A DNA stretch of 64,000 nt, taken from the NCBI GenBank assembly GCA_963727445.1, contig CAVSGI010000013.1, positions 145,316-209,315 of the forward strand. Direction: 5' to 3'. Position 1 is the first letter of the stretch, and the number at the start of each line of letters is the position of its first letter. The position numbers were made by a program, and so were the translations under genes. Source of the stretch: an uncultured delta proteobacterium. GTDB taxonomy: Bacteria > Myxococcota_A > Polyangia > Polyangiales > B10-G4. Below are positions 1-64,000 of this stretch, one piece after another. Below the pieces are notes generated by a model that saw only the letters and a program-made list of their open reading frames with translations, had not been told where the DNA came from and searched no databases.

Positions 1-1820
1 TGACGGCGGACTGGAACGGGCCGCGCATCGAGGACCACGCGCTCATCGGTGACCTCAGGACCGCCGCGCTGATCGCTCACGACGGCCGAATCAACTTCAT
101 GTGCTCGCCGACGTTCGACTCGCCGCCGATCTTCGCGCGGCTGCTCGATCCCGAGGCGGGCGGCTTCTTTCAGATCGCCCCCGACTCCACGGAGTTCGCG
201 CACCAGCAGCTGTATCTGCCGGGCACCAACGTCCTGCTGACGCGCTTCATGGCCGAGGATGGTCTGGTCGAGGTCACCGACTTCATGCCCGTGCGGGCCA
301 CGGGCCCCCGGCACAACCTGATCCGCATGGTCCGCTGTCTTCGGGGTGAGGCACGGATGAGGCTCGTCTGCGATCCGCGCTTCGACTTCGGTCGCGTGAG
401 CCACCGTACGACCGTGAGCAAAGGCGACGTGTTCTTCGAACCCGAAGGCGATCTCACGCCGCTCCGTCTCCACACCCCCGCCGAATGCGAGGCGAGGCAG
501 GACGGCGGCGTGCAGGGGATTTTCAGTCTGCGCGCCGGCGAAGAGCGCGCCTTCGTGCTCGAAGATGCATCGGCAGAGCTGGGTTCCCGGGACTACGACT
601 TCTGCCAGCGCGCGCGCGAAGACACGGTGCGGTTCTGGCAGCGTTGGATCGGGGGCTGCCGGTACGAGGGACGGTGGCGCGCCATGGTCTACCGCTCGGC
701 GCTCACGCTCAAGCTCATGACGTCCCAGGACCACGGATCGATCATCGCGGCGCCTACGCTCGGTCTTCCGGAGGTCGTGGGGGGCGAGCGAAACTGGGAC
801 TATCGGTACAGCTGGATCCGCGACGCGTCGCTGTGCCTGAAGGCGTTCCTGTCGCTCGGACACACCGAGGAGGTGGAGGCGTTCGTCGGCTGGCTCGAAG
901 ACCGGATCGCCGATTCGCCCCGGGACGGTCTGAAGCCGCTGTACCGACTCGATGGAACGAAGGTCAGCACCGAGAGCGAGGTCGACGTCCGCGGATATCA
1001 GGACTCGCGGCCGGTGCGCGTGGGCAATGGAGCCGGCGATCAGCTCCAGCTCGACATGTACGGACCGCTCTTCGACGCGCTCCACTCGTACTGCCAGAGT
1101 GGAGGGACGCTCTCTCATCGCCTGTGGGAGCAGCTGGTCGGGCTGGCCAACTGGCTCTCCTCGAACTGGGAGACGCCCGACGACGGGATCTGGGAGTTTC
1201 GTGGACCGCGGCAGCATTTCCTTCTGTCGAGGGTGATGTGCTGGACGGCGCTCGACCGGGCGCTCCGCATCGCCGACGCGCGCTCGTTGCCCGGCCCGCG
1301 GGAGCGCTGGCGAGAGGAGCGCGACCGGATCTACGCCGACGTTCATGCGCGGTTCTGGAACGAGGAACGTGGCGCTTTCGTTCAGCGTCTCGGCGCCGCC
1401 GATCTCGACGCCTCGGCGCTCATGATGCCGCTGATGGGCTTCTGTGGTGGGGCCGATCCCCGCTGGCTGTCCACCCTCGACGCCATCGGCGAAGACCTGT
1501 CCTCCGACGTGCTGGTCTGGAGATATCGACCGGGCGTCGATACCGACGAGGACCGGGTCGATCCGATGACGTCGAAGGAGGGGAGCTTCACCATGTGCAG
1601 CTTCTGGCTCGTCGAGGGCCTCGCCCGCGCCGGCCGTCTCGAAGAGGCGCGTTTGAAGTTCGAGAAGCTCCTGGGACATGCCAACTCGCTGGGGCTCTAC
1701 TCGGAGGAGCTGGGCCACCGTGGTCAACAGCTCGGAAACTTCCCCCAGGCGCTGACGCACATCGGCCTGATCGACGCGGCCCTCGCCCTCGATCGCCGGT
1801 TGAGCGAGCCGGACTACTGA
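1..1820 (+). CDS. Glycoside hydrolase family 15 (glucoamylase/glucodextranase-like), 5' partial
   Basis: The reading frame is open from position 3 (TADWNGPRIEDHALIGDLRTAALIAHDGRINFMCSPTFDS...), the typical GH15 N-terminal motif, so the gene starts upstream of the window. TGA at 1818-1820. Confidence 0.8.
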   Translation, partial: TADWNGPRIEDHALIGDLRTAALIAHDGRINFMCSPTFDSPPIFARLLDPEAGGFFQIAPDSTEFAHQQLYLPGTNVLLTRFMAEDGLVEVTDFMPVRATGPRHNLIRMVRCLRGEARMRLVCDPRFDFGRVSHRTTVSKGDVFFEPEGDLTPLRLHTPAECEARQDGGVQGIFSLRAGEERAFVLEDASAELGSRDYDFCQRAREDTVRFWQRWIGGCRYEGRWRAMVYRSALTLKLMTSQDHGSIIAAPTLGLPEVVGGERNWDYRYSWIRDASLCLKAFLSLGHTEEVEAFVGWLEDRIADSPRDGLKPLYRLDGTKVSTESEVDVRGYQDSRPVRVGNGAGDQLQLDMYGPLFDALHSYCQSGGTLSHRLWEQLVGLANWLSSNWETPDDGIWEFRGPRQHFLLSRVMCWTALDRALRIADARSLPGPRERWREERDRIYADVHARFWNEERGAFVQRLGAADLDASALMMPLMGFCGGADPRWLSTLDAIGEDLSSDVLVWRYRPGVDTDEDRVDPMTSKEGSFTMCSFWLVEGLARAGRLEEARLKFEKLLGHANSLGLYSEELGHRGQQLGNFPQALTHIGLIDAALALDRRLSEPDY

Positions 1821-4800
1821 AGCCCGCTCGGCGAGTCCGAGAGCAGCGCCTGGACCACCTCGATGGCGAGGAAGGAGCGGCGCAGCTCGTCGTCCACGAT
1901 GGCGTCGGCGGCCGCACGCATGCGGCTCCGCGCTTCGCCGGCGACGCGCGCAGCATGGGCTTCGTCGCCGGCTGCGAGGAGCGCCTGCACGCGGGCGTGG
2001 AACACCTCCGCTTCGCCCTCCTCGACCGAGCCCAGCGCCTCGTAAAAGGCGTACGCACGAGCGGAAATGTCGAGCGCCTCGGCGACGTGCCCGAGCGCTC
2101 GGTGCGCCTCGGCCGCGGTCGTGAGCGCGTTCATCTCGAGGTCGCGGAGGCTTCGGGCGTGCGCTTCGGCCGCGACGCGCTCCGCTTCACGAAGCGCGAC
2201 CTCGCGCTGCCCGCTCGCCAGCAGCGCTGCCGCGCGGTAGCCGCCCGCCATCAGCAACAGGCGCGTCTCGGAGGTCGCCTCGGCGATGGCGATCGCCTCG
2301 TCGAGATGGCGCAGCGCATCTTCGGCATCGCCCACGCCGAGGCGCGCGTAGGCGAGGTTGGCGAGGGAGTAGCCCTCCATGGTGCGATGACCCACGCGGC
2401 GACAATCGGCGATCGCACCCGACAGCGCCTCGGCGGCTGCGTCGAAGGCGCCGAGCCGGTTGTACACGTCGGCAAGATTCGCGCGCGCGCCCGCGGCCCG
2501 ACGCACGTCACCCAGCGCTTCGTACGCCTCGGCGAGCTCGACGTACGCCGAGACGCGCTCGGTGAGCGCGCCGGCAATCGCGAGATGATGCGCGCGCCAG
2601 GAGAGCACCGTCGTCCGCAGGCGCCTGTCCACGCCCGCCGCCCGCCGCACCGCGTCCGCGAGCGCCTCCTCGGCCTCGGCGCGACGACCGGCGCGCATCG
2701 CGACCAGGAACTGCCGACCCGACGCCAGCACCTGCGCCTCCTCGTCGCCGCTCGCGCGCGCGAGCGTCACCGCCTCCGCCGCCACGGGGAGCGCGTCTTC
2801 GATGCGACCTCGGCGCCAGAGCCACACCGCCTTCTCCGACAGCGCGCGCGCGCGCTGACGGTCGTCGGTCGCCGCGGCGAGCGCCTCTTCGAGCGCCTGC
2901 CCCTGCTCCTCGTGTCGGCCGAGGAAGCGCAGCGCGTCGACCCGAAGGGCGTGAAGGTCGAAGGCCGCCGGCGCCGATGCCCCGAGCGCCAGCGCACGCT
3001 CGGCCGAACGGAGCGCGGTCTGGGTGTCGCCCCGCCGGATCGCCACGTGCGCAGCGTCGACGTAGGCCGTCGCGGCGCGCGCGGGCTCTGCGCCGCGCTC
3101 GTGATGAAGCGCGCGCTCCTCGGCGTCGGCGTCCGGTTGCGCCGCCAGATGGGCCGCCGCGCGCCGGTGGCGCTCGGGGCGCGCGTCGTCGCCCAGCGAG
3201 CGGTAGGCGACCTCGCGCACCAGGGGGGAGAGCCGGTGACGCAGGGACGCCCGCCGCCCGCGCGCCGTGCAGAGGTCGCGCTGGACGAGCGCAGCGAGGT
3301 GCGCCTCGGCATCGACGGCGGCCACGGCCTCCGCCTCGCGCGCGCTGAAATCCCGGTCCCACACCGAGACGTCGCGGCAGAACGCGCGAGTCTTTTCGGG
3401 GAGGTGGTCGAGGCGGGACTGGATCGCCGCTTCGACGGTGGCCGGCAGCGGCAGTGCGTCGACGGTCACGTCGAGCTGATCCTCTTCGTCGAGCGCGCGC
3501 ACGGACTGGATCACGAAGTAGGGGTTGCCGGCGCTCCGCTCGTGAAGACGCTGGGTGAGTGCGTCGCCCAGCTCACGGCCCGCGATCGAAGCGGCGAGGG
3601 CGGCGGTCCCGCGGCGGGTGAGGCCGCGCGGTCGAATGCGCCCTGCCCGCATGCTCCCGAAGGGCGGCGTCTCCCACGGCACGAGCTCCGGCCGCACGGA
3701 CGCGAGGAGCCAGAGCGGCCGCTCCTCGCAGGCATCCACCAGCTCTTCGAGGAGCTCGAGGGACGCATCGTCGGCCCAGTGCAGGTCGTGGATGCACAAG
3801 ACGAGCGGAGCGGCGGCGGCGAGCGCGCCGAGCCACTCGAGGAGCGCGAGGCGCGAACGATCCCGCGCCCACACGATGTCGTTTCCGGCGCCGGAGACGG
3901 TGGTGTCGGCCGCCGTCATCAGATCCGCGAGCGCCTCGGCGTGAGCGTGCGCCTGGGGGCCCGGGCCGAGCGCCCGAGCGAGGGCGCGCCGAAGCGCAGC
4001 GCGCACGTCCTGTCCCTCGCCCGACCCCAGCGTGCGCGCGATCAACCGGCGGGCGAGGGAGAGGTCCGCTTCGCGCTCGGCGGCGTTGGCGTTCACGGAG
4101 ACGAAGCGCGCGTCCGCACGTCCCTCGACGATGCGCCGTGCCTCGCCCGCGAGGCGCGCCTTGCCGATCCCGAGCGGCCCTTCGAGGAGCGTCACCTCCG
4201 CCCGCTCGTCGCCGGCGACCGCGTCCCAGGCCTGCCGCAGCTGTGCCACCTCTGCTTCGCGATCGAAGAGCGGCAGCGCGTCGGCGCTGGTGGTGGGTGC
4301 GCCGCGGCGGAGCTCGAAGAGCCCCGAGCGGATGCGCTCCACGCTGTGGGCGTCGGAGAGATGCCGCGCCGCCTCGGCGTCGAGCCCCACGCCACCGAGG
4401 CGCGCGGCGGCGGCGTGCTCCGCCGCGTCGAGGGCGTCGCCGGAAAAACCGGGCCCGGTGCTCGTCGCCCACCCGGTCGCGACGCCCACCCCCTCCGCGG
4501 CGTCACGCGCAGCGAGCCCTGCCGCCGCGGCGCGCGCGACCTCGTCGCCCTCCCAGGACGCATCGCCGAAGACCGCGAGGGCACGCCGGCCCACCAGCTC
4601 GATGAACGTCCCCCGCTCGCGCTCGGCCGCCTCGCGAACAGCCGCGAGGTCACGGACACCGACCGCCAGCAGAAAGGCGATCACCCGGCGCTCGCCGGGG
4701 AGCATCGAAGAGCTGCGCTTCGACGCCGCGCCCGCGGGCAGGTCGAGCTCCGCCCCTTCGAGCGCCTCGGCGAAGGCCTCCATCGAAGCGAAGCGCGCCG

Positions 4801-5545
4801 CCGGGCTCCGCGAGAGGGCGCGCTCGATCACCTTCGCGAGCCCTGGCGGGACCGGGTCGCCGCGCTTGCCGAGGGGGACGAGCTCCTCCATCAGCGTGGC
4901 GACCAACGTCGCGAGGGGCGTCTGCCGGGCGAAGGGGGGCGCGCCGCTCAGGCCCTCGTAGAGGACGGCGGCGAGGGCCCACTGGTCCGCGCGCGCGTCG
5001 ATGTCGGCGTGGCCCTGCGCCTGTTCGGGCGAGAGGTAGCCGACGGTGCCCGGCACGGCGCCCGTGCGCGTCAGGCGGGTGCGATCGTCGAGCACGCGCG
5101 CGATACCGAAGTCGAGGACCTTGAGCTGGCCGCCGCGCGCGAGGAAGAGGTTGCCGGGCTTGACGTCGCGATGCACCACCGACGCCGCGTGGACCGCCGC
5201 GAGACCACGCGCGGCCTCCGCCCCCCACGCGACGAGGTCCCTCGCCTCCGGCCGGCCCCGCGCGAAGACGTCGGCCAGGGTCTCGCCCTCGAGGAGCTCG
5301 AAGGCGATGTAGGGCGTGCCCTGGTCGTCCTCGCCGGCGTCGACCACGCGCGCGACGTTGTCGTGCGCGATGCGGATCATCGCCTCGCAATCGAAGCGCG
5401 CGCGAAAGGCCTCGCTCTCGAGCGCCGCCCGCAGAACCTTCAAAGCGACCGGCCCCTCGGGGCCGATCGCTCGGTACACCACCCCCATCCCACCTTCGCC
5501 GAGGCGTGCTTCGATGCGATAGGGGCCTATCGTCGCCGGGAGCAA
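1814..5545 (-). CDS. Ser/Thr protein kinase with AAA+ ATPase (P-loop GPLGIGKARL) and C-terminal TPR repeats
   Basis: N-terminal Hanks kinase motifs (LGEGGMGVVY, ALKVL, HRDVKPGNLF, DFGIAR, SPEQ), followed by a P-loop NTPase and long TPR-like Ala/Leu-rich repeats. TTG start at 5545 (no nearby ATG). Convergent with the GH15 gene, overlapping it by 7 nt. Confidence 0.8.
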   Translation of the reverse strand: MLPATIGPYRIEARLGEGGMGVVYRAIGPEGPVALKVLRAALESEAFRARFDCEAMIRIAHDNVARVVDAGEDDQGTPYIAFELLEGETLADVFARGRPEARDLVAWGAEAARGLAAVHAASVVHRDVKPGNLFLARGGQLKVLDFGIARVLDDRTRLTRTGAVPGTVGYLSPEQAQGHADIDARADQWALAAVLYEGLSGAPPFARQTPLATLVATLMEELVPLGKRGDPVPPGLAKVIERALSRSPAARFASMEAFAEALEGAELDLPAGAASKRSSSMLPGERRVIAFLLAVGVRDLAAVREAAERERGTFIELVGRRALAVFGDASWEGDEVARAAAAGLAARDAAEGVGVATGWATSTGPGFSGDALDAAEHAAAARLGGVGLDAEAARHLSDAHSVERIRSGLFELRRGAPTTSADALPLFDREAEVAQLRQAWDAVAGDERAEVTLLEGPLGIGKARLAGEARRIVEGRADARFVSVNANAAEREADLSLARRLIARTLGSGEGQDVRAALRRALARALGPGPQAHAHAEALADLMTAADTTVSGAGNDIVWARDRSRLALLEWLGALAAAAPLVLCIHDLHWADDASLELLEELVDACEERPLWLLASVRPELVPWETPPFGSMRAGRIRPRGLTRRGTAALAASIAGRELGDALTQRLHERSAGNPYFVIQSVRALDEEDQLDVTVDALPLPATVEAAIQSRLDHLPEKTRAFCRDVSVWDRDFSAREAEAVAAVDAEAHLAALVQRDLCTARGRRASLRHRLSPLVREVAYRSLGDDARPERHRRAAAHLAAQPDADAEERALHHERGAEPARAATAYVDAAHVAIRRGDTQTALRSAERALALGASAPAAFDLHALRVDALRFLGRHEEQGQALEEALAAATDDRQRARALSEKAVWLWRRGRIEDALPVAAEAVTLARASGDEEAQVLASGRQFLVAMRAGRRAEAEEALADAVRRAAGVDRRLRTTVLSWRAHHLAIAGALTERVSAYVELAEAYEALGDVRRAAGARANLADVYNRLGAFDAAAEALSGAIADCRRVGHRTMEGYSLANLAYARLGVGDAEDALRHLDEAIAIAEATSETRLLLMAGGYRAAALLASGQREVALREAERVAAEAHARSLRDLEMNALTTAAEAHRALGHVAEALDISARAYAFYEALGSVEEGEAEVFHARVQALLAAGDEAHAARVAGEARSRMRAAADAIVDDELRRSFLAIEVVQALLSDSPSGLQ

Positions 5546-5565
5546 CCCGGCGATTCTACGTCAGC

Positions 5566-6339
5566 TCAGGGAAAACACTCGGCCGGGGGCGCGAGCGGAT
5601 TCAAACCGCAGGAGGGAACGCTGTCGGCGCAGGAGCTGAGGGCGTCGGCTTCGCTGCGGCAGGCGCCGGTGAAAGCCGCGGCTTGGCATGCCCCGTCGTC
5701 GCCGCATGCGTCGTCGAGGCAGCAGAGGAGCTCACCGGCCTCGTCGTCACAGCCGAGGGAGGTGGCGCAGGCGAGCGCCGACTGGCTCATGCACGTGTTG
5801 CATTCGTCGTTGGCGGGATCGGCGGCGAAGGCATCGTAGTCGCTCTGGGTCTCGATGCGCATCACCGCGTAGAGCTGCTCGGTGGTGCACGCGGGCGTGG
5901 TGGGACGTGAGACGGTCGCGGGAGGACAGCTGGCGGCGCCGTCGCTGGGGGTCGTCGTCCCGCCATCGGATGGAGGCGTGGTGCCGCCGTCGGAGGTGCC
6001 GGCGTCGCTCGTCATCGAAGGGTCGTCGCAGGCGGTGGTGTCGCAGACCCACTGCGCGCCGAAGCCCGAGCCGGTGTCCATGCAGGTGCAGGTGCTCAGG
6101 CCCACGCCGACGATGCCGTCGAGGGTCTGGGCGCAGCTCCCCATGCAGCTGACGTCGGGACGAGGGCTGCCGCAGGTGATGTCGGGGACGATGGAGCCGG
6201 GGTCGGGGCAGCTGGGATCGCTGTCGCCGACGCCGCCGTCGCCGAGGCCCAGGGGCGCTCCGGGCAGACGCGACGTGCAGCCCAGGGCGATGAGAAGGAG
6301 GAGAGAAACGAGGAGAAAGCTTCGAATCGATACAGGCAT
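5566..6339 (-). CDS. Cys-rich secreted lipoprotein (hypothetical)
   Basis: ATG at 6339. Signal peptide with lipobox LIALGC. 24 Cys, with Ser/Thr/Gly/Asp-rich linker segments. Confidence 0.55.
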   Translation of the reverse strand: MPVSIRSFLLVSLLLLIALGCTSRLPGAPLGLGDGGVGDSDPSCPDPGSIVPDITCGSPRPDVSCMGSCAQTLDGIVGVGLSTCTCMDTGSGFGAQWVCDTTACDDPSMTSDAGTSDGGTTPPSDGGTTTPSDGAASCPPATVSRPTTPACTTEQLYAVMRIETQSDYDAFAADPANDECNTCMSQSALACATSLGCDDEAGELLCCLDDACGDDGACQAAAFTGACRSEADALSSCADSVPSCGLNPLAPPAECFP

Positions 6340-6393
6340 GCCCCCCGGTACGACGCGGGGGGCGGGCCCTTTAGATCGGTCGCGAGAAAATTC

Positions 6394-6831
6394 TCAGGTG
6401 GCGTCAGCGGTGGCGTCGCCCCCGTCGAGGGTGGCGTCACCCCCGTCGAGCGCCCCGTCGGTCGCCGCGCCGTCCCCGCTGTCGCCGCCATCGAGCGAAG
6501 CGTCACCTGCGTCGCCGCCGTCCCCGGCGTCGACAGAGGCGTCACCGGCGTCCATCGACGCATCCCCCGTGGCGCCGTCGAGGCCGCCGCCATCGGCGCT
6601 GGCGTCCGCGGGCGGCGTGCTGGTGTCCGCCGCCGTCCCGGTATCCGACAGTCCACCATCGGCGCCGCTCCCCGCATCGGCCGTCCCGCTATCCGTGAGC
6701 GTGGGCGGCTCGGGCTGGGGCCCCGCGAGGCAGGCGCCCAGAAAGAGCGCCGCGACGACGGCGAAGAGGCGAAGCGAAGACACGTGGGTAGCGTAGCGCA
6801 CCCACCACGATTTCTTGATCCATCCAATCAC
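6394..6831 (-). CDS. Lipoprotein with Asp/Gly-rich DGGDA-type repeats (hypothetical)
   Basis: Signal peptide LFAVVAALFLGAC (lipobox), then degenerate acidic repeats (DAGDASLDGGDSGDGAATDG...). The tool start is GTG at 6831; the true start is uncertain. Confidence 0.45.
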   Translation of the reverse strand: MIGWIKKSWWVRYATHVSSLRLFAVVAALFLGACLAGPQPEPPTLTDSGTADAGSGADGGLSDTGTAADTSTPPADASADGGGLDGATGDASMDAGDASVDAGDGGDAGDASLDGGDSGDGAATDGALDGGDATLDGGDATADAT

Positions 6832-6944
6832 GGGCTCGACCCACTGCAGGTGCCGATCCAGAAGGAAAACTCAAGAATTTCCATTTCACACATTCAGCCA
6901 CCAGGCACAGCGGGGCTCAGAAAGGCCCGAGATGACACGACGCA

Positions 6945-8804
6945 TCAGATCGGTGGACTGATCAACCGGAGGTCGAGGCCGCCGGGATAGAAGTAGCTGG
7001 TGTAGGAGCCGAAGCCGTAGACGAGGATGCCGAAGGGCGCCGTCCCCTCGATGGTGTGAACGCCGCCACGGATCGGCCGCGCCGTCCGGCTCATCGTCGT
7101 GCCCTCAATCGGCGAAAAGCCCGACACCAGCTCGCCGTCCAAAACGACGGTCGCCCCCGAGGGCGCGATGAGGTTCATCAAGCTGTCGTTGTAGGTCTCC
7201 GGCGCCAGGAAGACGTAGCTCGACCGGAACTGCTCGGTGGGAATGGCGAGGGCCATCGAAGGATCGCCGTTGCCGCGGATCCCGCCCGTGCCGATGCCGT
7301 TGTAGTCCTGTCCGACGAGGTACTGGGCGACGAGGATCGGCCCCGAGCCCGTGACCTTCACCGCCTGGTCGAGCTCCACCTCCATGAAGGCGCCGCGCTG
7401 GAGCGTCGTCGCCGGCGCGATGGCGGGCTCGAAGGTGATCTCGTTTCCCGCCGCCGCCGACACGACCCGAAGCAGGTTGGGCTCGCCGCGCAACGCGCGG
7501 GTCGGCGCGACGAGCACCTCGGTGCCGAGCGCCTCCACCGGGAAGATCGCTTCCTCGAGATGATCGCAGGCCCAGCGATCGTGCGGCACGAAGGTGCAGT
7601 CGTGGCCACCAATCACCGCCACCGGACCGGTGGCGCGGATCTCGGTGCCGGTGAGATCCCACTCGGGCCCGAGGAGGCAGTAGCTCGCGTCGTAGCCCGG
7701 CTCGTCCTCCCAGCCGCCGGGACACTCGGTCCCGGGCACGCTGGAGGCGAGCTCGAGCACGTCACCGCGCGCGAGGGTGAAGCTCTGGGTGTCGCCCGGC
7801 GCCATTCCCATCACGCCGCCCGAGCCGGTCCCGGGAAGGACGTTCGCGCTCGAGGTCACCTCCACCGTCACCGGCGCATCGTCGACGCCGACGATGGCGA
7901 CGAAGCCCGGCAGGGCGCCGTAGTCCATGCCGAGTCGCAACAGATGGGTCGGACGGCTCACGGCGAGGTAGCTGCCGGTGAGCACGTGGGCCGGCAGGAG
8001 CAGGGACGCGTCGTTGGTGAAGCTGAAGCACTCGCCGTCGCCGAGCATCTCCATCGGCTCCATCGCGCAATCTCCGTCGCGCCGGTAGTCGAGCGGGTTG
8101 AACTGGTAGACCGTGACCGGCACCTCGCTGGTGAGGTGGTAGGCGCCGTCCTGAACCAGCACCGACCCGCCGCCCGTCGGGTTTCGGAGCTCCTCCACCC
8201 ACGGGAGCTTCATCGTCTCGAGGCCGCCGGGGGCCACCGTCGCCCGTGCGACCTCGGCGCCCGCGCGCTCGATCACGACCTCGGCGTCGACCAGCGAGGG
8301 GTTGGCGACGACCACCGCGAACTCGAACTCCTGGGCGAGCTGAGAGTTGCGGGTGGTGACCGGGTAATACTCGCAGCCGATGTAGCTCTGCGAGGTCTCG
8401 GCCTCCGCGCAGAGGTCGCGGCATCCGGAGGGGCTGCAGTGCAGGCCGCCGCTCACGTCGCAGGCCTCGCCCCGGTCGAAGTCGCTTCCCTCGGGGTTAC
8501 AGACCTGTGGCGTCTCGCCATCGCAGCTCACGGTGTTCGGCACGCAGCGTCGGCAGCCGAGCCCGCGCGCGCAGACGTTGCCGCTGGCCGCGCAGTCCTC
8601 ACGGCCCTCTTCCGTGCCGTCCGCGCCACAGCTCAGAGCCGTGTCGCCGATGCAGATCAGGCCAGCAGCCATCCCCTCGCAGGGGTTGGTGACGCCGCCG
8701 TCCACCGGCGGCGGTGGCGGATGCTCGTCGCCGCAGCCCACCAAAACCGGGGTCAGAACGAGCCACGCCGCGAAGAAGCGCGAGATACGCGAGGCGGCCC
8801 CCAT
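6945..8804 (-). CDS. Large secreted lipoprotein, IgGFc-binding-like N-terminal domain family (hypothetical)
   Basis: ATG at 8804 gives MGAASRISRFFAAWLVLTPVLVGCG (lipobox). The tool's TTG at 8819 is less likely. The C-terminal GGVHTIEGTAPFGILVYGFGSYTSYFYPGGLDL is reminiscent of IgGFc_binding-type domains (from memory). Confidence 0.55.
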   Translation of the reverse strand: MGAASRISRFFAAWLVLTPVLVGCGDEHPPPPPVDGGVTNPCEGMAAGLICIGDTALSCGADGTEEGREDCAASGNVCARGLGCRRCVPNTVSCDGETPQVCNPEGSDFDRGEACDVSGGLHCSPSGCRDLCAEAETSQSYIGCEYYPVTTRNSQLAQEFEFAVVVANPSLVDAEVVIERAGAEVARATVAPGGLETMKLPWVEELRNPTGGGSVLVQDGAYHLTSEVPVTVYQFNPLDYRRDGDCAMEPMEMLGDGECFSFTNDASLLLPAHVLTGSYLAVSRPTHLLRLGMDYGALPGFVAIVGVDDAPVTVEVTSSANVLPGTGSGGVMGMAPGDTQSFTLARGDVLELASSVPGTECPGGWEDEPGYDASYCLLGPEWDLTGTEIRATGPVAVIGGHDCTFVPHDRWACDHLEEAIFPVEALGTEVLVAPTRALRGEPNLLRVVSAAAGNEITFEPAIAPATTLQRGAFMEVELDQAVKVTGSGPILVAQYLVGQDYNGIGTGGIRGNGDPSMALAIPTEQFRSSYVFLAPETYNDSLMNLIAPSGATVVLDGELVSGFSPIEGTTMSRTARPIRGGVHTIEGTAPFGILVYGFGSYTSYFYPGGLDLRLISPPI

Positions 8805-8827
8805 GCGTCGAGTGTACAACAGCGTGT

Positions 8828-10015
8828 ATGGGGCGGCGCTACGGCGACTATCGCGAAATCTTCCGCGGGCGACGTCTGCCCCTCGCCTACTGCGACCTCG
8901 CGCTCTTCGACGACAACGTGGCGTCCATCGCCCGGCGCGCCGGGGGCGTCCCCATTCGGGTGGCCAGCAAGTCCATCCGCTGCCGCGCGCTCCTCGAGCG
9001 CGTGCTCGCCCACGACGGCTACCAGGGGGTGATGTGTTTCACCGCGGCCGAGGCTGCGTTTCTGGCGCATGAAGGCTTCGACGATCTCCTCGTCGCCTAC
9101 CCCACCGTCGACGCTGTCGAGGTGCGGATGGCGATGGCGGAGATCGCCCGAGGTAAGCGCATCGTGCTGATGGTCGACGACGTCGCCCAGGTGGACAAGC
9201 TCGGCCCCCTCGCCGAGGAAGGTGGCGTCACCCTCTCGCTCTGCCTCGACGTCGACATGTCGATGAGCCTGCCAGGCCTGCACTTCGGCGTGCGTCGGTC
9301 GCCCATCCGCGATCTCGAAGGCGCCGCGCGCGTCGCCCGCGCCATCAAGAAGCACCCGCAGCTCTCGCTCACCGGCGTGATGGGATACGAAGCGCAGATC
9401 GCCGGGCTCCCGGACGCCGTGCCCGGCAAGGGGCCGGCGATGGCCGTGATCCGCGCGCTGAAGAAGCGCTCCATCGCGCAGCTCACGAAGCGGCGCGGCG
9501 AGATCGTTCGCGGCCTGGTGGAGCGGGGCTTCGAGATCACCTTCGTCAACGGCGGGGGCACCGGCTCGCTCGAGAGCACGCGGCGCGATCCGGTGGTCAC
9601 CGAGCTCACGGCGGGGTCGGGCTTCTTCTCGCCCGCGCTCTTCGACGATTACGCCGGCTTCCAGCACGCCCCGGCGGTGGGCTTCGCGCTGGCCGTGACC
9701 CGCCGCCCGGCGCCGCGGATCGTGACCTGCCACGGCGGCGGCTACATCGCCTCGGGCGCCACCGGCGACGACAAGCAGCCGAAGCCCTACCTGCCCGAGG
9801 GCGCGTCGCTCCTGCCCCTCGAAGGCGCGGGGGAGGTGCAGACCCCGGTCTTGCTCCCAGCCGAGATCGACGTGCCGATCGGCGATCCCATCTTCTTCCG
9901 CCACGCGAAGGCGGGCGAGCTCTGCGAGCGCTTCAGCACCCTTGCGCTCATCGAAAACGGCGTGGTGGAGCAGGACGTGCCCACCTATCGGGGCGACGGC
10001 AAGACCTTCCTCTGA
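8828..10015 (+). CDS. Alanine racemase N-terminal-domain protein (D-serine deaminase / D-threonine aldolase-like, PLP-dependent)
   Basis: The ATG at 8828 (MGRRYGDY...) avoids overlap with the divergent lipoprotein gene. Matches fold-type III PLP enzymes of the DSD1 family (RVASKSIRCRALLERV..., VMGYEAQIAG). Confidence 0.7.
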   Translation: MGRRYGDYREIFRGRRLPLAYCDLALFDDNVASIARRAGGVPIRVASKSIRCRALLERVLAHDGYQGVMCFTAAEAAFLAHEGFDDLLVAYPTVDAVEVRMAMAEIARGKRIVLMVDDVAQVDKLGPLAEEGGVTLSLCLDVDMSMSLPGLHFGVRRSPIRDLEGAARVARAIKKHPQLSLTGVMGYEAQIAGLPDAVPGKGPAMAVIRALKKRSIAQLTKRRGEIVRGLVERGFEITFVNGGGTGSLESTRRDPVVTELTAGSGFFSPALFDDYAGFQHAPAVGFALAVTRRPAPRIVTCHGGGYIASGATGDDKQPKPYLPEGASLLPLEGAGEVQTPVLLPAEIDVPIGDPIFFRHAKAGELCERFSTLALIENGVVEQDVPTYRGDGKTFL

Positions 10016-10066
10016 GGGCGGCCGAGGTGCCCCTTTTCCGGGAGGGCCGAGCGTCCCTCCGCTCCG

Positions 10067-10094
10067 TTGACAGCCCCCCCTTCACGGCTATAGT
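10067..10094 (+). promoter_or_regulatory. Sigma70-type promoter for tRNA-Met
   Basis: TTGACA (10067-10072), 16-nt spacer, TATAGT (10089-10094), ending 13 nt upstream of the tRNA 5' end. Confidence 0.55.
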
Positions 10095-10107
10095 GGCGCG
10101 CCCTTTC

Positions 10108-10184
10108 GGCGATGTAGCTCAGGGGTTCAGAGCGGGCGTTTCATACGCGCTAGGTCGGTGGTTCAAATCCACCCATCGCCACCA
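10108..10184 (+). tRNA. tRNA-Met: tRNA-Met, anticodon CAT (elongator-type, G1-C72 paired; could also be tRNA-Ile-lysidine)
   Basis: Hand-folded cloverleaf: 7-bp acceptor stem GGCGATG/CATCGCC, D-arm GCTC/GAGC, anticodon loop TTCATAC, T-arm GGTGG-TTCAAAT-CCACC, encoded ACCA 3' end. Confidence 0.85.
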
Positions 10185-10186
10185 AG

Positions 10187-10213
10187 ATCGCCCACAGGTC
10201 GCCGGCCTGTGGG
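10187..10213 (+). terminator. Perfect 10-bp hairpin immediately downstream of the tRNA (putative terminator)
   Basis: CGCCCACAGG-tcgccgg-CCTGTGGGCG. There is no strong U-tract, as is usual in high-GC genomes. Confidence 0.45.
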
Positions 10214-10302
10214 CGTTCGATCGTTGGGATTCGGTTTCCGAGACGCAGCTCTCGCACGTTCAGGCAGTTGACACGGTGCGGCAAAGCGTTAAGAGGCTGC
10301 GC

Positions 10303-11715
10303 GTGAAGTCTGTCGTGAGCCTGCGGTTCGTCCTGATCGGGGCGATGGGAACGGCGTTGGGAGCCCTGACGCTCTACTTCGCCCTCGAAACCGGGCTCTC
10401 ACCGCTGATCGCCGTGGGCACCGCGCTCGCGCTGGTGTGCCTCCTCGCCATCGGCTGGGGGCGCCGCCTCGACCAGATCGTCGGCTTCCTCAAGGCCCAG
10501 TCCGAGCGCGCCGAGGTGCTGCGGCGCCTGCCGCCCATGGGCACCGACGACATCGGCAAAGCCGCGCGCGGGGTCAACACCATCCTGACCGCCACCACCG
10601 ACGCCAGCGTCGACGCCATCGACAGCTCCCTCGAGCTCGCCGAGAAGGAGCGCGAGCTGGCGCTGGCGGCGGCCCTGCAGGGCAAGACCGCCGAGCTCGA
10701 GAAGCGCCTCGGTGAGCGCGCCCTCCTCTTCGAGCTGCTCCGCGAAGCCACCGAGAACAGCAGCATGGACGAGGTGCTGCCGCCCATGGCCGGCCGCCTC
10801 GCCAAGGCGCTGCGCCTGCGTGAGGGCGCGATCCTGGTGCGCGATGGCGACCGCTTCGTGATCCGCGCCGTCCACGGCTTCTCCGATCCGGAGTCTCTGA
10901 TCGGCCGCTTCATCGAGAAGGGCGAAGGGATCAGCGGCGAGGTCACGGACGCCGCCGAACCGATCGTCATTCGTGACGTCCGCGCCGAGCCCGGCTACCT
11001 CGCGTTCTGGGGCGCTGCCGACAAGAGCGGCAGCTTCGCCGCCGTCCCCATCCGCCAGGGCGAAGAGAATCTCGGCATCCTGGCGCTGACGCGGCCGGAG
11101 GACGATCCCCTCACGGACGTCGAGGTCCGCTTCCTCAGCGCCGTCGCCGCTACCCTGGCTCTCACCATTCACCACATCGCGCTTGTGGACGAGCTTCGCG
11201 AGTCCTCGACCCACGACGAGCTCACCGGCCTCGCCAACCGCCGCCTCCTCGGAGCGCGCCTCGGACGCGAGATCGACCGGGCCCGCCGCTTCGAGTCCTC
11301 CCTCGCGGTGCTGACGCTCGACATCGACCACTTCAAGCAGCTCAACGACCGCTTCGGACACCCCACGGGGGACGCCGTGCTTCGCGACGTCGCGCGGGTC
11401 CTCGAAGAGGGGGTGCGGAGCGTCGACACCGTGGCCCGGACCGGCGGCGAGGAGTTCGTCGTGGTCCTGCCCCGAACCGACGCCGAGGCCGCTCAGCGGG
11501 TCGCCGACAAGCTGAGGGCCCGCATCGCGGCCCACGACATGGCCGGGCTCGGAGGCCAGGCCCAGGTGACGATCTCCCTCGGCGTGGCGGTCCTGACGGC
11601 CGGTGAAAGCGCAGAATCCATGCTGGCGAGGGCGGATGCCGCCCTTTACGAGGCCAAGGAAGCCGGCCGCGACCGCGTCCGTGTCTCCCGCCCCGACGGC
11701 GCTTTCGCAGCCTGA
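10303..11715 (+). CDS. Membrane-anchored GAF-GGDEF diguanylate cyclase
   Basis: GTG at 10303 with AAGAGG 8 nt upstream (ATG alternative at 10345). The tool ORF start at 10027 would run through the tRNA. Two TM segments, a GAF-like region, and a GGDEF domain with the GGEEF active site (RTGGEEFVVVL). Confidence 0.8.
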   Translation: MKSVVSLRFVLIGAMGTALGALTLYFALETGLSPLIAVGTALALVCLLAIGWGRRLDQIVGFLKAQSERAEVLRRLPPMGTDDIGKAARGVNTILTATTDASVDAIDSSLELAEKERELALAAALQGKTAELEKRLGERALLFELLREATENSSMDEVLPPMAGRLAKALRLREGAILVRDGDRFVIRAVHGFSDPESLIGRFIEKGEGISGEVTDAAEPIVIRDVRAEPGYLAFWGAADKSGSFAAVPIRQGEENLGILALTRPEDDPLTDVEVRFLSAVAATLALTIHHIALVDELRESSTHDELTGLANRRLLGARLGREIDRARRFESSLAVLTLDIDHFKQLNDRFGHPTGDAVLRDVARVLEEGVRSVDTVARTGGEEFVVVLPRTDAEAAQRVADKLRARIAAHDMAGLGGQAQVTISLGVAVLTAGESAESMLARADAALYEAKEAGRDRVRVSRPDGAFAA

Positions 11716-11849
11716 TCGGCGTTTTCGCCAACACGGCTGCAACAAAAGCGTCGCTCGCGCATACAGCAGTCGATGAGCGGTCGATCCGCATCACAATTGT
11801 CGGGGGCAACTCGCGCCCCGGGATCGATTGGAGGTAACCTCCAGCGGCC

Positions 11850-12410
11850 ATGGCCGACGGTGCCAAGAGCCCGTCCGACGAGGAGCTGATGAGCGCCTTC
11901 GTCGGCGGGGACCACGCGGCGTTTCGGGTCCTCTTCGACCGCTATGCACCCATGCTCATGCGTATGGCGAGAAGAAGGCTCAGCTCCGACGAAGAGGCCC
12001 GTGAGGTCGTCCAGCAGACCTTTTTCCAACTGAACAAGGCACGAAACGACTTCCGTCAAGGCGAGAAGCTTCGCCCCTGGGTGGTCACGATCACCATGAA
12101 TCTGATCCGCGAGCACTATCGCCGTCGCGGTCGCCGCAAGGAGTCGACGCTCGACGCGGCGATCCACACCGTCGGGGTTCAGCCCAAGGACCGCCTCGAG
12201 CAGGCGGAGCGGGAGGCGCAGCTTCGCGCGGCGATCGCACGGCTCCCCGACAGCCAGCGGACGGTGGTGGAGCTGCACTGGCTCTCGGAGCTGCCTTTCG
12301 CGGAGGTCGCCCGCATCGTGGGGGCCAAAGAAGGTGCCGTTCGCGTGCGGGCCCACCGCGCGTACAAACGACTCAAGGAGCTGCTCGAACGGGAGCTCCA
12401 AGCCCAATGA
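11850..12410 (+). CDS. ECF (sigma-70 family, group 4) RNA polymerase sigma factor
   Basis: Region 2/4 motifs (FRVLFDRYAPMLMRMARRRL..., VVELHWLSELPFAEVARIVGAKEGAVRVRAHRAYKRLK). GGAGG upstream. Confidence 0.85.
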   Translation: MADGAKSPSDEELMSAFVGGDHAAFRVLFDRYAPMLMRMARRRLSSDEEAREVVQQTFFQLNKARNDFRQGEKLRPWVVTITMNLIREHYRRRGRRKESTLDAAIHTVGVQPKDRLEQAEREAQLRAAIARLPDSQRTVVELHWLSELPFAEVARIVGAKEGAVRVRAHRAYKRLKELLERELQAQ

Positions 12411-13138
12411 CCGACGAAACCGAACAGATGGATCCGGAGCTCGATGGGCTCCTCGCGGCGGCCGGCGACGGCAGCGGGGCGGGGCTCGACCGGAGCGATC
12501 TCGACGCGATGTTCGAGGCCGTCGAGGAACGGGTCAGCGCGACGAAGGGCAAGCCGCTCCCCTGGCTGAAGAGCCGCTCCACGCTGGTGCGCCGGGTGCT
12601 CGCGCTCGGCTCTTTCGCGGTGATCTTCGCGGCGATCGCGGCGGGCACTCCCGCCGCCAACTGGGAGAAGCTCGGCTCGGGCCAGATGATCGCGGCGCTG
12701 ATCGCGCTCTTCGTGCTCATGGTCGCGACCCTGATGGTGGCGCTGCGGCCGCTTCACAAGCCGGAGCTTCCCCGGCCATGGCTCCTTTCGCTGGCTGCGG
12801 GCTCGGTCGTCGCGACCTTCGTGCTGGCGGTCACCGTTCACGGGCCATCGGCGCATCAGCACGTCGGCGAGCTCCTCGCCGGCGCGACCCCGTGCATGTA
12901 TTTCGGGCTCTTCGCGGGTGTACCCGTCTATGGGATGGCGCGTCTCCTCGACCGGGGAACCTATCTGGGCCCGCTTCTGGCCGCGGCCGCCGCGGGGTTG
13001 ACCGGCAACTTCATGCTTCAGCTGCACTGCCCCATGTCCGATCCGATGCACAACATCGCGGGGCATGCGTCGGTGGCGCTGATCTTCGTCGGCGGGATCC
13101 TCTTGCTCGAGTCGATCGTGCGCCGACTGCGCAAGTGA
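12407..13138 (+). CDS. Membrane anti-sigma factor, NrsF/DUF1109-like (6 TM)
   Basis: ATGA start/stop overlap with the sigma gene. Acidic cytoplasmic N-terminus followed by six hydrophobic helices. Confidence 0.65.
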   Translation: MTDETEQMDPELDGLLAAAGDGSGAGLDRSDLDAMFEAVEERVSATKGKPLPWLKSRSTLVRRVLALGSFAVIFAAIAAGTPAANWEKLGSGQMIAALIALFVLMVATLMVALRPLHKPELPRPWLLSLAAGSVVATFVLAVTVHGPSAHQHVGELLAGATPCMYFGLFAGVPVYGMARLLDRGTYLGPLLAAAAAGLTGNFMLQLHCPMSDPMHNIAGHASVALIFVGGILLLESIVRRLRK

Positions 13139-13194
13139 CGCGCAACGCGATCTCCGCTCACAGCGATGCGAAGGTGTAGTACCTTCACGGGCTC

Positions 13195-14595
13195 ATGGCT
13201 GCGGACACATTCGACGTCGTGTCGCCGGTCGACGGCAAAGTGCTCGTCACGCGACCGCATGCGACCGCCGACGAGCTCGGCGCGGCGCTCGACCGCGCGG
13301 CCGTGGCGCAGCGTGCGTGGGCGCGGACGCCGCTCTCCGAACGCAAGGCGCTGGTCGGCCGCATGGTCGACGCGGTGGTGGCGAAGTCGGAGGTGCTCGC
13401 GAAGGAGCTGACCCTGCAGATGGGTCGTCCCATCCGGTCGACCCCGGGAGAGATCCGTGGCTTCGAAGAGCGCGGGCGCGGGATGATCGCGATGGCGGAG
13501 GATTCGCTCGCGCCGATCGAGCTCGGTTCCAAGGAAGGCTTTCACCGCTACATCACCCGCGAGCCGCTGGGGCTGGTGCTGGTGCTGGCGCCGTGGAACT
13601 ACCCGTGGCTCACCAGCGTGAACAGCATCGTGCCGGCGCTCCTCGCTGGCAACACGGTGCTGCTCAAGCACTCGGGGCAGACGCCGCTGGTCTCCGAACG
13701 GATGAAGGAAGCCGCCGACGAGGCGGGTCTGCCGGCCGGCGTTTTCCAGTACCTGCACCTCGGCCACGATCAAGTGGCCGGCGCGGTCTCCGATCCGCGG
13801 GTCGCCTTCGTGGCCTTCACGGGCTCGGTGGAGGGCGGGCGCGCTGTGCATCGCGCGGCGGCGGACCGCTTCATCGCCTGCGGCCTCGAGCTGGGCGGCA
13901 AGGATCCGGCCTACGTGCGAGCCGACGCCGACCTCGATTTCTCGGTGGAGAACCTGGTCGACGGCTCCTTCTTCAACTCGGGTCAGAGCTGCTGCGGCAT
14001 CGAGCGCATCTACGTTCACGGCGACGTGTACGACCGCTTCGTCGACGCCTTCGTCGCGCTCACCGAGCAGTACCGCCTCGGCGACCCGACCGATCCCGAG
14101 ACGACCATGGGGCCCGTGGTGCGTGTCTCGGCCGCCGACTTCGTCCGCCAGCAGACCGCCGCCGCGGTCGAGGCCGGCGCGCGGGCGCTCATCGACCCGA
14201 AGAAGTTCGCAGCGGGGACGGCGCACGGTCCGCAGTATCTGGCGCCTCAGGTTCTGGTCGACGTCGATCACCGCATGGACGTGATGAGCGAAGAGACCTT
14301 CGGCCCGGTGGTGGGCATCATGAAGGTCTCCTCCGACGACGAGGCGATCGAGAAGATGAACGACAGCCGCTATGGGCTCACGGCGTCGGTCTGGACGGCG
14401 GACGAGACCCGGGCCATCGCCATTGGTGAGCGGATCGAAACCGGCACGCTCTTCATGAACCGCTGCGACTATCTCGACCCGGAGCTCGCCTGGACCGGCG
14501 TGAAGGACTCGGGTCGAGGCTGCACGCTCTCCCGCGTCGGCTACGAGCATCTGACCCGCCCGAAGAGCTATCACCTGCGCAAGAAGACCAGCTAG
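13195..14595 (+). CDS. NAD(P)-dependent aldehyde dehydrogenase
   Basis: ALDH family motifs (LELGGKDP, FFNSGQSCCGIERIYV with the catalytic Cys, EETFGPV). Confidence 0.85.
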   Translation: MAADTFDVVSPVDGKVLVTRPHATADELGAALDRAAVAQRAWARTPLSERKALVGRMVDAVVAKSEVLAKELTLQMGRPIRSTPGEIRGFEERGRGMIAMAEDSLAPIELGSKEGFHRYITREPLGLVLVLAPWNYPWLTSVNSIVPALLAGNTVLLKHSGQTPLVSERMKEAADEAGLPAGVFQYLHLGHDQVAGAVSDPRVAFVAFTGSVEGGRAVHRAAADRFIACGLELGGKDPAYVRADADLDFSVENLVDGSFFNSGQSCCGIERIYVHGDVYDRFVDAFVALTEQYRLGDPTDPETTMGPVVRVSAADFVRQQTAAAVEAGARALIDPKKFAAGTAHGPQYLAPQVLVDVDHRMDVMSEETFGPVVGIMKVSSDDEAIEKMNDSRYGLTASVWTADETRAIAIGERIETGTLFMNRCDYLDPELAWTGVKDSGRGCTLSRVGYEHLTRPKSYHLRKKTS

Positions 14596-14603
14596 TGCCT
14601 GGT

Positions 14604-14942
14604 ATGGCCCCAGCCCTGGCCCTCCTGGCCGTCCTGGTTTCGTCATTCGGATGCGGCAGCAGCGGCATGGTCGACTCCGACCGCAAGCGCCTCGCCGCGC
14701 CCACGGCCGAGCAGCAGGCCTGCTCCTTCGACAACGAGTGCATCCTGGTCGAGGACTGCTGCGGCTGCGCCAACGGCGGCACCCAGCAGGCGGTGCGCAG
14801 CGACGTGGTGGACCAGCTCGAAGCCGCGGGCGCATCGGAGTGCGCCGAGCGCGCATGCACGCCGGGCGTCGCGAGCGCGCACCGGAGCTGCACCGCCTCG
14901 GCCTCCGTCTGCCGCGGCGGTCGCTGCATCCCTCAGATCTGA
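14604..14942 (+). CDS. Small Cys-rich lipoprotein (hypothetical)
   Basis: ATG at 14604 (the tool's GTG at 14595 overlaps the ALDH stop). Lipobox VSSFGC, then 12 Cys in about 90 aa. Confidence 0.5.
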   Translation: MAPALALLAVLVSSFGCGSSGMVDSDRKRLAAPTAEQQACSFDNECILVEDCCGCANGGTQQAVRSDVVDQLEAAGASECAERACTPGVASAHRSCTASASVCRGGRCIPQI

Positions 14943-14943
14943 C

Positions 14944-16296
14944 GTGAGACGCGCGAGCGAGAAGGTCTGCATCATCGGCGCCGGGTCGAGCGGCATCGCG
15001 AGCGCGAAGGTCCTGGCCGAGCGCGGCATCGACTTCGACTGCTTCGAGAAGGGATCAGGCATCGGCGGCAACTGGCGCTACGAAAACGACAACGAGATGT
15101 CGTCCGCTTACGCGTCTCTGCACATCAACACCTCGAAGACGCTGATGCAGTACTCGGACTATCCGATGCCCGAGCGCTACCCCGACTATCCGGGACACGC
15201 GGAGATCCTCGCGTACTTCGAGAGCTACGTGGATCACTTCGGCTTCCGGGACGCGATCCACTTCGAGACCGAGGTGCGGAGCATCGACCGGGACGACGAC
15301 GGCTGGACCGTCACGACGAGCAGCCAGAGAGGCGAAGAGCAGACGCGACGCTATCGGGCGGTGCTGGTGGCGAACGGCCATCACTGGGACGCGCGCTGGC
15401 CGGACTTTCCCGGCGAGCTCGACGACTCGGTGGAGGTGATGCACTCGCACTACTACCGAACGCCGCGCGAGCTGATCGGCAAGCGCGTCCTGGTGGTCGG
15501 CATCGGCAACTCCGCGGTCGACATCGCCTGCGAGGCCTGCCACGTGGCGGAGCGCACCGTCATCTCGTCGCGCCGGAGCGCGTACATCTTCCCGAAATAC
15601 GTCTTCGGCATCCCCACCGATCAGATGATCGACCCGCGCGTGAACAAGCTGCCCTTCCCGGTGCAGGTGAACATCGCCCGGGCGGCGGTTCGCGTGGCGC
15701 AGGGCAACCAGGAAGCCTACGGCGTGAAGAAGCCGGCCCACGCGATCCACCAGGCGCATCCGACCATCTCGGACGAGCTCCTGCCGCTGGTGGGACACGG
15801 GCGGATCGTCATGAAGCCGAACGTCGCCCAGCTCGAAGGCGAAAGCGTCCGCTTCGTCGACGGCACGCGCGAGGCTTTCGACGTGGTGATCTACTGCACC
15901 GGCTATCGAATCACCTTCCCCTTCTTCGATCGCTCGGTGATCGACCCCATCGGCAACGAGGTGCGCCTCTTTCACCGGGTGGTGCATCCCGAGCTCGAGG
16001 GCCTTCATTTCATCGGGCTCGTCCAGCCCCTCGGCGCCATCATGCCCCTGGCCGAGCTCCAGTCGCACTGGGTCGCTGGCCTCCTCGATGGCGAGATGGC
16101 GCTGCCCGAGCGCGCGAAGATGGAGCGCGAGATCGACGCCTACGCGCGCGCCACCCGAGAGCGCTACGTCTCCTCGCCCCGCCACACCATCCAGGTCGAC
16201 TTCCATCCGTACATCGAAGAGCTGAAAGCCGAGATGCGCCGCGGCCGGCGTCGCGCGCGAAGACGCGGCCTGCTCGGTCGCTTGACGAGGCGCTGA
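14944..16296 (+). CDS. Flavin-containing monooxygenase (FMO/Baeyer-Villiger type)
   Basis: FAD motif CIIGAGSSG, FMO identifying motif (FEKGSGIGGNWRY), NADPH motif (VLVVGIGNSAVD). Confidence 0.85.
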   Translation: MRRASEKVCIIGAGSSGIASAKVLAERGIDFDCFEKGSGIGGNWRYENDNEMSSAYASLHINTSKTLMQYSDYPMPERYPDYPGHAEILAYFESYVDHFGFRDAIHFETEVRSIDRDDDGWTVTTSSQRGEEQTRRYRAVLVANGHHWDARWPDFPGELDDSVEVMHSHYYRTPRELIGKRVLVVGIGNSAVDIACEACHVAERTVISSRRSAYIFPKYVFGIPTDQMIDPRVNKLPFPVQVNIARAAVRVAQGNQEAYGVKKPAHAIHQAHPTISDELLPLVGHGRIVMKPNVAQLEGESVRFVDGTREAFDVVIYCTGYRITFPFFDRSVIDPIGNEVRLFHRVVHPELEGLHFIGLVQPLGAIMPLAELQSHWVAGLLDGEMALPERAKMEREIDAYARATRERYVSSPRHTIQVDFHPYIEELKAEMRRGRRRARRRGLLGRLTRR

Positions 16297-16322
16297 GCTC
16301 TTCTTTCGCCTATGCTCCAGCC

Positions 16323-16892
<570 letters not shown>

Positions 16893-16893
16893 G

Positions 16894-18687
16894 ATGGAGA
16901 CGCGCGACGAAGAGATGCCGAAGAGAGAGCACCCGCCCCTGGCCAAGCGCGCCAAGGCGGCGAGCCGGTCCGTATTGCTCGTTCCCGTCGCCTGCGTTCT
17001 GCTGGCCACCGTTCTGGCGCTCGCACTCCTTTGGGGAGACGTCCGGTCTCTTGTCGACAATCACCTGGCCGAGGTCGCTCCGTTCCTTCTGATCGCCATC
17101 CTCGCGGGCACCCTGGGCGTGAGCGCGCTGCTCTACCTCTCGATTCGAGGCAACCGAATACCGGCCGCGCTCACGTTCTTCTTCGCCTCGTTGCCCTGGC
17201 TCACCGGGCTCGCCGGATTGCGTTGGAAGGTCGCGACGACCCTGGCGCTCGAGCTCGACCCGATCACCACCAGGACGGCCGCCCTCGATGCGCTCGGTGA
17301 TGGCCTCTCCGCTCACGCGTGCGGCGCGTACTTCGCGGGAGCGCTGTACTTCGCCACTGCCGTGGGCAGCGCGTCGGCCGCGCGGACCCTCTGGCCAGCG
17401 AAACAGAGCACCCGGAGCCGCGAGCTCCTCTGTGTGGCAGCCCTCGCGCTCCCGGTGACGGCCATCGCGCTCGCCACGGCGATCCGGAGCCATCTCGAGG
17501 CCGAGGCCTACATCGGATTCCTCCACGTCGATGTCGAATCACAACTCGTGTTCCTCGAAAGGGGCACTGACTCGCTCGTCCGCGCCGAGTCCGCGAGTCG
17601 CGTGGTTCTCGGCCTGTCCATCGCCGGCGCGATCACGCTCCTGCTCTTCTCGCTTCGTCACCGACCGGCGGCGAAGACGTCGCTCTTCGGAGCGGCAGCG
17701 CTCGCCGTCGCGCTCTTCCCCGTGGCTCTGGACCGTTACGGGCGCCGCGCAACCGAGGAGTCCGTGGAGCGGATCGTCGAGTCGCCTTGGGTTCGTGTCG
17801 AGGGCTTCGCGCCGGTCCCCATGTCGGCGCCATTCGATGAGCAGACGTTCGAAAGACCGTGGCTCATCGCGGATGCGCAGGGTCTACACCTCCCCTCCGG
17901 AGAGCGGCTCTCGAGGGAGCAGGCGATCGCGCCGGTGAGAGCCGCGGCGCGAATCGCAGACGCGGAGGCGTCCGAGCAGGAGCGACGACGCGCGGAGCGG
18001 GAGGCGGAGCGCGCGCGAAATCCGCCCGGTCCCTCCGACCTCGTAGAAGACTGGGCTCCGCGCGCGTCGCTGTCAGTCGAGATTCCCGGTTGCGAGGTGT
18101 ACGACGACTTCGACGAGCTCGTCGTCGCCGTCGATCGCCGGACGCCCCTGACGGCTTTCCGCGATCTCGTCGCGCTCGCATCTCAGGCCGAGCGGCACGT
18201 ACTGGTCCTGGTCGGCAACGATCCGGTCGTCGTCCCGCCAGCCACCCGAAGATCGCTGCCCATCGGCAGTGCCTCCGTCGCGTATCGACCCCGCGTCTTG
18301 CGATGGAAGCTCCCGATCGGAGCGTGCGCGCCGGCGGACGATCGCACACATCTGATCTTGATGGGTCGCGTCGGAACCACGCCGCTCTCCGCTGTCACGA
18401 CCTACGCAGGCGGCCGCGAAGTCTCGCTCGACGATCGGGAGACTTTCGCCAGCCTCTACCGCGTCCTACCCAGCGCGCGCGTCGTAGCGCTCCTCGCGCT
18501 CGACCAGGGCGCGACCGCAGAGAGCTTGGTCGAGACCGCCCGGCGTATCGCAGCCGTGATCGATGTCCGACACTGGGTTTTGTCGTCGGGGCCGTTGCCC
18601 GCGCCCATGGAGCTCGACCCGCAGATTGGATTCGAACAACCCGGACTCGTTGGAGGTGACGGGCGACAATGGCCGCGGCCGCGCTGA
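16894..18687 (+). CDS. Hypothetical polytopic membrane protein with large cytoplasmic C-terminal region
   Basis: ATG at 16894, 2 nt after the upstream stop. About 7 hydrophobic helices in the first 270 aa. No recognised domain. Confidence 0.5.
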   Translation: METRDEEMPKREHPPLAKRAKAASRSVLLVPVACVLLATVLALALLWGDVRSLVDNHLAEVAPFLLIAILAGTLGVSALLYLSIRGNRIPAALTFFFASLPWLTGLAGLRWKVATTLALELDPITTRTAALDALGDGLSAHACGAYFAGALYFATAVGSASAARTLWPAKQSTRSRELLCVAALALPVTAIALATAIRSHLEAEAYIGFLHVDVESQLVFLERGTDSLVRAESASRVVLGLSIAGAITLLLFSLRHRPAAKTSLFGAAALAVALFPVALDRYGRRATEESVERIVESPWVRVEGFAPVPMSAPFDEQTFERPWLIADAQGLHLPSGERLSREQAIAPVRAAARIADAEASEQERRRAEREAERARNPPGPSDLVEDWAPRASLSVEIPGCEVYDDFDELVVAVDRRTPLTAFRDLVALASQAERHVLVLVGNDPVVVPPATRRSLPIGSASVAYRPRVLRWKLPIGACAPADDRTHLILMGRVGTTPLSAVTTYAGGREVSLDDRETFASLYRVLPSARVVALLALDQGATAESLVETARRIAAVIDVRHWVLSSGPLPAPMELDPQIGFEQPGLVGGDGRQWPRPR

Positions 18688-18702
18688 GAGCCTCGAACCA
18701 GC

Positions 18703-19506
18703 TCAACCGACGCGCTTCGCGCCGAGGGTGCACGTCGCAAAGTTCCACAGACGTCCGCACTCGCAGCGGACACGAGGAACGGCGGGGACGCGCCGAGCAC
18801 CGCGAAGGATCTTTCGACACGCGGGGCAGCCGAGGGTGATGATCGCGAACCGCCGAGCCCCTGCATACTCGTTGTAGTGCAGCGCGGGCACCCCGTAGTA
18901 GTGCGCGGCGACTTCGAGGATCTCGGAATGGTCGTTCTTGCCCCAGTACATCGGGCCGATGTAGTCGTCCTCGGTTTGGAGGTAGAGGCGGCTACCCCTC
19001 GTGAGGCGAAGCTCGAGCAGACCCCGAAGGCGGCCCGCTGGGAGGAGCTTCGTTCCCTTGATGATGCCGTCGGGGGTGAAGGTCAGCTTGGGCGAAGTCC
19101 GCAGCGCAAACACTGTGATGGCGATGGCGAAGGAGAGCCAGACGAAACCCGTGATGCGCTCGGCGAGGCTCGCGTACGCCCAGCTCTCGAAGAACAACAT
19201 CTTCAGCGGCAAGAACGTGAAGAACCAGGTGACCAGCATCAGGGTCGGGGCGCGCGTGGCCGAATAGACGATGGTGTCGCCCTTCCTTCGCCAGCGCTTC
19301 CCCTTGCCCGCGACCACCCGCCACGCCGCTTCCACGTCGGCGCTAGGGGGATGTGGCCCGAAGAGCGCGTCGCACTCGGTGCAATGACCGATCATTCGCG
19401 TGCCGGAGAAGGCCGACTCGGTATGCCCCGATCCGCAGCTCGGGCAGCGCTGGTGGGGAAGGTCGGAGCGGTAGGGGCCCGCGGCGGCGGCGGTGTCGGC
19501 GCTCAT
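18703..19506 (-). CDS. Membrane protein with N- and C-terminal zinc-ribbon motifs and a PH-like middle region (hypothetical)
   Basis: ATG at 19506 (tool TTG at 19524). CPSCGS...CTEC at the N-terminus and CPAC...CECG at the C-terminus, two or three TM helices, and YLQTEDDYIGPMYWGKNDHSEIL resembling a bacterial PH domain. Confidence 0.5.
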   Translation of the reverse strand: MSADTAAAAGPYRSDLPHQRCPSCGSGHTESAFSGTRMIGHCTECDALFGPHPPSADVEAAWRVVAGKGKRWRRKGDTIVYSATRAPTLMLVTWFFTFLPLKMLFFESWAYASLAERITGFVWLSFAIAITVFALRTSPKLTFTPDGIIKGTKLLPAGRLRGLLELRLTRGSRLYLQTEDDYIGPMYWGKNDHSEILEVAAHYYGVPALHYNEYAGARRFAIITLGCPACRKILRGARRVPAVPRVRCECGRLWNFATCTLGAKRVG

Positions 19507-19601
19507 CTCGGCGAAGTTGGGCAAGGGGCGGGCCAGGAGAACACATCTATAGCCTGGAACGAGTGTATGCGCGAGGCGTCGAGATCTCGCGGACTCGCGG
19601 T

Positions 19602-21380
19602 ATGCTCCCCGCCATGCACGTCGTCGTCGCCGCCGCGACGCCCATCCTCTCGGACGCGATCGCGACGCCGCTGGCTGCGGCGGGGCACGAGGTCGAGCGT
19701 GCGGACAGCGCGGACGCGCTGAGGCAGATCCTCTCGGGCCATCCGCGTCCCGCGGCCGCCTTCATCGCCCGGCGACTCCCGGGAGGGGACGCGCTCACCC
19801 TCAGTCGCGAAGTGGAGGACGTTCCTCTGGTGCTGGTGTCCCCCGACGAGCGGGACCGCGAGGCCGCCCGCGCCGCGCGCCTGGCTGGCTTCATCCACGC
19901 ACCCTTCTCGCCCGGGGACGTGCTGGGAGCGCTGGGCGTGTCGACCCGGCACCAGCGGGTGGTCCTCCTCGTCGACGACAGCGAGCTGGTGCACAAGCAC
20001 ACCGGGCCGATCCTCGAGGAGGCCGGCTACGAAGTGGTGCACGCCTACGACGGCAAGCAGGGCCTGAGCATGCTCGACGAAGCGCGTCCCGATCTGGTGA
20101 TCACCGACGTCGAGATGCCGGAGATGGACGGCTACCAGGTGTGCGCGGCGATCAAGGACGAGCCCGACACCGCGGGCATCCCGGTGATCATCTGCTCGAG
20201 CCTGGGGGAGGCGCGCGACCTCGAGCGCGGCTTCGACGTCGGCGCCGACGACTACATCGTCAAGCCGATCGTCCCCGAGGAGCTGCTCTCGCGCGTGCGC
20301 GACCTGCTGGCGGAGCTGGCGCTCTCGGGACGCGAGCGGGTGCTGGTCGTCGACGATTCGCCGGCCATCCGCCATCTGGTGGGCGACGCCCTCACGCGTC
20401 AGGGCTTCGAGGTGACGACCGCGGTGGACGGACGGGACGGCATGGAACGTGCGCTGGCGGCCTCACCCGCGTACGAGCTGATCCTCACCGACTACGACAT
20501 GCCGCGGATGACCGGCTTCGAGATGGTGCACGCGCTCAAGCGCGAAGCCCAGACGCGCGACACGCCGGTGCTGATGCTCACCGCCCGTGACAGCCGGCGG
20601 GATCGCGCGCAGATGCGCGCCGCGGGCCTCACCGCCTATCTGGTCAAGCCCTTCACTCAGGACAAGTGCGTCGCGATGGTGGAGCGCATGCTCGCCGAGC
20701 GCCGCCTCAAGGCCTACAAGGAGGCCTCCAAGCTCTACATCTCGGACGGCGCGCGCGAAGCGGCCGAGGCGCAGGCCTCGAGCGGCGCGCTCTTCTCCTA
20801 CCGGGCCGACCACCAGCAGATGACGGTGCTCTTCAGCGACCTCTGCGGATTCACGAGCATGTCGAGCGCGATGGAGGCGCCGGAGGTGGTGGAGCTTCTC
20901 AACGGCTACTTCGACGCGATGTGCCCCGTGATCAAGGCGCGCGGGGGAGACATCGACAAGTTCATCGGCGACGCCATCATGGCGATCTTCGAGAAGTCGC
21001 AGGTCTTCGACGAGTCACACATGCTGCGGGCCGCGCGCGCCGCGTGGGAGATGCAGCAGGCGATGGCTGTGTTCAACGCCACCATCGGCAAGGATCCGCC
21101 GCTGCAGATGCGCATCGGTCTCAACACCGGGGATGCGGTGCGGGGCGACATCGGGAGCCGCTACGTGCGTCGCGACTACACGGTGATCGGCGACACGGTG
21201 AACCGCGCGCAGCGCTACGAGTCGAACGCGCCCAAGGGCGGCGTGCTGATGAGCGCCGAGCTCTACGCCCTGATCCAGGAACACGTCGTCGTCGAGCCCC
21301 TCGAGGGGCTCAAGCTCAAGGGGATCGATCGGCCGGTGACGGGTTACGTGCTCAGAGGCTTCGTGGAGGACGACGAGTGA
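19602..21380 (+). CDS. Triple-receiver response regulator fused to class III adenylyl/guanylyl cyclase (CHD) domain
   Basis: Degenerate REC1, then canonical REC2 (LLVDDSE...DLVITDVEMPEMDG...KP) and REC3 (LVVDDSP...LILTDYDMPRMTG...KP), then the CHD domain (MTVLFSDLCGFT, KFIGDAIMAIF, GLNTGDAVRGDIGS). ATG at 19602; the tool ORF extends upstream. Confidence 0.8.
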   Translation: MLPAMHVVVAAATPILSDAIATPLAAAGHEVERADSADALRQILSGHPRPAAAFIARRLPGGDALTLSREVEDVPLVLVSPDERDREAARAARLAGFIHAPFSPGDVLGALGVSTRHQRVVLLVDDSELVHKHTGPILEEAGYEVVHAYDGKQGLSMLDEARPDLVITDVEMPEMDGYQVCAAIKDEPDTAGIPVIICSSLGEARDLERGFDVGADDYIVKPIVPEELLSRVRDLLAELALSGRERVLVVDDSPAIRHLVGDALTRQGFEVTTAVDGRDGMERALAASPAYELILTDYDMPRMTGFEMVHALKREAQTRDTPVLMLTARDSRRDRAQMRAAGLTAYLVKPFTQDKCVAMVERMLAERRLKAYKEASKLYISDGAREAAEAQASSGALFSYRADHQQMTVLFSDLCGFTSMSSAMEAPEVVELLNGYFDAMCPVIKARGGDIDKFIGDAIMAIFEKSQVFDESHMLRAARAAWEMQQAMAVFNATIGKDPPLQMRIGLNTGDAVRGDIGSRYVRRDYTVIGDTVNRAQRYESNAPKGGVLMSAELYALIQEHVVVEPLEGLKLKGIDRPVTGYVLRGFVEDDE

Positions 21381-22483
21381 CGGGCGACAAGAAGAAGATC
21401 CGCGTCCTCATCGTCGACGACAGCGCCTTCATGCGCATGGCGGTCTCGAAGACCATCAGCGCCGACGAGCGCTTCGAGGTGATCGGCCAGGCGAAGGACG
21501 GGCAGGACGGGGTGGAGAAGGCCCTCGAGCTCGAGCCCGACGTCATGACGATGGACTTCAACATGCCGCGCCTGAACGGCGCGCAGGCGGTGCGTGCGAT
21601 CCTGGAGAAGCAGGCCACCCCCATCGTCATGCTCTCGGCGCACACCTACGACGGAGCCAAGGAGACCGTCGAAGCGCTCTCGGCGGGCGCGGTGGACTTC
21701 GTGACCAAACCCGATGGCGAGGTCTCGATGGATCTGAGCAGCGTCGCCGACGAGCTGCTGCGCAAGCTGAAGACGGCGAGTCGCGCGCGGCCGCAGGTAG
21801 CGCCGGCCTCGGAGCCGACGCCGAAGCCGCGCGGCATGGGCGATGTGACGCTTCGGATGCGCGTGGTGCCGCAGCCGACCGAAGAGCAACCACGCAAGCG
21901 CCAGAGCTTCGCCTCGGCCATCCTCGACCCGGCGTGCATCATCGCGATCTCGACGGGCGGGCCCTCGGCGCTCGAACGGGTGATCCCGCTCCTGCCCGCG
22001 AGCTTCGGCATGGGGACGCTCATCGTTCAGCACATGCCAGGGCACTTCACCCGCGCTCTCGCCGAACGCCTCGATCAGATGAGCGCCGTGACGGTGCGCG
22101 AAGCGCGGCCCTCGGAACGACTGGTGGCCGGGGTGGTGCTTGTCGCGCCTGGCGATCACCACGTGGTCTTCGAGAAGAACGGGATGATCAAGCTGACCCA
22201 AGGCCCACCGGTCAACGGTTGCCGCCCGAGCGCGGACGTCACGCTGCAATCGGCGGCGCCAGTCTACGGCAGCAAGCTCACCACCGTGGTGATGACGGGC
22301 ATGGGCCGCGACGGAGCCCTCGGCGCGTCGGCGGTGAAGGCGGCCGGGGGCCGCGTCCTCGCTCAGGACCGGGAGACGTCGGTTGTCTACGGCATGCCCA
22401 AGGCGGTCGCCGACATGGGCCTCGTGGACGAGGTGCTGCCCCTCGGGCGGATCGCCGCGAAGCTCGCGCGCCTCAGGACCTGA
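21377..22483 (+). CDS. cheB: Chemotaxis response regulator protein-glutamate methylesterase CheB
   Basis: GTG start at 21377 overlapping the cyclase stop (GTGA). REC domain (IRVLIVDDSAFMR...DVMTMDFNMPRLNG) and CheB methylesterase domain (IAISTGGPSALERVIP..., QHMPGHFT, catalytic Ser/His/Asp context). Confidence 0.8.
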   Translation: MTGDKKKIRVLIVDDSAFMRMAVSKTISADERFEVIGQAKDGQDGVEKALELEPDVMTMDFNMPRLNGAQAVRAILEKQATPIVMLSAHTYDGAKETVEALSAGAVDFVTKPDGEVSMDLSSVADELLRKLKTASRARPQVAPASEPTPKPRGMGDVTLRMRVVPQPTEEQPRKRQSFASAILDPACIIAISTGGPSALERVIPLLPASFGMGTLIVQHMPGHFTRALAERLDQMSAVTVREARPSERLVAGVVLVAPGDHHVVFEKNGMIKLTQGPPVNGCRPSADVTLQSAAPVYGSKLTTVVMTGMGRDGALGASAVKAAGGRVLAQDRETSVVYGMPKAVADMGLVDEVLPLGRIAAKLARLRT

Positions 22484-23009
22484 CGGCGCGCCTCTCGGCT
22501 TTGCGGAGGGTTCCGAACCACTTGGGTGCGTAGAGCATCAGCGTCAGACCGAGACCGAAGGCGAGGTGGTAGAAGGCGAACCACCAGCTGTCGAGCAACT
22601 CGGCGAGCTTCATGTTCAGCACCGGAAGGACCACGTAGGCCATCGCGACGAAGACCACCGCTCCGTAGAGTAAGCCGGAGCCGAGCAGGCCGCCGAGCGT
22701 GCGCACGCGGCGCACCGCGAACGCGAACAGGACGCCGAGCGCCCCACCGAAGACGAAGTGGATGCCGATCCCGGCCGCGGCCGCCAGACCGGGGTGCGCA
22801 GCGCTGTAGGCGCTGCCGAGGAAGGTCGAGGTGACCAGCGTGATGAGCTCGAAGCCCGAGTGGTCCTGCGCGGCGGCATTGACGACCGCCAGCATGGCGA
22901 TCAGTCCCGCCGAGACAGCACCCGCCGCGGCGCCCGCCCAAAGGCGACGCGTCCAACGGTAGTGCGGTGCCTCCCGCCGGAGCACACGTTTGGTGTCGTC
23001 GATGGTCAT
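22473..23009 (-). CDS. Hypothetical membrane protein (4-5 TM)
   Basis: ATG at 23009. Hydrophobic helices throughout. No recognisable domain. Confidence 0.5.
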   Translation of the reverse strand: MTIDDTKRVLRREAPHYRWTRRLWAGAAAGAVSAGLIAMLAVVNAAAQDHSGFELITLVTSTFLGSAYSAAHPGLAAAAGIGIHFVFGGALGVLFAFAVRRVRTLGGLLGSGLLYGAVVFVAMAYVVLPVLNMKLAELLDSWWFAFYHLAFGLGLTLMLYAPKWFGTLRKAERRAVRS

Positions 23010-23196
23010 GATGACCTGGCGGGCTGCACGTCTCGATCCACGTGCACGTTCGACCGAATGTCGTGGCTACGTAGGGAACGGACGTGGCGAGGCGCTACGG
23101 GTGTGGCACTTCGCAACGCTCTCGGCGCCACGCCCTGGCGGCAGCGCGTCGTGATGCTGGGGTGATGTGGCGCGCCGCACCACACCACCCGGCCCG

Positions 23197-24369
23197 TCAC
23201 GGCATGGTCAGCGGACACATGGGCGTGGCCGTCGTGTCCTGCAGCGGCAGGTAGTAGATGTAGGTCGCGATCGCCTCGGCGTCCTCGTCGGTCAGACCCC
23301 AATAGCCATCGGGACCGATGGGCATGGGCGGGCAGATCTCGGTGGAGGCCGTGATGACGTTCTTGATCATGGCGATGCTGTCGTACATCGTGCCGTTCAC
23401 GCCCTGGGTGATGTTCTTGGAGTGGATGGAGAGGGTGCCGCCCATGCCGTCGGGGAGGGGGAAGATGCGCCCGCCCGAGAACGCGAGAGAGACATCGATC
23501 GGCGGGGCACCCGCGACCATCTGCTCCGGGGTGTGGCACTCCATGCAGGGCGTCGCGAGATACCGCCCCTCCATCGCGACCGTGTAGAGCGGATCCGACA
23601 CGTCGAGGGTGGGCAACGGGACGTCGTCGGGACGGAGCGGCGTCACCGGGTCGGGGAAGTTCGGCATGGGGGTGATGGTGTTGTCGACCGCCGGGATGGA
23701 GCGCAGGTACGCGATGATCGCGTCGATGTCGGACTCGCTGAGCAGGCGGATCGTCCAATACGGCATGATCGGGTTCATCCGGTTCCCATCCCGATCGATA
23801 CCCGCGGTGAGGGCCACGCGGATCTCGGTGTCGGTCCACATGCCGAGGCCCGTGTCCATGTCGGGGGTGAGGTTGGGCGGGTTGATGTCGGGGATGAGCC
23901 CCATGCCCAGGTCCTCGACGCCCGAGAGACGCTGGCCGGGGATGAACATGCCGGTGCTGGGATCGCGCGGGGAGTGACAGTCGACGCAGGTCCAGACGTG
24001 GTTGACGAGGTAGTCGCCGCGTGCGACCGGATCGTAGCCGGCGTCGGCGTCGCCGCCGTCGCCGCCGTCACCACTGGCGTCACCGGCGTCGCCGCCGTCA
24101 CCAGCGCTGCCGTCGCCGCCGTCACCACTGGCGTCACCGCCGTCACCGCCGTCACCAGCGCTGCCGTCGCCGCCGTCCATCGACCCATCGGGCGTCGCGT
24201 CCATCGACCCATCGGGCGTCGCGTCCATCGACCCATCGGGCATGGCATCCATCATCGACCCGGTGTCCACCGACGAGTCGGCGACGCTGGTGTCCATCAC
24301 CATCGAGTCGTCACCGCACCCCCAAAGCCCAACGCCCACGAGCGTCGCCAAGACGATCGAAATCCGCAT
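23197..24369 (-). CDS. Di-haem c-type cytochrome lipoprotein with long acidic repeat linker
   Basis: ATG at 24369 gives MRISIVLATLVGVGLWGCGDD (lipobox). Two CxxCH motifs (CVDCH, CMECH). The N-terminal linker is encoded by tandem DNA repeats. Confidence 0.75.
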   Translation of the reverse strand: MRISIVLATLVGVGLWGCGDDSMVMDTSVADSSVDTGSMMDAMPDGSMDATPDGSMDATPDGSMDGGDGSAGDGGDGGDASGDGGDGSAGDGGDAGDASGDGGDGGDADAGYDPVARGDYLVNHVWTCVDCHSPRDPSTGMFIPGQRLSGVEDLGMGLIPDINPPNLTPDMDTGLGMWTDTEIRVALTAGIDRDGNRMNPIMPYWTIRLLSESDIDAIIAYLRSIPAVDNTITPMPNFPDPVTPLRPDDVPLPTLDVSDPLYTVAMEGRYLATPCMECHTPEQMVAGAPPIDVSLAFSGGRIFPLPDGMGGTLSIHSKNITQGVNGTMYDSIAMIKNVITASTEICPPMPIGPDGYWGLTDEDAEAIATYIYYLPLQDTTATPMCPLTMP

Positions 24370-24534
24370 TCCCAAGCCCTCCACGCGCAAGGAAGGATGC
24401 TGCCTGATCGCTCAAAATGACGCAATGGTTGCCAACGGTGAGTCACCGCTCGCGGGGTGGGTGTGTGTGCGATGGTGCGGCGACCCGTCGCGGCATGGGT
24501 GCGGGCCGTGAACGCTATCGTATACTCACGCTCC

Positions 24535-25824
24535 GTGCGTCGCTTCAGCCTCCCGCTCGCCGCCGTCTTGCTCCTCTTCACCACGTCGATGGGGTGTGGC
24601 GACGACACGACAGTGGTGGTGGACTCGGGGGTCGTCGATGTCGACACCGGCGTCTCCATGGACACCGGCACGACGATGGACTCGACCACGTCCATGGATA
24701 CGGGCACGACGATGGACAGCGGGGTCGAGGACACGGGGGTCGTCGACACCGGCCCCGAGGACACCGGCCCCCCGCCCTTCGGCCTCGAGACCCTCGTCTA
24801 CAACGAGGACTGCGTCGTCGAGGTGGTCAACCCGGACGAGACCATCGACGTCGCGATGAACATCTCCGAGACCGGCTGCTACACCGACGCGGTCGCCAAG
24901 ACCGTCGCCTCCTCCCTGGTCCCCTTCTCGATCAACTCGCCGCTGTGGACCGACGGCGTGTCGAAGCGACGCTTCTTCGCGATCCCGCCGGGCACCCACG
25001 TGGGCTATCGGGGTGACTACTCCTGGCTCTGGCCGGTGGGGACCATCCTCATGAAGGAGTTCATCCTCCAGACGGACGAGAGCGATCCCGACTCGAACTT
25101 CGTCCTCGAGACGCGCTTCCTCGTGAAGTACGACCCGCGCTTCTGGCGCGGCTACAGCTATCGATGGAACGCCGAGGGCACCGACGCCACGCTGGTGATG
25201 AACGGGACCATGGACACCCTCGTCGACTACGAGGTCACCGACACCAGCGGCGGAACGTACATGCACACTCACGTCTTTCCGGCGCGAGTCACTTGTCTTC
25301 AGTGTCACGCCCCGCGCGCCAACGGCGGCAACGGCACTCAGACGGCGCAGCTGAACCGCGACTTCGACTACACCGCCTGGGGCGGCACCGTCGACAACCA
25401 GATCCGCACCTTCGAGCACATCGGCCTCTTCGACGCTCCTCTGCCCGGGGCTCCGGAGGACCTGCCGCGGATGCCCAACCCCTCGGACACCAGCGCCTCC
25501 CTCGAAGAGCGCGCGCGCGCCTATCTCCACGCCAACTGCGCCCACTGCCACCGCGAGAACGGCTCCGCCGTCACCTCGACCCTGTGGATCCCCTGGGAAT
25601 ACACCCTCGAAGACAGCAACGCCTGCATCGGGCGCGACTCGGGGAGCACGCCGGGCGACATGTGCGAGACCCTCGACGTTCGCATCGTGCCCGGCGACTC
25701 GATGGGCTCGCTGATCCGCTGTGTCATGGAGACGGGTGCCATGCCGCCCGTCGGGACCTATGTGGCCGATCCGGCCCGACAGGTCGTCTTCGACTGGATC
25801 GACTCCCTCGCCTCATGTCCATGA
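24535..25824 (+). CDS. Putative c-type cytochrome lipoprotein (two CxxCH motifs)
   Basis: CLQCH and CAHCH haem-binding motifs. Lipobox TTSMGCG. Start ambiguous: GTG at 24535, ATG at 24472, or tool GTG at 24457. Confidence 0.65.
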   Translation: MRRFSLPLAAVLLLFTTSMGCGDDTTVVVDSGVVDVDTGVSMDTGTTMDSTTSMDTGTTMDSGVEDTGVVDTGPEDTGPPPFGLETLVYNEDCVVEVVNPDETIDVAMNISETGCYTDAVAKTVASSLVPFSINSPLWTDGVSKRRFFAIPPGTHVGYRGDYSWLWPVGTILMKEFILQTDESDPDSNFVLETRFLVKYDPRFWRGYSYRWNAEGTDATLVMNGTMDTLVDYEVTDTSGGTYMHTHVFPARVTCLQCHAPRANGGNGTQTAQLNRDFDYTAWGGTVDNQIRTFEHIGLFDAPLPGAPEDLPRMPNPSDTSASLEERARAYLHANCAHCHRENGSAVTSTLWIPWEYTLEDSNACIGRDSGSTPGDMCETLDVRIVPGDSMGSLIRCVMETGAMPPVGTYVADPARQVVFDWIDSLASCP

Positions 25825-26354
25825 GCCCGAAACCGCGCCCGGCTGCCCCGACCCCCGTCCTGGTCGCCGTTGGAATGCTGCTCGCGCTGCCCCTGCTCGT
25901 CGCGCCGAAGTGCTTCGACTACGACGGCGCGCCGCCGGTCGTGGATTCCGGCATGCCCGATGCCACGATGATGGACGGCGGGGCCATGACCGACGCCGCC
26001 GTGGACGGCGCCGTGGACGCTCCCGTCGACACGGGACCGGACTTCGTCCCCGCCGTGCCCTGCCCCGAACCGAACACCGCGGTCTTCCTGATCCGAAACC
26101 TGGCCTACAACATCGTCTGCGGCTGCGCCGAGGCGGAGGGCCGGGCGTGTACCGTGCCCCGGGGGACCACCATCATCTGGAACTTCGCCGACGGCGTGCA
26201 GCACAACGTCAGCCCCGTGGAAGACTCCTTCATGCGCTCCACCGATCGGGTCAGCGGTCGGTACGTCCAGACCTTCATGGAGCCCGGGACCTACGGCTAC
26301 GGTTGCACCCTTCATCCGAGCGAGATGAGCGGGTACTCGCTCGTCGTCGAGTGA
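25821..26354 (+). CDS. Cupredoxin (type-1 blue copper protein, plastocyanin/amicyanin-like)
   Basis: ATG at 25821 overlaps the upstream stop (ATGA); ATG at 25815 is an alternative. C-terminal copper-ligand pattern GTYGYGCTLHPSEMSG (Cys-x2-His-x4-Met). Leader PLLVAPKCFDYD. Confidence 0.7.
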   Translation: MSPKPRPAAPTPVLVAVGMLLALPLLVAPKCFDYDGAPPVVDSGMPDATMMDGGAMTDAAVDGAVDAPVDTGPDFVPAVPCPEPNTAVFLIRNLAYNIVCGCAEAEGRACTVPRGTTIIWNFADGVQHNVSPVEDSFMRSTDRVSGRYVQTFMEPGTYGYGCTLHPSEMSGYSLVVE

Positions 26355-26436
26355 ACGACCGCGCCCTCGCCTGATCGAAGCGTCCGCGGCCGTGGTGGCC
26401 TTGCCGGCGGACGGGGCGTCGTTACGGGCGCTTGTG

Positions 26437-27642
26437 ATGGACACCGACACGACGACGGAGCCGCCCCGCCGCGGGCGCCGCGTTGTCGTTCTGCGCTACG
26501 TGGCGACGTTCGCAGTGTTTCTCACCGTGCTCGGCGTGCTGGCCGGCATCAAGGGCTGGCAGATCACGACGATCGTCGCCTTCGCCGAGGATGCAGAACG
26601 GCGCGGGCCACCGCCGGATGCGGTGGCGGCGACGACCCTCTCCGAGGAGGCGTGGGAGGACCGGCTCGAGACGGTGGGGACGCTCTCGGCGCGCCAGCGC
26701 GTCGCGCTCACCAGCGAGGTGGCCGGGGAGGTGGTGCGCATCGCGTTCGACTCCGGCGACGTCGTGGAGCGAGGCGATGTGCTGGTCGTCCTCGACTCGG
26801 CGACGGATCGCGCCGACCTACGCTCGGCGGAGGCCACTGCGGAGCTCGCGGAGCTCATGGCGAATCGCACGGATGAGCTCGCCGGGCGCGGCGTCGTACC
26901 GGTCGAGGACCGGGAGCAGGCGGTCGCCGATCTCGAGACGACGCGCGCGCGCGTCTCTTCCCTGCACGCGACGCTCGCGAAGAAGACGATCCGCGCCCCC
27001 TTCTCCGGGCGGCTCGGGATCCGCAACGTCGACCTCGGTCAATACATCGCGCCAGGCACGGTGCTCACGACGCTCACGGACGCGGAGGGGACCTTCGTGG
27101 ACTTCACGATCCCCCAGGACGAGCTCGCGAGCGTGAGCCTCGGCCTGCCCGTCCGACTTTCGGCCGACCGAATCACCAGCGACGTGTCGGCGACGATCGC
27201 CGCTATCGAGCCGGACGTGGATCGGAGAACGCGTGCGGCGCGGATCCGGGCGGTGCTCGAGGGCGACTCCGAGCAGCTTCGACCGGGCATGTTCGTCGAC
27301 GTCCAGGTGGTGCTCCCGACGCGGCGCACCGCGATCGCCGCGCCCGTCACCGCCGTCGTGCACGCACCCTATGGAGACTCGGTCTACGTCCTTTCGGAGC
27401 TGCCCTCGGACGCGCCCGGCATGCGGGAGACATCCGACGGAGAGCCCATCTTCCTGGCGCGACAGACGTTCGTGCACACGGGTCGGACGCGCGGAGACTT
27501 CATCGAGATCGAAGGCGGCGTGGAGCCGGGCGCGCGGGTCGTGACCGCTGGCGCCTTCAAGCTCCACGACGGCTCGCACGTCTACCTGAGCGAAGACGTC
27601 GCTCCACGTCCGGAGCTCGAGCCCACGCCCGAGAACCGGTGA
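26437..27642 (+). CDS. RND efflux periplasmic adaptor (membrane fusion protein, HlyD family)
   Basis: Single N-terminal TM, a coiled-coil hairpin, then beta-barrel/MP-proximal domains. Immediately upstream of the RND permease. Confidence 0.8.
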   Translation: MDTDTTTEPPRRGRRVVVLRYVATFAVFLTVLGVLAGIKGWQITTIVAFAEDAERRGPPPDAVAATTLSEEAWEDRLETVGTLSARQRVALTSEVAGEVVRIAFDSGDVVERGDVLVVLDSATDRADLRSAEATAELAELMANRTDELAGRGVVPVEDREQAVADLETTRARVSSLHATLAKKTIRAPFSGRLGIRNVDLGQYIAPGTVLTTLTDAEGTFVDFTIPQDELASVSLGLPVRLSADRITSDVSATIAAIEPDVDRRTRAARIRAVLEGDSEQLRPGMFVDVQVVLPTRRTAIAAPVTAVVHAPYGDSVYVLSELPSDAPGMRETSDGEPIFLARQTFVHTGRTRGDFIEIEGGVEPGARVVTAGAFKLHDGSHVYLSEDVAPRPELEPTPENR

Positions 27643-27646
27643 ACGC

Positions 27647-30600
27647 ATGAAGTTCGCTTACCTCTTCCTCAGGCGACCGACGTTGGCGATCGTCCTGAAC
27701 GTCTTGATCGCCGTCGGTGGCATTCAAGCGATCCGGTCTCTCAGCGTCCGCCAGTATCCGAAGACCGAAAGCGCGACGATCGTGATCCGCACGGCGTACA
27801 TCGGTGCGAACGCCGACCTCGTGCGTGGATTCATCACGGTTCCCATCGAGCGCGCCGTGGCAGCCGCGGACGGCATCGACTACATCGAATCGCAGAGCGA
27901 GGAGGGCTTCTCGGAGATCGACGTGCGGCTGCGCCTCAACTTCCCGGCGACCGATGCCCTCGCGGACATCAGCTCCCGCGTCGATCAGGTGCGCGCCGAC
28001 CTGCCACCGGAAGCAGAGATCCCGACGATCACCATCGAGCCATCGGACGCACAGGTCGCGGCGATGTACATGAGCTTCGCTTCGTCCGAGTTCGAAGACA
28101 ACGAGATCACCGACTACCTGGTTCGTGAGGTCCAGCCGAGGCTCTCGGCGCTTCGTGGCGTCCAGCGCGCCGACATCCTCGGTGGTCGCACCTTCGCGAT
28201 CCGGGCGTGGCTCGATCCCGACCGAATGGCGGCGCTCGGCGTCGCGCCCGCCGACATCCGACGGGCGATCGGGGAGAACAATTATCTGGCAGCCGTCGGG
28301 GAGACGAAGGGTGCGCTGGTGCGCATCGATCTCACGGCGTCGACCGATCGGCGGTCGCTCCAGGAGTTCCGGGATCTCGTCGTCCAGAGCGATGGGGACA
28401 CGCTGGTACGGCTCTCCGACGTCGCCAACGTGGAGCTGGGCTCGGAGGACTACGATCAGGAGGTCCGGTTCTCCGGGGACGAAGCGATCTTCATGGGCGT
28501 TTGGGTCCTGCCGAACGCGAACACGCTCGAGGTGATCCAGCGCGTGCGCGCCGAGATACAGGAGGTCGAGCGGGAGCTGCCCGCCGGGATGCAGGCGCAC
28601 ATCGCGTACGACTCGACGGTCTACATCGAAGACGCGATGACCGACGTCTTCGACACGCTGCTCGAGACGATCCTCATCGTCGTCATCGTCATCACGGCGT
28701 TCCTGGGCTCTCTGAGGAGCTCGATCGTCCCGGTGATCGCGATCCCGCTGTCGCTCATCGGCGCCGTGTTCCTGATGCAGCTCTTCGGCTTCACCCTGAA
28801 CCTCCTGACGCTCCTCGCGGTCGTCTTGTCGGTCGGGCTGGTGGTCGACGACGCGATCGTCGTGGTCGAGAACGTCGATCGCCACATTCGCTCGGGGGAA
28901 TCGCGCACCCGCGCCGCAGTCAAAGCCGTTCGCGAGCTGGTCGGCCCCATCATCGCGATGACGGTCACGCTCCTCGCCGTCTACGTGCCGATCGGCTTCC
29001 AGGGCGGGCTGACCGGCGCGCTCTTCCGCGAGTTCGCCTTCACCCTCGCCGGGGCGATCTTCATCTCCGGCATCGTCGCCCTCACGCTCTCTCCCGTCAT
29101 GTCGGCCAGACTCCTGCCCGACGAGCCCGGACGCGTCGCTCGCTGGATAGCCGGGCTCTTCGAAGCCGTTCGGCTCCGGTACGTGCGCGTGCTCGACACC
29201 TCGCTTTCGATGCGACCCGCGGTCTACATCGTGTGGATCGGGCTCTCCCTCTCGACGATCCCGATGTTCATGTTCTCTCCCGTGGAGCTCGCGCCTCAGG
29301 AGGATCAGGGCGTCGTCTTCACCACCCTCGACGTCCCCGCCAACGCGTCGCTCGAACGCATCGCGAGCTGGTCACACGCGATCCAGAGCATCTTCCAGAA
29401 GGATCCCGACTACGACCACAGCTTCCAGCTCACCACGCCCAACGGAGGATTCGGCGGCTTCGTCGCCGTGCCGTGGTCTCGACGCACCCGCACCGTCTTC
29501 GACATGCAGCGTTCGATCGGCGAAGAGACGAAGGCCCTCGCCGGTGTACGCGCTCCGATGTTCCTCAGGCCCGCGCTCCCGAGTCCGGGGACGATGCCGG
29601 TCGAGGTCGTGATCACGTCGACGGCCGACCATTCGGAGATACAGCACTTCACGCAGGAGATCACCGACGAGGTGGCAGAGAGCGGGCAATTCGCGTTTCC
29701 CCCGCTCTCGAACGTGCACATCGATCGTCAGAGGAACGACTTCGTGCTCGACCGAAACCAGCTCGCGACCATGGGCATCACCATGCAGACCGTCGGCCGC
29801 GACCTCTCGTCGATGCTCTCCGGAAACTACGTCAACCGCTTCTCCCTGGACGGACGCGCTTACGAGGTCATCCCCCAGATCCAGCGAAGCTCGCGCCTGA
29901 GCCCGGAGCAGATCGAGCGGGTCCACGTCACCGGACCGGACGGCACCCTGGTGCCGCTCGGCGCCGTCTCGGCGCTTCGCCAGCACGTCGAGCCCCGAGC
30001 GTTGCCCCGCTTTCAACAGCTCAACGCGATCAAGCTCTCGGGCATCCCCACACGCTCGCTCGACGACGCGCTCACCACGATCGAGCAAGCCGCCGCCGAC
30101 ACGCTGCCCCCCGGCTATCACGTCGACTACACGGGTGAGTCCAGGCAGCTCCGCGAAGAGGGCGGCAAGTTCCTGCCCGTCTTCGGCCTCGCCATTTTGG
30201 TCGTCTTCCTGGTGCTCGCCGCGCAGCTGGACTCGTTTCGCGACCCTTTCGTGATCCTCGCGGGCTCGGTTCCGCTGGCGCTCTTCGGCGCGCTCATCTT
30301 CACCTTCCTGCACTTCGACGGACCGCCGGGCGTGCACTTCGGACTGACCGAGGGGTGGACCACGACGATGAACATCTACTCGCAGGTGGGTCTGGTCACG
30401 CTCGCCGGGCTCATCTCGAAGAACGCGATCCTCATCGTCTCCTTCGCAAACGAGCGGCAGAAGGAGGGGCTGTCGAAGGTCGATGCGGTCAGGGACGCAG
30501 CGTCGACGCGCCTGAGGCCGATCCTCATGACCACCGCCGCGACGGTGGCGGGTCACTTTCCGCTCACGCTCGTCACTGGTCCCGGCGCGGCGGCGCGAAA

Positions 30601-30733
30601 CTCGATCGGGATCGTGCTGGTCGGCGGAATGGCGATCGGAACGCTCTTCACCCTCTTCGTCGTGCCCTCCGTCTACGTCCTCGTCGCCAAGACGCGGAGC
30701 AGCCGCACGGAGCCGGAGCCAGGGCTCGGCTGA
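27647..30733 (+). CDS. RND efflux transporter permease (AcrB/HAE1 family)
   Basis: 1028 aa with 12 TM helices and canonical AcrB N-terminal sequence (MKFAYLFLRRPTLAIVLNVLI...). Confidence 0.9.
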   Translation: MKFAYLFLRRPTLAIVLNVLIAVGGIQAIRSLSVRQYPKTESATIVIRTAYIGANADLVRGFITVPIERAVAAADGIDYIESQSEEGFSEIDVRLRLNFPATDALADISSRVDQVRADLPPEAEIPTITIEPSDAQVAAMYMSFASSEFEDNEITDYLVREVQPRLSALRGVQRADILGGRTFAIRAWLDPDRMAALGVAPADIRRAIGENNYLAAVGETKGALVRIDLTASTDRRSLQEFRDLVVQSDGDTLVRLSDVANVELGSEDYDQEVRFSGDEAIFMGVWVLPNANTLEVIQRVRAEIQEVERELPAGMQAHIAYDSTVYIEDAMTDVFDTLLETILIVVIVITAFLGSLRSSIVPVIAIPLSLIGAVFLMQLFGFTLNLLTLLAVVLSVGLVVDDAIVVVENVDRHIRSGESRTRAAVKAVRELVGPIIAMTVTLLAVYVPIGFQGGLTGALFREFAFTLAGAIFISGIVALTLSPVMSARLLPDEPGRVARWIAGLFEAVRLRYVRVLDTSLSMRPAVYIVWIGLSLSTIPMFMFSPVELAPQEDQGVVFTTLDVPANASLERIASWSHAIQSIFQKDPDYDHSFQLTTPNGGFGGFVAVPWSRRTRTVFDMQRSIGEETKALAGVRAPMFLRPALPSPGTMPVEVVITSTADHSEIQHFTQEITDEVAESGQFAFPPLSNVHIDRQRNDFVLDRNQLATMGITMQTVGRDLSSMLSGNYVNRFSLDGRAYEVIPQIQRSSRLSPEQIERVHVTGPDGTLVPLGAVSALRQHVEPRALPRFQQLNAIKLSGIPTRSLDDALTTIEQAAADTLPPGYHVDYTGESRQLREEGGKFLPVFGLAILVVFLVLAAQLDSFRDPFVILAGSVPLALFGALIFTFLHFDGPPGVHFGLTEGWTTTMNIYSQVGLVTLAGLISKNAILIVSFANERQKEGLSKVDAVRDAASTRLRPILMTTAATVAGHFPLTLVTGPGAAARNSIGIVLVGGMAIGTLFTLFVVPSVYVLVAKTRSSRTEPEPGLG

Positions 30734-30886
30734 GCCGCTCGAGGGCCGGGCCCCAGCGCTCGAATGAGGCGTGGGATGGGCTGCGCCCTCCGTTGCCGGG
30801 TCTTGGCGCGGGCCTGACCGGGCCCCGAATGCACCCTTCATCCAGTCGCGCGGAGCGGCTACTCTCGCCCGGTCGGTGGCGGAGGG

Positions 30887-32095
30887 ATGATAGGCAGCCG
30901 AAAAGGGATCGTCGGGCTCATCGCCTTCGCGGCCGTGCTCGCGCTCTGGCCGGCGGGGGAGGCGCACGCCATCCCCGCGTTCGCGCGGACCTACAACGTC
31001 CCCTGCGCCAGCTGTCACTCCTTCATCACGCGCCGCAACGAGTTCGGTGACGTCTTCCGCAAGAGCGGCTTTCGCTGGCCGCTCATGGCCGAGGGCGGGA
31101 GCCCGGAGCTCGAGGTCACCGAGCTCAAGGGGATCGGCCTGCTCGACGCGTGGCTCCCTCGGACGGTCCCGATCTCGGTGGAGGGCGCGCTCTCGGGTTC
31201 GGTGAGCACCGATCCCGACGCCGAGCCCATCACCATCGGCACGCCGGCCCTCACCCTCATCTCGGGCGCCGCATTTGGCGAGCACGTCTCGCTCTTCGGT
31301 CGCTTCAGCACCACCGGCCCACCGGCGGAGCTCTACGTCCACTTCGCGCGGCTCGGCGACTTACCCGAGCTCAACCTGCGCGCTGGCTACTTCGAACAGA
31401 CGACGACGCAGTTCCGACCGAACGAGAACCTCCTCGGGAGCTATCTCCACGGCACGTCGGCGATCAGCGGCTTCATACCATCGCAAGCGCGCGGCGGCAT
31501 CGAGGCCAACGGCGTCTTACGCTTCCTGGGCTCGCGCACCTTCTACGCCGGCGGCATCGTTCAGAACGCCGACCTCGGCTCGAACATGGACGGGTACTTC
31601 CGTCTCGAGCAGAAGATCGGAGGCATCAACCTGTTGGGCCAGGAACCCGAGATCGACCTCATGGAGGAGGAGTCCTTCTTCGACCAGGTCTACGCCACTG
31701 TCGCGGGGTGGTGCTACTTCGGGCGGGTGGGGGACATCACCGGGTTCAACACCCACCGGATCCGGCGCTTCGCCCTCGAAGGGTCGCTCTACGTCCATGG
31801 CTTCACGCTCCAGGGCGCGATGATGTTGGGCTTCGACGACGAGGTCCGCACGAACCGCGCGATCAACAGCGTCTCGTGGTTCCTCGAGGCCCAGTACCCG
31901 ATCGCCTCCTGGCTCTCGGTCGTCTACATCTACCAGTATCAGGATTCGAACGATCTGATGCGCGAGCGGCAACAGCACGACGCCGGCATCATCGCGCTCA
32001 TCACCGAGAACGTGCGAACGCGCCTCAAGTTCTCCTACTCGGACGACGGCGTCAAAAACGACATCGTCGAGCTCCAGATCCTGGCGGCGATGTGA
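30887..32095 (+). CDS. Secreted putative outer-membrane beta-barrel-like protein carrying an N-terminal CxxCH haem motif (hypothetical)
   Basis: Signal peptide ending AHA. YNVPCASCHSF lies just after the cleavage site. The remainder has alternating hydrophobic/polar beta-strand character. It is not TolC-like. Confidence 0.5.
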   Translation: MIGSRKGIVGLIAFAAVLALWPAGEAHAIPAFARTYNVPCASCHSFITRRNEFGDVFRKSGFRWPLMAEGGSPELEVTELKGIGLLDAWLPRTVPISVEGALSGSVSTDPDAEPITIGTPALTLISGAAFGEHVSLFGRFSTTGPPAELYVHFARLGDLPELNLRAGYFEQTTTQFRPNENLLGSYLHGTSAISGFIPSQARGGIEANGVLRFLGSRTFYAGGIVQNADLGSNMDGYFRLEQKIGGINLLGQEPEIDLMEEESFFDQVYATVAGWCYFGRVGDITGFNTHRIRRFALEGSLYVHGFTLQGAMMLGFDDEVRTNRAINSVSWFLEAQYPIASWLSVVYIYQYQDSNDLMRERQQHDAGIIALITENVRTRLKFSYSDDGVKNDIVELQILAAM

Positions 32096-35000
32096 TGAAC
32101 AAAGGGCTGGGTCTCACAGCCAAGCTCCTCCTCGTCACGGTCGTCGTCGTCGTGGCTTCCTTCGCCGCGGTGTGGTGGATCGCGACCGACACCTCGCGCA
32201 TCGGCCTGATCGCGCTCTCGGACGAAAACCTCGCGCTCTCCACACAGAACCTGGCCCGCGCGATTCAGAGCAGCCTCGCCGACGCCCGCGCCGACGCGCG
32301 CGCCACTGCGCGCCTCGACCTCGCCGCCGAGCCGATGGACGCGGGCGATCCGAAGAACTTCGACTGGCTCGCCGACGAGCTCACCGAGAGCAAAGACAAG
32401 TACGCCGCGGTGGTGGCGGTCGACAACGAAGGCGTGGTCCGCGGCAGCAACACTCGCTACGACGAGGATGAGGGCGACGCGGAGGTGTCGTTGCACGACT
32501 GCCACCTCGGGGGCGGCTGGCTCGAGGAGGTCGCCCAGGCCGAGGTCGGCACCGCCGTCTGGATCTCGCCAATGACCGACGAGTGCCTCGCTCCCTTCAG
32601 CGACGGGCCGGTGGTCGGATACGCGCTCCCGGTCTTCGACATCCTCGACGACCGCCTCGGCGCCATCGCCTTCTTCGTGAAGGTCAGCCACTTCCGCGAG
32701 ATCCTCGACGGCTACGTCAGCCGCAGCGACGAGGACAGCGTGAACTCGCTGGCGCTGATCCTGGGCCGCGACGGGCGCCCGGTGGTGTTGCCGCAGGGGC
32801 TGGAGAACAGCACCTTCGCCGACGCGCGGCTCGACGGCGAGATCGAAGGCAGTGGCGTGCTCACCGCCGAGTCGGGGGAGCGCTACCGCGTCCGCGGCAC
32901 CCCCCTCTCGGGCGCCGGGGAGGACGCGGGGTGGTCGGTGCTTCTGCTGACGCACCAGGCGGCCTTCGACGCGCCGGTGGAGAAGCTCAGCACGTCGCTC
33001 TTGTGGCTCTTCGTGATCGCGGTGTTGATCGTGGTGATCGCGCTCACCCTCGCCGGCACGCGCCTCCTCAGCCCGATCCGGCGGCTCACCGCCGCCGTCA
33101 GCAAGACCACGCGCGCCACCGAGTTTCGTCAGCTCCCCGTCGAGACCCGCGACGAGGTCGGTGCCCTGACGCGCACCTTCAACGCGATCTTCGGCACCCT
33201 CAAGGAGTACGAGGAGAGCCTCGAGCAGAAGGTCGAGGAGCGCACCGAGCAGCTTCGCGAAGCGAAGCAGGAGGTCTCGGACATCCTCGACAACATGGCG
33301 CAGGCGATCTTCACGGTCGGCGCCGGACGAAGGGTGAATCAGGAGTACTCGGCGTATTGCGAGGAGCTCCTGGGCGAGGTGGAGATCGCGGGGTCGGACG
33401 CCCTCGACGTGCTGGGCCTCGCCGAAGACGATCCCGCGCGCAAGAGCCTGCGCTTCTGGCTCGACACGGTCATCGGCGCGAGCGAGCTCCAGTGGGCGCT
33501 CGCGGGGGGCGGGGGTCCGGTCAAGGAGCTCACCTACACGGGACACCCGGACGGAGAGGAGCGTGTTCTGCAGCTCGAGTACGCGCCGATCTACGCGGAT
33601 GCCGTCCTCGACAAGGTGATGATCATCGCGCGCGACATGACCGCCGTGGTGCGCCTGCAGGAAGAGGTCATCAAGAAGGAGGACGAGAACCGCGAGAACC
33701 TCGAGCGCGTCGCGGAGCTCGCCCAGCTCGACCCCGAGCTCTTCACGAAGTTCCTCGCCGAAGCCGACGAGATCGTCGAGCGCTGCCACGAGGCCATCGC
33801 GCAGCTTCGCGCCGACATGAGCGACGCGGAGGCCGTCAACGCGCTCTTCCGTGCGATGCACACGCTGAAGGCCAACGCGCGCATCTTCAAGATGACCAGC
33901 GTGCAGAACGTCGCCCACGACGCCGAGGACCGCTTCCAGAAGGTGCGCGACGGAGACGTGAAGCTGACGCCCGAGGCCATCGACGAGCTCGAGGCGAGCC
34001 TCGCGGTGGTGCGCCAGCGGCTCGACGAGTACGACCGCCTGGGCCAGCGGGTGCTCCTCGGCCAGGGCGGCGGCGCGCGCGAGGCGCTGGCCCGCGCCGA
34101 CAAGCCCCTCGACGCGCTCGAAAAGGTCGCCGTGCGCCTCGGCGCGAGCGTGCTCGCCGTGGACGAGGGCGCCGATCGCACGGAGCTCGACGCGGCGATC
34201 GAAGAGGCCAAAGACCTCGCGTCGCGGATCGGCTCGCTGGGGATGCCGAGCCTCGCCGGGCGCGTGGTGGAGACGCTCGAGCAGATCGCGAAGGACGCGA
34301 GCGCGGGCGCCGAAGCGGCCAGGACCCTCGCCGAGCAGACCGCCGACCAGCACGCCTTCCATCGGGAGCTGTCGCGTTTGCCGGACGCCGCCGCGTTCCT
34401 CGAAGAGAGCCAGCCCATGAGTCAGAAGACCGCCGACGACCTGGCGGGCGCGGCCGAGGGAGGCGTCGATGCGCTGAACCGGACCCTCGGCGGCCTCCAC
34501 ACCTTCAAGGCGCACGCGCGGAGCAGCGGCGTCCGCTCGCTGCAGGATCTCGCCCACGCGATGGAAGACCGCCTGGCGGAGCTCCGCGACCAGGGCGAGG
34601 CGCTCGACGAGGCCGAGGAGCGAAAGGCCGCGGCCAAGCTGGGCCGGATGATCGCCCTGCTCGGCGACGCCCAACAGCTCATCGAGAACGCCGCGCCGAA
34701 GGACGAACGCCGGAAGAAGGGCGCGACGGTGCGCGTGCCGGCCGCGCGGGTGATGGAGGTGCGGCGCCAGGTGAAAGAGCTCGCGCGCGCCCTCGAAGCT
34801 CGTCTGCCTCAGAGCGACGTCAAGAAGGCCTACGACTCACTCCACGCCGCGGTTCGCGAGCTGACGGTGGTGCCGCTCTCGGATCTCTTCGATCGCATGA
34901 CCAAGATGGTCCTCGACCTCTCGATCGAGGTGCACAAGCCCCTTCACGACCTCGCGGTCGAGGGCGCCGACATCCAGGTCGACACCAAGCTGATCGAGAA

Positions 35001-35442
35001 GCTGCGCGACGTCCTGACCCACGGCCTGCGCAACGCAGTCGACCACGGCATCGAGGAGCCGGGCGAGCGACCGGACGACAAGCCGCGACGCGCCACCATC
35101 TCGGTGACCGCCAGCTGGAAGGACGACGACCTCGTCGTGGCCGTCACCGACGACGGGCGCGGCATCGACGTGGAGCGCGTTCGCGCCACCGCCGTCGAGC
35201 GCCACAAGCTCAGCGAAGAGGACGCCGCCCGCGCCACCGACGCCGAGCTCATCGAGCTCCTCTTCACGCCGGGCTTCTCCACCGCGCGCCGCGTCACCGA
35301 GCTCTCTGGCCGCGGCGTCGGCCTCGACGTGATCCGCACCACCATGCGCGAGCTCAAGGGCGACGCGACGCTGACCTCGACGCGCGGCGAAGGGACGACG
35401 CTCACGCTGCGGATCCCGGCGAGCTACTACCAGGAGCTCTGA
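32095..35442 (+). CDS. Membrane sensor kinase of CheA lineage: periplasmic sensor-TM-HAMP-Hpt-Hpt-CheA-type HATPase, lacking P2 and P5/CheW domains
   Basis: ATG at 32095 overlaps the upstream stop by 1 nt. Two TM helices flank a periplasmic domain of about 270 aa. Two Hpt motifs (AMHTLKANARIF, LHTFKAHARSSG). CheA P4-type ATPase (GRGVGLDVIRTTMRELKG). Confidence 0.75.
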   Translation: MNKGLGLTAKLLLVTVVVVVASFAAVWWIATDTSRIGLIALSDENLALSTQNLARAIQSSLADARADARATARLDLAAEPMDAGDPKNFDWLADELTESKDKYAAVVAVDNEGVVRGSNTRYDEDEGDAEVSLHDCHLGGGWLEEVAQAEVGTAVWISPMTDECLAPFSDGPVVGYALPVFDILDDRLGAIAFFVKVSHFREILDGYVSRSDEDSVNSLALILGRDGRPVVLPQGLENSTFADARLDGEIEGSGVLTAESGERYRVRGTPLSGAGEDAGWSVLLLTHQAAFDAPVEKLSTSLLWLFVIAVLIVVIALTLAGTRLLSPIRRLTAAVSKTTRATEFRQLPVETRDEVGALTRTFNAIFGTLKEYEESLEQKVEERTEQLREAKQEVSDILDNMAQAIFTVGAGRRVNQEYSAYCEELLGEVEIAGSDALDVLGLAEDDPARKSLRFWLDTVIGASELQWALAGGGGPVKELTYTGHPDGEERVLQLEYAPIYADAVLDKVMIIARDMTAVVRLQEEVIKKEDENRENLERVAELAQLDPELFTKFLAEADEIVERCHEAIAQLRADMSDAEAVNALFRAMHTLKANARIFKMTSVQNVAHDAEDRFQKVRDGDVKLTPEAIDELEASLAVVRQRLDEYDRLGQRVLLGQGGGAREALARADKPLDALEKVAVRLGASVLAVDEGADRTELDAAIEEAKDLASRIGSLGMPSLAGRVVETLEQIAKDASAGAEAARTLAEQTADQHAFHRELSRLPDAAAFLEESQPMSQKTADDLAGAAEGGVDALNRTLGGLHTFKAHARSSGVRSLQDLAHAMEDRLAELRDQGEALDEAEERKAAAKLGRMIALLGDAQQLIENAAPKDERRKKGATVRVPAARVMEVRRQVKELARALEARLPQSDVKKAYDSLHAAVRELTVVPLSDLFDRMTKMVLDLSIEVHKPLHDLAVEGADIQVDTKLIEKLRDVLTHGLRNAVDHGIEEPGERPDDKPRRATISVTASWKDDDLVVAVTDDGRGIDVERVRATAVERHKLSEEDAARATDAELIELLFTPGFSTARRVTELSGRGVGLDVIRTTMRELKGDATLTSTRGEGTTLTLRIPASYYQEL

Positions 35443-35446
35443 TGCC

Positions 35447-36769
35447 TCAACGGACGTCCCGCGCGGCTTCGAGGGGGCCGATGCCGAGGTTCCACTCGCG
35501 GTCGAGGAAGGCGAAGGCGTCGGCCGCGACCGGGCCGAAGGCTGGGCCGAGCGCGAAGCCCTCGGCGACGAGGCGAACGAAGCTGCCCGTGCTGATCGCA
35601 GCGCCGAGCAGAACCTTCATGGCGGCTTCTTCGCCCTCCTCTGCCCAGCGAAATCCGCCAGCGTCTCGCACCAGCCCGGCCTCGCGGGGCGCGTCGATCT
35701 CGGCCGGGACGATGCGATGCGTCACCGCGTACGGTGCGCGAAGCGACGCCTCCAGGATCAGCCGCTCCAGCTCACTGGGGCGATAGTCGAGGTCCTCGCC
35801 CTCGCTGATGGCGAGATGCAGGAGGAAGAGCGGAAGGTCGGGCAGGGACTTGGCGAGGCTGCCGAGGGCGGCACCGTAGCGCGGATTGAGCTCGGTGGGC
35901 CGGAAGCCGTCCGCGGTGAGAACGCCGTCGACCGTGAGGCAGCCGCGATAACCCACCGTGTCCCGCAGGTGAGTGCCGATGCGCCGGGCGACATCGCGCA
36001 TCGCTTCGCGGTCCTCCTCCGGGGGCAGCCAGAACGTCGAGCAGGCCGCGTAGGCGAGGCGGCTCTGTCCCGGCACGCGGAAGACGAGCATCTCACAGGG
36101 CCGGAACGTGATGACCGCCTCCGGGAAGACGATGGCGTGAATCGAGCAGGGCACACCGTCGAGAAAGGGCATGACCCGCACGCGGTCGGCGTGGACCGAG
36201 AGGAACGTCTGGGCTTCGGCCGCGTCGTCGGGGGTGCGAACCCACCGAAGGAACTGCGCGCCTCCGTGCCAGCCTTCTCGGTTGTCGGCGACCCACACCG
36301 TGCCGAGCCCTCGGTCGAGGCGCGCAGCCGCGGCGACGGGGGCATCGCCTCGGACATCGACGATCTCGCTCGGTGCGCGTGTCACGCCGACCTCGTCCCA
36401 GAGCGCGTCGACCCGCATCTTGTCCTCGAGCTGCGCCCACGCCTCGGGACGCCCCCCGAAGACGTGCCTCCCGGCGACCGTCCCTCCGTTGCTGAAGAGC
36501 GCGCGGATGACCCGTGCCTCTCCCTCGGGGTCGAAGGCGTCCACCTGGGCCTGCACCTCGGCCGACAGCGAGTCGATCGCCGCCTCGCAAGCGCGGATCC
36601 CGCCCATCATGTCCTCACCCCGCACACCGAGGTCGACCATCGGCATGCGTCCAGGCTCGGGCAGAGGCCCCGTGCCGCGGCTGCCGCCGATGGCCATCAC
36701 CCGAGCGGCGCCGAGATCGAGGAGGTGCTCGGCTTGCCGGGCGGCATTGACGAGGACGTCCGTCGCCAC
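35447..36769 (-). CDS. ATP-grasp superfamily protein of unknown substrate (hypothetical)
   Basis: C-terminal ATP-grasp-like catalytic loop (FRPTELNPRYG). GTG start at 36769 is uncertain (an internal M is possible). Confidence 0.45.
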   Translation of the reverse strand: MATDVLVNAARQAEHLLDLGAARVMAIGGSRGTGPLPEPGRMPMVDLGVRGEDMMGGIRACEAAIDSLSAEVQAQVDAFDPEGEARVIRALFSNGGTVAGRHVFGGRPEAWAQLEDKMRVDALWDEVGVTRAPSEIVDVRGDAPVAAAARLDRGLGTVWVADNREGWHGGAQFLRWVRTPDDAAEAQTFLSVHADRVRVMPFLDGVPCSIHAIVFPEAVITFRPCEMLVFRVPGQSRLAYAACSTFWLPPEEDREAMRDVARRIGTHLRDTVGYRGCLTVDGVLTADGFRPTELNPRYGAALGSLAKSLPDLPLFLLHLAISEGEDLDYRPSELERLILEASLRAPYAVTHRIVPAEIDAPREAGLVRDAGGFRWAEEGEEAAMKVLLGAAISTGSFVRLVAEGFALGPAFGPVAADAFAFLDREWNLGIGPLEAARDVR

Positions 36770-36839
36770 GAATCCAGGGCCGTCCGCGGATCACCTTCGA
36801 CAGCTCGTCGCGATAGTGGCCAGCGTTCGTCATCGGGCC

Positions 36840-37649
36840 TCAGAAGCGTGTGCGTGCGACGCAGCCGGTCAGCCCGCAGGCGAGGTCGACCTCGTCGTCG
36901 TCCTCGCCCAACGTGACGAGGGTCCAGACGAGCCCGGCCGCGGCGGCAGCGATCGCCAGGCCGAACATCACGTCGGTGACTGTGGTGAGCGTGCGCAAGG
37001 AGTCGCCCTCGCCGGCGAGCTCCGGAGAGCATCGATGGTCGGGACAGCTCTCCTCGAGAGATTGATACTTGTCGTTCGCCAACAGCCCGGTCACGAGGCC
37101 GACGATCGCCGTAGCGCCCGCAACCGAGAAGAGCAGGACGGGCCCCAGGAGGTTGGCGCCCGAGGTCGTGGGCATCTCCGCTTCAGGCATGGTCGAATCC
37201 TCGAGTGGCTCGGGCGCGGGCCCCACGTCCTCGGATTCCTCGCCCGCGGAGAGGTTCCGAATCACCTCGATCCGACTGCGGACGTAGTTCTCGTTGGCAG
37301 CGTCTGGGCGCTCCTGAAGGAAGCGTTCGTAGTAGTCGGCGGCTTCGCTCATTCGGCCGAGGCGGTCGAGCGCGGTCGCGATGTTGTAGAGGAGCTCGGG
37401 ACGCGCGCTCAGCTCGAATGCGTCTTGCCAGCGCTGTAACGCGTCTTCGAAGCGGCCGTCCTGAAAAGCTGCGGTCCCGGCGTTGTACAGGTCGCGGGCC
37501 TCACGATCCGCTTCTGGATCGGCCGCGGAGCCCCCGCCATCGTCGGCGGATACCTCCGAGGGCACCTCTTCCGATGACGCCTCCTGGGCGGAGACTCCAG
37601 ATGCGAGGGCCCACACGACTCCCGCGAGCGCGAATGCCCAGATTCGCAT
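36840..37649 (-). CDS. Secreted/membrane-anchored TPR-repeat protein
   Basis: ATG at 37649 gives the signal peptide MRIWAFALAGVVWALASGVSAQ. TPR-like repeats follow (AFQDGRFEDALQRWQDAF..., YNIATALDRLGRMSEAADYYERFL). C-terminal TM helix. Confidence 0.65.
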   Translation of the reverse strand: MRIWAFALAGVVWALASGVSAQEASSEEVPSEVSADDGGGSAADPEADREARDLYNAGTAAFQDGRFEDALQRWQDAFELSARPELLYNIATALDRLGRMSEAADYYERFLQERPDAANENYVRSRIEVIRNLSAGEESEDVGPAPEPLEDSTMPEAEMPTTSGANLLGPVLLFSVAGATAIVGLVTGLLANDKYQSLEESCPDHRCSPELAGEGDSLRTLTTVTDVMFGLAIAAAAAGLVWTLVTLGEDDDEVDLACGLTGCVARTRF

Positions 37650-37660
37650 CGACGGCCCGC

Positions 37661-40600
37661 TCACGGCAGCACCACCGGCGTCGGCGTACGGTAGAGCGGA
37701 CCGCTCCCAGCGGCCCCCACTTCGTTTCGGCCCCAACACTGGAGGGAACCAGCGGGGGTCGCGCTTCCCTCGAGCACACAGGTGGTGTGGGCGCCCTCGG
37801 TCCCCGCCACGACCTCCGTGACGTTCGTGACGCCCATCACCAGGGCGGGAGTGCTGGCCGAAGCGGTGCCGCCGTTACCGAGCTCATAGAAGGACGAGCC
37901 GCCCCAGCATCTCACCGATCCGTCCACGTAGGCGGCGCAGCTGTGATCCGCGCCCGCGGCCACGCTGACCGCCTCGATGGACGTGAACGCGACGGCCACT
38001 GGCGTGGCGCTGTTGGTCGCCGATCCATCACCGAGCTGGCCGCCATCGCCGCGGCCCCAGCAGTGCACCTCGCCGGACGCAAGCAGAGCGCACGCATGAG
38101 ACTCCCCGGCGGCGAGCCCCTGAACGGTGCTGAGGCCGCTCACGGTGACCGGAGCAGTGGAATCGGTCGTGCTCCCATTGCCGAGCTGACCGTAGTCGTT
38201 GGCCCCGAAGCAGTCGACGGTGCCGCCACTGCGGAGCACGCAGCTGAAATTCGCGCCGAGGGCCAAATCCGTTCCGTCGTCGATGCCCGGGACCGCGCCA
38301 CCGGGTACGTCGAAGGTACCGGTGGTCGTCCGGCCGAGCTGACCATGGTCGTTCTCGCCCCAGCAGTGGATGGCCCCGGCGGAGGTGATTGCGCACGAGT
38401 GATTCGAGCCCGCGTCGATCGCGATCTCCTCCCCCGCCAGCGCGACCAGGATCGGCGTGCCGGAGCTCGTCGGCGTGGACACCCCCACCGCGCCCACCGC
38501 GTTGCGCCCCCAACAATAGGCTTGTCGACCCATGGCGCCGCCCAGGTCCTCGACCGCGCACGAGTGAGTGCCCCCCGCTGCGATATCGACGACGTTGGTC
38601 AGGTCGCTGACCAGCACGGGCGCGCTTCTGTTGAGCGCGGCGCCGTCGCCCAGTTGCCCGTAGTTGTCGTTGCCCCAGCACATGGCGTGACCCGCTTGGA
38701 TGGCGCAACCGTGGCTCCCCCCGTGTGAGAGCGCCGTGAAGCCACTGGGGAGCGTCCCCATCGCGTCGCGAACCGGCTCGGCTCGCTCGAGTTGCATGGT
38801 GTCGCGGGGGACCGCGCCGAAGAACGCCGCGCCCCAGCATTCGTAGGCGGTGCCCCGACGGCCGCACGCCGCCCACCGCCCGCCCCGGACGTCGCGATAC
38901 ATGTCGAGAGCAGCGATGCGCGAGGGCGCCTCTCCATCCGTGGTGCGGGGGGTGTTGTTCCCGTTCCCGTATTGACTCTCGTAGTTGCGGCCCTGGCACC
39001 GCACCCCGTCGCTCTTCCGGTAACAGAGCGAGTAGACGCTCTGCCAATGGTCGACGACCCCCGAGGTCTCGATGGGCACCGGCGTCGACTCCGGGCCGCT
39101 TCGAGCGCCGATCTGTCCCGCTGTGTTGTCCCCCCAACACCAGAGCTCTCCACCCGCGCCGCGCACACAGAACGTCCGGAACTCCGCCGTGATGGCGACG
39201 GCGTTGCTGATATCCGCCACCTGCACGGGAATGTAGGTGTTGGACGAGACGCCACCATCACCGAGTTGTCCAGCCGTGTTGGCTCCCCAACAGTAGACGC
39301 TCCCGTCGTCGATGACCGCACAGGTCGCGTCCTGCCCGACCGCGACGCCGACGGCGGCGCCGCCAGGGGCCCAGGGGGAGGCCACGAGCTTGGCCGTGAA
39401 GGGCGTGCCGGAGGGGATGCCCGCCGAGCCGCCGTAATTCGTTCCCCAGCACCACACCGCCCCCGCATCGTCGACCGCACACGTGCGGACGTAGCTGTCG
39501 ACGTCGACGAAGGTCCGCGGGTCGAAGGCGGCGGCGTCGGTAATTGCCAGCACCGGAGTCGGATACGCAGACTCCGGGAGGGTGTTGCCTGCGCCGAGCT
39601 GACCGAGATCGTTGGCCCCCCAGCAGAGGAGCTCGCCCGCATCATCGATGATGCAGGTGTGACCGACACCAGCCGACACCTTCCGCGCGAGCTGAGTCGG
39701 CGCGCCCGCATCCGCGCTCTGGGGAACGGGCGCGGCGCCCTCGAGCGCACGTGGGTACTCCGCCGGGCCGCATTGATAGGCGTCATTCTCGCCCCAGCAG
39801 AAGACCCGGCCGCTCGCGCGGATCAAGCAGCCATGACCCCAATCCACGTCTCCGTCGACCGGTGGATCGCAGACGCCATCGGTGCAGGTCGTGCCCGCGG
39901 GACACACCGTTCCACATGCACCACAGTTCGACGTATCGGAACCCAGGTCCGCTTCGCAACCCGTGCTCGCGTCCCCATCGCAGTCGTCGAAGCCGGTCTC
40001 GCAGGAGTCGATGACGCACGCGGATGCCGCGCAACTCCCACTGGCGACGTGAGTGTCGTCGCAGGCAGCACCACAGGCTCCGCAGTTCGCCAGTTCGTTG
40101 GCGGTGTCGGCTTCGCACCCGTTCGACTCGTCTCCGTCGCAGTCACCGCGATCCGCGGCGCAGGTGAAGCCGCAGACCGAGCTCACGCACGTAGCCGTGG
40201 CACCGGCCACATCCGTGCAGACCATGTCACACCTGCCGCAGTGCGCCGGGTTCGTGGTCGTGTCGACGCATTGGGTCCCGCAAGTGGTCGCGGCACACAT
40301 GTCGGAACAGACCGGACTCCCTCCGCTGGAATCACAGAGCTGCCCCGAATCACAAGCCACGTCGCAGCTGCCGCACGCATCGACGCTGGTGAGGTCGGCT
40401 TCGCACCCGTTCGACGGGTCGCCGTCGCAATCGCTCCGGTTCGTTTCACAGCTGTAGGTGCATGCACCGTCCGCACACGAGGCGGAGGCGTGACTCCGGC
40501 TGGCGCAATCGGCGGCCGTCGTGCACTCGTCTCCGCCGTCGGGCTGGGCGTCCGAACCACCATCATTCCCGCTGTCCACGGGGCCGTCGAAGGTGAAGTC

Positions 40601-40678
40601 CGAAGCGTTGTCGACGAGACTGCACCCTCCCGCAAGGGCGACGAGCGCAAGCACCGCAGCTGTCTTGACAGTTTGCAT
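37661..40678 (-). CDS. Lipoprotein with N-terminal Cys-rich repeats and multiple RCC1/BLIP-II-like repeats
   Basis: Lipobox LALAGGCS. CGxCxxxC-type Cys repeats, then about 12 repeats of the form ...CWG.N..GQLG... Confidence 0.75.
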   Translation of the reverse strand: MQTVKTAAVLALVALAGGCSLVDNASDFTFDGPVDSGNDGGSDAQPDGGDECTTAADCASRSHASASCADGACTYSCETNRSDCDGDPSNGCEADLTSVDACGSCDVACDSGQLCDSSGGSPVCSDMCAATTCGTQCVDTTTNPAHCGRCDMVCTDVAGATATCVSSVCGFTCAADRGDCDGDESNGCEADTANELANCGACGAACDDTHVASGSCAASACVIDSCETGFDDCDGDASTGCEADLGSDTSNCGACGTVCPAGTTCTDGVCDPPVDGDVDWGHGCLIRASGRVFCWGENDAYQCGPAEYPRALEGAAPVPQSADAGAPTQLARKVSAGVGHTCIIDDAGELLCWGANDLGQLGAGNTLPESAYPTPVLAITDAAAFDPRTFVDVDSYVRTCAVDDAGAVWCWGTNYGGSAGIPSGTPFTAKLVASPWAPGGAAVGVAVGQDATCAVIDDGSVYCWGANTAGQLGDGGVSSNTYIPVQVADISNAVAITAEFRTFCVRGAGGELWCWGDNTAGQIGARSGPESTPVPIETSGVVDHWQSVYSLCYRKSDGVRCQGRNYESQYGNGNNTPRTTDGEAPSRIAALDMYRDVRGGRWAACGRRGTAYECWGAAFFGAVPRDTMQLERAEPVRDAMGTLPSGFTALSHGGSHGCAIQAGHAMCWGNDNYGQLGDGAALNRSAPVLVSDLTNVVDIAAGGTHSCAVEDLGGAMGRQAYCWGRNAVGAVGVSTPTSSGTPILVALAGEEIAIDAGSNHSCAITSAGAIHCWGENDHGQLGRTTTGTFDVPGGAVPGIDDGTDLALGANFSCVLRSGGTVDCFGANDYGQLGNGSTTDSTAPVTVSGLSTVQGLAAGESHACALLASGEVHCWGRGDGGQLGDGSATNSATPVAVAFTSIEAVSVAAGADHSCAAYVDGSVRCWGGSSFYELGNGGTASASTPALVMGVTNVTEVVAGTEGAHTTCVLEGSATPAGSLQCWGRNEVGAAGSGPLYRTPTPVVLP

Positions 40679-40704
40679 TCCCCTCGAGCGCGCAGATTAC
40701 ACAA

Positions 40705-40911
40705 TCATGGCCAGCCCCAGAAGCCTTCAGCGTCGAGCCTCAGGCGCGGCCGCGCCGGTGGCGGCAGGGTCCCCGGGAACTCGTCGAAGCGGATGGAACG
40801 CACGGCGACCCGCGGCCCCTCGGGCGTGAAGACGCGAACGATCTCCCAGTTGCGCCGGTTCGGGCGCGGGGCGCGGAGGTTCACCAGCGTCCCATCGTCG
40901 CTGACCACCAT
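40705..40911 (-). CDS. Possible small protein (68 aa, hypothetical)
   Basis: Balanced amino-acid composition, unlike the shadow ORFs. Lies in the intergenic space between the Cys-rich gene and the RCC1 gene, on the same strand. No homology recognised. Confidence 0.2.
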   Translation of the reverse strand: MVVSDDGTLVNLRAPRPNRRNWEIVRVFTPEGPRVAVRSIRFDEFPGTLPPPARPRLRLDAEGFWGWP

Positions 40912-41001
40912 CCGCCGCGTTATCCGTCCGCGGTCGCTTCCGCTGAAGAACGCCTTCCTGGTCCACCTGCCCGTAGCGCGGGTTGGCGTCGTCCTCTGGG
41001 C

Positions 41002-42126
41002 TCAGTCGCCGCGGTTGTAGCAGACGGCGATCCCGCCATAGGTGGTGCAGCTGTACTTGCGGGGGCAGTCGCAAGGGCAGGAGGCGCACCCGAGGGGTAC
41101 CTCGTAGCGCTCGCAGTTCCCGTTGCGACACAGGCGGCCTGCACTGCACGTTCGACCGCAAAACCCACAGTTGAGGTCGTCTGTGTCGAGGTCGACGCAC
41201 GAGCCGCTGCAGACCGTCTCCCCGGACATGCAGACGCTGACGCACGACGAATCGCTGCACACCTCCCCCGTCATGCAGGGATTGCCGACCGAGCCGCAGT
41301 TGGCCGGATCGGTGGTGGTGTCGATACACGAAGAGCCAGACGCCGAGAGACCGGGACGGCACTCGCACATCGACGCGACGCACCACTCGTCGTCGTTGCA
41401 CGCGTTGGTGAGCGCTCCGCAATGGCTCGAGTCCGAGGTGAGGTCGCGGCAGTTGCTCGGCGGGTCGAATGTCAGTCCCGGAGCACAGCCGCACGAGCCG
41501 GAAATACATGTCAGATCGTTGTTGCAGCGGTTTCCACAGGAGCCGCAGTTGTTGTCGTCGGTCATGAGGTCGAAGCCTTCGTCGACCATCGAGTCGCAGT
41601 CGTCGTCCATGCCGTTACAGAGCTCGGCCGTCAGGCAGCCGTCGACGCTGATGATGTCTCCGAGGGTGTCGCCCGGCACGTCCGGAGTGGCGTCCATGCC
41701 CGCATCCGGAAACTCGCCTCCGCAGCGCCCCTCGACGCACACCTCCATCGCGCACGCGGTGCCGGTCTGCGGCGAGGCGAGAGGGATGACGTGAGGCGAC
41801 TGATCTGCGGGCAGGTCGAGCTCGAGCTGGCCTCCGACGAACCACACGCAGGACCCATCCCGCGCCCGCGCCTCGAGACAGTAGTGCCCGGGGTCGAGGA
41901 TGGGAGGCGAGTCCGTGGCCGTTCCGCTGGCCACCGGGAAGAGGGTCCGGTAGCGCTCGGTCCCGTCGCAGCTGCCCTCGAGGATCAACGCCTCGACGAA
42001 CACGGCACGCGCCTGATCGGCTTCGCTCGCGAAGGAAACTCCCAGATCAGCTCGTGCGGAATCCGCCGTGCAGCTCGCCAGAGCCAGCGCGAGCGAGACA
42101 TGCACGACCACCCACCGCGTCCCCAT
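41002..42126 (-). CDS. Cys-rich repeat lipoprotein (myxobacterial CxxCGxxC-type repeat family), C-terminus ...NRGD
   Basis: ATG at 42126 gives MGTRWVVVHVSLALALASC (lipobox). Tandem NCGxCGxxC modules. The tool ORF's long Arg-rich N-terminal extension was rejected. Confidence 0.65.
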   Translation of the reverse strand: MGTRWVVVHVSLALALASCTADSARADLGVSFASEADQARAVFVEALILEGSCDGTERYRTLFPVASGTATDSPPILDPGHYCLEARARDGSCVWFVGGQLELDLPADQSPHVIPLASPQTGTACAMEVCVEGRCGGEFPDAGMDATPDVPGDTLGDIISVDGCLTAELCNGMDDDCDSMVDEGFDLMTDDNNCGSCGNRCNNDLTCISGSCGCAPGLTFDPPSNCRDLTSDSSHCGALTNACNDDEWCVASMCECRPGLSASGSSCIDTTTDPANCGSVGNPCMTGEVCSDSSCVSVCMSGETVCSGSCVDLDTDDLNCGFCGRTCSAGRLCRNGNCERYEVPLGCASCPCDCPRKYSCTTYGGIAVCYNRGD

Positions 42127-42258
42127 GCTCTCAGTATACACACCGTCCGGTCGGCGACTGTTAGGATGGTCAGTCGGTAAGCACTGCATCTTCGGCTGAG
42201 TCGCCGAGAAGGAGGGGATACGGAAACGACGGCGAACCGAAGCGCTCTGGTCGCGGCG

Positions 42259-44280
42259 GTGCTCTGTTCGCTGGCGACGTCCGCGATCGGGTGCGGGGAC
42301 GATGGCGGCGCCGACGCCGGACCGGCCGATGTCGGTGTGTCGGTAGACCCAGCAGCGCCCGACATCCCGTGGCTCGACCTCGGCGTTCCACCCGTCGCGA
42401 TCACACCATGTCCCGACGGATGGCACGAGGAGGCCGGCGACGTGACGACGTGCGCACCGTACCTGCCCGCCGGACCGGACGCCTGCGCGGTGGGCGAGGC
42501 GCACTTCCCCGGGGAGCCGGGCTGCCGGCCGATCGGCGATCCCTGTCCGGCGGGTACGTTCGCCGACACGCTGCCGACCGACGGCCCGGTCGTCTACGTC
42601 GACGCGGCGGCCGCCCCGGGCGGGGACGGATCGCTCGCCTCTCCCTACGCTGCCTTGAACGAGGTGGGCTGGCTGTCGCTCGCTGCCGGCACGACAGTCG
42701 CGCTCGCGCGAGGAGTCTACCCGGGGACCGTTCCGCTCAAAGCCGGCGTGCGTGTGGTTGGCGCGTGCGTCGCGGAAACGCACCTCGTTGGCGTCGATGC
42801 GCCCGTGCTCGGGGTCGTCACGGTGACGAGCGCGGGCGAGCCCGCGGAGCTGCGCAACGTCGCCATCGAGGGCGCGTCCCAGGGCGGTGTCTACGTCGAC
42901 CTCGGCCACGCGATCACCCTCGATGGAGTCGCGATCGATGGCGTGACGAGAGTGGGCATCGGCGGCACGGACGCGGGGAGCGTGATCCACGCGACGAACG
43001 TGGTGGTTCGCGCCACGCGGGCGGACGCGGGCGCTGCGCGCGGGATCGAGGTGGTGGACGGCGCTGCGTTCGAAGGCGCTCACCTGGTGGTCACCGACAA
43101 CCCGGAGGTCGGCATGGTCGCGTCGGGCGGGTCCCTGGTCGCGAGCGACGCCCTGATCGGTGGCGGCTCACAGCGGCAGGGGGTGGCGGCCCAGATCGAC
43201 GCAGATGTCACGATCACGCGGGTGCTCCTGATGGACAACCGCGAGCTCGGCCTGCTGGTGATCGGCGCCACCGCGACGCTCGCCGAATCGGTCGTGCGTG
43301 GCACGTCACCCGTCGGAACCGGCCGGGCCATCAACGCTCAGGAAGGCGCGACGCTGAACGCCTCTCGAGTGCTCGTCACGAACAACCAGGACACCGCTAT
43401 CGGCGTGATCCAACCGGGGACCGTGGCCGTGCTCACCGACCTGGTGGTGAAAGATACCGAGTCACATCCAACCAGCGGCCTCTACGGTGACGGCATCGAA
43501 GTCACCGACGGCGCGCATGTCGAAGCGACGCGCCTGCTCTTGTCGCGCAACCAGGCGTTCGGGATGGCGATCCACGGCGAGGGGACGGAGGCGATCGTCA
43601 CCGACGCGGTCGTCCAGGACACACAGGCGCAACAGGCCGACGCTCGCTTCGGTCGCGGCATCGCCGTCGAGGCGATGGCGCACCTCACGGCGACACGCAT
43701 GCTCGTCTCGGGGAACCACGATGTGGGGTTGGGCACGTCGGGGCTGGGAACCGAAGCGATGCTGACCGATGTCGTCATCCGCGACAGCCTGCCGCGCGAG
43801 GTCGACCACGCCTTCGGCTACGGGCTCGCGGCACAGTTCGGGTCGCAGATCGTCGGCGAGCGCGTGGTCGTCGATGCCGCGCGGGGGTCGGGACTCTGGG
43901 CGGCGGCCAATGCCTCGGTGACGCTCGAAGACATCTCGATCTCCGACGTGAGGACAGCGGAGTGCGACTGCCCGGATTACATGGTGGGGATGGGCGTGAC
44001 GGTGGCCGTGGCGACGGTGACTCTGACGGACTTCGTCATCCGAGACGTGGCGACCTGCGGTGTCTTCCTCAGCGACTCGACCATCGTCACCGGTCCGACC
44101 GCGCTCGACCTCGAGCGTGGACGGATCGCCCGGTCGACCATCGGCGCGTGTGTTCAGGTCGACGGCTACGACCTGATGCGACTCGGTCAGGAGGTGGTCT
44201 ACGAGGACAACGGCGTCAACCTCGACACGACGATGCTGGCCGTGCCCACGGTCCCCGACTCGCTCTCCGAGGAGCCCTGA
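42259..44280 (+). CDS. Right-handed parallel beta-helix repeat lipoprotein (pectate-lyase-fold, hypothetical)
   Basis: Repeated V/I-x-V-x-D-x-G beta-helix rungs throughout. GTG at 42259. An in-frame lipoprotein signal (RSALVAAVLCSLATSAIGC) extends upstream with no canonical start, so the 5' end is uncertain. Confidence 0.6.
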   Translation: MLCSLATSAIGCGDDGGADAGPADVGVSVDPAAPDIPWLDLGVPPVAITPCPDGWHEEAGDVTTCAPYLPAGPDACAVGEAHFPGEPGCRPIGDPCPAGTFADTLPTDGPVVYVDAAAAPGGDGSLASPYAALNEVGWLSLAAGTTVALARGVYPGTVPLKAGVRVVGACVAETHLVGVDAPVLGVVTVTSAGEPAELRNVAIEGASQGGVYVDLGHAITLDGVAIDGVTRVGIGGTDAGSVIHATNVVVRATRADAGAARGIEVVDGAAFEGAHLVVTDNPEVGMVASGGSLVASDALIGGGSQRQGVAAQIDADVTITRVLLMDNRELGLLVIGATATLAESVVRGTSPVGTGRAINAQEGATLNASRVLVTNNQDTAIGVIQPGTVAVLTDLVVKDTESHPTSGLYGDGIEVTDGAHVEATRLLLSRNQAFGMAIHGEGTEAIVTDAVVQDTQAQQADARFGRGIAVEAMAHLTATRMLVSGNHDVGLGTSGLGTEAMLTDVVIRDSLPREVDHAFGYGLAAQFGSQIVGERVVVDAARGSGLWAAANASVTLEDISISDVRTAECDCPDYMVGMGVTVAVATVTLTDFVIRDVATCGVFLSDSTIVTGPTALDLERGRIARSTIGACVQVDGYDLMRLGQEVVYEDNGVNLDTTMLAVPTVPDSLSEEP

Positions 44281-44358
44281 CGCCCGATGAGCTGACTACG
44301 GTCGACCTGCCGCGTGACTCGCTTGCGTTCGCGTGCCGTGGAGCGTAATCCGCCAACG

Positions 44359-45573
44359 ATGAAAGCGCGGCTCGCGAAGTGGGGGAGCTTGGTCCTTGTC
44401 GTGCTCGCTGCTGTCGCCTTCGTGGTGATCCGCCAGCGCGGTCCGGAGGTGCCGGTGGCGACGGCGAGCCGCGGGCCGGTCGTGCAGACCCTGGTGGTCA
44501 GCGGTCGCGTGCTCGCACCGGCGGAGATCGATCTCGGGACCTCGGTCACCGCGCGGGTGGAGACGGTGGTGGTGGACGTCGGCGACCGCGTGGAAGAGGG
44601 GCAGCCGCTCCTCACCCTCGATGCCGCCGAAGCGCAGGCCGCGGTTCAGGAAGCGGAAGCGGCGGAGCGCCGGGCCGCAGCGGGGCTCCGGCAGGTTCGA
44701 CGCGTCACCGGGCCCATCGCCGAGGACAGCCTCGAGAGCGCGCGCGTCCGGCTTCAGGACGCGGAGGAGAATCTCGCGCGCGTCCGCACCCTGGTGCGCA
44801 GCGGCGCCATGCCACGAAACCAGCTCGACGAAGCGGTGCGTGCGCGCGATCTCGCCCAGACCGATCTCGGCACCGCCTCCACCCGTGTGTCCAGCGCCGC
44901 GGCCGGCGGCCCCGAGTCGGCCCTCGCCGCCGCTCAGCTCGCCCAGGCCGAAGCCTCCCTCGTCGCGGCGCGCGCGCGTCTTTCGCAGACGCGCCTGACG
45001 GCCCCGACCTCGGGCGTCATTCTCCACCGGAACGTCGACCCGGGCATGGTCGTGTCCCCCGGACAAGAGCTGCTCACGCTCCTGGCCGACGGTCAGGCGC
45101 GCCTGGTGGTCGAGCCAGACGAGTCACACCTGTCCCTGCTCGTCGAAGGCCGAACGGCGGAGGCCTCGGCCGACGCCTTCCCCGACGACCGCTTCGACGC
45201 GCGGGTGACGTGGATCGCGCCGGCGATCGATCCAGAGCGCGGCACCGTGGAGGTGCGCCTCCAGGTGCCTGAGCCGCCCGACTACCTCCGCGCAGACATG
45301 ACGGTGAGCGTCGAGATCGAGGTGGGACGGTCCGAGGAAGCGCTGGTGGTTCCGGCGGTGGCGGTGCGAGACGCCGCCACCGACGCTCCCTACGTGCTGC
45401 TGGTCCGGGACGGGCGCGCGCAGAAGCAGGACGTCACACTCGGGCTCAGGGGCAACGAGCTCTTCGAGATCGAAGGCGGCCTCGACGAGGGGGACGTGGT
45501 CGTCACGGGTGACATCCGCACGGTCTCGCCCGGCGACCGCGTCCGACCCGTGCGCTCGGCGGAGAGCGGCTGA
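44359..45573 (+). CDS. Efflux periplasmic adaptor (MacA/HlyD family)
   Basis: ATG at 44359. Single TM, coiled-coil, beta-barrel. First gene of a three-gene ABC exporter operon. Confidence 0.75.
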   Translation: MKARLAKWGSLVLVVLAAVAFVVIRQRGPEVPVATASRGPVVQTLVVSGRVLAPAEIDLGTSVTARVETVVVDVGDRVEEGQPLLTLDAAEAQAAVQEAEAAERRAAAGLRQVRRVTGPIAEDSLESARVRLQDAEENLARVRTLVRSGAMPRNQLDEAVRARDLAQTDLGTASTRVSSAAAGGPESALAAAQLAQAEASLVAARARLSQTRLTAPTSGVILHRNVDPGMVVSPGQELLTLLADGQARLVVEPDESHLSLLVEGRTAEASADAFPDDRFDARVTWIAPAIDPERGTVEVRLQVPEPPDYLRADMTVSVEIEVGRSEEALVVPAVAVRDAATDAPYVLLVRDGRAQKQDVTLGLRGNELFEIEGGLDEGDVVVTGDIRTVSPGDRVRPVRSAESG

Positions 45574-46787
45574 TGCCCCTCGAGTGGTACGTGGCGCTGC
45601 GCTTCCTCCGCGAAGGCCGCGCCCAGTCCATCCTCATCATCTCCGGGGTCGCGGTGGGGATCGCGGTGATCGTCTTCCTGACGGCGCTGATCAGCGGGCT
45701 CCAGTCGAGCCTGATCGAAAAGACCCTCGGCACGCAGCCGCAGGTGATCGTCCGCCCGCCGGACGAAGCGGTGCGCCCGCTCCGCGCCGCCGACGATGGC
45801 CAGGTGCTCCGCATCATCGAGCGCCCCGCCCAGCGCGTGCAGTCGATCGACGAGTGGCCGCGCGTCCTCGGGCAGATCGAGGCGACCCCCGGAGTGCGCG
45901 CCGCCTCGCCCATGGTGACCGGCTCCGCCTTCGCCATCCGCGGGACCACCAGCCGCGCCGTGGCGTTGATGGGGGTGAGTCAAGAGCGCTACGCCCGCGT
46001 CATTCCGGTCGACCAGCACATCGTGCGCGGCGCGTATCGCATCGAGAGCACCGACGCCCTGATCGGCACCGAGCTCGCCGACGACCTGGGCGTGGACGTG
46101 GGCAGCCGCATCCGGGTGAGCACCGCCGGCGGCCGGAACCAGGTGCTGACGGTGCGCGGCATCTTCGACCTCGGCAATCGCGACGTGAATCAGCGCTGGG
46201 TGCTCTCGACCATCCGGAGCGCGCAGACGCTCCTCGACCTGGTGGGCGGCGTGAGCTCCATCGAGCTCACCACCGACGAGATCTTCGATGCCAGTGGGGT
46301 CGCCCGCGAGATCGAAGGACGCACCGGACTCACCGCGGAGAGCTGGACGGAACGCAACAGCCAGCTCCTCACGGCGCTCTCGTCGCAGAGCGCTTCGAGC
46401 ACCACCATCAAGGCGTTCATCGTGCTCGCGGTGGCGATGGGTATCGCCAGCGTCCTCATCGTCTCGGTGGTCCAGCGCCAGAAGCAGGTGGGCATCCTGC
46501 GCGCGATGGGGATGTCGCGACGGAGCGTGCTCCTGGTATTCCTCTATCAGGGCCTGGTCGTGGGGCTGGGGGGCGCCGCGGCCGGATGCGTGCTCGGCTC
46601 CCTCATCGCCATGGTCTTCGCGCGCATGGCGACGGGCCCGGATGGCTCGCCGCTCTTCCCGATCACCCTGAGCGCAGAGCTCTACCTCGTGGCGACGCTG
46701 ATCGCGGCGGGGACGGGCGTGCTCTCGGCGGTGCTCCCGGCGCGGCGCGCGGCCCGCCTGGATCCCGCGACCGCGATCAGGCAATGA
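45573..46787 (+). CDS. ABC transporter permease, FtsX/MacB/LolE family
   Basis: TGATG overlap with the adaptor gene. Four TM helices with a large periplasmic loop (FtsX-like topology). Confidence 0.8.
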   Translation: MPLEWYVALRFLREGRAQSILIISGVAVGIAVIVFLTALISGLQSSLIEKTLGTQPQVIVRPPDEAVRPLRAADDGQVLRIIERPAQRVQSIDEWPRVLGQIEATPGVRAASPMVTGSAFAIRGTTSRAVALMGVSQERYARVIPVDQHIVRGAYRIESTDALIGTELADDLGVDVGSRIRVSTAGGRNQVLTVRGIFDLGNRDVNQRWVLSTIRSAQTLLDLVGGVSSIELTTDEIFDASGVAREIEGRTGLTAESWTERNSQLLTALSSQSASSTTIKAFIVLAVAMGIASVLIVSVVQRQKQVGILRAMGMSRRSVLLVFLYQGLVVGLGGAAAGCVLGSLIAMVFARMATGPDGSPLFPITLSAELYLVATLIAAGTGVLSAVLPARRAARLDPATAIRQ

Positions 46788-47530
46788 CGAGCGCGCCCAC
46801 CATGCGCCTCCGCGGTGTGACCCGAATCTACGGGGAGGGACAGAGCGCGACGCACGCGCTCCGCGGGATCGACCTCGACTTCGGCGAGGGGGAGTTCTCG
46901 GCGCTCATCGGCCCCTCCGGCTCGGGCAAGAGCACGCTCCTGAACGTCATGGGACTCCTCGACCAGCCGACCTCGGGCACCGTGGAGGTAGAGGGCCGCG
47001 ACGTCTCGACGATGAACGACGACGAGCGCACCCGCCTGCGCGGACAGACCCTCGGCTTCGTCTTTCAGTTCCACCATCTGCTGCCCGCCTTCACCGCGCT
47101 CGAGAACGTCCAGCTGCCGCTGGTGATCGACGAGGGCCGAGTCAAGGGCGCGATGCAGGAGCGCGCCCGTTCACTCCTCGAGCGCGTCGGCCTCGGCGAC
47201 AAGCTCGACAGCCCCTCGGGCGAGCTCTCGGGCGGGCAGCAACAACGCGTCGCGATCGCCCGCGCTCTGTGCATGCGCCCCGCGCTGGTGCTCGCCGACG
47301 AGCCCACCGGGAACCTGGACACCGGCTCCTCCGATCGGGTCTTCGAGCTGCTTCGGGAGATCAACCGCGAAGAGGGCACCGCCTTCATCGTCGTCACCCA
47401 CGACCCGCGCATCGCCCAGCGTTGTGATCGCATCGTCGAGCTCGTCGACGGCCGGGTCGAATCGGACTCGGGCGTTGGCGGCGAGGAGCAGCGGGACGTG
47501 GCGACGTCGGGATCATCGAAGGGCGCGTGA
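46784..47530 (+). CDS. ABC transporter ATP-binding protein (MacB/LolD-like)
   Basis: ATGA overlap with the permease gene. Walker A GPSGSGKST, ABC signature LSGGQQQRVAIARA, Walker B LVLADEPTGNLD. Confidence 0.9.
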   Translation: MTSAPTMRLRGVTRIYGEGQSATHALRGIDLDFGEGEFSALIGPSGSGKSTLLNVMGLLDQPTSGTVEVEGRDVSTMNDDERTRLRGQTLGFVFQFHHLLPAFTALENVQLPLVIDEGRVKGAMQERARSLLERVGLGDKLDSPSGELSGGQQQRVAIARALCMRPALVLADEPTGNLDTGSSDRVFELLREINREEGTAFIVVTHDPRIAQRCDRIVELVDGRVESDSGVGGEEQRDVATSGSSKGA

Positions 47531-49129
47531 TGCTCGGGCTCCTCGCCGATCGGTCCCTTGCACGGCGCGGGAGGAAGGAGTCGCCGCGACGCCGAAGCAC
47601 TCGGGATACCGCTCGCGCCATCCGGAGAGCGCCGTGGTAAAGGCCGGCTCGAGGGTGCGTTGGACGACGCCCAGGAGCCCGCGAACGCCCTGACACGGAT
47701 CGTTCGGGAACATGCGCGCCGGCAGCGCGCGCCACGCCTCGGCAGGGGGAAGCGCGTCCAGCACGAAGACCGGCTCTGGATCGATCCGCTCCGGATAGTG
47801 TTCCACGAAGCTGGAGGCGAGGGCGCGGTTGTAGAGCGCCGAATCGATGTGCCCGGCGTCGAGGGAGACGTTGGCGAAGTTGTAGCGGGCGGTCACGCTG
47901 AGCGGCTCCATCTCGACGGCGTGAGCCCAGAGCAACGCGCGGCGTGCGCCAGGGCCGTTGGTGGCGGAAGGTCTGCGCGGCGAGGAGAAGGGCGACGACG
48001 CAGTGGCCGCGATGCGAGCGCGCGGGGCGGCGAAGATCCGGGCGATGGCGACGGCGGTCAGCACGCTCGCGGCGGCGACGGCGGGGTAGAGCACGCGCTC
48101 GGGGAGCAGCGCGGGAAGGACGACCAGGGAGTTCGAGACGAGGACGAGCGTGCCACAGAGGATCGCGAGGGTGACGGCCAAGCCCACCGCGCGACGCTTG
48201 ATGGCGACGATCAAGGCGGCGACGAGCGCGACCAGGACGATGACGCCAGGGATGGCGTGGGGAAGGAGCGTCTCGAGCGATCCGTCCATCACGGCGTAGC
48301 CGTGGGTCGGCGACAGGCCGGTCGGGACGAAGCACAGCGCCGCGGCGCGGCCGATCACCGCGAGCGCGAGGACCTGACGCGAGCCGAGCGTCATGTCGTA
48401 GGCGATGTTGTTGCTCCACTCGATCGTCGCTCGGGTGAAGGAGAGCTGGAGGGCGACGACGATGAGGGTGACCACCAGGGGCGGAAGCGTGGCCTGGGCG
48501 CGCTCACGCATCGGCGACTCGCTCCGCAAAGCGACGACCAGCGCGCAAGCCGGCCCGAAGAGGACGGCGGACTCCTTCACGAAGGAAGCGAGGACGACGA
48601 GCACCGCGGCCGATGTGGCGTGACGGAGGTTGGGCTCTTCCGGGCGCGCGACGACGACCAGCGCGGCGAGTCCGAGCGCCGTCCCGAGGATGTCCGCCTG
48701 CGCCACGTTGGCTCCGATGGCTTCCGCGTGGGCGCCGTGGACCGCGAAGATCACGCCGGCCATCGTCGCCACCAGACGCGAGGCGCCCAGCCGGCGCGCG
48801 ACCGTGATCAGGAGGCCGGTGGCGAGCACGTGGAGCACGAGGGTGACCACCCGAAACACCAGCGGCGCTCCGCCGCCCACCGCGTACTCGGCGCGGAGCA
48901 GCAGTGTCGCGAGGGGACGGTACGTCGTGATCCCCTCGGCGAGCGGGGTTCCCCAGAAGTCGCGCACGAAGGCTTCGTGAAGCGGCACGGCGCCCTGCAC
49001 CACTGGGCTATGGACGATCGCGTTCTCGTCATCGAAGACGAATCGCCCGTCGAGGTTCAGCGCTCCGCACGCGGCTGCCGACAGAAGGGCCAGACCGTTG
49101 CCGACGGAGGTTGAGGAGCTCTCCCGCAT
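47513..49129 (-). CDS. Polytopic membrane protein, GT-C-type glycosyltransferase-like (PMT/ArnT/TMTC DUF1736-like), hypothetical
   Basis: ATG at 49129. More than 10 TM helices. N-terminal motif NAIVHSPVVQ...FWGTPL...TYRPLATL resembles GT-C mannosyltransferase-like proteins (from memory). Its 3' end overlaps the convergent ABC ATPase gene by 18 nt. Confidence 0.55.
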   Translation of the reverse strand: MRESSSTSVGNGLALLSAAACGALNLDGRFVFDDENAIVHSPVVQGAVPLHEAFVRDFWGTPLAEGITTYRPLATLLLRAEYAVGGGAPLVFRVVTLVLHVLATGLLITVARRLGASRLVATMAGVIFAVHGAHAEAIGANVAQADILGTALGLAALVVVARPEEPNLRHATSAAVLVVLASFVKESAVLFGPACALVVALRSESPMRERAQATLPPLVVTLIVVALQLSFTRATIEWSNNIAYDMTLGSRQVLALAVIGRAAALCFVPTGLSPTHGYAVMDGSLETLLPHAIPGVIVLVALVAALIVAIKRRAVGLAVTLAILCGTLVLVSNSLVVLPALLPERVLYPAVAAASVLTAVAIARIFAAPRARIAATASSPFSSPRRPSATNGPGARRALLWAHAVEMEPLSVTARYNFANVSLDAGHIDSALYNRALASSFVEHYPERIDPEPVFVLDALPPAEAWRALPARMFPNDPCQGVRGLLGVVQRTLEPAFTTALSGWRERYPECFGVAATPSSRAVQGTDRRGARASRALR

Positions 49130-49139
49130 CACTCGCGGG

Positions 49140-49330
49140 GAGTGTCGCCCCCTTCTTTGGCCGACGCCACCTGCGCATCAGCCTTACAGACGCTGGGTTT
49201 CGCGGATATATACTATATATGCGTTCAGTCTTCTGACATGAAATGAGCTACGCGATTCGAGTAGCTCCGAAGGTGTGCGTGGGTGGGCGTTCATTGCGAG
49301 GCCGAGATGAATCGGCAGCGGCTCGCGCTT
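49140..49330. other. AT-rich intergenic island (about 45% GC against a ~70% background) with a TATA-rich tract and a 7-bp hairpin
   Basis: ggatatatactatatatgcg followed by GAGCTAC-gcgattcga-GTAGCTC. Lies upstream of the GT-C-like gene. Confidence 0.4.
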
Positions 49331-49388
49331 GGTGACGTCGCGGGGCAGATGCAGCGGCGGCGCTGAGGCGGCGAGCGCGGTCGTCGCT

Positions 49389-50282
49389 TCAGAGCGTGTT
49401 CCAGCTCCCGATCGGCGAGGTCATCATCGCTCCGCCGGCCGAGTGCCCGTCGGACAAGGCGTTGCCCATGAGGCCGGCCTCGCTGATCGTGCCGCCGAAG
49501 CGGATCGCGTCGACGAGATCCGGGTCAGCGGGCGCATAGCTGCCGCCGAGCTCGGCGAGCGGGATGGCGAAGTTGTGCGTGACGTCCGCGGCGCCGAAGC
49601 CGCCGAGGGTCAGCGTCACCCCGGACATGCTCTCGTCGAAGGCGCCATCGGCGGTGGAGACCGTGGCGTCGACGACCACCTCGACGTGGGCCGGCTCATC
49701 CGGCGCGCCGACACCGGGCGGCTGGCGCACGGTGGGCTGACAGGTGATCGTGCCGTCCATGTAGGTGAACGCCAGCGTCAGCTCCGTCGCTGGCGACCCG
49801 TCGGCGTAGGTGAAGGCGACGGTGTGCGGTCCCATGGCGAGGTCGAGGAGCGCCTGACCCGTGAGCCCCTCGCACTCCTCCGTGAGGCTCCCGAGCTCGT
49901 AGGGCGCCGTGTCCGGTAGCCAGTCGACGCAGAGGGCAATCTCGCTGGCGCACGCCGCGCAGCACCCCTCCCCACCCTCGCACACGCACGGGTTCACCAC
50001 GGCCCACTGGCAGGTGAGCCCCGTCGGACAAGTGAACGAAGAACCGCAGGACTGGTAGCAGCCCGAGGCGATCGTGCGCACGCCCTCGGACACGCATCCC
50101 GGCTCGTAGTGCTCCTCACCCGAAGGGCAGATCGATCCGTCGCCTGGCGTCGAGTCGGAGCTCGAGTCCACGGTCGCGTCGATGGCCCCGTCGGTCCCGC
50201 CATCTGGCGCCGTGGAGCTGTCCGGGCACGCGGAGACGAGGCTCGTGACGATGACGACGAAGACGAGAGTGGTGGTTCGCAT
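49389..50282 (-). CDS. Cys-rich secreted lipoprotein (hypothetical)
   Basis: ATG at 50282 gives MRTTTLVFVVIVTSLVSAC (lipobox). The upstream part of the tool ORF was rejected. Confidence 0.55.
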   Translation of the reverse strand: MRTTTLVFVVIVTSLVSACPDSSTAPDGGTDGAIDATVDSSSDSTPGDGSICPSGEEHYEPGCVSEGVRTIASGCYQSCGSSFTCPTGLTCQWAVVNPCVCEGGEGCCAACASEIALCVDWLPDTAPYELGSLTEECEGLTGQALLDLAMGPHTVAFTYADGSPATELTLAFTYMDGTITCQPTVRQPPGVGAPDEPAHVEVVVDATVSTADGAFDESMSGVTLTLGGFGAADVTHNFAIPLAELGGSYAPADPDLVDAIRFGGTISEAGLMGNALSDGHSAGGAMMTSPIGSWNTL

Positions 50283-50413
50283 GAACGACTCCGCGAGCAG
50301 CTGTGCCAGATTGAGCAGATCCGGCTGGTGATCCTGCGATGTGCAGTCACCGTGCCAGGCCCCGGCCACGCCGCGAGGGACGACGCCGTCCGCCACGAAG
50401 CGTTCGCTCGAAC

Positions 50414-52180
50414 CTACGAAGTAGAAGTCGTGAGGACGAGCGGCATCGCCTCGGACACCTCCTCCACCGTCGTCGCCGTGCGCGTGATGGACACGGGCGT
50501 CGAGACGTCGCCGCCCTGAGCCGTGAGCGTGAGCGTGAGCGGGAGCAGGCGCTCGATTCCGGACAAGCCGACGCCGCTCCTGCCAGGACTGAGAGGGATC
50601 GTCGGCGACGAGGACAACGATTCCGACGAGAGCTGCAGAGAGACGGTGACGCCGGCGAGCGCCTCGTTCAGCACATAACTGATGCCATCGGCCCGCAGCC
50701 ACGCGCGCGCGATCTCGACGCCGGGCTCGAGGGTCGTGGGTTCGGTCACGCCCGTGGGGGTCACGACGAACACGTCGCCGTCGGTCAGCTCGACCGTGAA
50801 GCGTTGATCGGCGAACGCGGCGTCGAGGGTGGTCATCTCGGCGGTCAACGTGTCGACCCCGGGCGAGACCGCGAACAGCGCGCTCGCGCGATCGGTGAGG
50901 GTGGCGTCGAGGTGGCTTCGCATGTCGAAGACGCCGCCCCACGCCCGCCGGAGCGCGACCCGATGCTGGTCGACCGAGAGGAACACCTGCGTGACCGTGT
51001 CGCGGATCGTGAAGCTCACACCGAGAAGGTCGAAGGGGAGGTCGAGCCGGCCGGCAGCGCCATCCTCGTCCCACGCGATGGGCCCCTCGACGGGCGCCGC
51101 GCGCGTCCAGTCGATCCCGTCGATGCCGCCAGCCACCACGACACGCGCCTCCAATGCCTCGGGGGCATCGACAGTGGTGGTGACGCCGATCTCGACCTCC
51201 GTGCCGTCGAGCGGGAGGGCGACGTCGCCCAGCTCCCCCGGGCGCGTGATCGTCGCGCTCTCGATCGTCACGCCGTCGCGCGCGAGGAGCGCGCAGCCCG
51301 TCGTCGTCACCTCCTCGGTCACTCCGTGCTCGTCGGTGACCGTCTCGGTCGTTCGCTTGCAGCGCACGATGTCGGGGCCGGGGCCGGGCGATTCGAGGTC
51401 GCCTTCGCGGATCAAGCCATCGGCGGTCAGCACATAAGCGCCCGAGCCAGTGACCATTCCCTCTACCTCGGCGTCGGCGCTACCCGCGCTGATGCCTACC
51501 GAATCGGCCCCGTTGGGCACGATCAAGCGGACCGTCGTGGACTCGTCACCGCGAAGGAGAATCGCTCCGCTCCCGATCGTCAGCTCCTCTGCGCCATCGG
51601 CGGTGGTCGCGCCCCGAAGGGGAACGGTGCGCTGCACGTTGCGAAGCGTCCCTACCGTCGTCTGGTTGCGCACCTGTAGCGTCCACAGATCGAACGGCAT
51701 CTCGGGACCGATCGGTGCCATCGCGGACGCGAGCTCTGCGATCGTGTACGCGACGCGAACCTCGGCGCTCTCGACGCCGAGCGCGAAGTCGCCGTCGATC
51801 CAGGTGCTCGCGCTGACGCGCAACGGATAGTCCTCGGCACGGATGGAAGAGATCGGCGCCGGTGCATCGAGGCGCACCGACCCGAGCGGTCGTCCATCGG
51901 CCCCCCACACTTCGACGATGGACGGCGACAACGGCGCCTCGGGGCTCGCGGTGCACGTCATCGTGTCGGCCCGGAAGAACCCCTCGCCATCCGTCGTGAT
52001 CGCGCAGGTGAACCAGGGCGTCGCGGCGCCATCGGCCGCCCCGCCCGAGACCAGACGAGGCGTCGGCTCGCCGACGTCGGTGGCACATCCGACGAGCGCA
52101 GCGACCAGGGTGGCGAGCACGAGAGGACCGCGGGTGCAGTGGGGGGAGGAGGTCATGGGGCGAGGGACAGCAGCTTTCAT
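50414..52180 (-). CDS. Large secreted lipoprotein (hypothetical, beta-rich)
   Basis: Start at 52180 (MKAAVPRPMTSS...) or 52156. Lipobox LVAALVGCATD. Confidence 0.5.
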   Translation of the reverse strand: MKAAVPRPMTSSPHCTRGPLVLATLVAALVGCATDVGEPTPRLVSGGAADGAATPWFTCAITTDGEGFFRADTMTCTASPEAPLSPSIVEVWGADGRPLGSVRLDAPAPISSIRAEDYPLRVSASTWIDGDFALGVESAEVRVAYTIAELASAMAPIGPEMPFDLWTLQVRNQTTVGTLRNVQRTVPLRGATTADGAEELTIGSGAILLRGDESTTVRLIVPNGADSVGISAGSADAEVEGMVTGSGAYVLTADGLIREGDLESPGPGPDIVRCKRTTETVTDEHGVTEEVTTTGCALLARDGVTIESATITRPGELGDVALPLDGTEVEIGVTTTVDAPEALEARVVVAGGIDGIDWTRAAPVEGPIAWDEDGAAGRLDLPFDLLGVSFTIRDTVTQVFLSVDQHRVALRRAWGGVFDMRSHLDATLTDRASALFAVSPGVDTLTAEMTTLDAAFADQRFTVELTDGDVFVVTPTGVTEPTTLEPGVEIARAWLRADGISYVLNEALAGVTVSLQLSSESLSSSPTIPLSPGRSGVGLSGIERLLPLTLTLTAQGGDVSTPVSITRTATTVEEVSEAMPLVLTTSTS

Positions 52181-52299
52181 TCCGTCGCACCAGACGCCAA
52201 GAGGACCGGCCTTTCGGGGGCAGTGGCTACTCCACTCGCCGCGCTCGCCCTGGTCGACGGGGACGACCATCCCCAGAGCGCATCCACGGATGGTCTAGG

Positions 52300-52860
52300 A
52301 TGGTGCCCATGGGGCGTCTCCCCGCGGTCGTGTCTCTCGCATTCGCGCTGTTCGGCGTTGGATGTCGGGTCGGGTACTCCCACGAAGCTCCGGACACGGG
52401 ACTGGAGACCGGCCTGGACGCCACGCTCGGGGACACCGCGACCACGGACACCGCGACGACGGACGCCGCGACGGTGGACAGTCAGCCGAGCGACACGGGG
52501 AGAGACGCCGCGCTGGATACGAGCTCGGCCGACACTCTGCCCCCCACGTCCGATGCAACCCTCATGGACGCGAGCCCCGATGGAACGCCCCCGGATGCGA
52601 GCCCCGACGCTCCCCTCGGCGGGTCGGGCACCTGCGTGGGCTCCGACGTCTGCAGCTTCACCTGCACGGACCCACCCTGCAGCTATCACTGCGCGGACAC
52701 CTCCGAGTGCACCATCAGCTGTCCCACGGTGAGGTGTCTGGTCGCGTGTGATCCCGATGCGACGTGCCACATCGACTGCGGGACGGGAGAGTGCATGATG
52801 TGCGGGGGCAGCGGGTTGGGCTGTGTGATCATGTGCCGTGGGGGCACCTGCGGGGCGTAG
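52300..52860 (+). CDS. Cys-rich lipoprotein with acidic Thr/Asp linker (hypothetical)
   Basis: Lipobox LFGVGCR. C-terminal module of about 80 aa with 20 Cys. Confidence 0.5.
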   Translation: MVPMGRLPAVVSLAFALFGVGCRVGYSHEAPDTGLETGLDATLGDTATTDTATTDAATVDSQPSDTGRDAALDTSSADTLPPTSDATLMDASPDGTPPDASPDAPLGGSGTCVGSDVCSFTCTDPPCSYHCADTSECTISCPTVRCLVACDPDATCHIDCGTGECMMCGGSGLGCVIMCRGGTCGA

Positions 52861-52933
52861 CTCCACTGTGTGGCGACGTACGCGCACCACACCTCGTCTT
52901 GCGTTCTCCGCGAGCGACGGATAAACCGAAGGG

Positions 52934-54007
52934 ATGCGGCGGGCTCCTTTCTCTCTTTCCCTGACTCTGCTCCTCCTCGCCTGTGGTCCCTCACGCATGC
53001 GTGGGCCCATGGGGGACGCGGCGGTCCTGCCGGACACAGGCGTACCGTCGGACAGCGCGATGCCTCCGGATTCTTCGATGCCCCCCCCAACGGATGGGGG
53101 GACGCCCGACTCCACGGTGGTGGACAGCCCGCTGGTGGACCCCACGTGCGTCGACGGCATGTACTCCGAGACGCTGCCGAACCCATCCGCCAGCATCGAC
53201 GACCTCCTCACCAGTTACAGCGCGTCTGCGTTCCAGACCTTCATCGACTCAATCCTCGATCGTCGCTACCCCATTGGCTCCTTCCTCGTACGCGGTGGTC
53301 GTTCGAACCCGTCGTTTCCCGAGGACTGCGACGTGACCTTCGTCGGGTCGACCTCGCCCACCTCGGATCAGGTCTTCCAGCGGCTCGGCACCATCGTTCA
53401 CGAGTGCGGGCATACCTACGACTTCACGCTCGGCGGCTTCAGTGACAACGGTTACGCGATTCGCGACGACCTCTCTTTCACGTGCCCCATGGGCGACACC
53501 ACCGACCGAGGTGGTCAGACCTTTCCCCGCAGCGAGCTCACGGGGGACGCGTACTACCCGATGCGCCCCGCATGCGGCACGGATCCGTGTGACTTCTACG
53601 CCGACAGGTACCTGATCTCGTCGGGAAGCGAGCAGGGCTTCAATTCGGTCCTCGAGGAGGCGACGCAGTACGTGAACTCCCTCGCCACGGCCTACGCCTT
53701 CGCCGATCGCCGCGGGAGCGGCTCTCAGAGCGACAAGGACGGCATCCTCACGTTTCTCTGGTACATCGAGCGCTACCTGCGCCTCGCTCGCACCGAATAT
53801 CCGGCCGCCTACGGCTTCATCACGGGCAACGATTGCTGGCGCGAGCTGATCCTGACCATCTGGGGTCGTGGATGGCTCTACCTCGAGCTCACGCGCGACG
53901 ACCCGCGCTTGGGCATCCACGACGACGAGCTCTTCCCGTTGGTGGAGGACCCGGAGCTGGTGGCGGAGATCCAAGCGATCCGCGACGCGCACGGCTGCAG
54001 CATGTAG
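52934..54007 (+). CDS. Lipoprotein with HExxH motif (putative zinc metallopeptidase, hypothetical)
   Basis: Lipobox LLLACGP. HECGH zinc-binding motif in the context TIVHECGHTYDF. No confident family assignment. Confidence 0.5.
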   Translation: MRRAPFSLSLTLLLLACGPSRMRGPMGDAAVLPDTGVPSDSAMPPDSSMPPPTDGGTPDSTVVDSPLVDPTCVDGMYSETLPNPSASIDDLLTSYSASAFQTFIDSILDRRYPIGSFLVRGGRSNPSFPEDCDVTFVGSTSPTSDQVFQRLGTIVHECGHTYDFTLGGFSDNGYAIRDDLSFTCPMGDTTDRGGQTFPRSELTGDAYYPMRPACGTDPCDFYADRYLISSGSEQGFNSVLEEATQYVNSLATAYAFADRRGSGSQSDKDGILTFLWYIERYLRLARTEYPAAYGFITGNDCWRELILTIWGRGWLYLELTRDDPRLGIHDDELFPLVEDPELVAEIQAIRDAHGCSM

Positions 54008-54030
54008 AACTTCCTCGGTTGCTCGGTGGG

Positions 54031-55692
54031 TCAATCGTCGTCGTCGGATCCCCGACCCAGGAGCGCGTCTCGCCAGACGTGGAGCGCCGCGACGAGCGAC
54101 GCCGTGCCGGCGACGGCGCCCGTGGTCAGGGTCAGCCAGTCGAAGCGGGGCGAGTAGAGCTTCTGGCCCCACCAGGAGAGGATGTCGAAGGGGCCCGTCA
54201 AGAGCAGGCCCGCGATCACCAGCGCCTTCAGGCGCCCACTCGCGCCGGACATGCTCAACAGGAGCGCGAGCACGCCGTAAGTGACGGTGTAGCCGAAGAG
54301 GTGGCTGTGGCTCGTGCCGAGCAGGCGCGCCTCCGAGAGCCGCTGGAAGTAGCTGAAGGTCGAGTCGCTCACGACCTGGGTCTGCACGTAGGCGTCGGTG
54401 ATGGCGACGAGCTGCGCGAGCATGAGACCAAGCACGATCAGCGAGAGCGCGAGCCGCACCTCGCCGGGCATCTCGCGGAGGCGAGGCCAGCGCGCCAGCG
54501 CCTTCTGCCTCTGCGCCCACCCCGCCGCGACCCAGATCGCGCCGAGATAGAACGCGATCAGGAGAAGGACCAGGATGGTGGCGGTCGACGCCGGCATCAT
54601 CGACGCCTCTCCGTCCGCCTCCACCGCCTCGAAGCGCAGCGCGGTCTCGCCCGTCGCGCCACCGTCCGTCTCGGCCGCGGCCCCCGCGTCGTCGCCGGCG
54701 CTCTCTTCGCTCGCCGCCGCCTGCGCCGCGAGATGCGTGGCGACGACGTACAGCACCTTCCGCACCTCGTCGCGGATCGCCCGCTGCACCGCTTCGCGAC
54801 CTTCGATCACCGGACAGTCGCCTTCACCAGGTTCGGGCAGCGCGTCCTTCGGCTGACCTGCGAGACAGCGCAGGTACGGGATGTAGAGGTCGCCCTCCTC
54901 CCCCGGCGCCCGAAAGATGATCACCCGCGACGCGGTGCCGTCACGCGCGACCGCGGTCAGCAGGGCGTACTTGCCGCGCTCGTCCCGCAGGTGATGGAAG
55001 ACCGCCACGCCGCGACGACGGTCGCGCACCACGTTGAAGTAGAGCGTCGGCAGACGGTCCTCGACGTCGAGCGTCGCGCCCACCGCCTCCTCGACCGCCG
55101 CGATCTCGGCGTCGTCGAGCTCTACCTCGGCTGCCTCGATCCGTGACAGATCGTCGAAGACCAGCTCGAGCTGCTCGATGGGGATGAAGAGCTGCGATTT
55201 GCTCGCCTCCCACCGCTCGGTGGGGTTGTCCGGCGTGCTCTCGCGATCCCCCGGGTTCGAGCCGGCCTCGATCTCCGCGAGGTTGGCGAAGCCGTCTCGA
55301 TCCGAGTCCACCCCTTCGATCGCCCGGAAAGCGTCCAGGTCCTCGCCCCGGCGGTGCCACGCTTCACCGTAGGCGTTCCGCTCGGTGTTGCCGTCGTATC
55401 CATGGCAGAGCTGACAGCTCGTCGACGCACCGTAGGCCTCCTTGAAGAGGCGACGGTGCACGGGATACGCGCTCGCACGACCGGCGAGGCCGACCCACAC
55501 GACGACGACCACGAGGGCGAAGAGACTATTCGTCGCCCGCGTCGCCGCGGTCTTCGCGCGGCTCTTCGCGCGGCGCTTCGCGCCGGCCTTCGCGTCGGCC
55601 TCCGCGCCCGCCTCCGCCCTGACCTTCGGCCCGGCTGTTCTCCTCCGCGAGGTTCCGCGCGAAGTTGAGGAAGAGGATGATTTCGCGCGCAT
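54031..55692 (-). CDS. Membrane-anchored c-type cytochrome with Ca-binding (thrombospondin-type-3-like) segment and C-terminal TM region
   Basis: CQLCHG just after a hydrophobic signal/anchor. DSDRDGFANLAEIEAGSNPGD motif. Several C-terminal TM helices. The 5' end is uncertain: the N-terminal 45 aa (K/R/A-rich) overlap the next gene out of frame. Confidence 0.55.
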   Translation of the reverse strand: MRAKSSSSSTSRGTSRRRTAGPKVRAEAGAEADAKAGAKRRAKSRAKTAATRATNSLFALVVVVVWVGLAGRASAYPVHRRLFKEAYGASTSCQLCHGYDGNTERNAYGEAWHRRGEDLDAFRAIEGVDSDRDGFANLAEIEAGSNPGDRESTPDNPTERWEASKSQLFIPIEQLELVFDDLSRIEAAEVELDDAEIAAVEEAVGATLDVEDRLPTLYFNVVRDRRRGVAVFHHLRDERGKYALLTAVARDGTASRVIIFRAPGEEGDLYIPYLRCLAGQPKDALPEPGEGDCPVIEGREAVQRAIRDEVRKVLYVVATHLAAQAAASEESAGDDAGAAAETDGGATGETALRFEAVEADGEASMMPASTATILVLLLIAFYLGAIWVAAGWAQRQKALARWPRLREMPGEVRLALSLIVLGLMLAQLVAITDAYVQTQVVSDSTFSYFQRLSEARLLGTSHSHLFGYTVTYGVLALLLSMSGASGRLKALVIAGLLLTGPFDILSWWGQKLYSPRFDWLTLTTGAVAGTASLVAALHVWRDALLGRGSDDDD

Positions 55693-56002
55693 CAGCTCGT
55701 TCGATTTCCGAGTTCGGCTTGCGCATCATCCGGGTGACGTAGCGTCGAATGCCCTCTTCGTCGAAGGTCCCACCCGTGACGGGGGTGATGCCGGTGTTGA
55801 GCGCCCGGATGGGACGCGCCATGGCGTGACACTTCGTACATCGCTGCGCGAAGATATCGTAGCGGGGTCGGAACTCAGGCGGAAATTGCTCGCGCACCAG
55901 ACGCTGTCGGCGGCCGCGCCCGACCGTTTCCAAGTCGGCGTTCGCGGTGGATGCGGCGCCGGCCCAGGCGACGATCGTCGCGGTCATCACCGCGAGGATC
56001 AT
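55526..56002 (-). CDS. Small secreted c-type cytochrome with low-complexity R/E/G-rich tail
   Basis: ATG at 56002 gives MILAVMTATIVAWAGAASTANA (signal peptide). CTKCHA haem motif. Confidence 0.55.
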   Translation of the reverse strand: MILAVMTATIVAWAGAASTANADLETVGRGRRQRLVREQFPPEFRPRYDIFAQRCTKCHAMARPIRALNTGITPVTGGTFDEEGIRRYVTRMMRKPNSEIERADAREIILFLNFARNLAEENSRAEGQGGGGRGGRREGRREAPREEPREDRGDAGDE

Positions 56003-56040
56003 GCTGATTCGTCGCTTCCAATCCACTCGGATAGCCCGCC

Positions 56041-56952
56041 TCAGGACAAGAGCTCGAAGGCTCCCGAACCGATCTTCACCGGCTCGTCCGGCGCTTCGAG
56101 CTCGACCCCCAATCCCAAATTGAACGACAGCTGGACCCAGAGCGTTCCCTGCCCCAACTCGGGCCGGACCACCACCGCCAGGCACCCGCCTCGCTCGCGC
56201 AGGCGGCACTCCGGTCCGTACAGGAGCAAGGGCGCGCCGTGGCTGAGCTTGACCCCCTGGCGAATGAACCACGCCTTCATGTAGCCGAAGATGTGATTGG
56301 CGAGCTCGCCAGCCACGTCCTCGAGCTCCGCCCGGCTCGGCTCGTCCGGGCTCTGCAGTGTGCGCCTGCGGATGCCCGAGAGCGCCGCATCGTCGCCCGT
56401 GACCAAACACCAGCCCGAGAGCTTCGGGCCCGAGAAAGGAACGATGGCTGCGGTTGCTGCGAACATGAGCTGATTGGCCTTGAAGCACTCCTTGGCTTGG
56501 CTCACCGGGCTCTTGAAAGCGCCCTCGAGCGCGCCGACCGCACAATCGTGAAGCGCACGAACGATCGGCGGGCTGTAGACGTCGAAGCGGAGCAGGTCGC
56601 GAATGGCTTCGGAGAGGGCATCGGCGGTCGGGTTGGGAAGGATGCGATCGGGTGGAAAAGCCCCGAACCTTCCCAGCGCCACCGCCTGGCCCAGCCAGAC
56701 GATCCGCAGAGTCGGATCGAGCCTTCGTAGCTCTGAGACGAGCTTGGCGCCCTCGGATTCACCGACGCGCCCATCCACCACGACCAGCGCCAGGTCGGGC
56801 AGCGATTCGACTCGAGAAACCGCTGCGGGCACCTCGACCAGCTCGACCTCCAGACCGGAGAGCGCGGCCAGCCCCCGAGTGATCTCTTCCCCCAGCTCGG
56901 ACGCGTTGGTGACCAGGAGGGTGCGGATGATGGGTACGGGTTCGGCGCTCAT
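56041..56952 (-). CDS. Receiver-like domain fused to CheX/CheC-family CheY-P phosphatase domain
   Basis: ATG at 56952. N-terminal REC-like fold lacking the canonical DD pair. The C-terminal domain carries the CheC/CheX active-site motif DxxxExxN (DVAGELAN). Confidence 0.6.
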   Translation of the reverse strand: MSAEPVPIIRTLLVTNASELGEEITRGLAALSGLEVELVEVPAAVSRVESLPDLALVVVDGRVGESEGAKLVSELRRLDPTLRIVWLGQAVALGRFGAFPPDRILPNPTADALSEAIRDLLRFDVYSPPIVRALHDCAVGALEGAFKSPVSQAKECFKANQLMFAATAAIVPFSGPKLSGWCLVTGDDAALSGIRRRTLQSPDEPSRAELEDVAGELANHIFGYMKAWFIRQGVKLSHGAPLLLYGPECRLRERGGCLAVVVRPELGQGTLWVQLSFNLGLGVELEAPDEPVKIGSGAFELLS

Positions 56953-56988
56953 GATCGAAGAACGAAGGTACCTCAATTCAGCGACCGA

Positions 56989-58308
56989 TCAGGGCACTAC
57001 GGTGATCACGTCGTGCATCCCAGCGCCGGCGTGGCCAGTGGTCAGGTCCGGAGCCCCATTGGGTGCATGTGTGACGCCGATCGCACAATAGATCTCGTAC
57101 TCGCGTGCGACGGTGGGGACCGCGAGGAGCTGCAAGCGCTCCCCCGGCGCGATGACCGCCCCTCCGAAATACGGGGCTCGCACCTCGACGTCCGCGTCGA
57201 TCGCCGCCCGCATCACCGAGTCGGTGAACATGCCGAGGGCCGTGAAGTCGTGACGGAAGCGATTGGTCGGCTCGTTCTGCAGCTCGATGACATAGCCCAC
57301 GTCCCTGGTGAAGGTCCGCGTGGTCCAGTTGAAGGTGAAGCGGCTCTCCCCCGTCATGGGGTCGAGTCCCTCCTGTGCGACCACGCCGACCAAGACGGAG
57401 GACGCCATGTCCCAGACGGGATCCGATGCGTATCGACGGGGATCCGTGTCCAGCGCGGCGGGGCGATCGGGATCCTCCCCCTGGAACACGGTGAGGTCGT
57501 CGCTCCCCGCGCTGACGGTGATGGTCAGCATCATCCCCTTGCCGGCGTCACCGGTCGCGAAGTCCGGTGTGACGCTGCCGTCGAGGATCTCCGCATAGCG
57601 GTCGCCATCGGTGACCCCCACCGAAGACCACGCCGTGAACGTGCCGGACTCGATGGGCACGAAACGGATGGAGGCCCTGTGCTCGGTGGCCGCATCGAAA
57701 CGCGGCGCGACCGCGTCGATGGTCGGGCCCTCGTAGGCGCCCGAGTTGGTGAGGACGTCGCGATAGGCGATGGCGCGGAAGAACGCGGGTGCCGTCAGGT
57801 CGTGGGCCGCCGTGGCCGTTCCGTCGCCGGGCGACACGACGTGAAGGGTCACTGGAACGGCGGGCTCGAAGGTGAGGTCCGCCGGCGCTCCGGTCTCGTC
57901 GGTCACCTCGAAGGTGCTCGTCGACGCATCCGGATCGCGGAAGGTGACGGTCCTCTCCACGGCGTATTCGTCCCAGTCGTCGCGCCAGTAGGCCCAAGCC
58001 GCCGCACCGTCGCAGCGAAGCGCACGACAGGCAGCGTCGATCATCCCTTCGGGCGTGGGCAAAACGATCATCCCGGTGTCGATGGGCGGAGTCGTATCCG
58101 CCGCGTCGGGGGCGGCGTCCGGCATCGCCTCGGGCGCGGTATCGGCCGGGCCACTGTCCACCACGGCGTCCATCCCGCTGTCGACCGGACCGGTATCCGG
58201 AGGGGGCGGGGCGTCGTAGTCGAAGCACTTGGGCGCGACGAGGAGTGGCGTCACGGCGAGCACGACCGTGACGAGAGCCAAGCCAGAGGGCGCGCGACCA
58301 GTGGACAC
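56989..58308 (-). CDS. Secreted cupredoxin-like protein (C-terminal type-1 copper site) with PLLVAPKCFDYD leader
   Basis: The leader LAVTPLLVAPKCFDYD is near-identical to that of the cupredoxin at 25821. The C-terminal YEIYCAIGVTH...GM has a Cys/His/Met spacing consistent with a blue-copper site. Confidence 0.6.
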   Translation of the reverse strand: MSTGRAPSGLALVTVVLAVTPLLVAPKCFDYDAPPPPDTGPVDSGMDAVVDSGPADTAPEAMPDAAPDAADTTPPIDTGMIVLPTPEGMIDAACRALRCDGAAAWAYWRDDWDEYAVERTVTFRDPDASTSTFEVTDETGAPADLTFEPAVPVTLHVVSPGDGTATAAHDLTAPAFFRAIAYRDVLTNSGAYEGPTIDAVAPRFDAATEHRASIRFVPIESGTFTAWSSVGVTDGDRYAEILDGSVTPDFATGDAGKGMMLTITVSAGSDDLTVFQGEDPDRPAALDTDPRRYASDPVWDMASSVLVGVVAQEGLDPMTGESRFTFNWTTRTFTRDVGYVIELQNEPTNRFRHDFTALGMFTDSVMRAAIDADVEVRAPYFGGAVIAPGERLQLLAVPTVAREYEIYCAIGVTHAPNGAPDLTTGHAGAGMHDVITVVP

Positions 58309-58428
58309 GTGGGAAATCTAGACGCCGGGCCCCCAGCTCACAAGCCGGCACTGGGTCGGAGGCCGTCCACTTCGAGCGTGCTCGCCCGACTTGCCCACGC
58401 AGCAACCTCCCGGGTACCGTCTCCGTCG

Positions 58429-58794
58429 ATGCCATCCATCCTCATCGTCGACGACTCGGCCATCGTTCGTACCCAGGTTCGCAAATGCCTCGAGGACTCC
58501 GGATACGAGATCACCGAAGCGCCCGACGGCCGCGCCGCACTGGCCACCGCCTCCGCGGGTAAGTTCGATCTCGTGGTCACCGACCTGCACATGCCCGGGA
58601 TGGATGGTCTTTCGCTGGTGGAAGAGCTTCGCGGCAGGGACGCGTACGCGAAGATCCCGATCTTCGTGCTCACCACCGAGACCGACACCGACGTGATCAG
58701 CAAGGGGCGCGAGATCGGCGTGACGGCATGGGTCACCAAGCCCGTGCAGCCCGATGTGCTGCTCAACGGCGTGCGCCTGGTCCTTCCGGCCTGA
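58429..58794 (+). CDS. Single-domain CheY-like response regulator
   Basis: ATG at 58429 (the tool ORF's upstream extension was rejected). LIVDDS...[14 protein letters not shown]...TKP receiver motifs. 121 aa. Confidence 0.8.
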
Positions 58795-58797
58795 TCC

Positions 58798-60303
58798 TCA
58801 GCCTTCGGGCGATACCGGCGGCGGCCGCATGGTCCCGAGCTCGCGCTGGTTCGGAAGCGTGACGGTGAAGGTCGAGCCCTTGCCGAGCTCGCTCTCCACC
58901 TCGATGGTTCCGCCGAGCATGTCGCAGAAGCGCCGACAGAGGGCGAGGCCCAGGCCGGTCCCACCGAAGCGGCGCGTGATCGATGCCTCCGCCTGCACGA
59001 AGGGCTGAAAGAGCCGCTGCCGCTGCTCCTCGTTCATGCCGATCCCGGTGTCCTCGACCTCGAAGACCATCCAGGTGTTGTCGCCGCGCAGCTCGCTGCG
59101 CACGCGCACCACCACCTCGCCCGACTCGGTGAACTTGTTCGCGTTGGACAGGAGGTTCATCAGCGTCTGGCGAACCTTCGTGAGGTCGGAGGTCATCACC
59201 GTCGGGTCGTTGACGTACTCGATGCGCAGGGCGTTGCCCGCCTCGTCGAAGAGGCTCTGCACGGTCGCCGCCACCGCGGTGACCATGCCTTTGACGTCGA
59301 AGAGCTCGAAGTAGAGGTCCATCTTTCCCGCTTCGATCTTCGAGATGTCGAGGACGTCGTTGATGAGCGAGAGCAGATGCCTTCCGGCGTCGGAGATGCG
59401 CTTGAGGTCCGAGGAGAAGGTCCCGTCGAGGGCGAGGTCCTCGGCCTCCTCCATCAAGAGCTCGCTGTAGCCGAGGATCGCATTGAGGGGCGTTCGCAGC
59501 TCGTGGCTCATGTTCGCGAGGAACTGGCTCTTGGCGTGGTTTGCGGTGTTGGCCTCGTCGCGGGCGCGCTGCAGCTCCTCGTTGGTCTGCTTGAGCCGAC
59601 GCTCGGCCAGGAGGCGATCGGTGATGTCGCGCTTGACGCCGACGCAGTAGCGGAGCTCGCCTTCGGAATCGAGGACCGGCGAGTAGGTCGCCTCGAGCTC
59701 GAGGGTGTCGCCCGCTTTCGACCTCGCCTTGAGCATGCCGCTCCACACCTGACCGGCGGCGAGGGCCTGCTCGATCTGCGCGAAGTAGAAGATGTCCATC
59801 AGCCCGTCGCGGATCAGCGAGGCGGGCGGCTGCCCCAGCACTTCCTCCGGGGAGTAGCCGAGGGTCTCCGTGAACGCAGGGTTGATGTAGAGCGGGACCA
59901 GCGAACGATCGCTGATCTCGATGATGTCGCCGGCCGACTCCACGGCCTTGGCCAAGAGATCCTCGCGACGCACCAGGCCCGCGTGATTGACCGCATGCCC
60001 GATGTGCCGCATCAGGTCGCCACTCGAGACCGGCATCAACAGGAGCTGGGAGACCAACGCCGGGACGGTGGCGTCACTGTGGCGCGGCATCGTTCCGACG
60101 ATGACGGTCTTGGGGTGCGCGAGGACGAACGCCTCGAGATGGACGCCGAGCTCGGGCGAGGCCACGTCGACCACCAGAACCGCGGGCGCCTTGTCGGGGA
60201 TGTAGCCCGGCTTCTCGAGGGTGACCGGATGTCCAGCGCCGCCCACCTCTTCCGAGAGCTCTTGGAGTCCATCCCCCTCGGTTGCCCAGAACGCGACCCT
60301 CAT
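58798..60303 (-). CDS. Cytoplasmic sensor histidine kinase: receiver-like N-terminus, PAS, HisKA, HATPase
   Basis: ATG at 60303 ([10 protein letters not shown]). PAS segment ([21 protein letters not shown]). H-box [17 protein letters not shown]1 and G2 boxes ([24 protein letters not shown]). The tool ORF's Arg-rich extension to 61836 was rejected. Confidence 0.8.
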
Positions 60304-60453
60304 CTCCGCCGGCCAGTCTACGCCACGTCGGCCCCGAAGGAAGTTCAGGAAGCAGGCACTGGCTCCAAATTCCTCGGGAATGTTCGAGGTTGGCCACCCG
60401 CCAGCCGCGGTTTCGGGGGCAATTGCAGACGTTGGAGGCTCTGGTGATCTACA

Positions 60454-61335
60454 ATGTGGACGTTGGCTGAGCAGCAGAAGCCCCTCCACCGCCGCCGGCA
60501 TGCGGTCCTGATCGAGCTCGCTGGTTCCGAGGTCGTACAGCCCATCGCCGCGGACGTCTTCGATCGCGTCACGGTCACCGATCCGGTGAACGCGATCGAA
60601 GCGATCAGCGATGACGCGGGCGTGAGCGTCGTGCTGATCGATGACAGCGCGGGCACTGGCGCCGGCCCGCTCCTCGACGAGCTGGGCGAAGCAGAGCCGA
60701 GCCTGCCCATCGTGCTGGTGTCGGCGAAGCCCGATGAGCGCGCGCGCATGACCCTGCCGCCGGATCTGGACGGCAAGGCGCTGCGCAACGCGATGAGCAG
60801 CCTCGGCGAGGTCCAGACTTATTCGCCCGCGCTGGTGGATGCCTTCACCGACGCGGTGGTCGGAAGCCTGCACGACGGGTTCATCGAAAGCGCCCAGGTC
60901 ACCGGCGCGTTCTACAAGGCCAATCGACGGCAGCTGGCCGATGTGAACGCGCTCCTCCACTTCGAAGGTGGCGCGTTCTCCGGCTGGGTGGTGATCGCCG
61001 CGAGCGGCGACACGCTGCAGGCCATCTACGCCTCGATGTTCGACGGCGCCGAGGCCGAAAAGAGAGACCTCGAAGATCTCGCAGGCGAGATCGCGAATCA
61101 CGTGGTGGCGCGGCTCCGCCGATGGCTGCCCGACTCCCGGCCGCGCATCGTGAGCGTGCCCGAGATCCTGCGTGGAAAGGCCGAGCTGATACGCAAGACG
61201 CGCGCGCGGCATTCGCTCGCGCTCGAGCTCACCACGGAGCACGCGCCGATGTTCGCGCAGCTGCACTTCGCGTCCGACCTCCCGATCGAGATCGCCGGCG
61301 AGCCGACGCAGCACCAGGCCTTTCAGATGTTCTGA
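60454..61335 (+). CDS. Receiver-like domain fused to CheX/CheC-family phosphatase domain (paralogue of the gene at 56041..56952)
   Basis: Same architecture as the gene at 56041..56952. CheC/CheX motif DLAGEIAN (DxxxExxN). Balanced amino-acid composition, in contrast to the overlapping antisense ORF. Confidence 0.6.
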   Translation: MWTLAEQQKPLHRRRHAVLIELAGSEVVQPIAADVFDRVTVTDPVNAIEAISDDAGVSVVLIDDSAGTGAGPLLDELGEAEPSLPIVLVSAKPDERARMTLPPDLDGKALRNAMSSLGEVQTYSPALVDAFTDAVVGSLHDGFIESAQVTGAFYKANRRQLADVNALLHFEGGAFSGWVVIAASGDTLQAIYASMFDGAEAEKRDLEDLAGEIANHVVARLRRWLPDSRPRIVSVPEILRGKAELIRKTRARHSLALELTTEHAPMFAQLHFASDLPIEIAGEPTQHQAFQMF

Positions 61336-61949
61336 GGGGGCTTGGGCGCGACCGCGCGCTTGACGTATATCGCGACCGTCAGGACCCCGGCAGGGACGCA
61401 CGAGAGCGCCAGGGCCTCGAAGGCTTCCGGGTAGAGCAGGACCGAGGCCACGGCGGCGAACTGCAAGACCGTGTTCACCTTCCCCGCGATCCCGGCGGTG
61501 AAGTCGTGCCCGCGCTTCCACGGACCGTCGACGGAGGCGAAGACGATCATGGCCGGCGCCAGAAGGATCTCCCGGGTGGCGACGGAGACCACCAGGGGAA
61601 GTGGCGGGTGGTAGGCGACCGCCAGCGCCACCAGCACCGAGGTCACGAAGATCTTGTCGCAGAGCGGGTCGAGGAAGGCGCCGAGACCGCTGCCGGCGGC
61701 GAAGCTGCCGGGGTGATGACTCGTCTCCCAGCGATGCTGGCGGATGCGCCGCGCCACCCATCCGTCGAGCATGTCGGAGAGGGCGGCCGCGGCGAGGATG
61801 GTGAGCATCCAGGCGGCAGAGCCGGGGGCGAGCCACAGAAGGGCCGCGAGGGGAAGGCGCAGCAGTGTCACGAGGTTGGGCAGAGCCCGCAGCGCAGGGG
61901 AAACCCGTCCTTCATCGGGGAGGGGTTGCTCCACACCGTCGGCCGCCAT
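61323..61949 (-). CDS. CDP-alcohol phosphatidyltransferase (PgsA-like)
   Basis: D-x2-DG-x2-AR...G-x3-D-x3-D motif (DMLDGWVARR...GAFLDPLCDK). ATG start at about 61949 (MAADGVEQ). The tool's GTG start at 62105 overlaps the kinase gene in another frame. Confidence 0.65.
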   Translation of the reverse strand: MAADGVEQPLPDEGRVSPALRALPNLVTLLRLPLAALLWLAPGSAAWMLTILAAAALSDMLDGWVARRIRQHRWETSHHPGSFAAGSGLGAFLDPLCDKIFVTSVLVALAVAYHPPLPLVVSVATREILLAPAMIVFASVDGPWKRGHDFTAGIAGKVNTVLQFAAVASVLLYPEAFEALALSCVPAGVLTVAIYVKRAVAPKPPQNI

Positions 61950-61989
61950 GCGCTCAACATGGGTCTCGGTCGGGGGTCCTGCACGCGGC

Positions 61990-62847
61990 TCAGGCCACGG
62001 CCGCCAGAACGAAGGCCTCACTGAGCGCCCGCGCCGAGGCGTAGCGGGCGTCGATGTCCCGCGAGAACGCACGCTCCACCACACGCGCCACCGCAGCCGG
62101 CACACGGGCGGCGACTTCGCGGAGGGGTGGAAAGGCGCCTGCCAGAACGGCCTCGTAGATGTGACGCTCCGGCGTCCCGATGAAGGGGCGCTTGCCGCTG
62201 AGCGCCTCGTAGAGGGTGACGCCTGTCGCGTAGACGTCGAGGCGGGGGTCGAGGCCGCGCCCCCTGAGCTGCTCGGGGGACATGTAGGGCGCCGTCCCCA
62301 CCGAGACAGCGCTGGTGGTGATGCCTTCGAGGCCGTCGATCTTCGCGATGCCGAAGTCGACGAGCTTCACGACGTCGGCTGGATCGTCGGTTCGCGGGAG
62401 GAACACGTTCGAAGGTTTGACGTCGCGATGAACGATGCCCAGGGCGTGGATGGCCATGAGCGCGTCGCAGAGCCCTTCCACGATGGGCACCAGCGCGACG
62501 GGTGCGAGCGGTCCGTCGGCGTCGATGCGCTGCGCCAGGGTCTGACCCTCGAGGAGCTCCATCGCCAAGAAGAGCGTCCCGTCGTCGAGGGGACCCGCAT
62601 CCTCGACGCCGATCACGCCTGGGTGTTCGATCGCGGAGAGCGCCATCGCCTCGCGCCGAAAACGCTCGACCAACACCGGGTCGAGCGACGCCTTGCTGCG
62701 TAGCAGCTTGAGCGCGACCCGTCGCCCGTCGCGCTCTTCGTCCACCGCCGCGAGGACGTTCCCGGCGCCGCCGCGGCCGAGGAAACCTTCCACGCGGAAG
62801 CGCCCGCCGATGCGCTGTCCGGGGATGAAGAGCGAGGTACGTTCCAT
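61990..62847 (-). CDS. Ser/Thr protein kinase (kinase domain only)
   Basis: ATG at 62847 (MERTSLF). GRGGAGNV, ALKLL, HRDVKPSNVFL, DFGIAK, PYMSPEQ motifs. Confidence 0.8.
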   Translation of the reverse strand: MERTSLFIPGQRIGGRFRVEGFLGRGGAGNVLAAVDEERDGRRVALKLLRSKASLDPVLVERFRREAMALSAIEHPGVIGVEDAGPLDDGTLFLAMELLEGQTLAQRIDADGPLAPVALVPIVEGLCDALMAIHALGIVHRDVKPSNVFLPRTDDPADVVKLVDFGIAKIDGLEGITTSAVSVGTAPYMSPEQLRGRGLDPRLDVYATGVTLYEALSGKRPFIGTPERHIYEAVLAGAFPPLREVAARVPAAVARVVERAFSRDIDARYASARALSEAFVLAAVA

Positions 62848-62905
62848 CGGCACACCATGTTCGCACCTCGCGTCGGGAACGCACGGATTGTATGCTCTTT
62901 CATCC

Positions 62906-63988
62906 ATGCTTCGCTCCCTTCTCCTCCCTGGACTGGTACTCGCACTCACGTGCTCTTGTCAGGGAGGTGAGGGCACGATGGTCTTCGTGGATCTCCAGAC
63001 CGGCTACGTTCCCGGCGAGGATTTCGACGAAGTCGTCACGCAACTCGTGGAAGCCGGATCCACGGCGGAGGTCCCCTCCACCCACACCGCTCGGGCGGGA
63101 GAGTCCTTTCTCGAGGGGGGCCGTGTGGCCGAGTTTCGCGACATCACGCCCGGACCTACGTCCGTGCGGGTCCAATTGCGGCGAGCCACCGGCGAGCGCA
63201 TCGCCGAGCGCTCGGTGCGCTTCGAGGTCAGCGACAGTCGCGGAATCACCGTGCTGATCGCTCGCTCGTGCGAAGGAGTCACCTGCCCCGGCGCCACGGA
63301 CGGGGCCGAGGCGACGGAGTGCCTCGCCGGCACCTGTGTCACGCCCGACTGCGTCACCCCGGACGACGACGCTTGTGGTCCCATCGCGTGCACGACGGAT
63401 GAGGAGTGCACCCAGGGATGCCTGCGCGGAGCCTGCGCATCCGGCGCCTGCCTCACGCAACCGGACGACGCGCTTTGCTCCGGCGACAGCTGCCAGCCCG
63501 ACGGCGCCTGTGGGCCCGCTTCGAGCGACGCAGGGATGGATGCGGGGGACGCGACGATGGACGCCGGCGTCGACGCGGCGGACGCACGCTTGGACGGGGG
63601 CGATACCGGCGTAGACGCGACGGCTGACGGCGGGGACGCCGGGGGATGTGTTTCCACGTGCGCGTCGCCAGATCTGTGCTGCGCCGGCGCATGCGTGCCC
63701 AGCGACTCCACGAACTGCGGCGCCTGTGGCGTGACGTGCAGCCCCTCCGACGTTTGCTGCGCAGGTGGCTGCTTCGATCTGATGAACGACAACGAGCACT
63801 GCGGGGACTGCTCTACGGCCTGCCCTCCGGCGCAGCATTGCTCGGGCGGGAGCTGCTGCCCCACCGGGCTGACGGGCTGCGCCGGGACTTGCGTCGACAC
63901 GATGTCCGACGACGACAACTGCGGGACCTGTGGAGACGTCTGCTCCGGCTTGACGATGTGCCGCGATGGCGCCTGTAGCTTGCTGTAG
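62906..63988 (+). CDS. Cys-rich repeat lipoprotein (CGxCGxxC modules) with acidic DAG linker
   Basis: ATG at 62906 gives MLRSLLLPGLVLALTCSC (lipobox). The repeated NCGACG/NCGTCG modules are the same family as the gene at 41002..42126. Stop at 63986-63988. Confidence 0.6.
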   Translation: MLRSLLLPGLVLALTCSCQGGEGTMVFVDLQTGYVPGEDFDEVVTQLVEAGSTAEVPSTHTARAGESFLEGGRVAEFRDITPGPTSVRVQLRRATGERIAERSVRFEVSDSRGITVLIARSCEGVTCPGATDGAEATECLAGTCVTPDCVTPDDDACGPIACTTDEECTQGCLRGACASGACLTQPDDALCSGDSCQPDGACGPASSDAGMDAGDATMDAGVDAADARLDGGDTGVDATADGGDAGGCVSTCASPDLCCAGACVPSDSTNCGACGVTCSPSDVCCAGGCFDLMNDNEHCGDCSTACPPAQHCSGGSCCPTGLTGCAGTCVDTMSDDDNCGTCGDVCSGLTMCRDGACSLL

Positions 63989-64000
63989 GTGTGTTCGAAC

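Follow-up and report, generated by a model that had tools for sequence, protein, structure and literature searches.

Our results suggest, with a probability of roughly 0.6, that the cyclase gene and the cheB gene analysed here encode the translationally coupled output (cAMP) and adaptation (CheB) end of a chemosensory pathway that resembles Wsp and is widespread among Polyangia. Most likely, the CheB of the window, i.e. the whole 64-kb stretch of DNA analysed, belongs to a sensory pathway with cAMP, rather than movement, as its output. The two genes and their junction are as follows:

19602..21380, + strand: predicted response-regulator adenylate cyclase gene, 592 aa (open reading frame and GC3 gene call)
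21365..21380, + strand: coupling junction, with GGAGG at 21365-21369, a 7-nt spacer, GTG and the overlapping TGA (read from the sequence)
21377..22483, + strand: cheB, 368 aa, encoding a receiver and a methylesterase/deamidase domain

The sequence-only reading had proposed that the cyclase stop codon overlaps the GTG start of a complete cheB, and this is confirmed both in the sequence, where the GTG (21377-21379) and the TGA (21378-21380) together read GTGA, and by an independent gene caller, which gave the identical 368-aa CheB on a Logan contig. A downstream cheB start, which would abolish the coupling, is implausible because the next in-frame ATG would remove strand β1 and the Asp-Asp motif of the receiver; an earlier start would run into the cyclase frame and has no support from homologues. 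For the cyclase, an alternative start (ATG 19614) gives a protein of 588 aa, in agreement with the start of most homologues; a 592-aa protein in public data (P0001) is identical to the window cyclase. A promoter and terminator scan of the GC-rich DNA of the locus gave nothing usable.

The cyclase protein is divided into four domains:

19614..19955, + strand: N-terminal pseudo-receiver, residues ~5-118 (hhalign; phosphorylation residues replaced)
19962..20300, + strand: receiver domain 2, residues 121-233, acceptor Asp169 (Pfam)
20337..20681, + strand: receiver domain 3, residues 246-360, acceptor Asp297 (Pfam, NCBIfam)
20805..21356, + strand: class III (subclass IIIb-like) cyclase catalytic domain, residues 402-585 (Guanylate_cyc)

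The description of this protein as a triple-receiver cyclase holds with respect to the fold, but not with respect to phosphorylation. Residues 1-118 are receiver-like by hhalign (probability 96%; E 2.5e-9 versus receiver 2 and 8.5e-10 versus receiver 3), but every phosphorylation residue is gone from this domain, the Asp-Asp pair being replaced by Ala-Ala and both the acceptor Asp and the Lys by Ala. Pfam reports Response_reg twice in the cyclase (residues 121-233 and ~246-360, the second stretch also being given by NCBIfam), not three times, with a weak match to the N-terminal domain (E=0.067), which is thus a degenerate pseudo-receiver. The phosphorylation quintets of the other two receivers are complete. 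In receiver 2 (D125/D126/D169/S199/K221) all but position 199 are invariant in 79 of 79 homologues, position 199 being Ser in 78 and Thr in one; in receiver 3 (D251/D252/D297/T327/K349) the same is true of all but position 327, which is Thr in 76 and Ser in three. The α1 region of both receivers is mostly invariant across clades (e.g. H131, H133, R257 and H258), which fits a conserved type of phosphodonor.

The catalytic domain belongs to class III, as shown by its Guanylate_cyc match (91.6 bits, cut-off 21.9; positions 4-182 of the 183 in the profile) and by the invariance of D413, K453, D457, R504, T527, N534 and R538 in all 79 homologues. In the alignment with CyaC and CyaB, the metal-binding residues D413 and D457 and the transition-state residues N534 and R538 coincide with their counterparts; K453 (in DKFIGDA) and T527 (in RRDYTVIGDTVN) fall on the motifs DKFVGDA and DFTAIG of CyaC (1WC1). 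In the established classification, Lys and Thr at the specificity positions, with Thr replacing the Asp of class IIIa, are the mark of class IIIb; as judged from its sequence, the catalytic domain carries the class IIIb adenylate-cyclase signature (Lys453, Thr527), as do CyaC and CyaB, and its best PDB matches are Pseudomonas aeruginosa CyaB (3R5G) and Spirulina CyaC (1WC0). The messenger, initially left open between cAMP and cGMP, is hence narrowed toward cAMP by the invariant Lys453 and Thr527. A guanylate or promiscuous cyclase of the same architecture, with cGMP as the messenger, is improbable: sequence cannot prove nucleotide specificity, and the second-best PDB match is 2W01, which, despite an adenylate cyclase label on the entry, we take to be Cya2, a guanylate cyclase of Synechocystis, but the 2W01 alignment has Glu and Gly at the positions of Lys453 and Thr527.

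The CheB protein is complete, as had been claimed, with 394.4 bits versus a cut-off of 293 for NCBIfam PRK00742 and with Pfam matches to Response_reg (residues 10-112) and CheB_methylest (PF01339; residues 188-363, 205 bits). Its intact catalytic triad and its receiver Asp residues align with S164, H190, D286, D10, D11 and D56 of Escherichia coli CheB. The triad Ser and His are kept in 76 of 76 orthologues and the equivalents of Asp286 and D56 in 75 of 76. This conservation bears on the earlier suggestion that CheB could compete with the cyclase receivers for phosphoryl groups, taken here as CheB serving mainly as a sink for the phosphate of a shared kinase. Both proteins have intact receivers and come from one coupled message, other Che systems are known to use receivers as sinks, and the CheA of the related operons described below already bears a fused receiver; a pure sink would, however, have no need of a methylesterase domain, and the CheA-fused receiver is itself a possible sink at those loci. 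Competition as a by-product is conceivable, but leaves the near-complete retention of the triad unexplained, and as the main role of CheB we regard it as improbable.

Searches for the cyclase found more than 780 full-length homologues (protein clusters) and 497 loci in species-representative genomes, and the family appears to be confined to Polyangia myxobacteria. Comparison of 80 related Polyangia loci, from several families, revealed cheB on the same strand and within 1.3 kb 3' of the cyclase gene in 72; of the other eight, three are cut by contig ends, four have a relocated cheB and one is a true loss. No other gene of the window is conserved across the 80 loci, the neighbours all being different, so that the pairing supports the proposal that the two genes probably form a co-expressed functional unit. 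In 25 of the loci a che operon is complete, with the order cheW-mcp-cheR-cheA(REC)-cyclase-cheB and the pair at its 3' end, as confirmed by tblastn, Pfam and independent gene calls; the operon CheA has Hpt, H-kinase_dim, HATPase_c, CheW and REC domains (Pfam). The same 4-nt overlap is present in 24 of these 25 operon-type (type I) loci and in a further locus (L016); L087, the closest relative, has it in the form TTGA. On this comparison the cyclase/cheB overlap is not a chance feature. With the pairing, the full operon and the overlap taken together, the pair is most plausibly an output and adaptation module. The possibility that the genes are chance neighbours, with CheB serving an unrelated chemotaxis system elsewhere and the overlap being without functional meaning, has in its favour that GC-rich genomes often have start and stop codons overlapping by four bases and that other che core genes are not nearby, but it is effectively refuted by the comparative data, i.e. 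by a pairing and an overlap that persist across several families while every other neighbour changes, and by the correlated divergence of cyclase and CheB (r=0.85-0.96), CheB still being under constraint. In type II loci a gene of ~213 aa, absent from the window, lies between cyclase and cheB; it was considered as a CheB substrate or Che accessory and rejected, since a signal peptide and the lack of a Pfam match point to a secreted protein.

The pair in the window stands apart from a che core. CheW, CheR and MCP genes were found neither by Pfam scans of the ~45 predicted proteins of the 64-kb window nor by six-frame tblastn of the same DNA with E. coli and myxobacterial Che proteins; they are likewise missing from the ~29 kb covered on the contig of the closest relative and from within 10 kb of the pair in all 12 clade A loci. 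The initial statement that Che genes are lacking within 20 kb is therefore correct, and can be extended to 64 kb, for CheW, CheR and MCP, but not for CheA, because a CheA-related kinase is encoded 9.6 kb downstream. CheB is an orphan at the window locus only; since the core missing here is present in 25 of the 80 orthologous loci, this locus is better regarded as a detached part than as a che cluster. A tree with midpoint rooting places the window clade and the operon clade as sisters, the detached pairs L016 and L047 being nested within the latter, so detachment does happen; whether the operon or the pair came first is ambiguous with this rooting. A search with the operon-type CheA for a che core lacking cheB elsewhere in genomes with detached pairs gave, as its best 120 matches, operon-type orthologues with at least 61% identity.

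The downstream kinase and genes related to its surroundings are the following:

24457..26354, + strand: X414 (a lipoprotein with two CXXCH motifs) and X173 (cupredoxin-like) (tblastn, Pfam)
30887..32095, + strand: X399, a secreted protein with a CASCH haem motif (translation)
32092..35442, + strand: CheA-related sensor kinase without P5, 1116 aa (Pfam, PDB matches)
56044..56952, - strand: CheX-domain protein, 303 aa (Pfam CheX 29.5 bits, cut-off 27)
58429..58788, + strand: single-domain CheY-like receiver (Pfam Response_reg 97.7 bits)

The kinase has a transmembrane segment followed by HAMP (residues 323-371), Hpt/P1 (549-642) and P3/P4 (910-1110) regions, with Pfam scores of 60 bits for Hpt and 66 bits for HATPase_c. 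It shares the Hpt/P1 domain and the P3/P4 dimerisation/ATPase core with canonical CheA, and its best PDB entries are E. coli and Thermotoga CheA, which match at P1 (E ~1e-9) and P3/P4 (E ~1e-40) and at no other CheA part. Unlike canonical CheA, it has an N-terminal transmembrane sensor with HAMP and lacks both P2 and the P5/CheW-like domain; a CheW-domain match is absent even at E<=10, and the protein stops directly after HATPase_c, at residue 1116. Thus, it cannot dock to arrays via CheW and would sense directly. The architecture is rare (11 proteins at E<=1e-50) and could show CheA-type kinases working without receptor arrays.

In the closest relative (L087/L088), whose cyclase is 90% identical, a contiguous co-directional array, cyclase-cheB-X414-X173-X399-kinase, makes the kinase a candidate phosphodonor for the pair. 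X414 and X173, for which the Pfam matches to Cytochrom_C and Copper-bind are weak, have 67% and 66% identity to the genes directly 3' of cheB in that array (tblastn). The link between kinase and pair rests on two closely related genomes, the P5-less kinase being beside the pair only in the window and this one relative. X399, the stop codon of which overlaps the kinase start, is a conserved partner gene of the P5-less kinase, with identities of 81%, 59% and 43% in L087, L089 and L090, respectively, and a position directly upstream of the kinase each time. In L090 the kinase is followed by a receiver and a CheX-domain gene; the single-domain receiver of the window is homologous to the former (44% identity; 88% to the receiver of L087) and the CheX-domain protein to the latter (27%; 77% in L087, by tblastn). 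The P5-less kinase seems to have a receiver (CheY-like) and a partner (CheX-like) of its own, which counts against its link to the pair.

We propose that a CheA-type kinase, with the phosphoryl group carried on its Hpt/P1 domain, would phosphorylate one or both of the functional receivers (at Asp169 and Asp297, respectively), thereby relieving or altering the hold of the receiver stack, including the pseudo-receiver, on the class IIIb catalytic domains, and that the homodimeric cyclase would then produce cAMP. The same kinase would phosphorylate CheB, the methylesterase/deamidase domain of which would reset the receptors in a feedback type of adaptation. In the window lineage the core (cheW, mcp, cheR, cheA-REC) no longer adjoins the pair; it may lie elsewhere in the genome, or the phosphoryl groups may now come from the P5-less, HAMP-containing CheA-like kinase. 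Canonical receptor demethylation/deamidation feedback is the parsimonious role for CheB, because the same pair ends a complete che operon in 25 related loci, although in this genome a receptor substrate is assumed, given that MCP, CheR and CheW genes are missing from the 64-kb window, from the ~29 kb covered in the closest relative and from within 10 kb of the pair in the clade A loci.

The latter point leads to a different view of the two clades without a che core, namely that the pair is a self-contained, portable module that can be plugged into a CheA-REC, a PAS-HisKA hybrid or a P5-less sensor-fused CheA kinase, being fed by one of the latter two where the core is missing, and that CheB acts on or with a non-chemoreceptor protein, possibly the cyclase or the kinase. 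The pair is indeed kept in three kinase contexts (clade B has CheA-REC as the neighbouring kinase, and seven of the 12 clade A loci have a PAS-HisKA hybrid), both clades lack MCP, CheR and CheW genes within 10 kb, and such a role would explain why CheB remains with the cyclase, rather than with cheR and mcp, when the core is gone. The CheB/cyclase divergence ratio, which is 1.02 in the operon and 1.21 and 1.40 in detached pairs, CheB then being somewhat faster, fits an altered constraint. Conversely, the canonical substrate system, MCP and CheR, accompanies the pair in 25 loci, we know of no characterised non-MCP substrate of any CheB, and translational coupling at the 3' end of an operon also explains why the pair stays together. 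MCP-type methylation motifs are absent from 77 of 79 family cyclases, and none was found in the window cyclase, CheB, CheA-like kinase or X399; this evidence is weak, as the strict motif is missing even from the MCP of the operon itself (0, versus 4 in the E. coli Tar control). On balance, we consider a portable module of this type unlikely; if it were true, it would be the first case of a CheB with a non-MCP substrate and of a chemoreceptor-free pathway from CheA to cAMP. Retention of the coupling where the receptor, CheR, CheW and CheA genes have left the locus raises the question of whether CheB always needs a chemoreceptor.

With respect to the preferred reading, i.e. the output and adaptation end of a chemosensory pathway, the closest parallel is the Wsp system of Pseudomonas (WspA-F and WspR), which is likewise a Che-like pathway with a non-motility output, has a hybrid CheA with a fused receiver (WspE) together with an MCP, CheW and CheR core, and has its CheB (WspF) encoded beside a regulator that makes a nucleotide second messenger (WspR). 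This parts list recurs in the operon-type relatives, in the form cheW-mcp-cheR-cheA(REC)-regulator/cyclase-cheB. They differ in having an adenylate-type class III cyclase (PF00211) in place of a GGDEF output domain, and in that the regulator has two receivers and a pseudo-receiver; the CheR of one locus (L044) has a weak STAS-like tail, rather than TPR, and the window locus lacks the core genes. Chemosensory pathways with non-motility control are common, but few of their outputs have been worked out, Wsp (c-di-GMP) being the textbook case. The present family would be a cAMP counterpart of Wsp in which the receivers are fused directly to a class IIIb adenylate cyclase; the non-chemotaxis use proposed for this CheB is supported in the sense of non-motility signalling, since the output domain is a nucleotide cyclase.

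The Pil-Chp system of P. aeruginosa also has its own CheB (ChpB) and CheR (PilK), with cAMP from a class IIIb cyclase as one output, and CyaB (3R5G) of the same organism is the best structural-database match of the catalytic domain reported here. CyaB is not a response regulator and is activated indirectly, via the CheY-like PilG and accessory proteins, whereas the fusion of receivers to the cyclase in the present family would make control direct. Methylation control of PilJ by PilK and ChpB has been described (PMC12129077). Cyanobacterial CyaC (Spirulina/Anabaena) has in common with the window cyclase a class IIIb catalytic domain and the Lys/Thr specificity pair. CyaC activity is controlled by receiver domains of the same polypeptide; unlike the window cyclase, CyaC has its own histidine kinase domain and has no link to CheB or Che operons.

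We found no experimental work on this cyclase-cheB family in the literature searched, and a search for orphan CheB proteins and for Che systems with adenylate cyclase regulators gave only an entry in a 2012 census (Munoz-Martinez et al. 2012, PMC3447774, Table S2), in which REC-CHD 'mononucleotidyl cyclase' regulators in che clusters are listed for delta proteobacterium NaphS2 (D8FCI6). The entry comes without experimental work and without mention of cyclase-cheB coupling or detached pairs (PMC3447774). D8FCI6 resembles the window cyclase in being a receiver-class III cyclase regulator, there encoded within an 'alternative cellular function' che cluster, but it differs in having a single receiver and in occurring in cheR-TPR clusters (PMC3447774).

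The locus is most likely part of a Che-type pathway whose output is a fused receiver-adenylate cyclase, detached from the pathway's core and near an unusual CheA-like kinase. In this window of ~68-70% G+C, a GC3-based gene call independently selects the cyclase and cheB genes; a third gene converges on them:

19602-21380, + strand: receiver-cyclase gene, 592 aa; Pfam places Response_reg at residues 121-233 and about 246-360, and Guanylate_cyc at 402-585
21377-22483, + strand: cheB, 368 aa; receiver at residues 10-112 and CheB_methylest at 188-363 (Pfam)
22473-23009, - strand: membrane-protein gene with a weak DUF1440 match

The stop/start overlap proposed in the sequence-only reading is confirmed, as is the completeness of CheB. 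The junction reads GGAGG-acgacga-GTGA, with TG common to the cheB GTG (21377-21379) and the cyclase TGA (21378-21380), and a separate pipeline yields the identical 368-aa product. A start for cheB further downstream was considered as a means of losing the coupling; the next in-frame ATG would delete strand beta1 and the Asp-Asp motif, and re-annotation therefore cannot abolish it. The 368-aa protein classifies as a CheB and scores 394 bits against NCBIfam PRK00742 (cut-off 293); its Ser-His-Asp triad, receiver domain and CheB_methylest domain are all present, and the triad and receiver Asp residues are retained in 75-76 of 76 orthologues. Since the 3' end of cheB (22473-22483) overlaps that of the convergent membrane-protein gene by 11 nt, the transcription unit probably ends at cheB, unlike in L087, the closest relative. 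The cyclase start is ambiguous between 19602 and 19614, with public pipelines calling both a 592-aa protein, identical to the window cyclase, and a 588-aa version; most homologues start 4 codons downstream (ATG 19614, MHVVV), favouring 19614.

The description of the cyclase as a triple receiver is right as to fold, all three N-terminal domains being receiver-like, but not as to function, because only two appear phosphorylatable. Residues 1-118 align in profile-profile comparison with the second and third receiver-type domains, REC2 and REC3 (probability 96%, E 2.5e-9 and 8.5e-10), whereas Pfam alone gives E=0.067; in this stretch Asp-Asp is replaced by Ala-Ala, and both the acceptor Asp and the conserved Lys by Ala. 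Judged from these residues, 1-118 is a pseudo-receiver, and the predicted phosphorylatable receivers are two, with acceptors D169 and D297. Two of the three N-terminal domains classify as receivers; the proposed HMM check thus recovers Guanylate_cyc and CheB_methylest as expected, but Response_reg twice in the cyclase, not three times. The alpha1 regions of REC2 and REC3 are largely invariant in all three clades, which speaks for conservation in the type of phosphodonor.

The closest solved structures to the catalytic domain are those of P. aeruginosa CyaB (3R5G) and Spirulina CyaC (1WC0/1WC1). The metal-binding residues D413 and D457, together with R504, N534 and R538, are invariant in 79/79 family members, as is the specificity pair K453/T527. 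A Lys plus Thr pair is the class IIIb adenylate-cyclase signature; the window protein classifies as a class IIIb cyclase, and its predicted product is therefore cAMP.

The cyclase has >780 full-length homologues of about 585-590 aa at 55% identity or more, and all matches bearing a lineage name are Myxococcota/Polyangia metagenome-assembled genomes. A scan using one genome per species gave 497 loci, of which the best 80 were taken with 10-kb flanks. Downstream of the cyclase, on the same strand and within 1.3 kb, cheB is present in 72 of these 80; among the other eight, three end at a contig boundary, four have cheB shifted by a few kb and one is a true loss. No other window gene is conserved across the best 80 loci, some upstream synteny being found only in the closest genome-collection relative, and the pairwise divergences of cyclase and CheB are correlated (r=0.85 overall). 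The pairing, the lack of other conserved window genes and the correlated divergence together argue, by comparative sequence analysis, that the two genes are a conserved functional pair and not a chance adjacency. The true loss, L025, has neither cheB nor the spacer gene in the 10 kb that follow the cyclase, and is a natural 'cheB-less' comparison case.

Three layouts of the pair are observed:

Type I, 25 loci: cheW, mcp (HAMP + MCPsignal), cheR, cheA (Hpt, H-kinase_dim, HATPase_c, CheW and a fused receiver), cyclase, cheB
Type II, 34 loci: cyclase, gene for a secreted protein of ~213 aa, cheB; without the che core
Type III, 13 loci including the window (12 related): direct pair; without the che core

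The proposal that CheB is an orphan is not sustained, in that the same pair closes a full che operon in the 25 type I loci, which are distributed in Kofleriaceae, Haliangiales and part of Polyangiaceae; the operon was seen by tblastn, by Pfam and by independent gene calls on two large contigs. The exact 4-nt overlap of cyclase stop and cheB start occurs in 24/25 type I loci, as in the window, and L087 likewise has a 4-nt overlap (TTGA). Neighbour-joining with midpoint rooting places the window's clade, which consists entirely of type III loci, as sister to the type I clade; two type III loci are nested in the latter, so detachment from the operon occurs, the ancestral state at the root being ambiguous. 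The type II spacer gene (e.g. L003/L026 11769-12410; 33 other loci) lies between cyclase and cheB throughout one clade, and its product carries a signal peptide and matches no Pfam family; the gene has been relocated with cheB in L046 and L063, and left beside the cyclase in L040, where cheB has moved. In many che clusters of the 'alternative function' class CheR is described as having a TPR tail; the 479-aa CheR of the operon-type cluster L044 (6216-7655) is without one, and its C terminus weakly resembles STAS (E about 8e-4).

The operon-type relatives resemble Wsp in carrying a hybrid CheA-REC, and CheB beside a second-messenger-producing regulator, and resemble Pil-Chp/CyaB, in which chemosensory signalling increases cAMP through a class IIIb cyclase. 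A 2012 census has one entry for a receiver-class III cyclase regulator in a che cluster (Table S2, PMC3447774); our literature searches found no functional study. The evidence most favours a Wsp-like chemosensory pathway in which the pair supplies the output (cAMP) and, through CheB, the adaptation. A CheA-type kinase would phosphorylate D169 and/or D297, the receiver stack, including the pseudo-receiver, would govern how the class IIIb cyclase dimerises or how its active site is arranged, and phospho-CheB would demethylate or deamidate receptors. The suggestion of co-expression and non-motility signalling appears right in this respect, whereas the accompanying idea, that CheB is a phosphate sink competing with the cyclase receivers, is not supported, because it leaves the invariant methylesterase triad unexplained. 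Where the che core is missing CheB may instead, though with lower probability, have a non-receptor target, given that the pair survives without core genes in two clades and that CheB evolves relatively faster outside operons (CheB-to-cyclase divergence ratios of 1.21 and 1.40, versus 1.02 inside); against this, an MCP-type methylation motif was not found in the window cyclase or kinase, albeit in a weak test.

CheW, CheR and MCP were absent from the 64 kb both in Pfam searches of the roughly 45 predicted proteins and in six-frame tblastn with E. coli Che and related-operon myxobacterial Che queries, extending the absence first noted nearby; with the CheA/CheW/MCP core missing, the window locus does not classify as a che cluster. 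The reported absence of CheA within 20 kb stands for canonical CheA, but not for a P5-less relative:

32092-35442, + strand: CheA-like kinase, 1116 aa; transmembrane N-terminus, HAMP, Hpt and HATPase_c
22473-24390: block inserted relative to L087; two minus-strand genes, for the DUF1440-like membrane protein and a cytochrome c
26392-30733: second inserted block; HlyD-AcrB efflux pair

The closest solved structures to the kinase are CheA P1 and CheA P3/P4 (E about 1e-40); it terminates straight after the ATPase domain and, lacking the P5/CheW-like domain, is not a canonical CheA. Few proteins belong to its family (11 at E<=1e-50). In L087 (JGI contig, 112 kb) the cyclase, cheB, the neighbour genes X414, X173 and X399, and the kinase are contiguous and co-directional, with gaps of <=39 nt or overlaps; the window versions are 90% (cyclase), 67% (X414), 66% (X173), 81% (X399) and 73% (kinase) identical. 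This array makes the kinase a plausible source of phosphoryl groups for the receivers of the cyclase and CheB, a link based on two closely related genomes. In 7/12 other loci of the window's clade, the kinase next to the pair is of a different kind, a PAS-HisKA-HATPase-REC hybrid located either immediately after cheB or upstream in divergent orientation (L004 7111-8607; L009 13385-14875; L010-L014, upstream on the opposite strand); the window has no hybrid kinase there.

The region 24457-35442 is a rare sensor-kinase module (11 relatives at E<=1e-50) comprising the di-haem lipoprotein X414, the cupredoxin-like X173, X399, a secreted CASCH protein with its stop codon overlapping the start of the kinase gene, and the HAMP-Hpt-P3/P4 kinase. 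The efflux pair, which is CusBA-like, sits inside the module in the window and not in the closest relative; together with the periplasmic redox/copper proteins, it suggests copper or redox sensing. Further genes of Che type lie downstream:

56044-56952, - strand: CheX-domain protein
58429-58788, + strand: single-domain CheY-like receiver
58798-60246, - strand: PAS-HisKA kinase, adjoining the CheX/CheY-like genes
60454-61335, + strand: second CheX-domain protein

In L090, a more distant relative carrying the kinase family, the kinase is directly followed by a CheY-like receiver and then a CheX-domain protein, the window homologues of which are at 58429-58788 and 56044-56952; this raises the possibility of a dispersed, receptor-less CheA-like/CheY/CheX system in the window. 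The pair's neighbourhood includes a second nucleotide-messenger enzyme, a GAF-GGDEF diguanylate cyclase, encoded together with an ECF-type sigma factor 7-9 kb upstream (10303-12410); both genes are syntenic in L015 and L088, the two closest relatives. Two Ser/Thr protein kinases (1814-5488 and 61990-62853, both - strand), one a 1224-aa Pkinase-AAA_16-TPR protein, are of a sort typical of signalling-rich myxobacterial genomes.

Follow-up and report, generated by a model that had tools for sequence, protein, structure and literature searches.

Several cupredoxins are tethered to the membrane, among them the lipid-modified azurin (Laz) and AniA of Neisseria, the auracyanins of Chloroflexus, and the halocyanins of haloarchaea. 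These proteins are attached by a canonical lipobox or by a plain transmembrane helix, and their role is that of periplasmic electron carriers next to cytochromes. We know of no K-C-x-x-Y junction in Laz, AniA, the auracyanins, or the halocyanins, and none of them is known to have an anchor sequence in common with another copper protein unrelated to it. In lipoproteins, the residues after the Cys can act as sorting signals: in E. coli, Asp at +2 brings about Lol avoidance, and in Bacteroidota a surface-export signal follows the lipoprotein Cys. In M. xanthus, Lys at +2 directs lipoproteins to the IM and Ala at +7 to the matrix (PMC3222651). The lipobox consensus is [LVI][ASTVI][GAS]C (PMC10920655), with Gly, Ala, or Ser at -1 also given elsewhere (PMC3222651). 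Atypical lipoboxes include CVSC in Ycf48, which departs at -3 and has been verified by mass spectrometry (PMC8038367), and FLNC in CIM-1, which is predicted only and in which all three pre-Cys positions depart, with Asn at -1 (PMC10920655). The described atypical lipoboxes have no charged residue at -1 (PMC8038367, PMC10920655).

The window is the whole stretch of DNA that was analysed, 64,000 nucleotides in length. It has 69% GC and encodes many sensor kinases and lipoproteins with Asp/Gly-rich linkers, which may suggest a likeness to Myxococcota. Two of its open reading frames, ORF A and ORF B, lie where an earlier note on this DNA had placed them (see the table). They share PLLVAPKCFDYD, an exact identity of 12 residues at the end of a Sec-type leader, and are the only such pair in the window in all six frames, relaxed patterns included. 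By BLASTP the N-termini alone align (29/66 identical, E = 6e-9), the mature domains have no significant similarity, and a disordered linker follows the motif in both proteins. The shared stretch is real and, as its conservation in relatives demonstrates, far beyond chance. The earlier note had described about 25 almost identical residues, which is somewhat overstated: with the motif Cys numbered +1 and the preceding Lys -1, 13/16 residues are identical over -6 to +9, and beyond this there is only gapped low-complexity similarity (VDSGM..DA). Its other observations were borne out. The N-termini align beyond chance, the Cys (in A-P-K-C) lies outside a classical lipobox, a Pro follows the predicted cleavage-like site L-V-A, and both proteins are probably exported cupredoxin-fold copper proteins, according to profile, PDB, and AF2/Foldseek evidence.

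Table. Features of the two loci in the window, with positions in the window.
Feature	Position	Strand	Description or evidence
SO2930-family dihaem cytochrome c	24457..25824	+	canonical lipobox S-M-G-C; TIGR03806 E = 1e-61
ORF A	25821..26354	+	177 aa, amicyanin-like: predicted type-1 (blue) copper cupredoxin domain behind a Sec-type leader, the junction motif, and a disordered linker
ORF A junction motif	25890..25925	+	P24-L-L-V-A-P-K30-C31-F-D-Y34-D35; Cys codon 25911-25913
ORF A linker	25926..26048	+	low-complexity Asp/Gly/Pro/Ala, residues about 36-76; orthologue alignment
HlyD/CusB-type membrane fusion protein	26392..27642	+	downstream of ORF A; Pfam
RND pump	27590..30733	+	downstream of ORF A; Pfam
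Protein with CQLCH haem motif near N-terminus	54031..55725	-	sequence; start codon not fixed; no Pfam match
Small c-type cytochrome (CTKCH), B cluster	55526..56002	-	sequence
CheX-domain protein	56041..56976	-	directly downstream of ORF B; Pfam CheX E = 8.5e-7; kept in L016, L019, L021, L022
ORF B	56989..58308	-	439 aa: leader, junction motif, ~80-aa disordered region, two cupredoxin-like beta-sandwich domains
ORF B junction motif	58213..58248	-	P-L-L-V-A-P-K27-C28-F-D-Y-D; Cys codon 58227-58225
Response regulator	58429..58794	+	divergent from ORF B; Pfam Response_reg E = 6e-28; same neighbour in L016, L019, L022

Against single-sequence models, the copper domain of ORF A scores 21.0 bits for Pfam Copper-bind (PF00127), for which the cutoff (gathering score) is 21.2, and its NCBIfam matches to halocyanin and amicyanin are all below cutoff. 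A profile of eight family-A orthologues matches cupredoxins in the PDB with E-values ranging from 6e-8 to 1e-4, including the cupredoxin domain of a Cu nitrite reductase (6e-8), a blue copper domain protein (1e-7), and amicyanins (5e-5). The type-1 ligand set His...Cys-x2-His-x(2-4)-Met is present in ORF A as H128 and C162-T-L-H165-P-S-E-M169, and all four putative Cu ligands are invariant in the orthologue alignment. Besides the motif Cys and the ligand Cys, family A has four further invariant non-ligand Cys residues, and its linker differs in both length and sequence between the eight aligned orthologues. The AF2 model of the family (eight sequences) is poor overall (pLDDT 40, with residues 22-109 below 50). 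The stop codon of the dihaem cytochrome gene overlaps the start of ORF A (ATGA). At two related loci (L017 and L023), the place directly upstream of A is taken by a gene that matches in size or by part of a gene; judged by size and place, the SO2930-family cytochrome is probably a conserved partner on the upstream side of family A. RND/CusB efflux genes also follow A in L017 but are missing after the L023 orthologue, and for this absence a conserved link of ORF A to efflux was rejected.

The sequence of ORF B has no match in Pfam, NCBIfam, or the PDB, and one family-B relative matches Pfam Cupredoxin_1 below cutoff. Its AF2 model has a mean pLDDT of 62, with residues 112-439 mostly above 70, and in Foldseek this model matches Cu nitrite reductases and multicopper oxidases/laccases (E ~1e-12, probability 1.0, at a TM-score of only ~0.2). 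A putative C-terminal Cu site consists of H353, C408, H426, and M431. In B proteins of the window lineage, a CxxxxC and the ligand Cys leave the motif Cys unpaired by count; lineage-III B proteins have an additional linker Cys ([DE]CLPPEP) that is a possible pairing partner of the motif Cys. Among the neighbours of ORF B, the small cytochrome has an RCTKCHAMARP motif in common with similar proteins at L019 6968..7384 and L020 5938..6423. The protein with the CQLCH motif occupies the place of the Aq_1264_TM-family neighbour, which is annotated as PF27139 in L016, L020, L021, and L022.

An alignment of 17 leaders from families A and B defines the junction tag as P-x-x-x-[AG]-[PSTG]-K-C-[FIV]-x-Y-[D]. 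Lys at -1, Cys at +1, Tyr at +4, Phe, Ile, or Val at +2, and Ala or Gly at -3 (Ala in 14 and Gly in 3, preceded by an aliphatic residue at -4) are present in all 17 leaders, and Asp at +5 in 15. Pro occupies -7 in 14 of the 17 and -2, the +1 position of a signal peptidase I (SPase I)-like site, in 12, including both window proteins. Within the tag, hydrophobic residues at +2 and +4 alternate with polar residues at +1, +3, and +5. The block APKCFDYD is invariant in the eight family-A orthologues (65-73% identity) and as conserved as the Cu-ligand loop, with a variable h-region and linker, and the K-C-x-x-Y core is kept in both families down to 38-44% identity. At L018, the leader of the family-B homologue (E = 3e-72, 38% identical along its full length) is that of a canonical lipoprotein, MKPRFASLVLATACAVNLLAAC followed by FDNERP. 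This homologue is without the Lys and Tyr of the tag and keeps both Cu sites, and BLAST places its lipobox Cys (LAAC) on the motif Cys, which suggests that the motif is tied to a lipoprotein-type anchor site.

The tag is confined to these two families. In an HMM search of 1.84 billion representatives and in exact DNA scans, families A and B were the only ones with the motif in a leader, and none of the other exported proteins of the window or of the scanned related loci (L012, L016, and L018-L022) carries it. The exact DNA scan for APKCFDYD (GCNCCNAARTGYTTYGAYTAYGAY) covered 185,579 species genomes and the JGI metagenomes, and matched family-A orthologues, one unrelated family of ~390 aa, and nothing else. 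The latter family is cytoplasmic-looking, with an internal NRRAPKCFDYDPPPL, about 50% GC, and no Pfam match; because of this different context and GC content, it was rejected as a motif carrier and judged a chance match, the space searched being very large for an 8-mer. Neither window copy was matched, so the source organism is absent from the species representatives scanned. Because the leader-context motif is confined to two families, K-C-x-x-Y is not a sorting signal of general use but a junction tag of two families. The earlier proposal of a dedicated signal for periplasmic copper proteins stands in part. Conservation, codon comparisons, and searches identify a specific peptide on which selection acts, and speak against a generic signal peptide. 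A signal general to periplasmic copper proteins was not found: in the window and the scanned loci, the motif is carried by two families.

In general layout, the leaders resemble Sec/SPII lipoprotein signal peptides (Lgt, Lsp, Lnt), with a basic n-region, a short hydrophobic stretch, an invariant Cys at its end, and a disordered linker. The n-region has 1-5 Lys/Arg, the uncharged stretch comprises 14-23 residues, and the Cys is at residue 22-33, in line with a lipoprotein rule of the PROSITE PS51257 type (basic n-region, hydrophobic stretch, and Cys within ~35 residues). The lipobox itself fails in every leader: -1 is Lys in 17/17 rather than Gly, Ala, or Ser, and -3 is Ala or Gly in 17/17 rather than Leu, Val, or Ile. 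A canonical lipobox is therefore ruled out by the Lys at -1. The A and B leaders further differ from lipoprotein signal peptides in the invariant hydrophobic residue at +2, the Tyr at +4, and the near-invariant Asp at +5, and their lipobox-like triplet, [LVM]-[AG]-[STGP], lies one residue off the Cys. Canonical lipoboxes are found elsewhere in the window (LVGC-GDE, LASC-TAD, VSAC-PDS, LVGC-ATD, and SMGC-GDD), and A and B have the same order of leader, Cys, disordered linker, and domain as these canonical lipoproteins. The Pfam annotation of the window, which covered the ORFs outside ~37.9-41.0 kb and gave no match for several of them, revealed neither an Lgt/Lsp paralogue nor any other candidate enzyme. 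A Tat signal was rejected: there is no S/T-R-R-x-F-L-K, the window proteins are without RR (MSPKPR... and MSTGR...), and RR is sporadic in relatives and without a Tat consensus.

As in Ycf48 and CIM-1, the lipobox departure of A and B is family-specific and kept within a lineage; unlike Ycf48, with Cys at -3, and CIM-1, with Phe, Leu, and Asn at -3, -2, and -1, A and B are charged at -1. The tag is also similar to post-Cys sorting signals in being short, acidic-rich, conserved after the junction Cys, and lineage-dependent. Those signals, however, are loose and belong to many lipoproteins per genome, whereas this tag is near-invariant over 5-8 residues, includes a Tyr, and belongs to two families. 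Like the tethered cupredoxins, of which auracyanin is the electron acceptor of ACIII (PMC7439408), the locus places a type-1 copper domain on a flexible low-complexity linker from an N-terminal anchor, beside cytochromes.

The genes for A and B lie side by side in L018 and within one cluster in L019, and such adjacency or clustering in distant relatives indicates that they are probably partner proteins. On the distant L019 contig, both carry KCVxYDERL. Over -6 to +9, A and B are identical at 13/16 positions in the window and at 9/16 in L019, and members of the same family are identical at 5/16 across those lineages; the motif thus appears to track lineage, not family, although only three within-genome A/B pairs underlie this co-variation. 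The co-variation is not absolute, as the L018 pair has no common tag (ASKCVDYD in A, LAAC followed by FDNE in B).

The explanation that we tentatively prefer, while giving it somewhat less than an even chance, is a lipoprotein-derived tether site that is read by a shared, lineage-specific factor; the cleavage, the lipidation, and the existence of the shared reader are what we infer. A (the small type-1 copper protein) and B (the tandem cupredoxin) would be partners in one module of redox/signalling genes, and both would be exported by way of a Sec-type leader, in which a basic n-region and an uncharged stretch precede the tag. The tag sits where the lipobox and post-Cys sorting residues sit in lipoproteins; behind it come a long disordered linker of acidic residues, Pro, and Gly, and the copper domain or domains. 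The invariant Cys would hold the mature protein at the membrane surface, most likely via a lipid added after non-canonical processing. The Lys, the hydrophobic +2 residue, Tyr +4, and Asp +5 would be read by one factor (a processing enzyme or a docking partner), which keeps both cupredoxins in the same place; a common reader would explain the parallel change of the tag in both families. The tag is most likely derived from a lipoprotein-type site. Against lipidation itself, Lys at -1 and Ala or Gly at -3 contradict every described lipobox, and an invariant Lys at -1 is hard to explain if the leader is removed, unless it is a recognition element or is retained.

Retention of the Lys in the mature protein would account for its invariance, and is part of an alternative without a lipid that we consider unlikely, if the least so of the alternatives. 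SPase I would cut after [AG], or the leader would stay as a signal anchor where Pro follows, and K-C-hydrophobic-x-Y-D would form an amphipathic beta-strand "handle" that docks both proteins on a common partner, or would provide an intermolecular disulfide (between A and B or to a partner). All 17 leaders have a good SPase I c-region, with A/G at -1 and L/V/T at -3 of the cut (-3 and -5 from the Cys), and the Pro at -7 in 14 of them is helix-breaking. The hydrophobic/polar alternation of the tag suits a beta-strand, a lone conserved periplasmic Cys fits an intermolecular disulfide, and A and B are gene neighbours in other loci. Pro, however, occupies +1 of the cut in 12 of the 17 leaders, and is said to block SPase I from that position in the E. 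coli LepB work of Barkocy-Gallagher and Bassford (1992) and of Nilsson and von Heijne (1992), so this alternative needs one invariant motif to go with two topologies. Uncharged stretches are longest, at 19-23 residues, in the lineages that have this Pro, and there an uncleaved anchor would fit. Of the 14 K-C leaders in which the stretch was measured, 7 have only 14-17 residues, as cleavable leaders do, and such a stretch is too short to anchor stably in the membrane; at 14-16 residues, a leader makes a poor anchor. The true lipobox at the same Cys in the L018 B protein likewise argues for a lipid-anchor site. Less probable again is that K-C-[FIV]-x-Y-D is the co-evolving substrate signal of an undescribed N-terminal maturation route outside the Lgt/Lsp rules, with two client cupredoxins; such a route would consist, for example, of a peptidase cutting at or next to the Lys with modification of the Cys, or of a Cys/Lys/Tyr cross-link.

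The tag occurs on copper proteins only, its invariant Lys, Cys, Tyr, and Asp are all potential ligands or cross-link partners, and the flexible linker would allow an arm to reach the domain. A metal-handling or cofactor arm, in which these residues load Cu or form a Cu-dependent Cys-Tyr or Lys-Tyr cross-link, nevertheless seems improbable: one Cys on its own, with neither His nor Met, makes a poor Cu site, no known Cu-binding or quinone-cofactor consensus was matched (NCBIfam and Pfam give no N-terminal match), the L018 B protein keeps both Cu sites without the Lys and Tyr, and the motif is at the membrane end of the linker, away from the domain. Very improbable, finally, is an identity without common function that arose as a by-product of short-tract gene conversion or a recent duplication of a 5' cassette. 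The DNA similarity of A and B is indeed a single, sharply bounded tract of 48 nt (42/48 identical), 9 of the 10 core codons are identical, and window B is closer to the invariant family-A version than to that of its own orthologue P0010 (APKCFEYQ). The motif codons of ORF A and ORF B have only three synonymous differences, yet their identity (9/12 versus 6.9 expected, P = 0.17) is at the codon-bias background, and that of the window pair (9/14) equals the identity between window B and foreign A orthologues (9/13, 10/12, and 9/14). L019 has its own common variant, with four synonymous differences in eight shared codons, and the invariance of K-C-x-x-Y in both families reaches a depth beyond conversion alone. 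Gene conversion is thus largely refuted by the codon background, the L019 variant, and the depth of invariance, and the codon comparisons, which have no signal of conversion, point to selection on the peptide.

Lipoprotein and signal-peptide rules are used to annotate every bacterial genome, and an invariant Lys before the junction Cys falls outside all of them. The scope is narrow: two families of proteins are concerned, and a small number of high-GC lineages that are uncultured. If A and B are lipidated, the accepted lipobox specificity for a small residue at -1 would not be universal. If they are not, the junction would be a rare case of two partner redox proteins being held together at the membrane by a co-evolving "address tag" at their N-termini.

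ORF A (family A, an amicyanin-like type-1 copper protein) and ORF B (family B, with a putative tandem cupredoxin fold) lie where the earlier note had placed them and share 12 exact residues, PLLVAPKCFDYD, at the end of a common leader stretch. The note's almost identical stretch of about 25 residues is slightly overstated: 13/16 positions agree from -6 to +9 (the Cys being +1), and beyond this the resemblance is only gapped and of low complexity. Pairwise alignment of the N-termini bears out the likeness (44% identity, E = 6e-9), with BLASTP confining its alignment to residues 9-74 in A and 6-60 in B and detecting no similarity between the mature parts. At the DNA level the similarity is a single 48-nt tract (42/48 identical); between the two copies of the 36-nt motif there are three differences, all at synonymous third positions. 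Across the frames of the 64-kb window there is no third copy, and relaxed patterns such as KC[FIVLM]x[YFW] and C[FIV]xY[DENQS] after a hydrophobic stretch add no further match.

Features of the window and of related database loci (L-numbers)
Feature	Location	Strand	Remark
ORF A	25821..26354	+	177 aa
PLLVAPKCFDYD in ORF A	nt 25890-25925		
ATGA	25821-25824		stop/start overlap
C81 of ORF A	26061-26063		P-C-P-x-P
ORF B	56989..58308	-	439 aa
PLLVAPKCFDYD in ORF B	nt 58248-58213		
Putative type-1 site of ORF B	56989-57090	-	C408-x17-H426-x4-M431
ORF B cluster	54031-61836		
Canonical lipoprotein	6945-9038	-	LVGC followed by GDE; IgGFc_binding, Pfam E = 1e-63
Receiver-cyclase fusion	19347-21380	+	
Family-B homologue	L018 10520-11803		
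Family-A member	L019 8304..8750		
Lineage-III family B	L019 1627-2886; L020 601-1854		[DE]-C-L-P-P-E-P
~390-aa octapeptide family	L001 1536-1559; L007 8582-8605		also L002, L005, L006, L008, L009, L013, L015

Its sequence marks ORF A as a small copper protein of type 1. It scores 21.0 bits with Pfam Copper-bind (cutoff 21.2) and also matches, under cutoff, the NCBIfam models for halocyanin and amicyanin; a profile of eight family-A orthologues retrieves from the PDB the cupredoxin domain of Cu nitrite reductase (6e-8), a blue copper domain protein (1e-7) and amicyanins (5e-5 and weaker), and H128 and C162-x2-H165-x3-M169 are invariant in the alignment of the eight. By sequence, ORF B matches nothing in Pfam, NCBIfam or the PDB. 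Its AF2 model (pLDDT 62) is mostly confident over residues 112-439 and disordered over 1-111 except for the leader helix, and Foldseek with this model finds multi-domain cupredoxin proteins at E ~1e-12, yet with a TM-score of only ~0.2; the C-terminal set of C408, H426 and M431 is invariant across family B. Given these matches and ligand sets, the label “cupredoxin-like” is reasonable for both proteins. The Cys-to-His loop in the putative type-1 site of ORF B is unusually long, that of classical cupredoxins being 2-4 residues. In its first cupredoxin-like domain (residues ~225-260, compared with 405-431) the ligands are lost (WSSVGV...TGDAGKGM; Cys to Ser, His to Asp), whereas both domains of the L018 homologue retain them (YCNTAV...AGHAGKGM), so the window protein probably binds one copper and the distant homologue two. 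C81 of ORF A is an invariant Cys just ahead of the first strand in all family-A proteins; a similar motif in the linker of lineage-III family B, absent from window ORF B, may make this a second feature common to both families.

APKCFDYD is invariant in eight family-A orthologues (65-73% identity), matching the copper-ligand loop in conservation; the n/h-region and linker differ among them in both sequence and length. Distant family-A members carry ASKCVDYDPRLF (P0019, on L018) and SAGKCVGYDERLA (on L019; 41% identical to A, E = 2e-30), and family-B tags are more diverse (APKCFEYQ, APKCIDYD, GTKCIDYS, GSKCVNYD, GSKCVSYD). Across the 17 collected leaders of both families, K(-1), C, Y(+4), A/G(-3) and F/I/V(+2) are each present in 17/17, D(+5) in 15 and P(-7) in 14.

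A 35-column leader profile (HMMER, E <= 1e-3) matches five of 1.84 billion cluster representatives: two family-A proteins, one family-B protein, a 47-aa fragment with LMAPKCIDYDP and a tandem-repeat protein. The top-scoring P0018 is a repeat artefact (142 aa, with LLGPKCVHYS seven times in tandem). When 185,579 species genomes and JGI metagenomes are scanned at the DNA level for the exact motif, it turns up in leader context on family-A orthologues only, and no other exported protein bears the tag in the window or in scanned loci L012, L016 and L018-L022. Pattern and profile searches thus place it, as a leader, on families A and B and not on many unrelated proteins. The motif is, on this sequence evidence, a property of two protein families and not a general signal, within a limit of profile sensitivity: in a database this large a short profile reaches significance only at ~38 bits and would miss a third family with just the 5-residue core. 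The broader signal for periplasmic copper proteins proposed in the earlier note finds no support within that limit. An unrelated ~390-aa family of roughly 50%-GC bacteria, without a Pfam match, contains the octapeptide APKCFDYD as well (NRRAPKCFDYDPPPL), but inside the protein and outside a leader context; its members have a hydrophobic tail at the C-terminus. The match is probably a chance 8-mer that became fixed in the family, and the PPP after it resembles ORF B too.

On L018 a family-B homologue (38% identity, full length, E = 3e-72) comes right after the family-A gene, and on L019 about 5.4 kb separate A and B within a single cluster of genes on one strand (in the order response regulator, unknown, B, cytochrome-like, TM protein, Hpt-kinase, small cytochrome c, CheX, A). 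The response regulator, B, CheX, small cytochrome c and Aq_1264_TM-type membrane protein recur in the window, L016 and L019-L022. This conserved, uncharacterised cluster also includes a PAS histidine kinase, its membrane protein (of Aq_1264_TM type in relatives) has a CXXCH motif, and the whole resembles a signalling module with a link to redox or copper. ORF A starts within the stop of an SO2930-family dihaem cytochrome c gene, an overlap that suggests translational coupling; in L017 and L023 the position directly upstream of A is taken by a size-matched gene or a gene fragment. The adjacency of downstream RND/CusB efflux genes is not conserved. Elsewhere the window encodes a protein that joins two receiver domains of the response-regulator type to an adenylate/guanylate cyclase domain. 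We infer that A and B are probably partner redox proteins of one module.

As the earlier note stated, the Cys is not in a classical lipobox: the preceding residues in A and B are [AG]-[PSTG]-K, and Lys(-1) and Ala/Gly(-3) both fall outside [LVI][ASTVI][GAS]C (PMC10920655; PMC3222651). Atypical lipoboxes include CVSC of Ycf48, with Cys at -3 (PMC8038367), and the predicted FLNC, with Phe, Leu and Asn ahead of Cys (PMC10920655). In the literature no precedent was found for a charged residue at lipobox -1 and no account of a K-C junction, and no Pfam or NCBIfam model covers the tag. Ordinary lipoboxes occur on at least five other window proteins (LVGC, LASC, VSAC, LVGC, SMGC), one of the two LVGC boxes being that of the canonical IgGFc_binding lipoprotein.

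The best-supported reading, tentative as it is, would have the tag descend from a lipoprotein-type junction, with the Cys as tether residue and K, hydrophobic +2, Y and D read by one lineage-specific factor common to both partner cupredoxins; the cleavage site, lipidation and identity of any reader we infer from sequence. The L018 family-B leader, MKPRFASLVLATACAVNLLAAC followed by FDNERP, is a canonical lipoprotein leader whose Cys aligns with the motif Cys. The main rival, possible but rather doubtful, is that the leader is cleaved by SPase I or left uncleaved and an N-proximal K-C-x-x-Y-D strand docks or disulfide-links the two proteins. A cut after the invariant [AG] obeys the -3/-1 rule in 17/17 leaders, and the Pro noticed earlier after this AxA-like site stands at +1 in 12; Pro at +1 blocks SPase I cleavage (E. 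coli LepB work). Uncharged stretches span 14-23 residues: 14-17 in leader lineages II-IV, as is usual for leaders that are cleaved and on the short side for a TM anchor, and 19-23 in the Pro-containing lineage I. The motif Cys is the unpaired Cys of window-lineage B and one of five non-ligand Cys in family A; in lineage-III B proteins the linker adds one further Cys.

Over -6 to +9, A and B on L019 (both K-C-V-x-Y-D-E-R-L) agree at 9/16 positions, whereas window A and L019 A, like the two B proteins, agree at 5/16. Identity between A and B within a lineage thus exceeds that within a family across lineages, and the tag tracks lineage, not family; L018 departs from this, its A protein carrying ASKCVDYD and its B protein the canonical lipoprotein leader. 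A neutral gene-conversion relic could explain a shared tag but is very improbable: the window motifs share 9/12 codons where local codon usage predicts 6.9 (P = 0.17), the L019 pair has four synonymous differences among eight shared codons, and window codon identity (9/14) is at the level of window B against foreign A orthologues (9/13, 10/12, 9/14). A copper-handling or cross-linking arm is unlikely, and both are less likely than tethering or docking. Membrane-tethered cupredoxins and family-specific atypical lipoboxes are already known; with a reach of two families in only a few uncultured lineages, the K-C tag stands out as a clean and testable departure from signal-peptide rules.

What the first reader, a model, noticed from the sequence alone, without database searches (positions are those of the whole stretch)
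32095..35442. Membrane-bound CheA-lineage kinase lacking P2 and P5, with tandem Hpt domains
The architecture is TM - periplasmic domain of about 270 aa - TM - HAMP - Hpt - Hpt - CheA-type P4 ATPase (GRGVGLDV), with no CheW-like P5 and no CheY-binding P2. This is a CheA catalytic core rewired as a directly ligand-sensing transmembrane kinase. Its start overlaps by 1 nt the stop of the CxxCH-bearing putative outer-membrane protein, which in turn follows an RND pump.
Basis: partly seen in the sequence, partly recalled or inferred. Interest (0 to 1): 0.55.

Follow-up and report, generated by a model that had tools for sequence, protein, structure and literature searches.

The report
Membrane sensor kinase with CheA core
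This is a real gene for a membrane-spanning sensor kinase that uses the catalytic core of the chemotaxis kinase CheA without its receptor-coupling domain; that design is already described as the class III histidine kinases, but here it sits inside a conserved gene set for an iron-oxidase-like outer-membrane cytochrome.

Summary
ORF 32095..35442 encodes 1115 aa: TM, a roughly 270-aa periplasmic double-Cache-like domain, TM, HAMP, a PAS-like domain, Hpt (His589), a 105-aa helical spacer, a second Hpt (His802), a short P3-like hairpin and a CheA-type P4. The protein ends 6 residues after P4, so it has no P2 and no P5. All best HMM, PDB and fold matches are to CheA, not HisKA kinases.

It is not a one-off. 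A profile search found at least 85 proteins with PAS-like-Hpt-P4 ending at P4, and 0 of 111 carried a P5. This fits the class III histidine kinases (HKIII) of Adebali et al. 2017, as I recall that paper. The recalled partner genes are present: a CheY-like regulator, CheX phosphatases, and in sister loci a soluble MCP.

Three things appear new:
- The upstream CxxCH protein is a Cyc2-family fused cytochrome-porin.
- The kinase lies within 3 kb of that gene in all 10 related loci, alongside cupredoxin and cytochrome genes.
- Hpt copy number in this clade runs from 1 to about 33.

In one sister locus the same sensor is fused to an MCP instead. The RND pump is incidental. Function (redox or Fe(II)-linked sensing) is inferred, not shown.

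The parts
32095..35442 (+). HKIII-type transmembrane sensor kinase gene (1115 aa)
   Evidence: Open frame. Start shared with orthologues (MxxxLGLxxKLLL). Pfam and NCBIfam domain hits. AF2 model, mean pLDDT 78.
32122..32184 (+). TM1 (residues about 10-30)
   Evidence: Hydropathy peak 2.64. Part of helix 7-73 in the model.
32185..32994 (+). Periplasmic sensor domain, double-Cache-like (residues 31-300)
   Evidence: AF2 shows a long N-terminal helix followed by two alpha/beta modules of 5-6 strands each. Homologous sensors score as dCache_1 in P0006-8, P0070 and the L008 MCP (E = 9.6e-10). There is no Pfam hit in this protein itself and no PDB sequence hit for the sensor profile.
32995..33060 (+). 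TM2 (residues about 301-322)
   Evidence: Hydropathy peak 3.14.
33058..33219 (+). HAMP domain (residues 322-375), followed by a coiled coil to about residue 399
   Evidence: Pfam HAMP, 30.5 bits against a cut-off of 25. Invariant DEVGxL motif.
33292..33642 (+). PAS-like domain (residues 400-516), the signature of the family
   Evidence: AF2 shows a five-stranded sheet plus helices. Pfam PAS_4 is sub-threshold at E = 0.0013. S419, W467, D514 and T516 are nearly invariant across 50 diverse relatives.
33727..34062 (+). Hpt domain 1 (residues 545-656), phospho-acceptor His589
   Evidence: Pfam Hpt. Matches CheA P1 structures at 1e-9. H589 is invariant.
34063..34380 (+). Helical spacer (residues 657-762), present only in the closest relatives
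   Evidence: Four helices in the model. hhalign against Hpt gives probability 0.4%. Absent from P0005-P0011.
34381..34692 (+). Hpt domain 2 (residues 763-866), His802
   Evidence: hhalign against Hpt1: 98.9%, E = 1.4e-17, histidines aligned. The His is conserved in P0002 and P0004.
34729..34857 (+). P3-like two-helix hairpin (residues 879-921)
   Evidence: Helices 883-901 and 906-921. Foldseek aligns 248 of 250 columns of CheA P3P4 4xiv. Sequence profiles support only the second helix (82%). No Pfam H-kinase_dim hit.
34867..35424 (+). CheA-type P4 ATP-binding domain (residues 925-1110), with intact N, G1, F and G2 boxes
   Evidence: R979, N980, H984, D1019, G1021, G1023, R1073, G1074 and G1076 are invariant in 50 relatives.
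30887..32095 (+). Cyc2-family fused cytochrome-porin ('D'), with its stop overlapping the kinase start by 1 nt
   Evidence: Signal peptide followed by AIPAFARTY-NVP-CASCH. AF2 beta-barrel whose best fold matches are porins, including OprP. The Cyc2 signature motif is taken from Keffer et al. 2021.
25833..26354 (+). Small cupredoxin ('C') of the conserved module
   Evidence: Pfam Copper-bind, and NCBIfam halocyanin and amicyanin. C-x2-H-x4-M site in the sequence. Syntenic in related loci.
24457..25824 (+). SO2930-family di-haem cytochrome c
   Evidence: TIGR03806 at 1e-61. Two CxxCH motifs. Orthologue present in L001.
54031..55470 (-). Haem (CQLCH) plus membrane-domain protein ('B', Aq_1264_TM family in relatives)
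55526..56002 (-). Small mono-haem cytochrome c ('A')
   Evidence: CTKCH after a signal peptide. It sits next to D even in Geobacteraceae.
56041..56976 (-). CheX-like phosphatase 1
   Evidence: Pfam CheX, 29.4 bits against a cut-off of 27. Syntenic with the kinase in L001-L003, L027, L028 and L030.
56989..58308 (-). 439-aa secreted protein with a cupredoxin-like C-terminus, part of the conserved module
58429..58794 (+). CheY-like single-domain response regulator, the likely phosphoryl acceptor
   Evidence: Pfam Response_reg at 6e-28. 35% identical to E. coli CheY, with the counterparts of D12, D13, D57, T87 and K109 all conserved. Directly downstream of the kinase in L002.
60454..61335 (+). CheX-like phosphatase 2
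   Evidence: Pfam CheX, 36.5 bits.

Best explanation
What it is. The gene encodes a dimeric inner-membrane sensor histidine kinase of the class III (HKIII) type. An ordinary sensor front end is fused to the phosphotransfer and catalytic core of CheA. The front end is a periplasmic double-Cache-like domain, HAMP, a coiled coil and a PAS-like domain. The core is Hpt, a P3-like hairpin and P4. It lacks the P2 and P5 domains that tie CheA to CheY docking and to receptor/CheW arrays.

Shown here. The architecture, the CheA ancestry of Hpt and P4, intact ATP-binding motifs and acceptor histidines, absence of P5 across the whole family, and conserved gene partners.

Inferred mechanism. A periplasmic signal moves TM2, and HAMP, the coiled coil and the PAS-like domain then change the geometry of Hpt relative to P4. 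P4 phosphorylates His589 and/or His802. The phosphoryl group passes to the CheY-like single-domain regulator at 58429..58794. The two CheX-like phosphatases reset the signal.

Inferred input. In this Myxococcota clade the kinase gene is translationally coupled to a Cyc2-type outer-membrane cytochrome-porin. It is always embedded among cupredoxin and c-type cytochrome genes. The input is therefore most likely the redox state or the substrate (for example Fe(II)) handled by that electron-transfer module.

Inferred output. A CheY-type behavioural or second-messenger response rather than transcription.
For: CheA lineage.
- NCBIfam CheA models score 1.8e-70 and 1.9e-46.
- Every PDB sequence hit to the catalytic half is CheA, and CheA P1 chains account for most Hpt hits.
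- Foldseek matches CheA P3P4 and P4 at 33-39% identity with TM up to 0.93.

No P5.
- The protein ends at P4.
- A P5 HMM built from 47 ChpA-like proteins hits 53 of 65 proteins without the PAS-like domain, and 0 of 111 proteins with PAS-like-Hpt-P4.
- Pfam lists no CheW and no H-kinase_dim among the 25 families shown (of 30 matched) for the 50 family members.

Sensor front end.
- Two TM segments, HAMP and the AF2 domain layout.
- Relatives carry dCache_1, CHASE, CHASE4, CHASE8, GAF and cNMP_binding domains in front of the same core.
- In L008 the homologous dCache-HAMP sensor is fused to an MCP signalling domain instead.

Catalytic competence. The N, G1, F and G2 boxes and both Hpt histidines are conserved.

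Partners.
- CheY plus CheX are directly downstream in L002.
- L003 and L027 have a soluble MCP plus CheY plus CheX.
- CheY and two CheX genes are in the window, and CheY plus CheX in L001.
- Single-domain regulators are adjacent in distant relatives.
- The receiver's active-site residues are intact.

Coupling to the redox module.
- D is immediately upstream of the kinase in the window, L001-L005, L025 and L027. It is within 3 kb in L028 and L030, so 10 of 10 loci of the close clade have it.
- D carries the Cyc2 motif and a porin fold.
Against: - No experiment exists for this protein or, to my knowledge, for any close relative.
- The ligand is unknown. Pfam does not call a Cache domain in this protein itself, and the sensor profile finds no solved structure by sequence.
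- In this window the CheY and CheX genes lie 21-25 kb from the kinase. They are linked to it only through synteny with other loci.
- Two relatives with the same sensor (P0052, P0070) are not next to the redox module, so the coupling is clade-specific.
- The P3-like hairpin is supported by the model but only partly by sequence profiles. The dimerisation mode is therefore open.
- A neighbour-joining tree of P4 did not separate the P5-less proteins from P5-bearing CheAs. A single origin is not demonstrated.
- The HKIII paper could not be read with these tools. Its definition is quoted from memory.
Confidence: 0.7

Rival explanations
1. A canonical CheA that lost its C-terminus by truncation, frameshift or assembly error. 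On this view it is a decaying gene rather than a designed architecture.
For: CheA-type P4 is the last domain, and the next gene is convergent only 5 nt away.
Against: Orthologues at 73%, 55% and 36-47% identity end at the same position with the same ...IPAxYYQxL tail. At least 85 relatives end within 25 residues of P4, and none of 111 has a P5. Third-position GC of the reading frame that holds the gene is 0.81, typical of real genes here. The N-terminal TM-sensor-HAMP part has no counterpart in canonical CheA (Berry et al. 2023).
Confidence: 0.02
2. An ordinary class I (HisKA/DHp) sensor kinase whose C-terminus merely resembles CheA.
For: The front end (TM, periplasmic domain, TM, HAMP, PAS) is typical of class I kinases. 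Weak NCBIfam hits to NarQ, WalK and BaeS cover HAMP only.
Against: There is no HisKA hit. The acceptor histidines lie in Hpt four-helix bundles. P4 is 36-39% identical to CheA P4, against about 15% for HK853 and YycG.
Confidence: 0.01
3. The kinase is the regulator of the adjacent RND efflux pump, which is the context the first reader stressed.
For: In the window, the genes for the di-haem cytochrome, cupredoxin C, the MFP adaptor, the RND pump, D and the kinase lie on one strand with short gaps.
Against: The pump and its adaptor are missing from the orthologous locus L001, where C is followed directly by D and the kinase. tblastn with the other module genes placed them as close neighbours in the related loci, with no pump-sized gap between them. 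The pump is a generic HAE1 multidrug type. No DNA-binding regulator is nearby.
Confidence: 0.04
4. The kinase does not read a ligand through its own periplasmic domain. It is instead driven by a protein partner. That partner could be the haem domain of the Cyc2-like porin, a periplasmic cupredoxin or cytochrome, or on the cytoplasmic side the soluble MCP-like protein seen in sister loci.
For: There is a conserved 1-nt stop/start overlap with D. The gene after D is always a transmembrane signalling protein but of three different kinds: HKIII, MCP or Ser/Thr kinase. Soluble MCPs sit in the same operon in L003 and L027. The sensor has few invariant residues.
Against: Cache domains normally bind small molecules (general knowledge). 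No soluble MCP was found in this window. No interaction was modelled or measured.
Confidence: 0.2
5. The system controls expression of the Cyc2-like electron-transfer genes through a transcription factor elsewhere in the genome. On this view it does not control motility or second messengers.
For: The tight genetic linkage with the module suggests co-regulation.
Against: All receiver proteins in the conserved neighbourhoods are of three kinds: single-domain CheY-like, CheB, or REC-REC-cyclase. CheX phosphatases, typical of fast behavioural circuits, accompany them.
Confidence: 0.12

Closest known systems
Class III histidine kinases (HKIII; Adebali, Petukh, Reznik, Tishkov, Upadhyay, Zhulin, J Bacteriol 2017, 199:e00218-17). 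The definition is recalled from memory; only the citation was seen here.
   Same: Sensor domains on the same polypeptide as an Hpt and a CheA-type kinase domain. No CheW-like domain. No dimerisation domain detectable by HMM. Partner genes are a single-domain response regulator, CheX and often an odd soluble chemoreceptor. All of these are seen here or in sister loci.
   Different: This clade has a second Hpt plus spacer, and relatives have up to about 33 Hpt domains. The model shows a P3-like hairpin. The system is embedded in a Cyc2-like, cupredoxin and cytochrome gene module, which as far as I recall is not part of the HKIII description. The proposed link to type IV pili could not be tested.
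Canonical CheA (classes F1-F17, ACF, Tfp; Berry, Andrianova and Zhulin 2023, PMC10782961)
   Same: P1-type Hpt with the HxxKG-like acceptor motif. P4 has all its nucleotide-binding boxes. The junction from the second P3 helix into P4 is conserved.
   Different: No P5, which was present in 100% of 13,673 surveyed CheAs. No P2. It has its own TM sensor, HAMP and PAS-like domains, whereas CheA 'lacks a sensor (input) domain'.
ChpA-type multi-Hpt CheAs of type IV pilus systems
   Same: Several Hpt domains lie upstream of one P4. These proteins are the best-scoring P5-bearing hits.
   Different: ChpA proteins are soluble and carry P5 and a C-terminal receiver, with no sensor domain.
dCache-HAMP methyl-accepting chemotaxis proteins
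   Same: Homologous periplasmic sensor, TM2 and HAMP. The L008 protein in the same genomic position is 29% identical over residues 22-363 and ends in an MCP signalling domain.
   Different: There is no MCP hairpin here. The output is a kinase on the same chain, so no CheW or CheA array is needed.
Cyc2 fused cytochrome-porin of iron-oxidising bacteria (Keffer et al. 2021, PMC8406198). This is for the upstream gene.
   Same: Signal peptide, AxPxFAR motif 5 residues before a single CxxCH, an OprP-like porin barrel, and length over 365 aa.
   Different: The [Q/K] position is T, A, R or E, and the PXL motif after the haem site is missing in the Myxococcota copies. It is translationally coupled to a signalling kinase. 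Iron oxidation is untested.

Membership tests
Class III histidine kinase (HKIII) | CheA-type (class II) HATPase_c kinase domain together with an Hpt domain | tested here: met
Class III histidine kinase (HKIII) | Sensory (input) domains on the same polypeptide | tested here: met
   Two TM segments, a periplasmic double-Cache-like domain, HAMP and a PAS-like domain.
Class III histidine kinase (HKIII) | No recognisable dimerisation domain (H-kinase_dim or HisKA) | tested here: inconclusive
   There is no Pfam hit in this protein, and neither family is among the 25 shown (of 30 matched) for 50 relatives. However, the AF2 model has a two-helix hairpin that Foldseek aligns with CheA P3. Profile comparison supports only its second helix (82%).
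Class III histidine kinase (HKIII) | No CheW-like (P5) domain | tested here: met
   The protein ends 6 residues after P4. 0 of 111 family proteins hit a P5 HMM.
Class III histidine kinase (HKIII) | Genomic partners: a single-domain response regulator, a CheX phosphatase and often a soluble atypical chemoreceptor | tested here: met
   Window: CheY-like regulator and two CheX genes. L002, L003, L027, L028 and L030. Soluble MCP in L003 and L027 only.
Class III histidine kinase (HKIII) | Genome also encodes pilT (type IV pilus motility) | not testable with these tools
   Only 64 kb of the genome is available.
Canonical CheA | P5 (CheW-like) receptor-coupling domain, found in 100% of surveyed CheAs | tested here: not met
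Canonical CheA | P1 (Hpt) with a phospho-acceptor His | tested here: met
   His589 and His802.
Canonical CheA | P3 dimerisation domain | tested here: inconclusive
Canonical CheA | P4 kinase domain with N, G1, F and G2 boxes | tested here: met
Canonical CheA | No sensor (input) domain; signal received through MCP and CheW | tested here: not met
   It has its own TM sensor. No CheW and no MCP were found among the window ORFs examined.
Class I (HisKA) sensor kinase | DHp/HisKA domain carrying the acceptor His directly before the ATPase domain | tested here: not met
   No HisKA hit. The fold and sequence of the catalytic half are CheA-like.
Cyc2 fused cytochrome-porin (upstream gene) | AXPXFAR[Q/K][T/Y] motif located 5 residues before a single CXXCH | tested here: met
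   AIPAFARTY-NVP-CASCH. The spacing and AxPxFAR are kept in 16 of 16 homologues. The [Q/K] position is T here.
Cyc2 fused cytochrome-porin (upstream gene) | PXL motif 4 residues after CXXCH | tested here: not met
   The window has SFITRRN. The Geobacteraceae homologues have TIYPEL. Keffer et al. did not list PXL among their screening criteria.
Cyc2 fused cytochrome-porin (upstream gene) | Signal peptide plus a 16-stranded OprO/OprP-like porin, length at least 365 aa | tested here: met
   402 aa. The AF2 barrel has pLDDT 70-90. Foldseek finds porins, with OprP 2o4v at rank 6. Porin_O_P is annotated in one homologue.
Cyc2 fused cytochrome-porin (upstream gene) | Fe(II) oxidase activity | not testable with these tools
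   Biochemistry is required.

The most novel reading that the evidence does not exclude
The HKIII kinase and the Cyc2-type porin-cytochrome, whose gene overlaps it, form a trans-envelope sensing device. Electron flow or Fe(II) at the outer-membrane haem would be read by the kinase's periplasmic domain, either directly or through the cupredoxin and cytochrome partners. The signal would be converted by a CheA-type core, with no receptor array, into CheY phosphorylation. That would steer pilus- or gliding-based movement, or cyclic-nucleotide signalling, along redox or iron gradients in non-flagellated Myxococcota. In sister lineages the same porin-cytochrome is wired to an MCP or to a Ser/Thr kinase, which would make it a general outer-membrane redox antenna for signalling.
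Probability: 0.2. Interest if true: 0.75.

Novelty: new variant of a known kind. Interest (0 to 1): 0.42.

Why it matters
CheA is usually presented as a kinase that cannot sense anything itself and needs receptors and CheW. This family shows the same catalytic core running as a self-contained transmembrane sensor. It appears at least 85 times among the roughly 190 sequences examined, yet sources annotate it only as 'HAMP domain-containing', 'Hpt domain-containing' or 'ATP-binding' protein.

It therefore offers a simple system for asking how P1-P4 chemistry is switched without an array. In one sister locus the homologous sensor drives an MCP instead, which gives a natural comparison.

The consistent linkage to a Cyc2-like cytochrome-porin is, to my knowledge, unreported. 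It gives a concrete handle on two open questions. The first is what divergent Cyc2 homologues outside classical iron oxidisers do. The second is how bacteria sense extracellular redox substrates.

The Hpt arrays of 2 to about 33 copies raise a further question about phosphate storage or signal shaping.

Tried and rejected
- Word-indexed homologue search with the sensor alone (residues 1-400) returned only one fragment, so it was uninformative.
I replaced it with a P5 HMM built from 47 ChpA-like sequences.
- I suspected the 657-762 spacer was a degenerate Hpt. hhalign probabilities of 0.4% and 0.15% rejected that.
- A neighbour-joining tree of P4 domains, built to test a single origin of the P5-less proteins, gave no clean split. 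The question is left open.
- The sensor profile searched against PDB sequences gave no hit.
- The promoter and terminator scan of 24-36 kb gave nothing above chance.
- Five literature searches for P5-less or transmembrane CheA found no description. The relevant paper (Adebali 2017) is not in the searchable library. It, Wuichet, Cantwell and Zhulin 2010 and Wuichet and Zhulin 2010 could not be opened.
- NCBIfam has no model for D.
- The idea that the RND pump belongs to the system was rejected on synteny.


Full report
**1. The observation.** The window has about 69% G+C. ORF 32095..35442 (+) is open for 1115 codons. Its ATG shares one base with the TGA of the upstream 402-aa ORF 30887..32095. 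The N-terminus (MNKGLGLTAKLLL...) matches that of its orthologues, so the start is right. Hydropathy gives two transmembrane segments, at about residues 10-30 and 301-322.

Pfam finds HAMP (322-370), Hpt (two stretches, best 548-641) and HATPase_c (969-1109). It finds no CheW, H-kinase_dim or HisKA. NCBIfam's best models are CheA. CheA_Halo scores 1.8e-70, aligning residues 906-1110 to profile positions 334-538 of 666. The E. coli-type CheA model scores 1.9e-46. The chain ends 6 residues after the ATPase domain, so there is no room for a P5.

**2. Is the core really CheA-like?** A phmmer search of all PDB sequences returns only CheA P3-P4 or P4 chains (1e-31 to 4e-41) for the C-terminal part. 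For the Hpt it returns mainly CheA P1 chains (about 1e-9), plus some designed helical-bundle proteins. No HisKA kinase appears.

An AlphaFold2 model built on ten family members has mean pLDDT 78. It shows this layout:
- TM1 plus a long helix (7-73)
- two alpha/beta modules (79-287)
- TM2 (288-323)
- HAMP and a coiled coil (to 399)
- a PAS-like fold (403-514)
- a helical bundle (547-656)
- four further helices (661-760)
- a second bundle (765-866)
- a helical hairpin (883-921)
- an ATPase domain (925-1109)

Foldseek against the PDB puts T. maritima CheA P3P4 (4xiv) first, with 248 of 250 columns aligned at 33% identity. CheA P4 structures have TM 0.84-0.93 at 34-39% identity. HK853 and YycG follow at about 15% identity. 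The N, G1, F and G2 boxes are intact and invariant in 50 relatives.

**3. The two Hpt domains.** The second Hpt is sub-threshold for Pfam on its own (22 bits). hhalign against the first Hpt gives 98.9% probability and E = 1.4e-17, with the acceptor histidines aligned: MH589TLKANARIF and LH802TFKAHARSS. The 105 residues between them show no Hpt similarity (0.4%).

The spacer plus Hpt2 form an insertion found only in the three closest proteins (P0001, P0002, P0004). Seven more distant members have one Hpt, joined directly to the hairpin. Elsewhere in the clade the number is very variable. P0055 and P0061 have two. Fragment P0059 has at least 15. P0052, with the same sensor, has about 33 Hpt domains in 4858 aa.

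**4. It is a family, not an oddity.** The word-indexed search found only about 11 look-alikes. An exhaustive profile search of 1.84 billion representatives listed many more. I parsed 176 sequences (those 150 plus the earlier hits) with sub-profiles of each domain. Of these, 111 carry the PAS-like domain in front of Hpt. At least 85 end within 25 residues of P4, and 69 of those have N-terminal TM segments.

A P5 profile built from 47 ChpA-like proteins hits 53 of the 65 proteins without the PAS-like domain, and none of the 111 with it. Pfam run on 50 members gives HATPase_c in 50, Hpt in 49 and HAMP in 28. Varied sensors appear in front of the core: dCache_1, dCache_3, sCache, CHASE, CHASE4, CHASE8, GAF and cNMP_binding. 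CheW and H-kinase_dim are absent from the 25 families shown, out of 30 matched.

Named members come from Polyangiaceae, Myxococcota, Desulfobacterales, Clostridiaceae and Steroidobacteraceae. Their names are uninformative: 'HAMP domain-containing', 'Hpt domain-containing' or 'ATP-binding' protein.

**5. What is known.** Berry, Andrianova and Zhulin (2023) found P5 in 100% of 13,673 CheAs. They state that CheA lacks a sensor domain. By that definition this protein is not a CheA.

The architecture matches what I remember of the class III histidine kinases (Adebali et al. 2017, J Bacteriol 199:e00218-17). As I recall it, these have sensory domains plus an Hpt and a CheA-type kinase domain, with no dimerisation domain. 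They work with a single-domain response regulator, CheX and often an unorthodox soluble chemoreceptor, and were proposed to modulate type IV pilus motility. That paper is not held by the tools. I saw only its citation and a one-sentence paraphrase, so the definition is recalled, not read.

The features I recall can be tested here, and most are met (see the membership table). The dimerisation point is ambiguous. HMMs see nothing, the model shows a P3-like hairpin, and profile comparison supports only its second helix.

**6. Gene context.** Loci for relatives were fetched by exact protein look-up and by a scan of species-representative genomes with the upstream protein. tblastn with the window's proteins defines a conserved module:
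- A: a small mono-haem cytochrome (55526..56002, minus strand)
- B: a haem plus membrane-domain protein, Aq_1264_TM family in relatives (54031..55470, minus strand)
- C: a cupredoxin (25833..26354)
- D: the 402-aa protein (30887..32095)
- a 439-aa cupredoxin-like protein (56989..58308, minus strand)
- in the window and L001, an SO2930-family di-haem cytochrome (24457..25824)

D lies immediately upstream of the kinase in the window, L001-L005, L025 and L027. It lies within 3 kb on the other strand in L028 and L030, so 10 of 10 loci of the close clade have it. A CheY-like regulator and CheX accompany the module in the window, L001, L002, L003, L027, L028 and L030. A soluble MCP does so in L003 and L027.

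L027 carries everything on one strand: A, B (split into two genes), C, soluble MCP, CheY, CheX, a CCP/MauG-like peroxidase, D, then the kinase. The window's CheY-like protein keeps the counterparts of D12, D13, D57, T87 and K109 of E. coli CheY. Distant family members also sit beside a single-domain regulator.

The HAE1-type RND pump and its adaptor (26392..30733) are absent from the orthologous locus L001, where C abuts D. They are not part of the system.

**7. The upstream protein is a Cyc2-type cytochrome-porin.** D has a signal peptide followed by AIPAFARTY-NVP-CASCH. Its AF2 model is a beta-barrel (pLDDT 70-90) with a disordered N-terminal 70 residues. The best fold matches are general porins and OprP.

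Keffer et al. (2021) define Cyc2 by four features: a signal peptide; one CXXCH preceded 5 residues upstream by AXPXFAR[Q/K][T/Y], a motif they call unique to Cyc2; a PXL motif after the haem site; and a 16-strand OprO/OprP-like porin. All 16 aligned D homologues keep AxPxF[AGS]R, five residues, then CxxCH. The Geobacteraceae copies also keep PEL. The Myxococcota copies, including this one, do not. Deltaproteobacterial Cyc2 homologues are already on published Cyc2 trees.

So D is a divergent Cyc2-family member. Its iron-oxidase activity is untested.

**8. A swap of outputs.** In L008 the gene after D encodes a protein whose periplasmic domain, TM2 and HAMP are homologous to those of the kinase. 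It is 29% identical over residues 22-363, and scores dCache_1 at 9.6e-10. It ends in an MCP signalling domain with the hairpin [31 protein letters not shown].

In L006 and L024 the gene after D is a PEGA-domain Ser/Thr kinase, and its coordinates give the same 1-nt overlap with D. Other relatives join the sensor to REC-REC, or to an unidentified region followed by a partial ATPase match. The porin-cytochrome gene is thus repeatedly followed by a signalling protein (an MCP, a class III kinase or a protein kinase). The CheA-core version does in one chain what an MCP, CheW and CheA would do together.

**9. Mechanism.**
- Shown: the architecture, the ancestry, intact catalytic and acceptor residues, absence of P5 in the family, and conserved partners.
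- Inferred: a dimer held by HAMP and the coiled coil. Periplasmic input is relayed through the PAS-like domain to the Hpt and P4 geometry. His589 and/or His802 become phosphorylated. The phosphate passes to the CheY-like regulator and CheX resets it.
- More speculative: the input relates to the Cyc2-like electron-transfer module (Fe(II) or redox), and the output is behavioural or a second messenger.

CheB (21392..22483, above the NCBIfam cut-off) and a REC-REC-cyclase (19614..21380) are syntenic with L001 and may be further acceptors. I found no CheR, CheW or MCP among the window ORFs examined.

**10. Verdict.** The kind, however, is already described and is widespread in sequence data. The apparently new points are the tie to a Cyc2-family porin-cytochrome module, the sensor shared with an MCP in a sister locus, and the Hpt arrays. 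I rate it a new variant of a known kind, of moderate interest.

Noticed in passing
window 30887..32095 (+): The 'CxxCH outer-membrane protein' is a Cyc2-family fused cytochrome-porin. It has AIPAFARTY, three further residues, then CASCH, followed by a porin barrel. It lacks the PXL motif that its Geobacteraceae homologues keep.
   Followed up: yes
L008 11175..13223; L006 11119..; L024 11143..13461: In sister loci the gene right after the Cyc2-like gene varies. In L008 it is an MCP with the homologous dCache sensor. In L006 and L024 it is a PEGA-domain Ser/Thr kinase with the same 1-nt stop/start overlap. Three kinds of signalling protein therefore follow the same porin-cytochrome gene.
   Followed up: partly
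P0052 (JGI 3300072015, 47 kb contig); P0059: P0052 is a 4858-aa relative with the same sensor, HAMP and PAS-like domains, and about 33 tandem Hpt domains before P3-P4. Fragment P0059 has at least 15. P0052 is not next to the cytochrome module.
   Followed up: partly
window 54031..55470 (-); L003, L027, L028, L030: Protein B combines an N-terminal CQLCH haem site, a thrombospondin-type-3-like calcium motif and a C-terminal multi-helix membrane domain (Aq_1264_TM family). In four related loci it is split into two genes.
   Followed up: no
window 25833..26354 (+) and 56989..58308 (-): The cupredoxin C and the 439-aa protein share an almost identical leader, PLLVAPKCFDYD. This suggests a common lipoprotein-like signal or a duplicated 5' end.
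   Followed up: no
window 19614..21380 and 21392..22483 (+): A REC-REC class III nucleotide cyclase and a bona fide CheB methylesterase (394 bits against a cut-off of 293) are syntenic with the orthologous locus L001. No CheR, CheW or MCP was found among the window ORFs examined.
   Followed up: partly
window 26392..30733 (+): An HAE1-type multidrug RND pump with its adaptor sits between the cupredoxin and the Cyc2-like gene in this window. It is absent there in the locus of the 73%-identical orthologue (L001), and no trace of it appeared in the gene tables of the other loci. This suggests an insertion into the operon.
   Followed up: yes
window 23197..24390 (-): The real gene here is a minus-strand cytochrome c (Pfam 1.3e-10, third-position GC 0.90). 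The overlapping plus-strand ORF 23167..24420 is spurious.
   Followed up: yes
L003 7760..8698; L027 5581..6720: In two loci a di-haem CCP/MauG-type cytochrome c peroxidase gene directly precedes the Cyc2-like gene. Weaker matches to it lie 1.3-2.3 kb upstream of D in L008 and L025. There is none in the window.
   Followed up: no
window 37661..40678 (-), 41002..43083 (-), 62693..63988 (+): A 1005-aa protein with about ten RCC1 repeats and two proteins with Stig1-like cysteine-rich domains. These domains are better known from eukaryotes.
   Followed up: no
L009-L023, L026 (Geomonas, Geobacter, Citrifermentans): Distant Cyc2-like homologues (25-29% identity) in Geobacteraceae are always followed by a homologue of the small cytochrome A, but not by any kinase.
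   Followed up: partly
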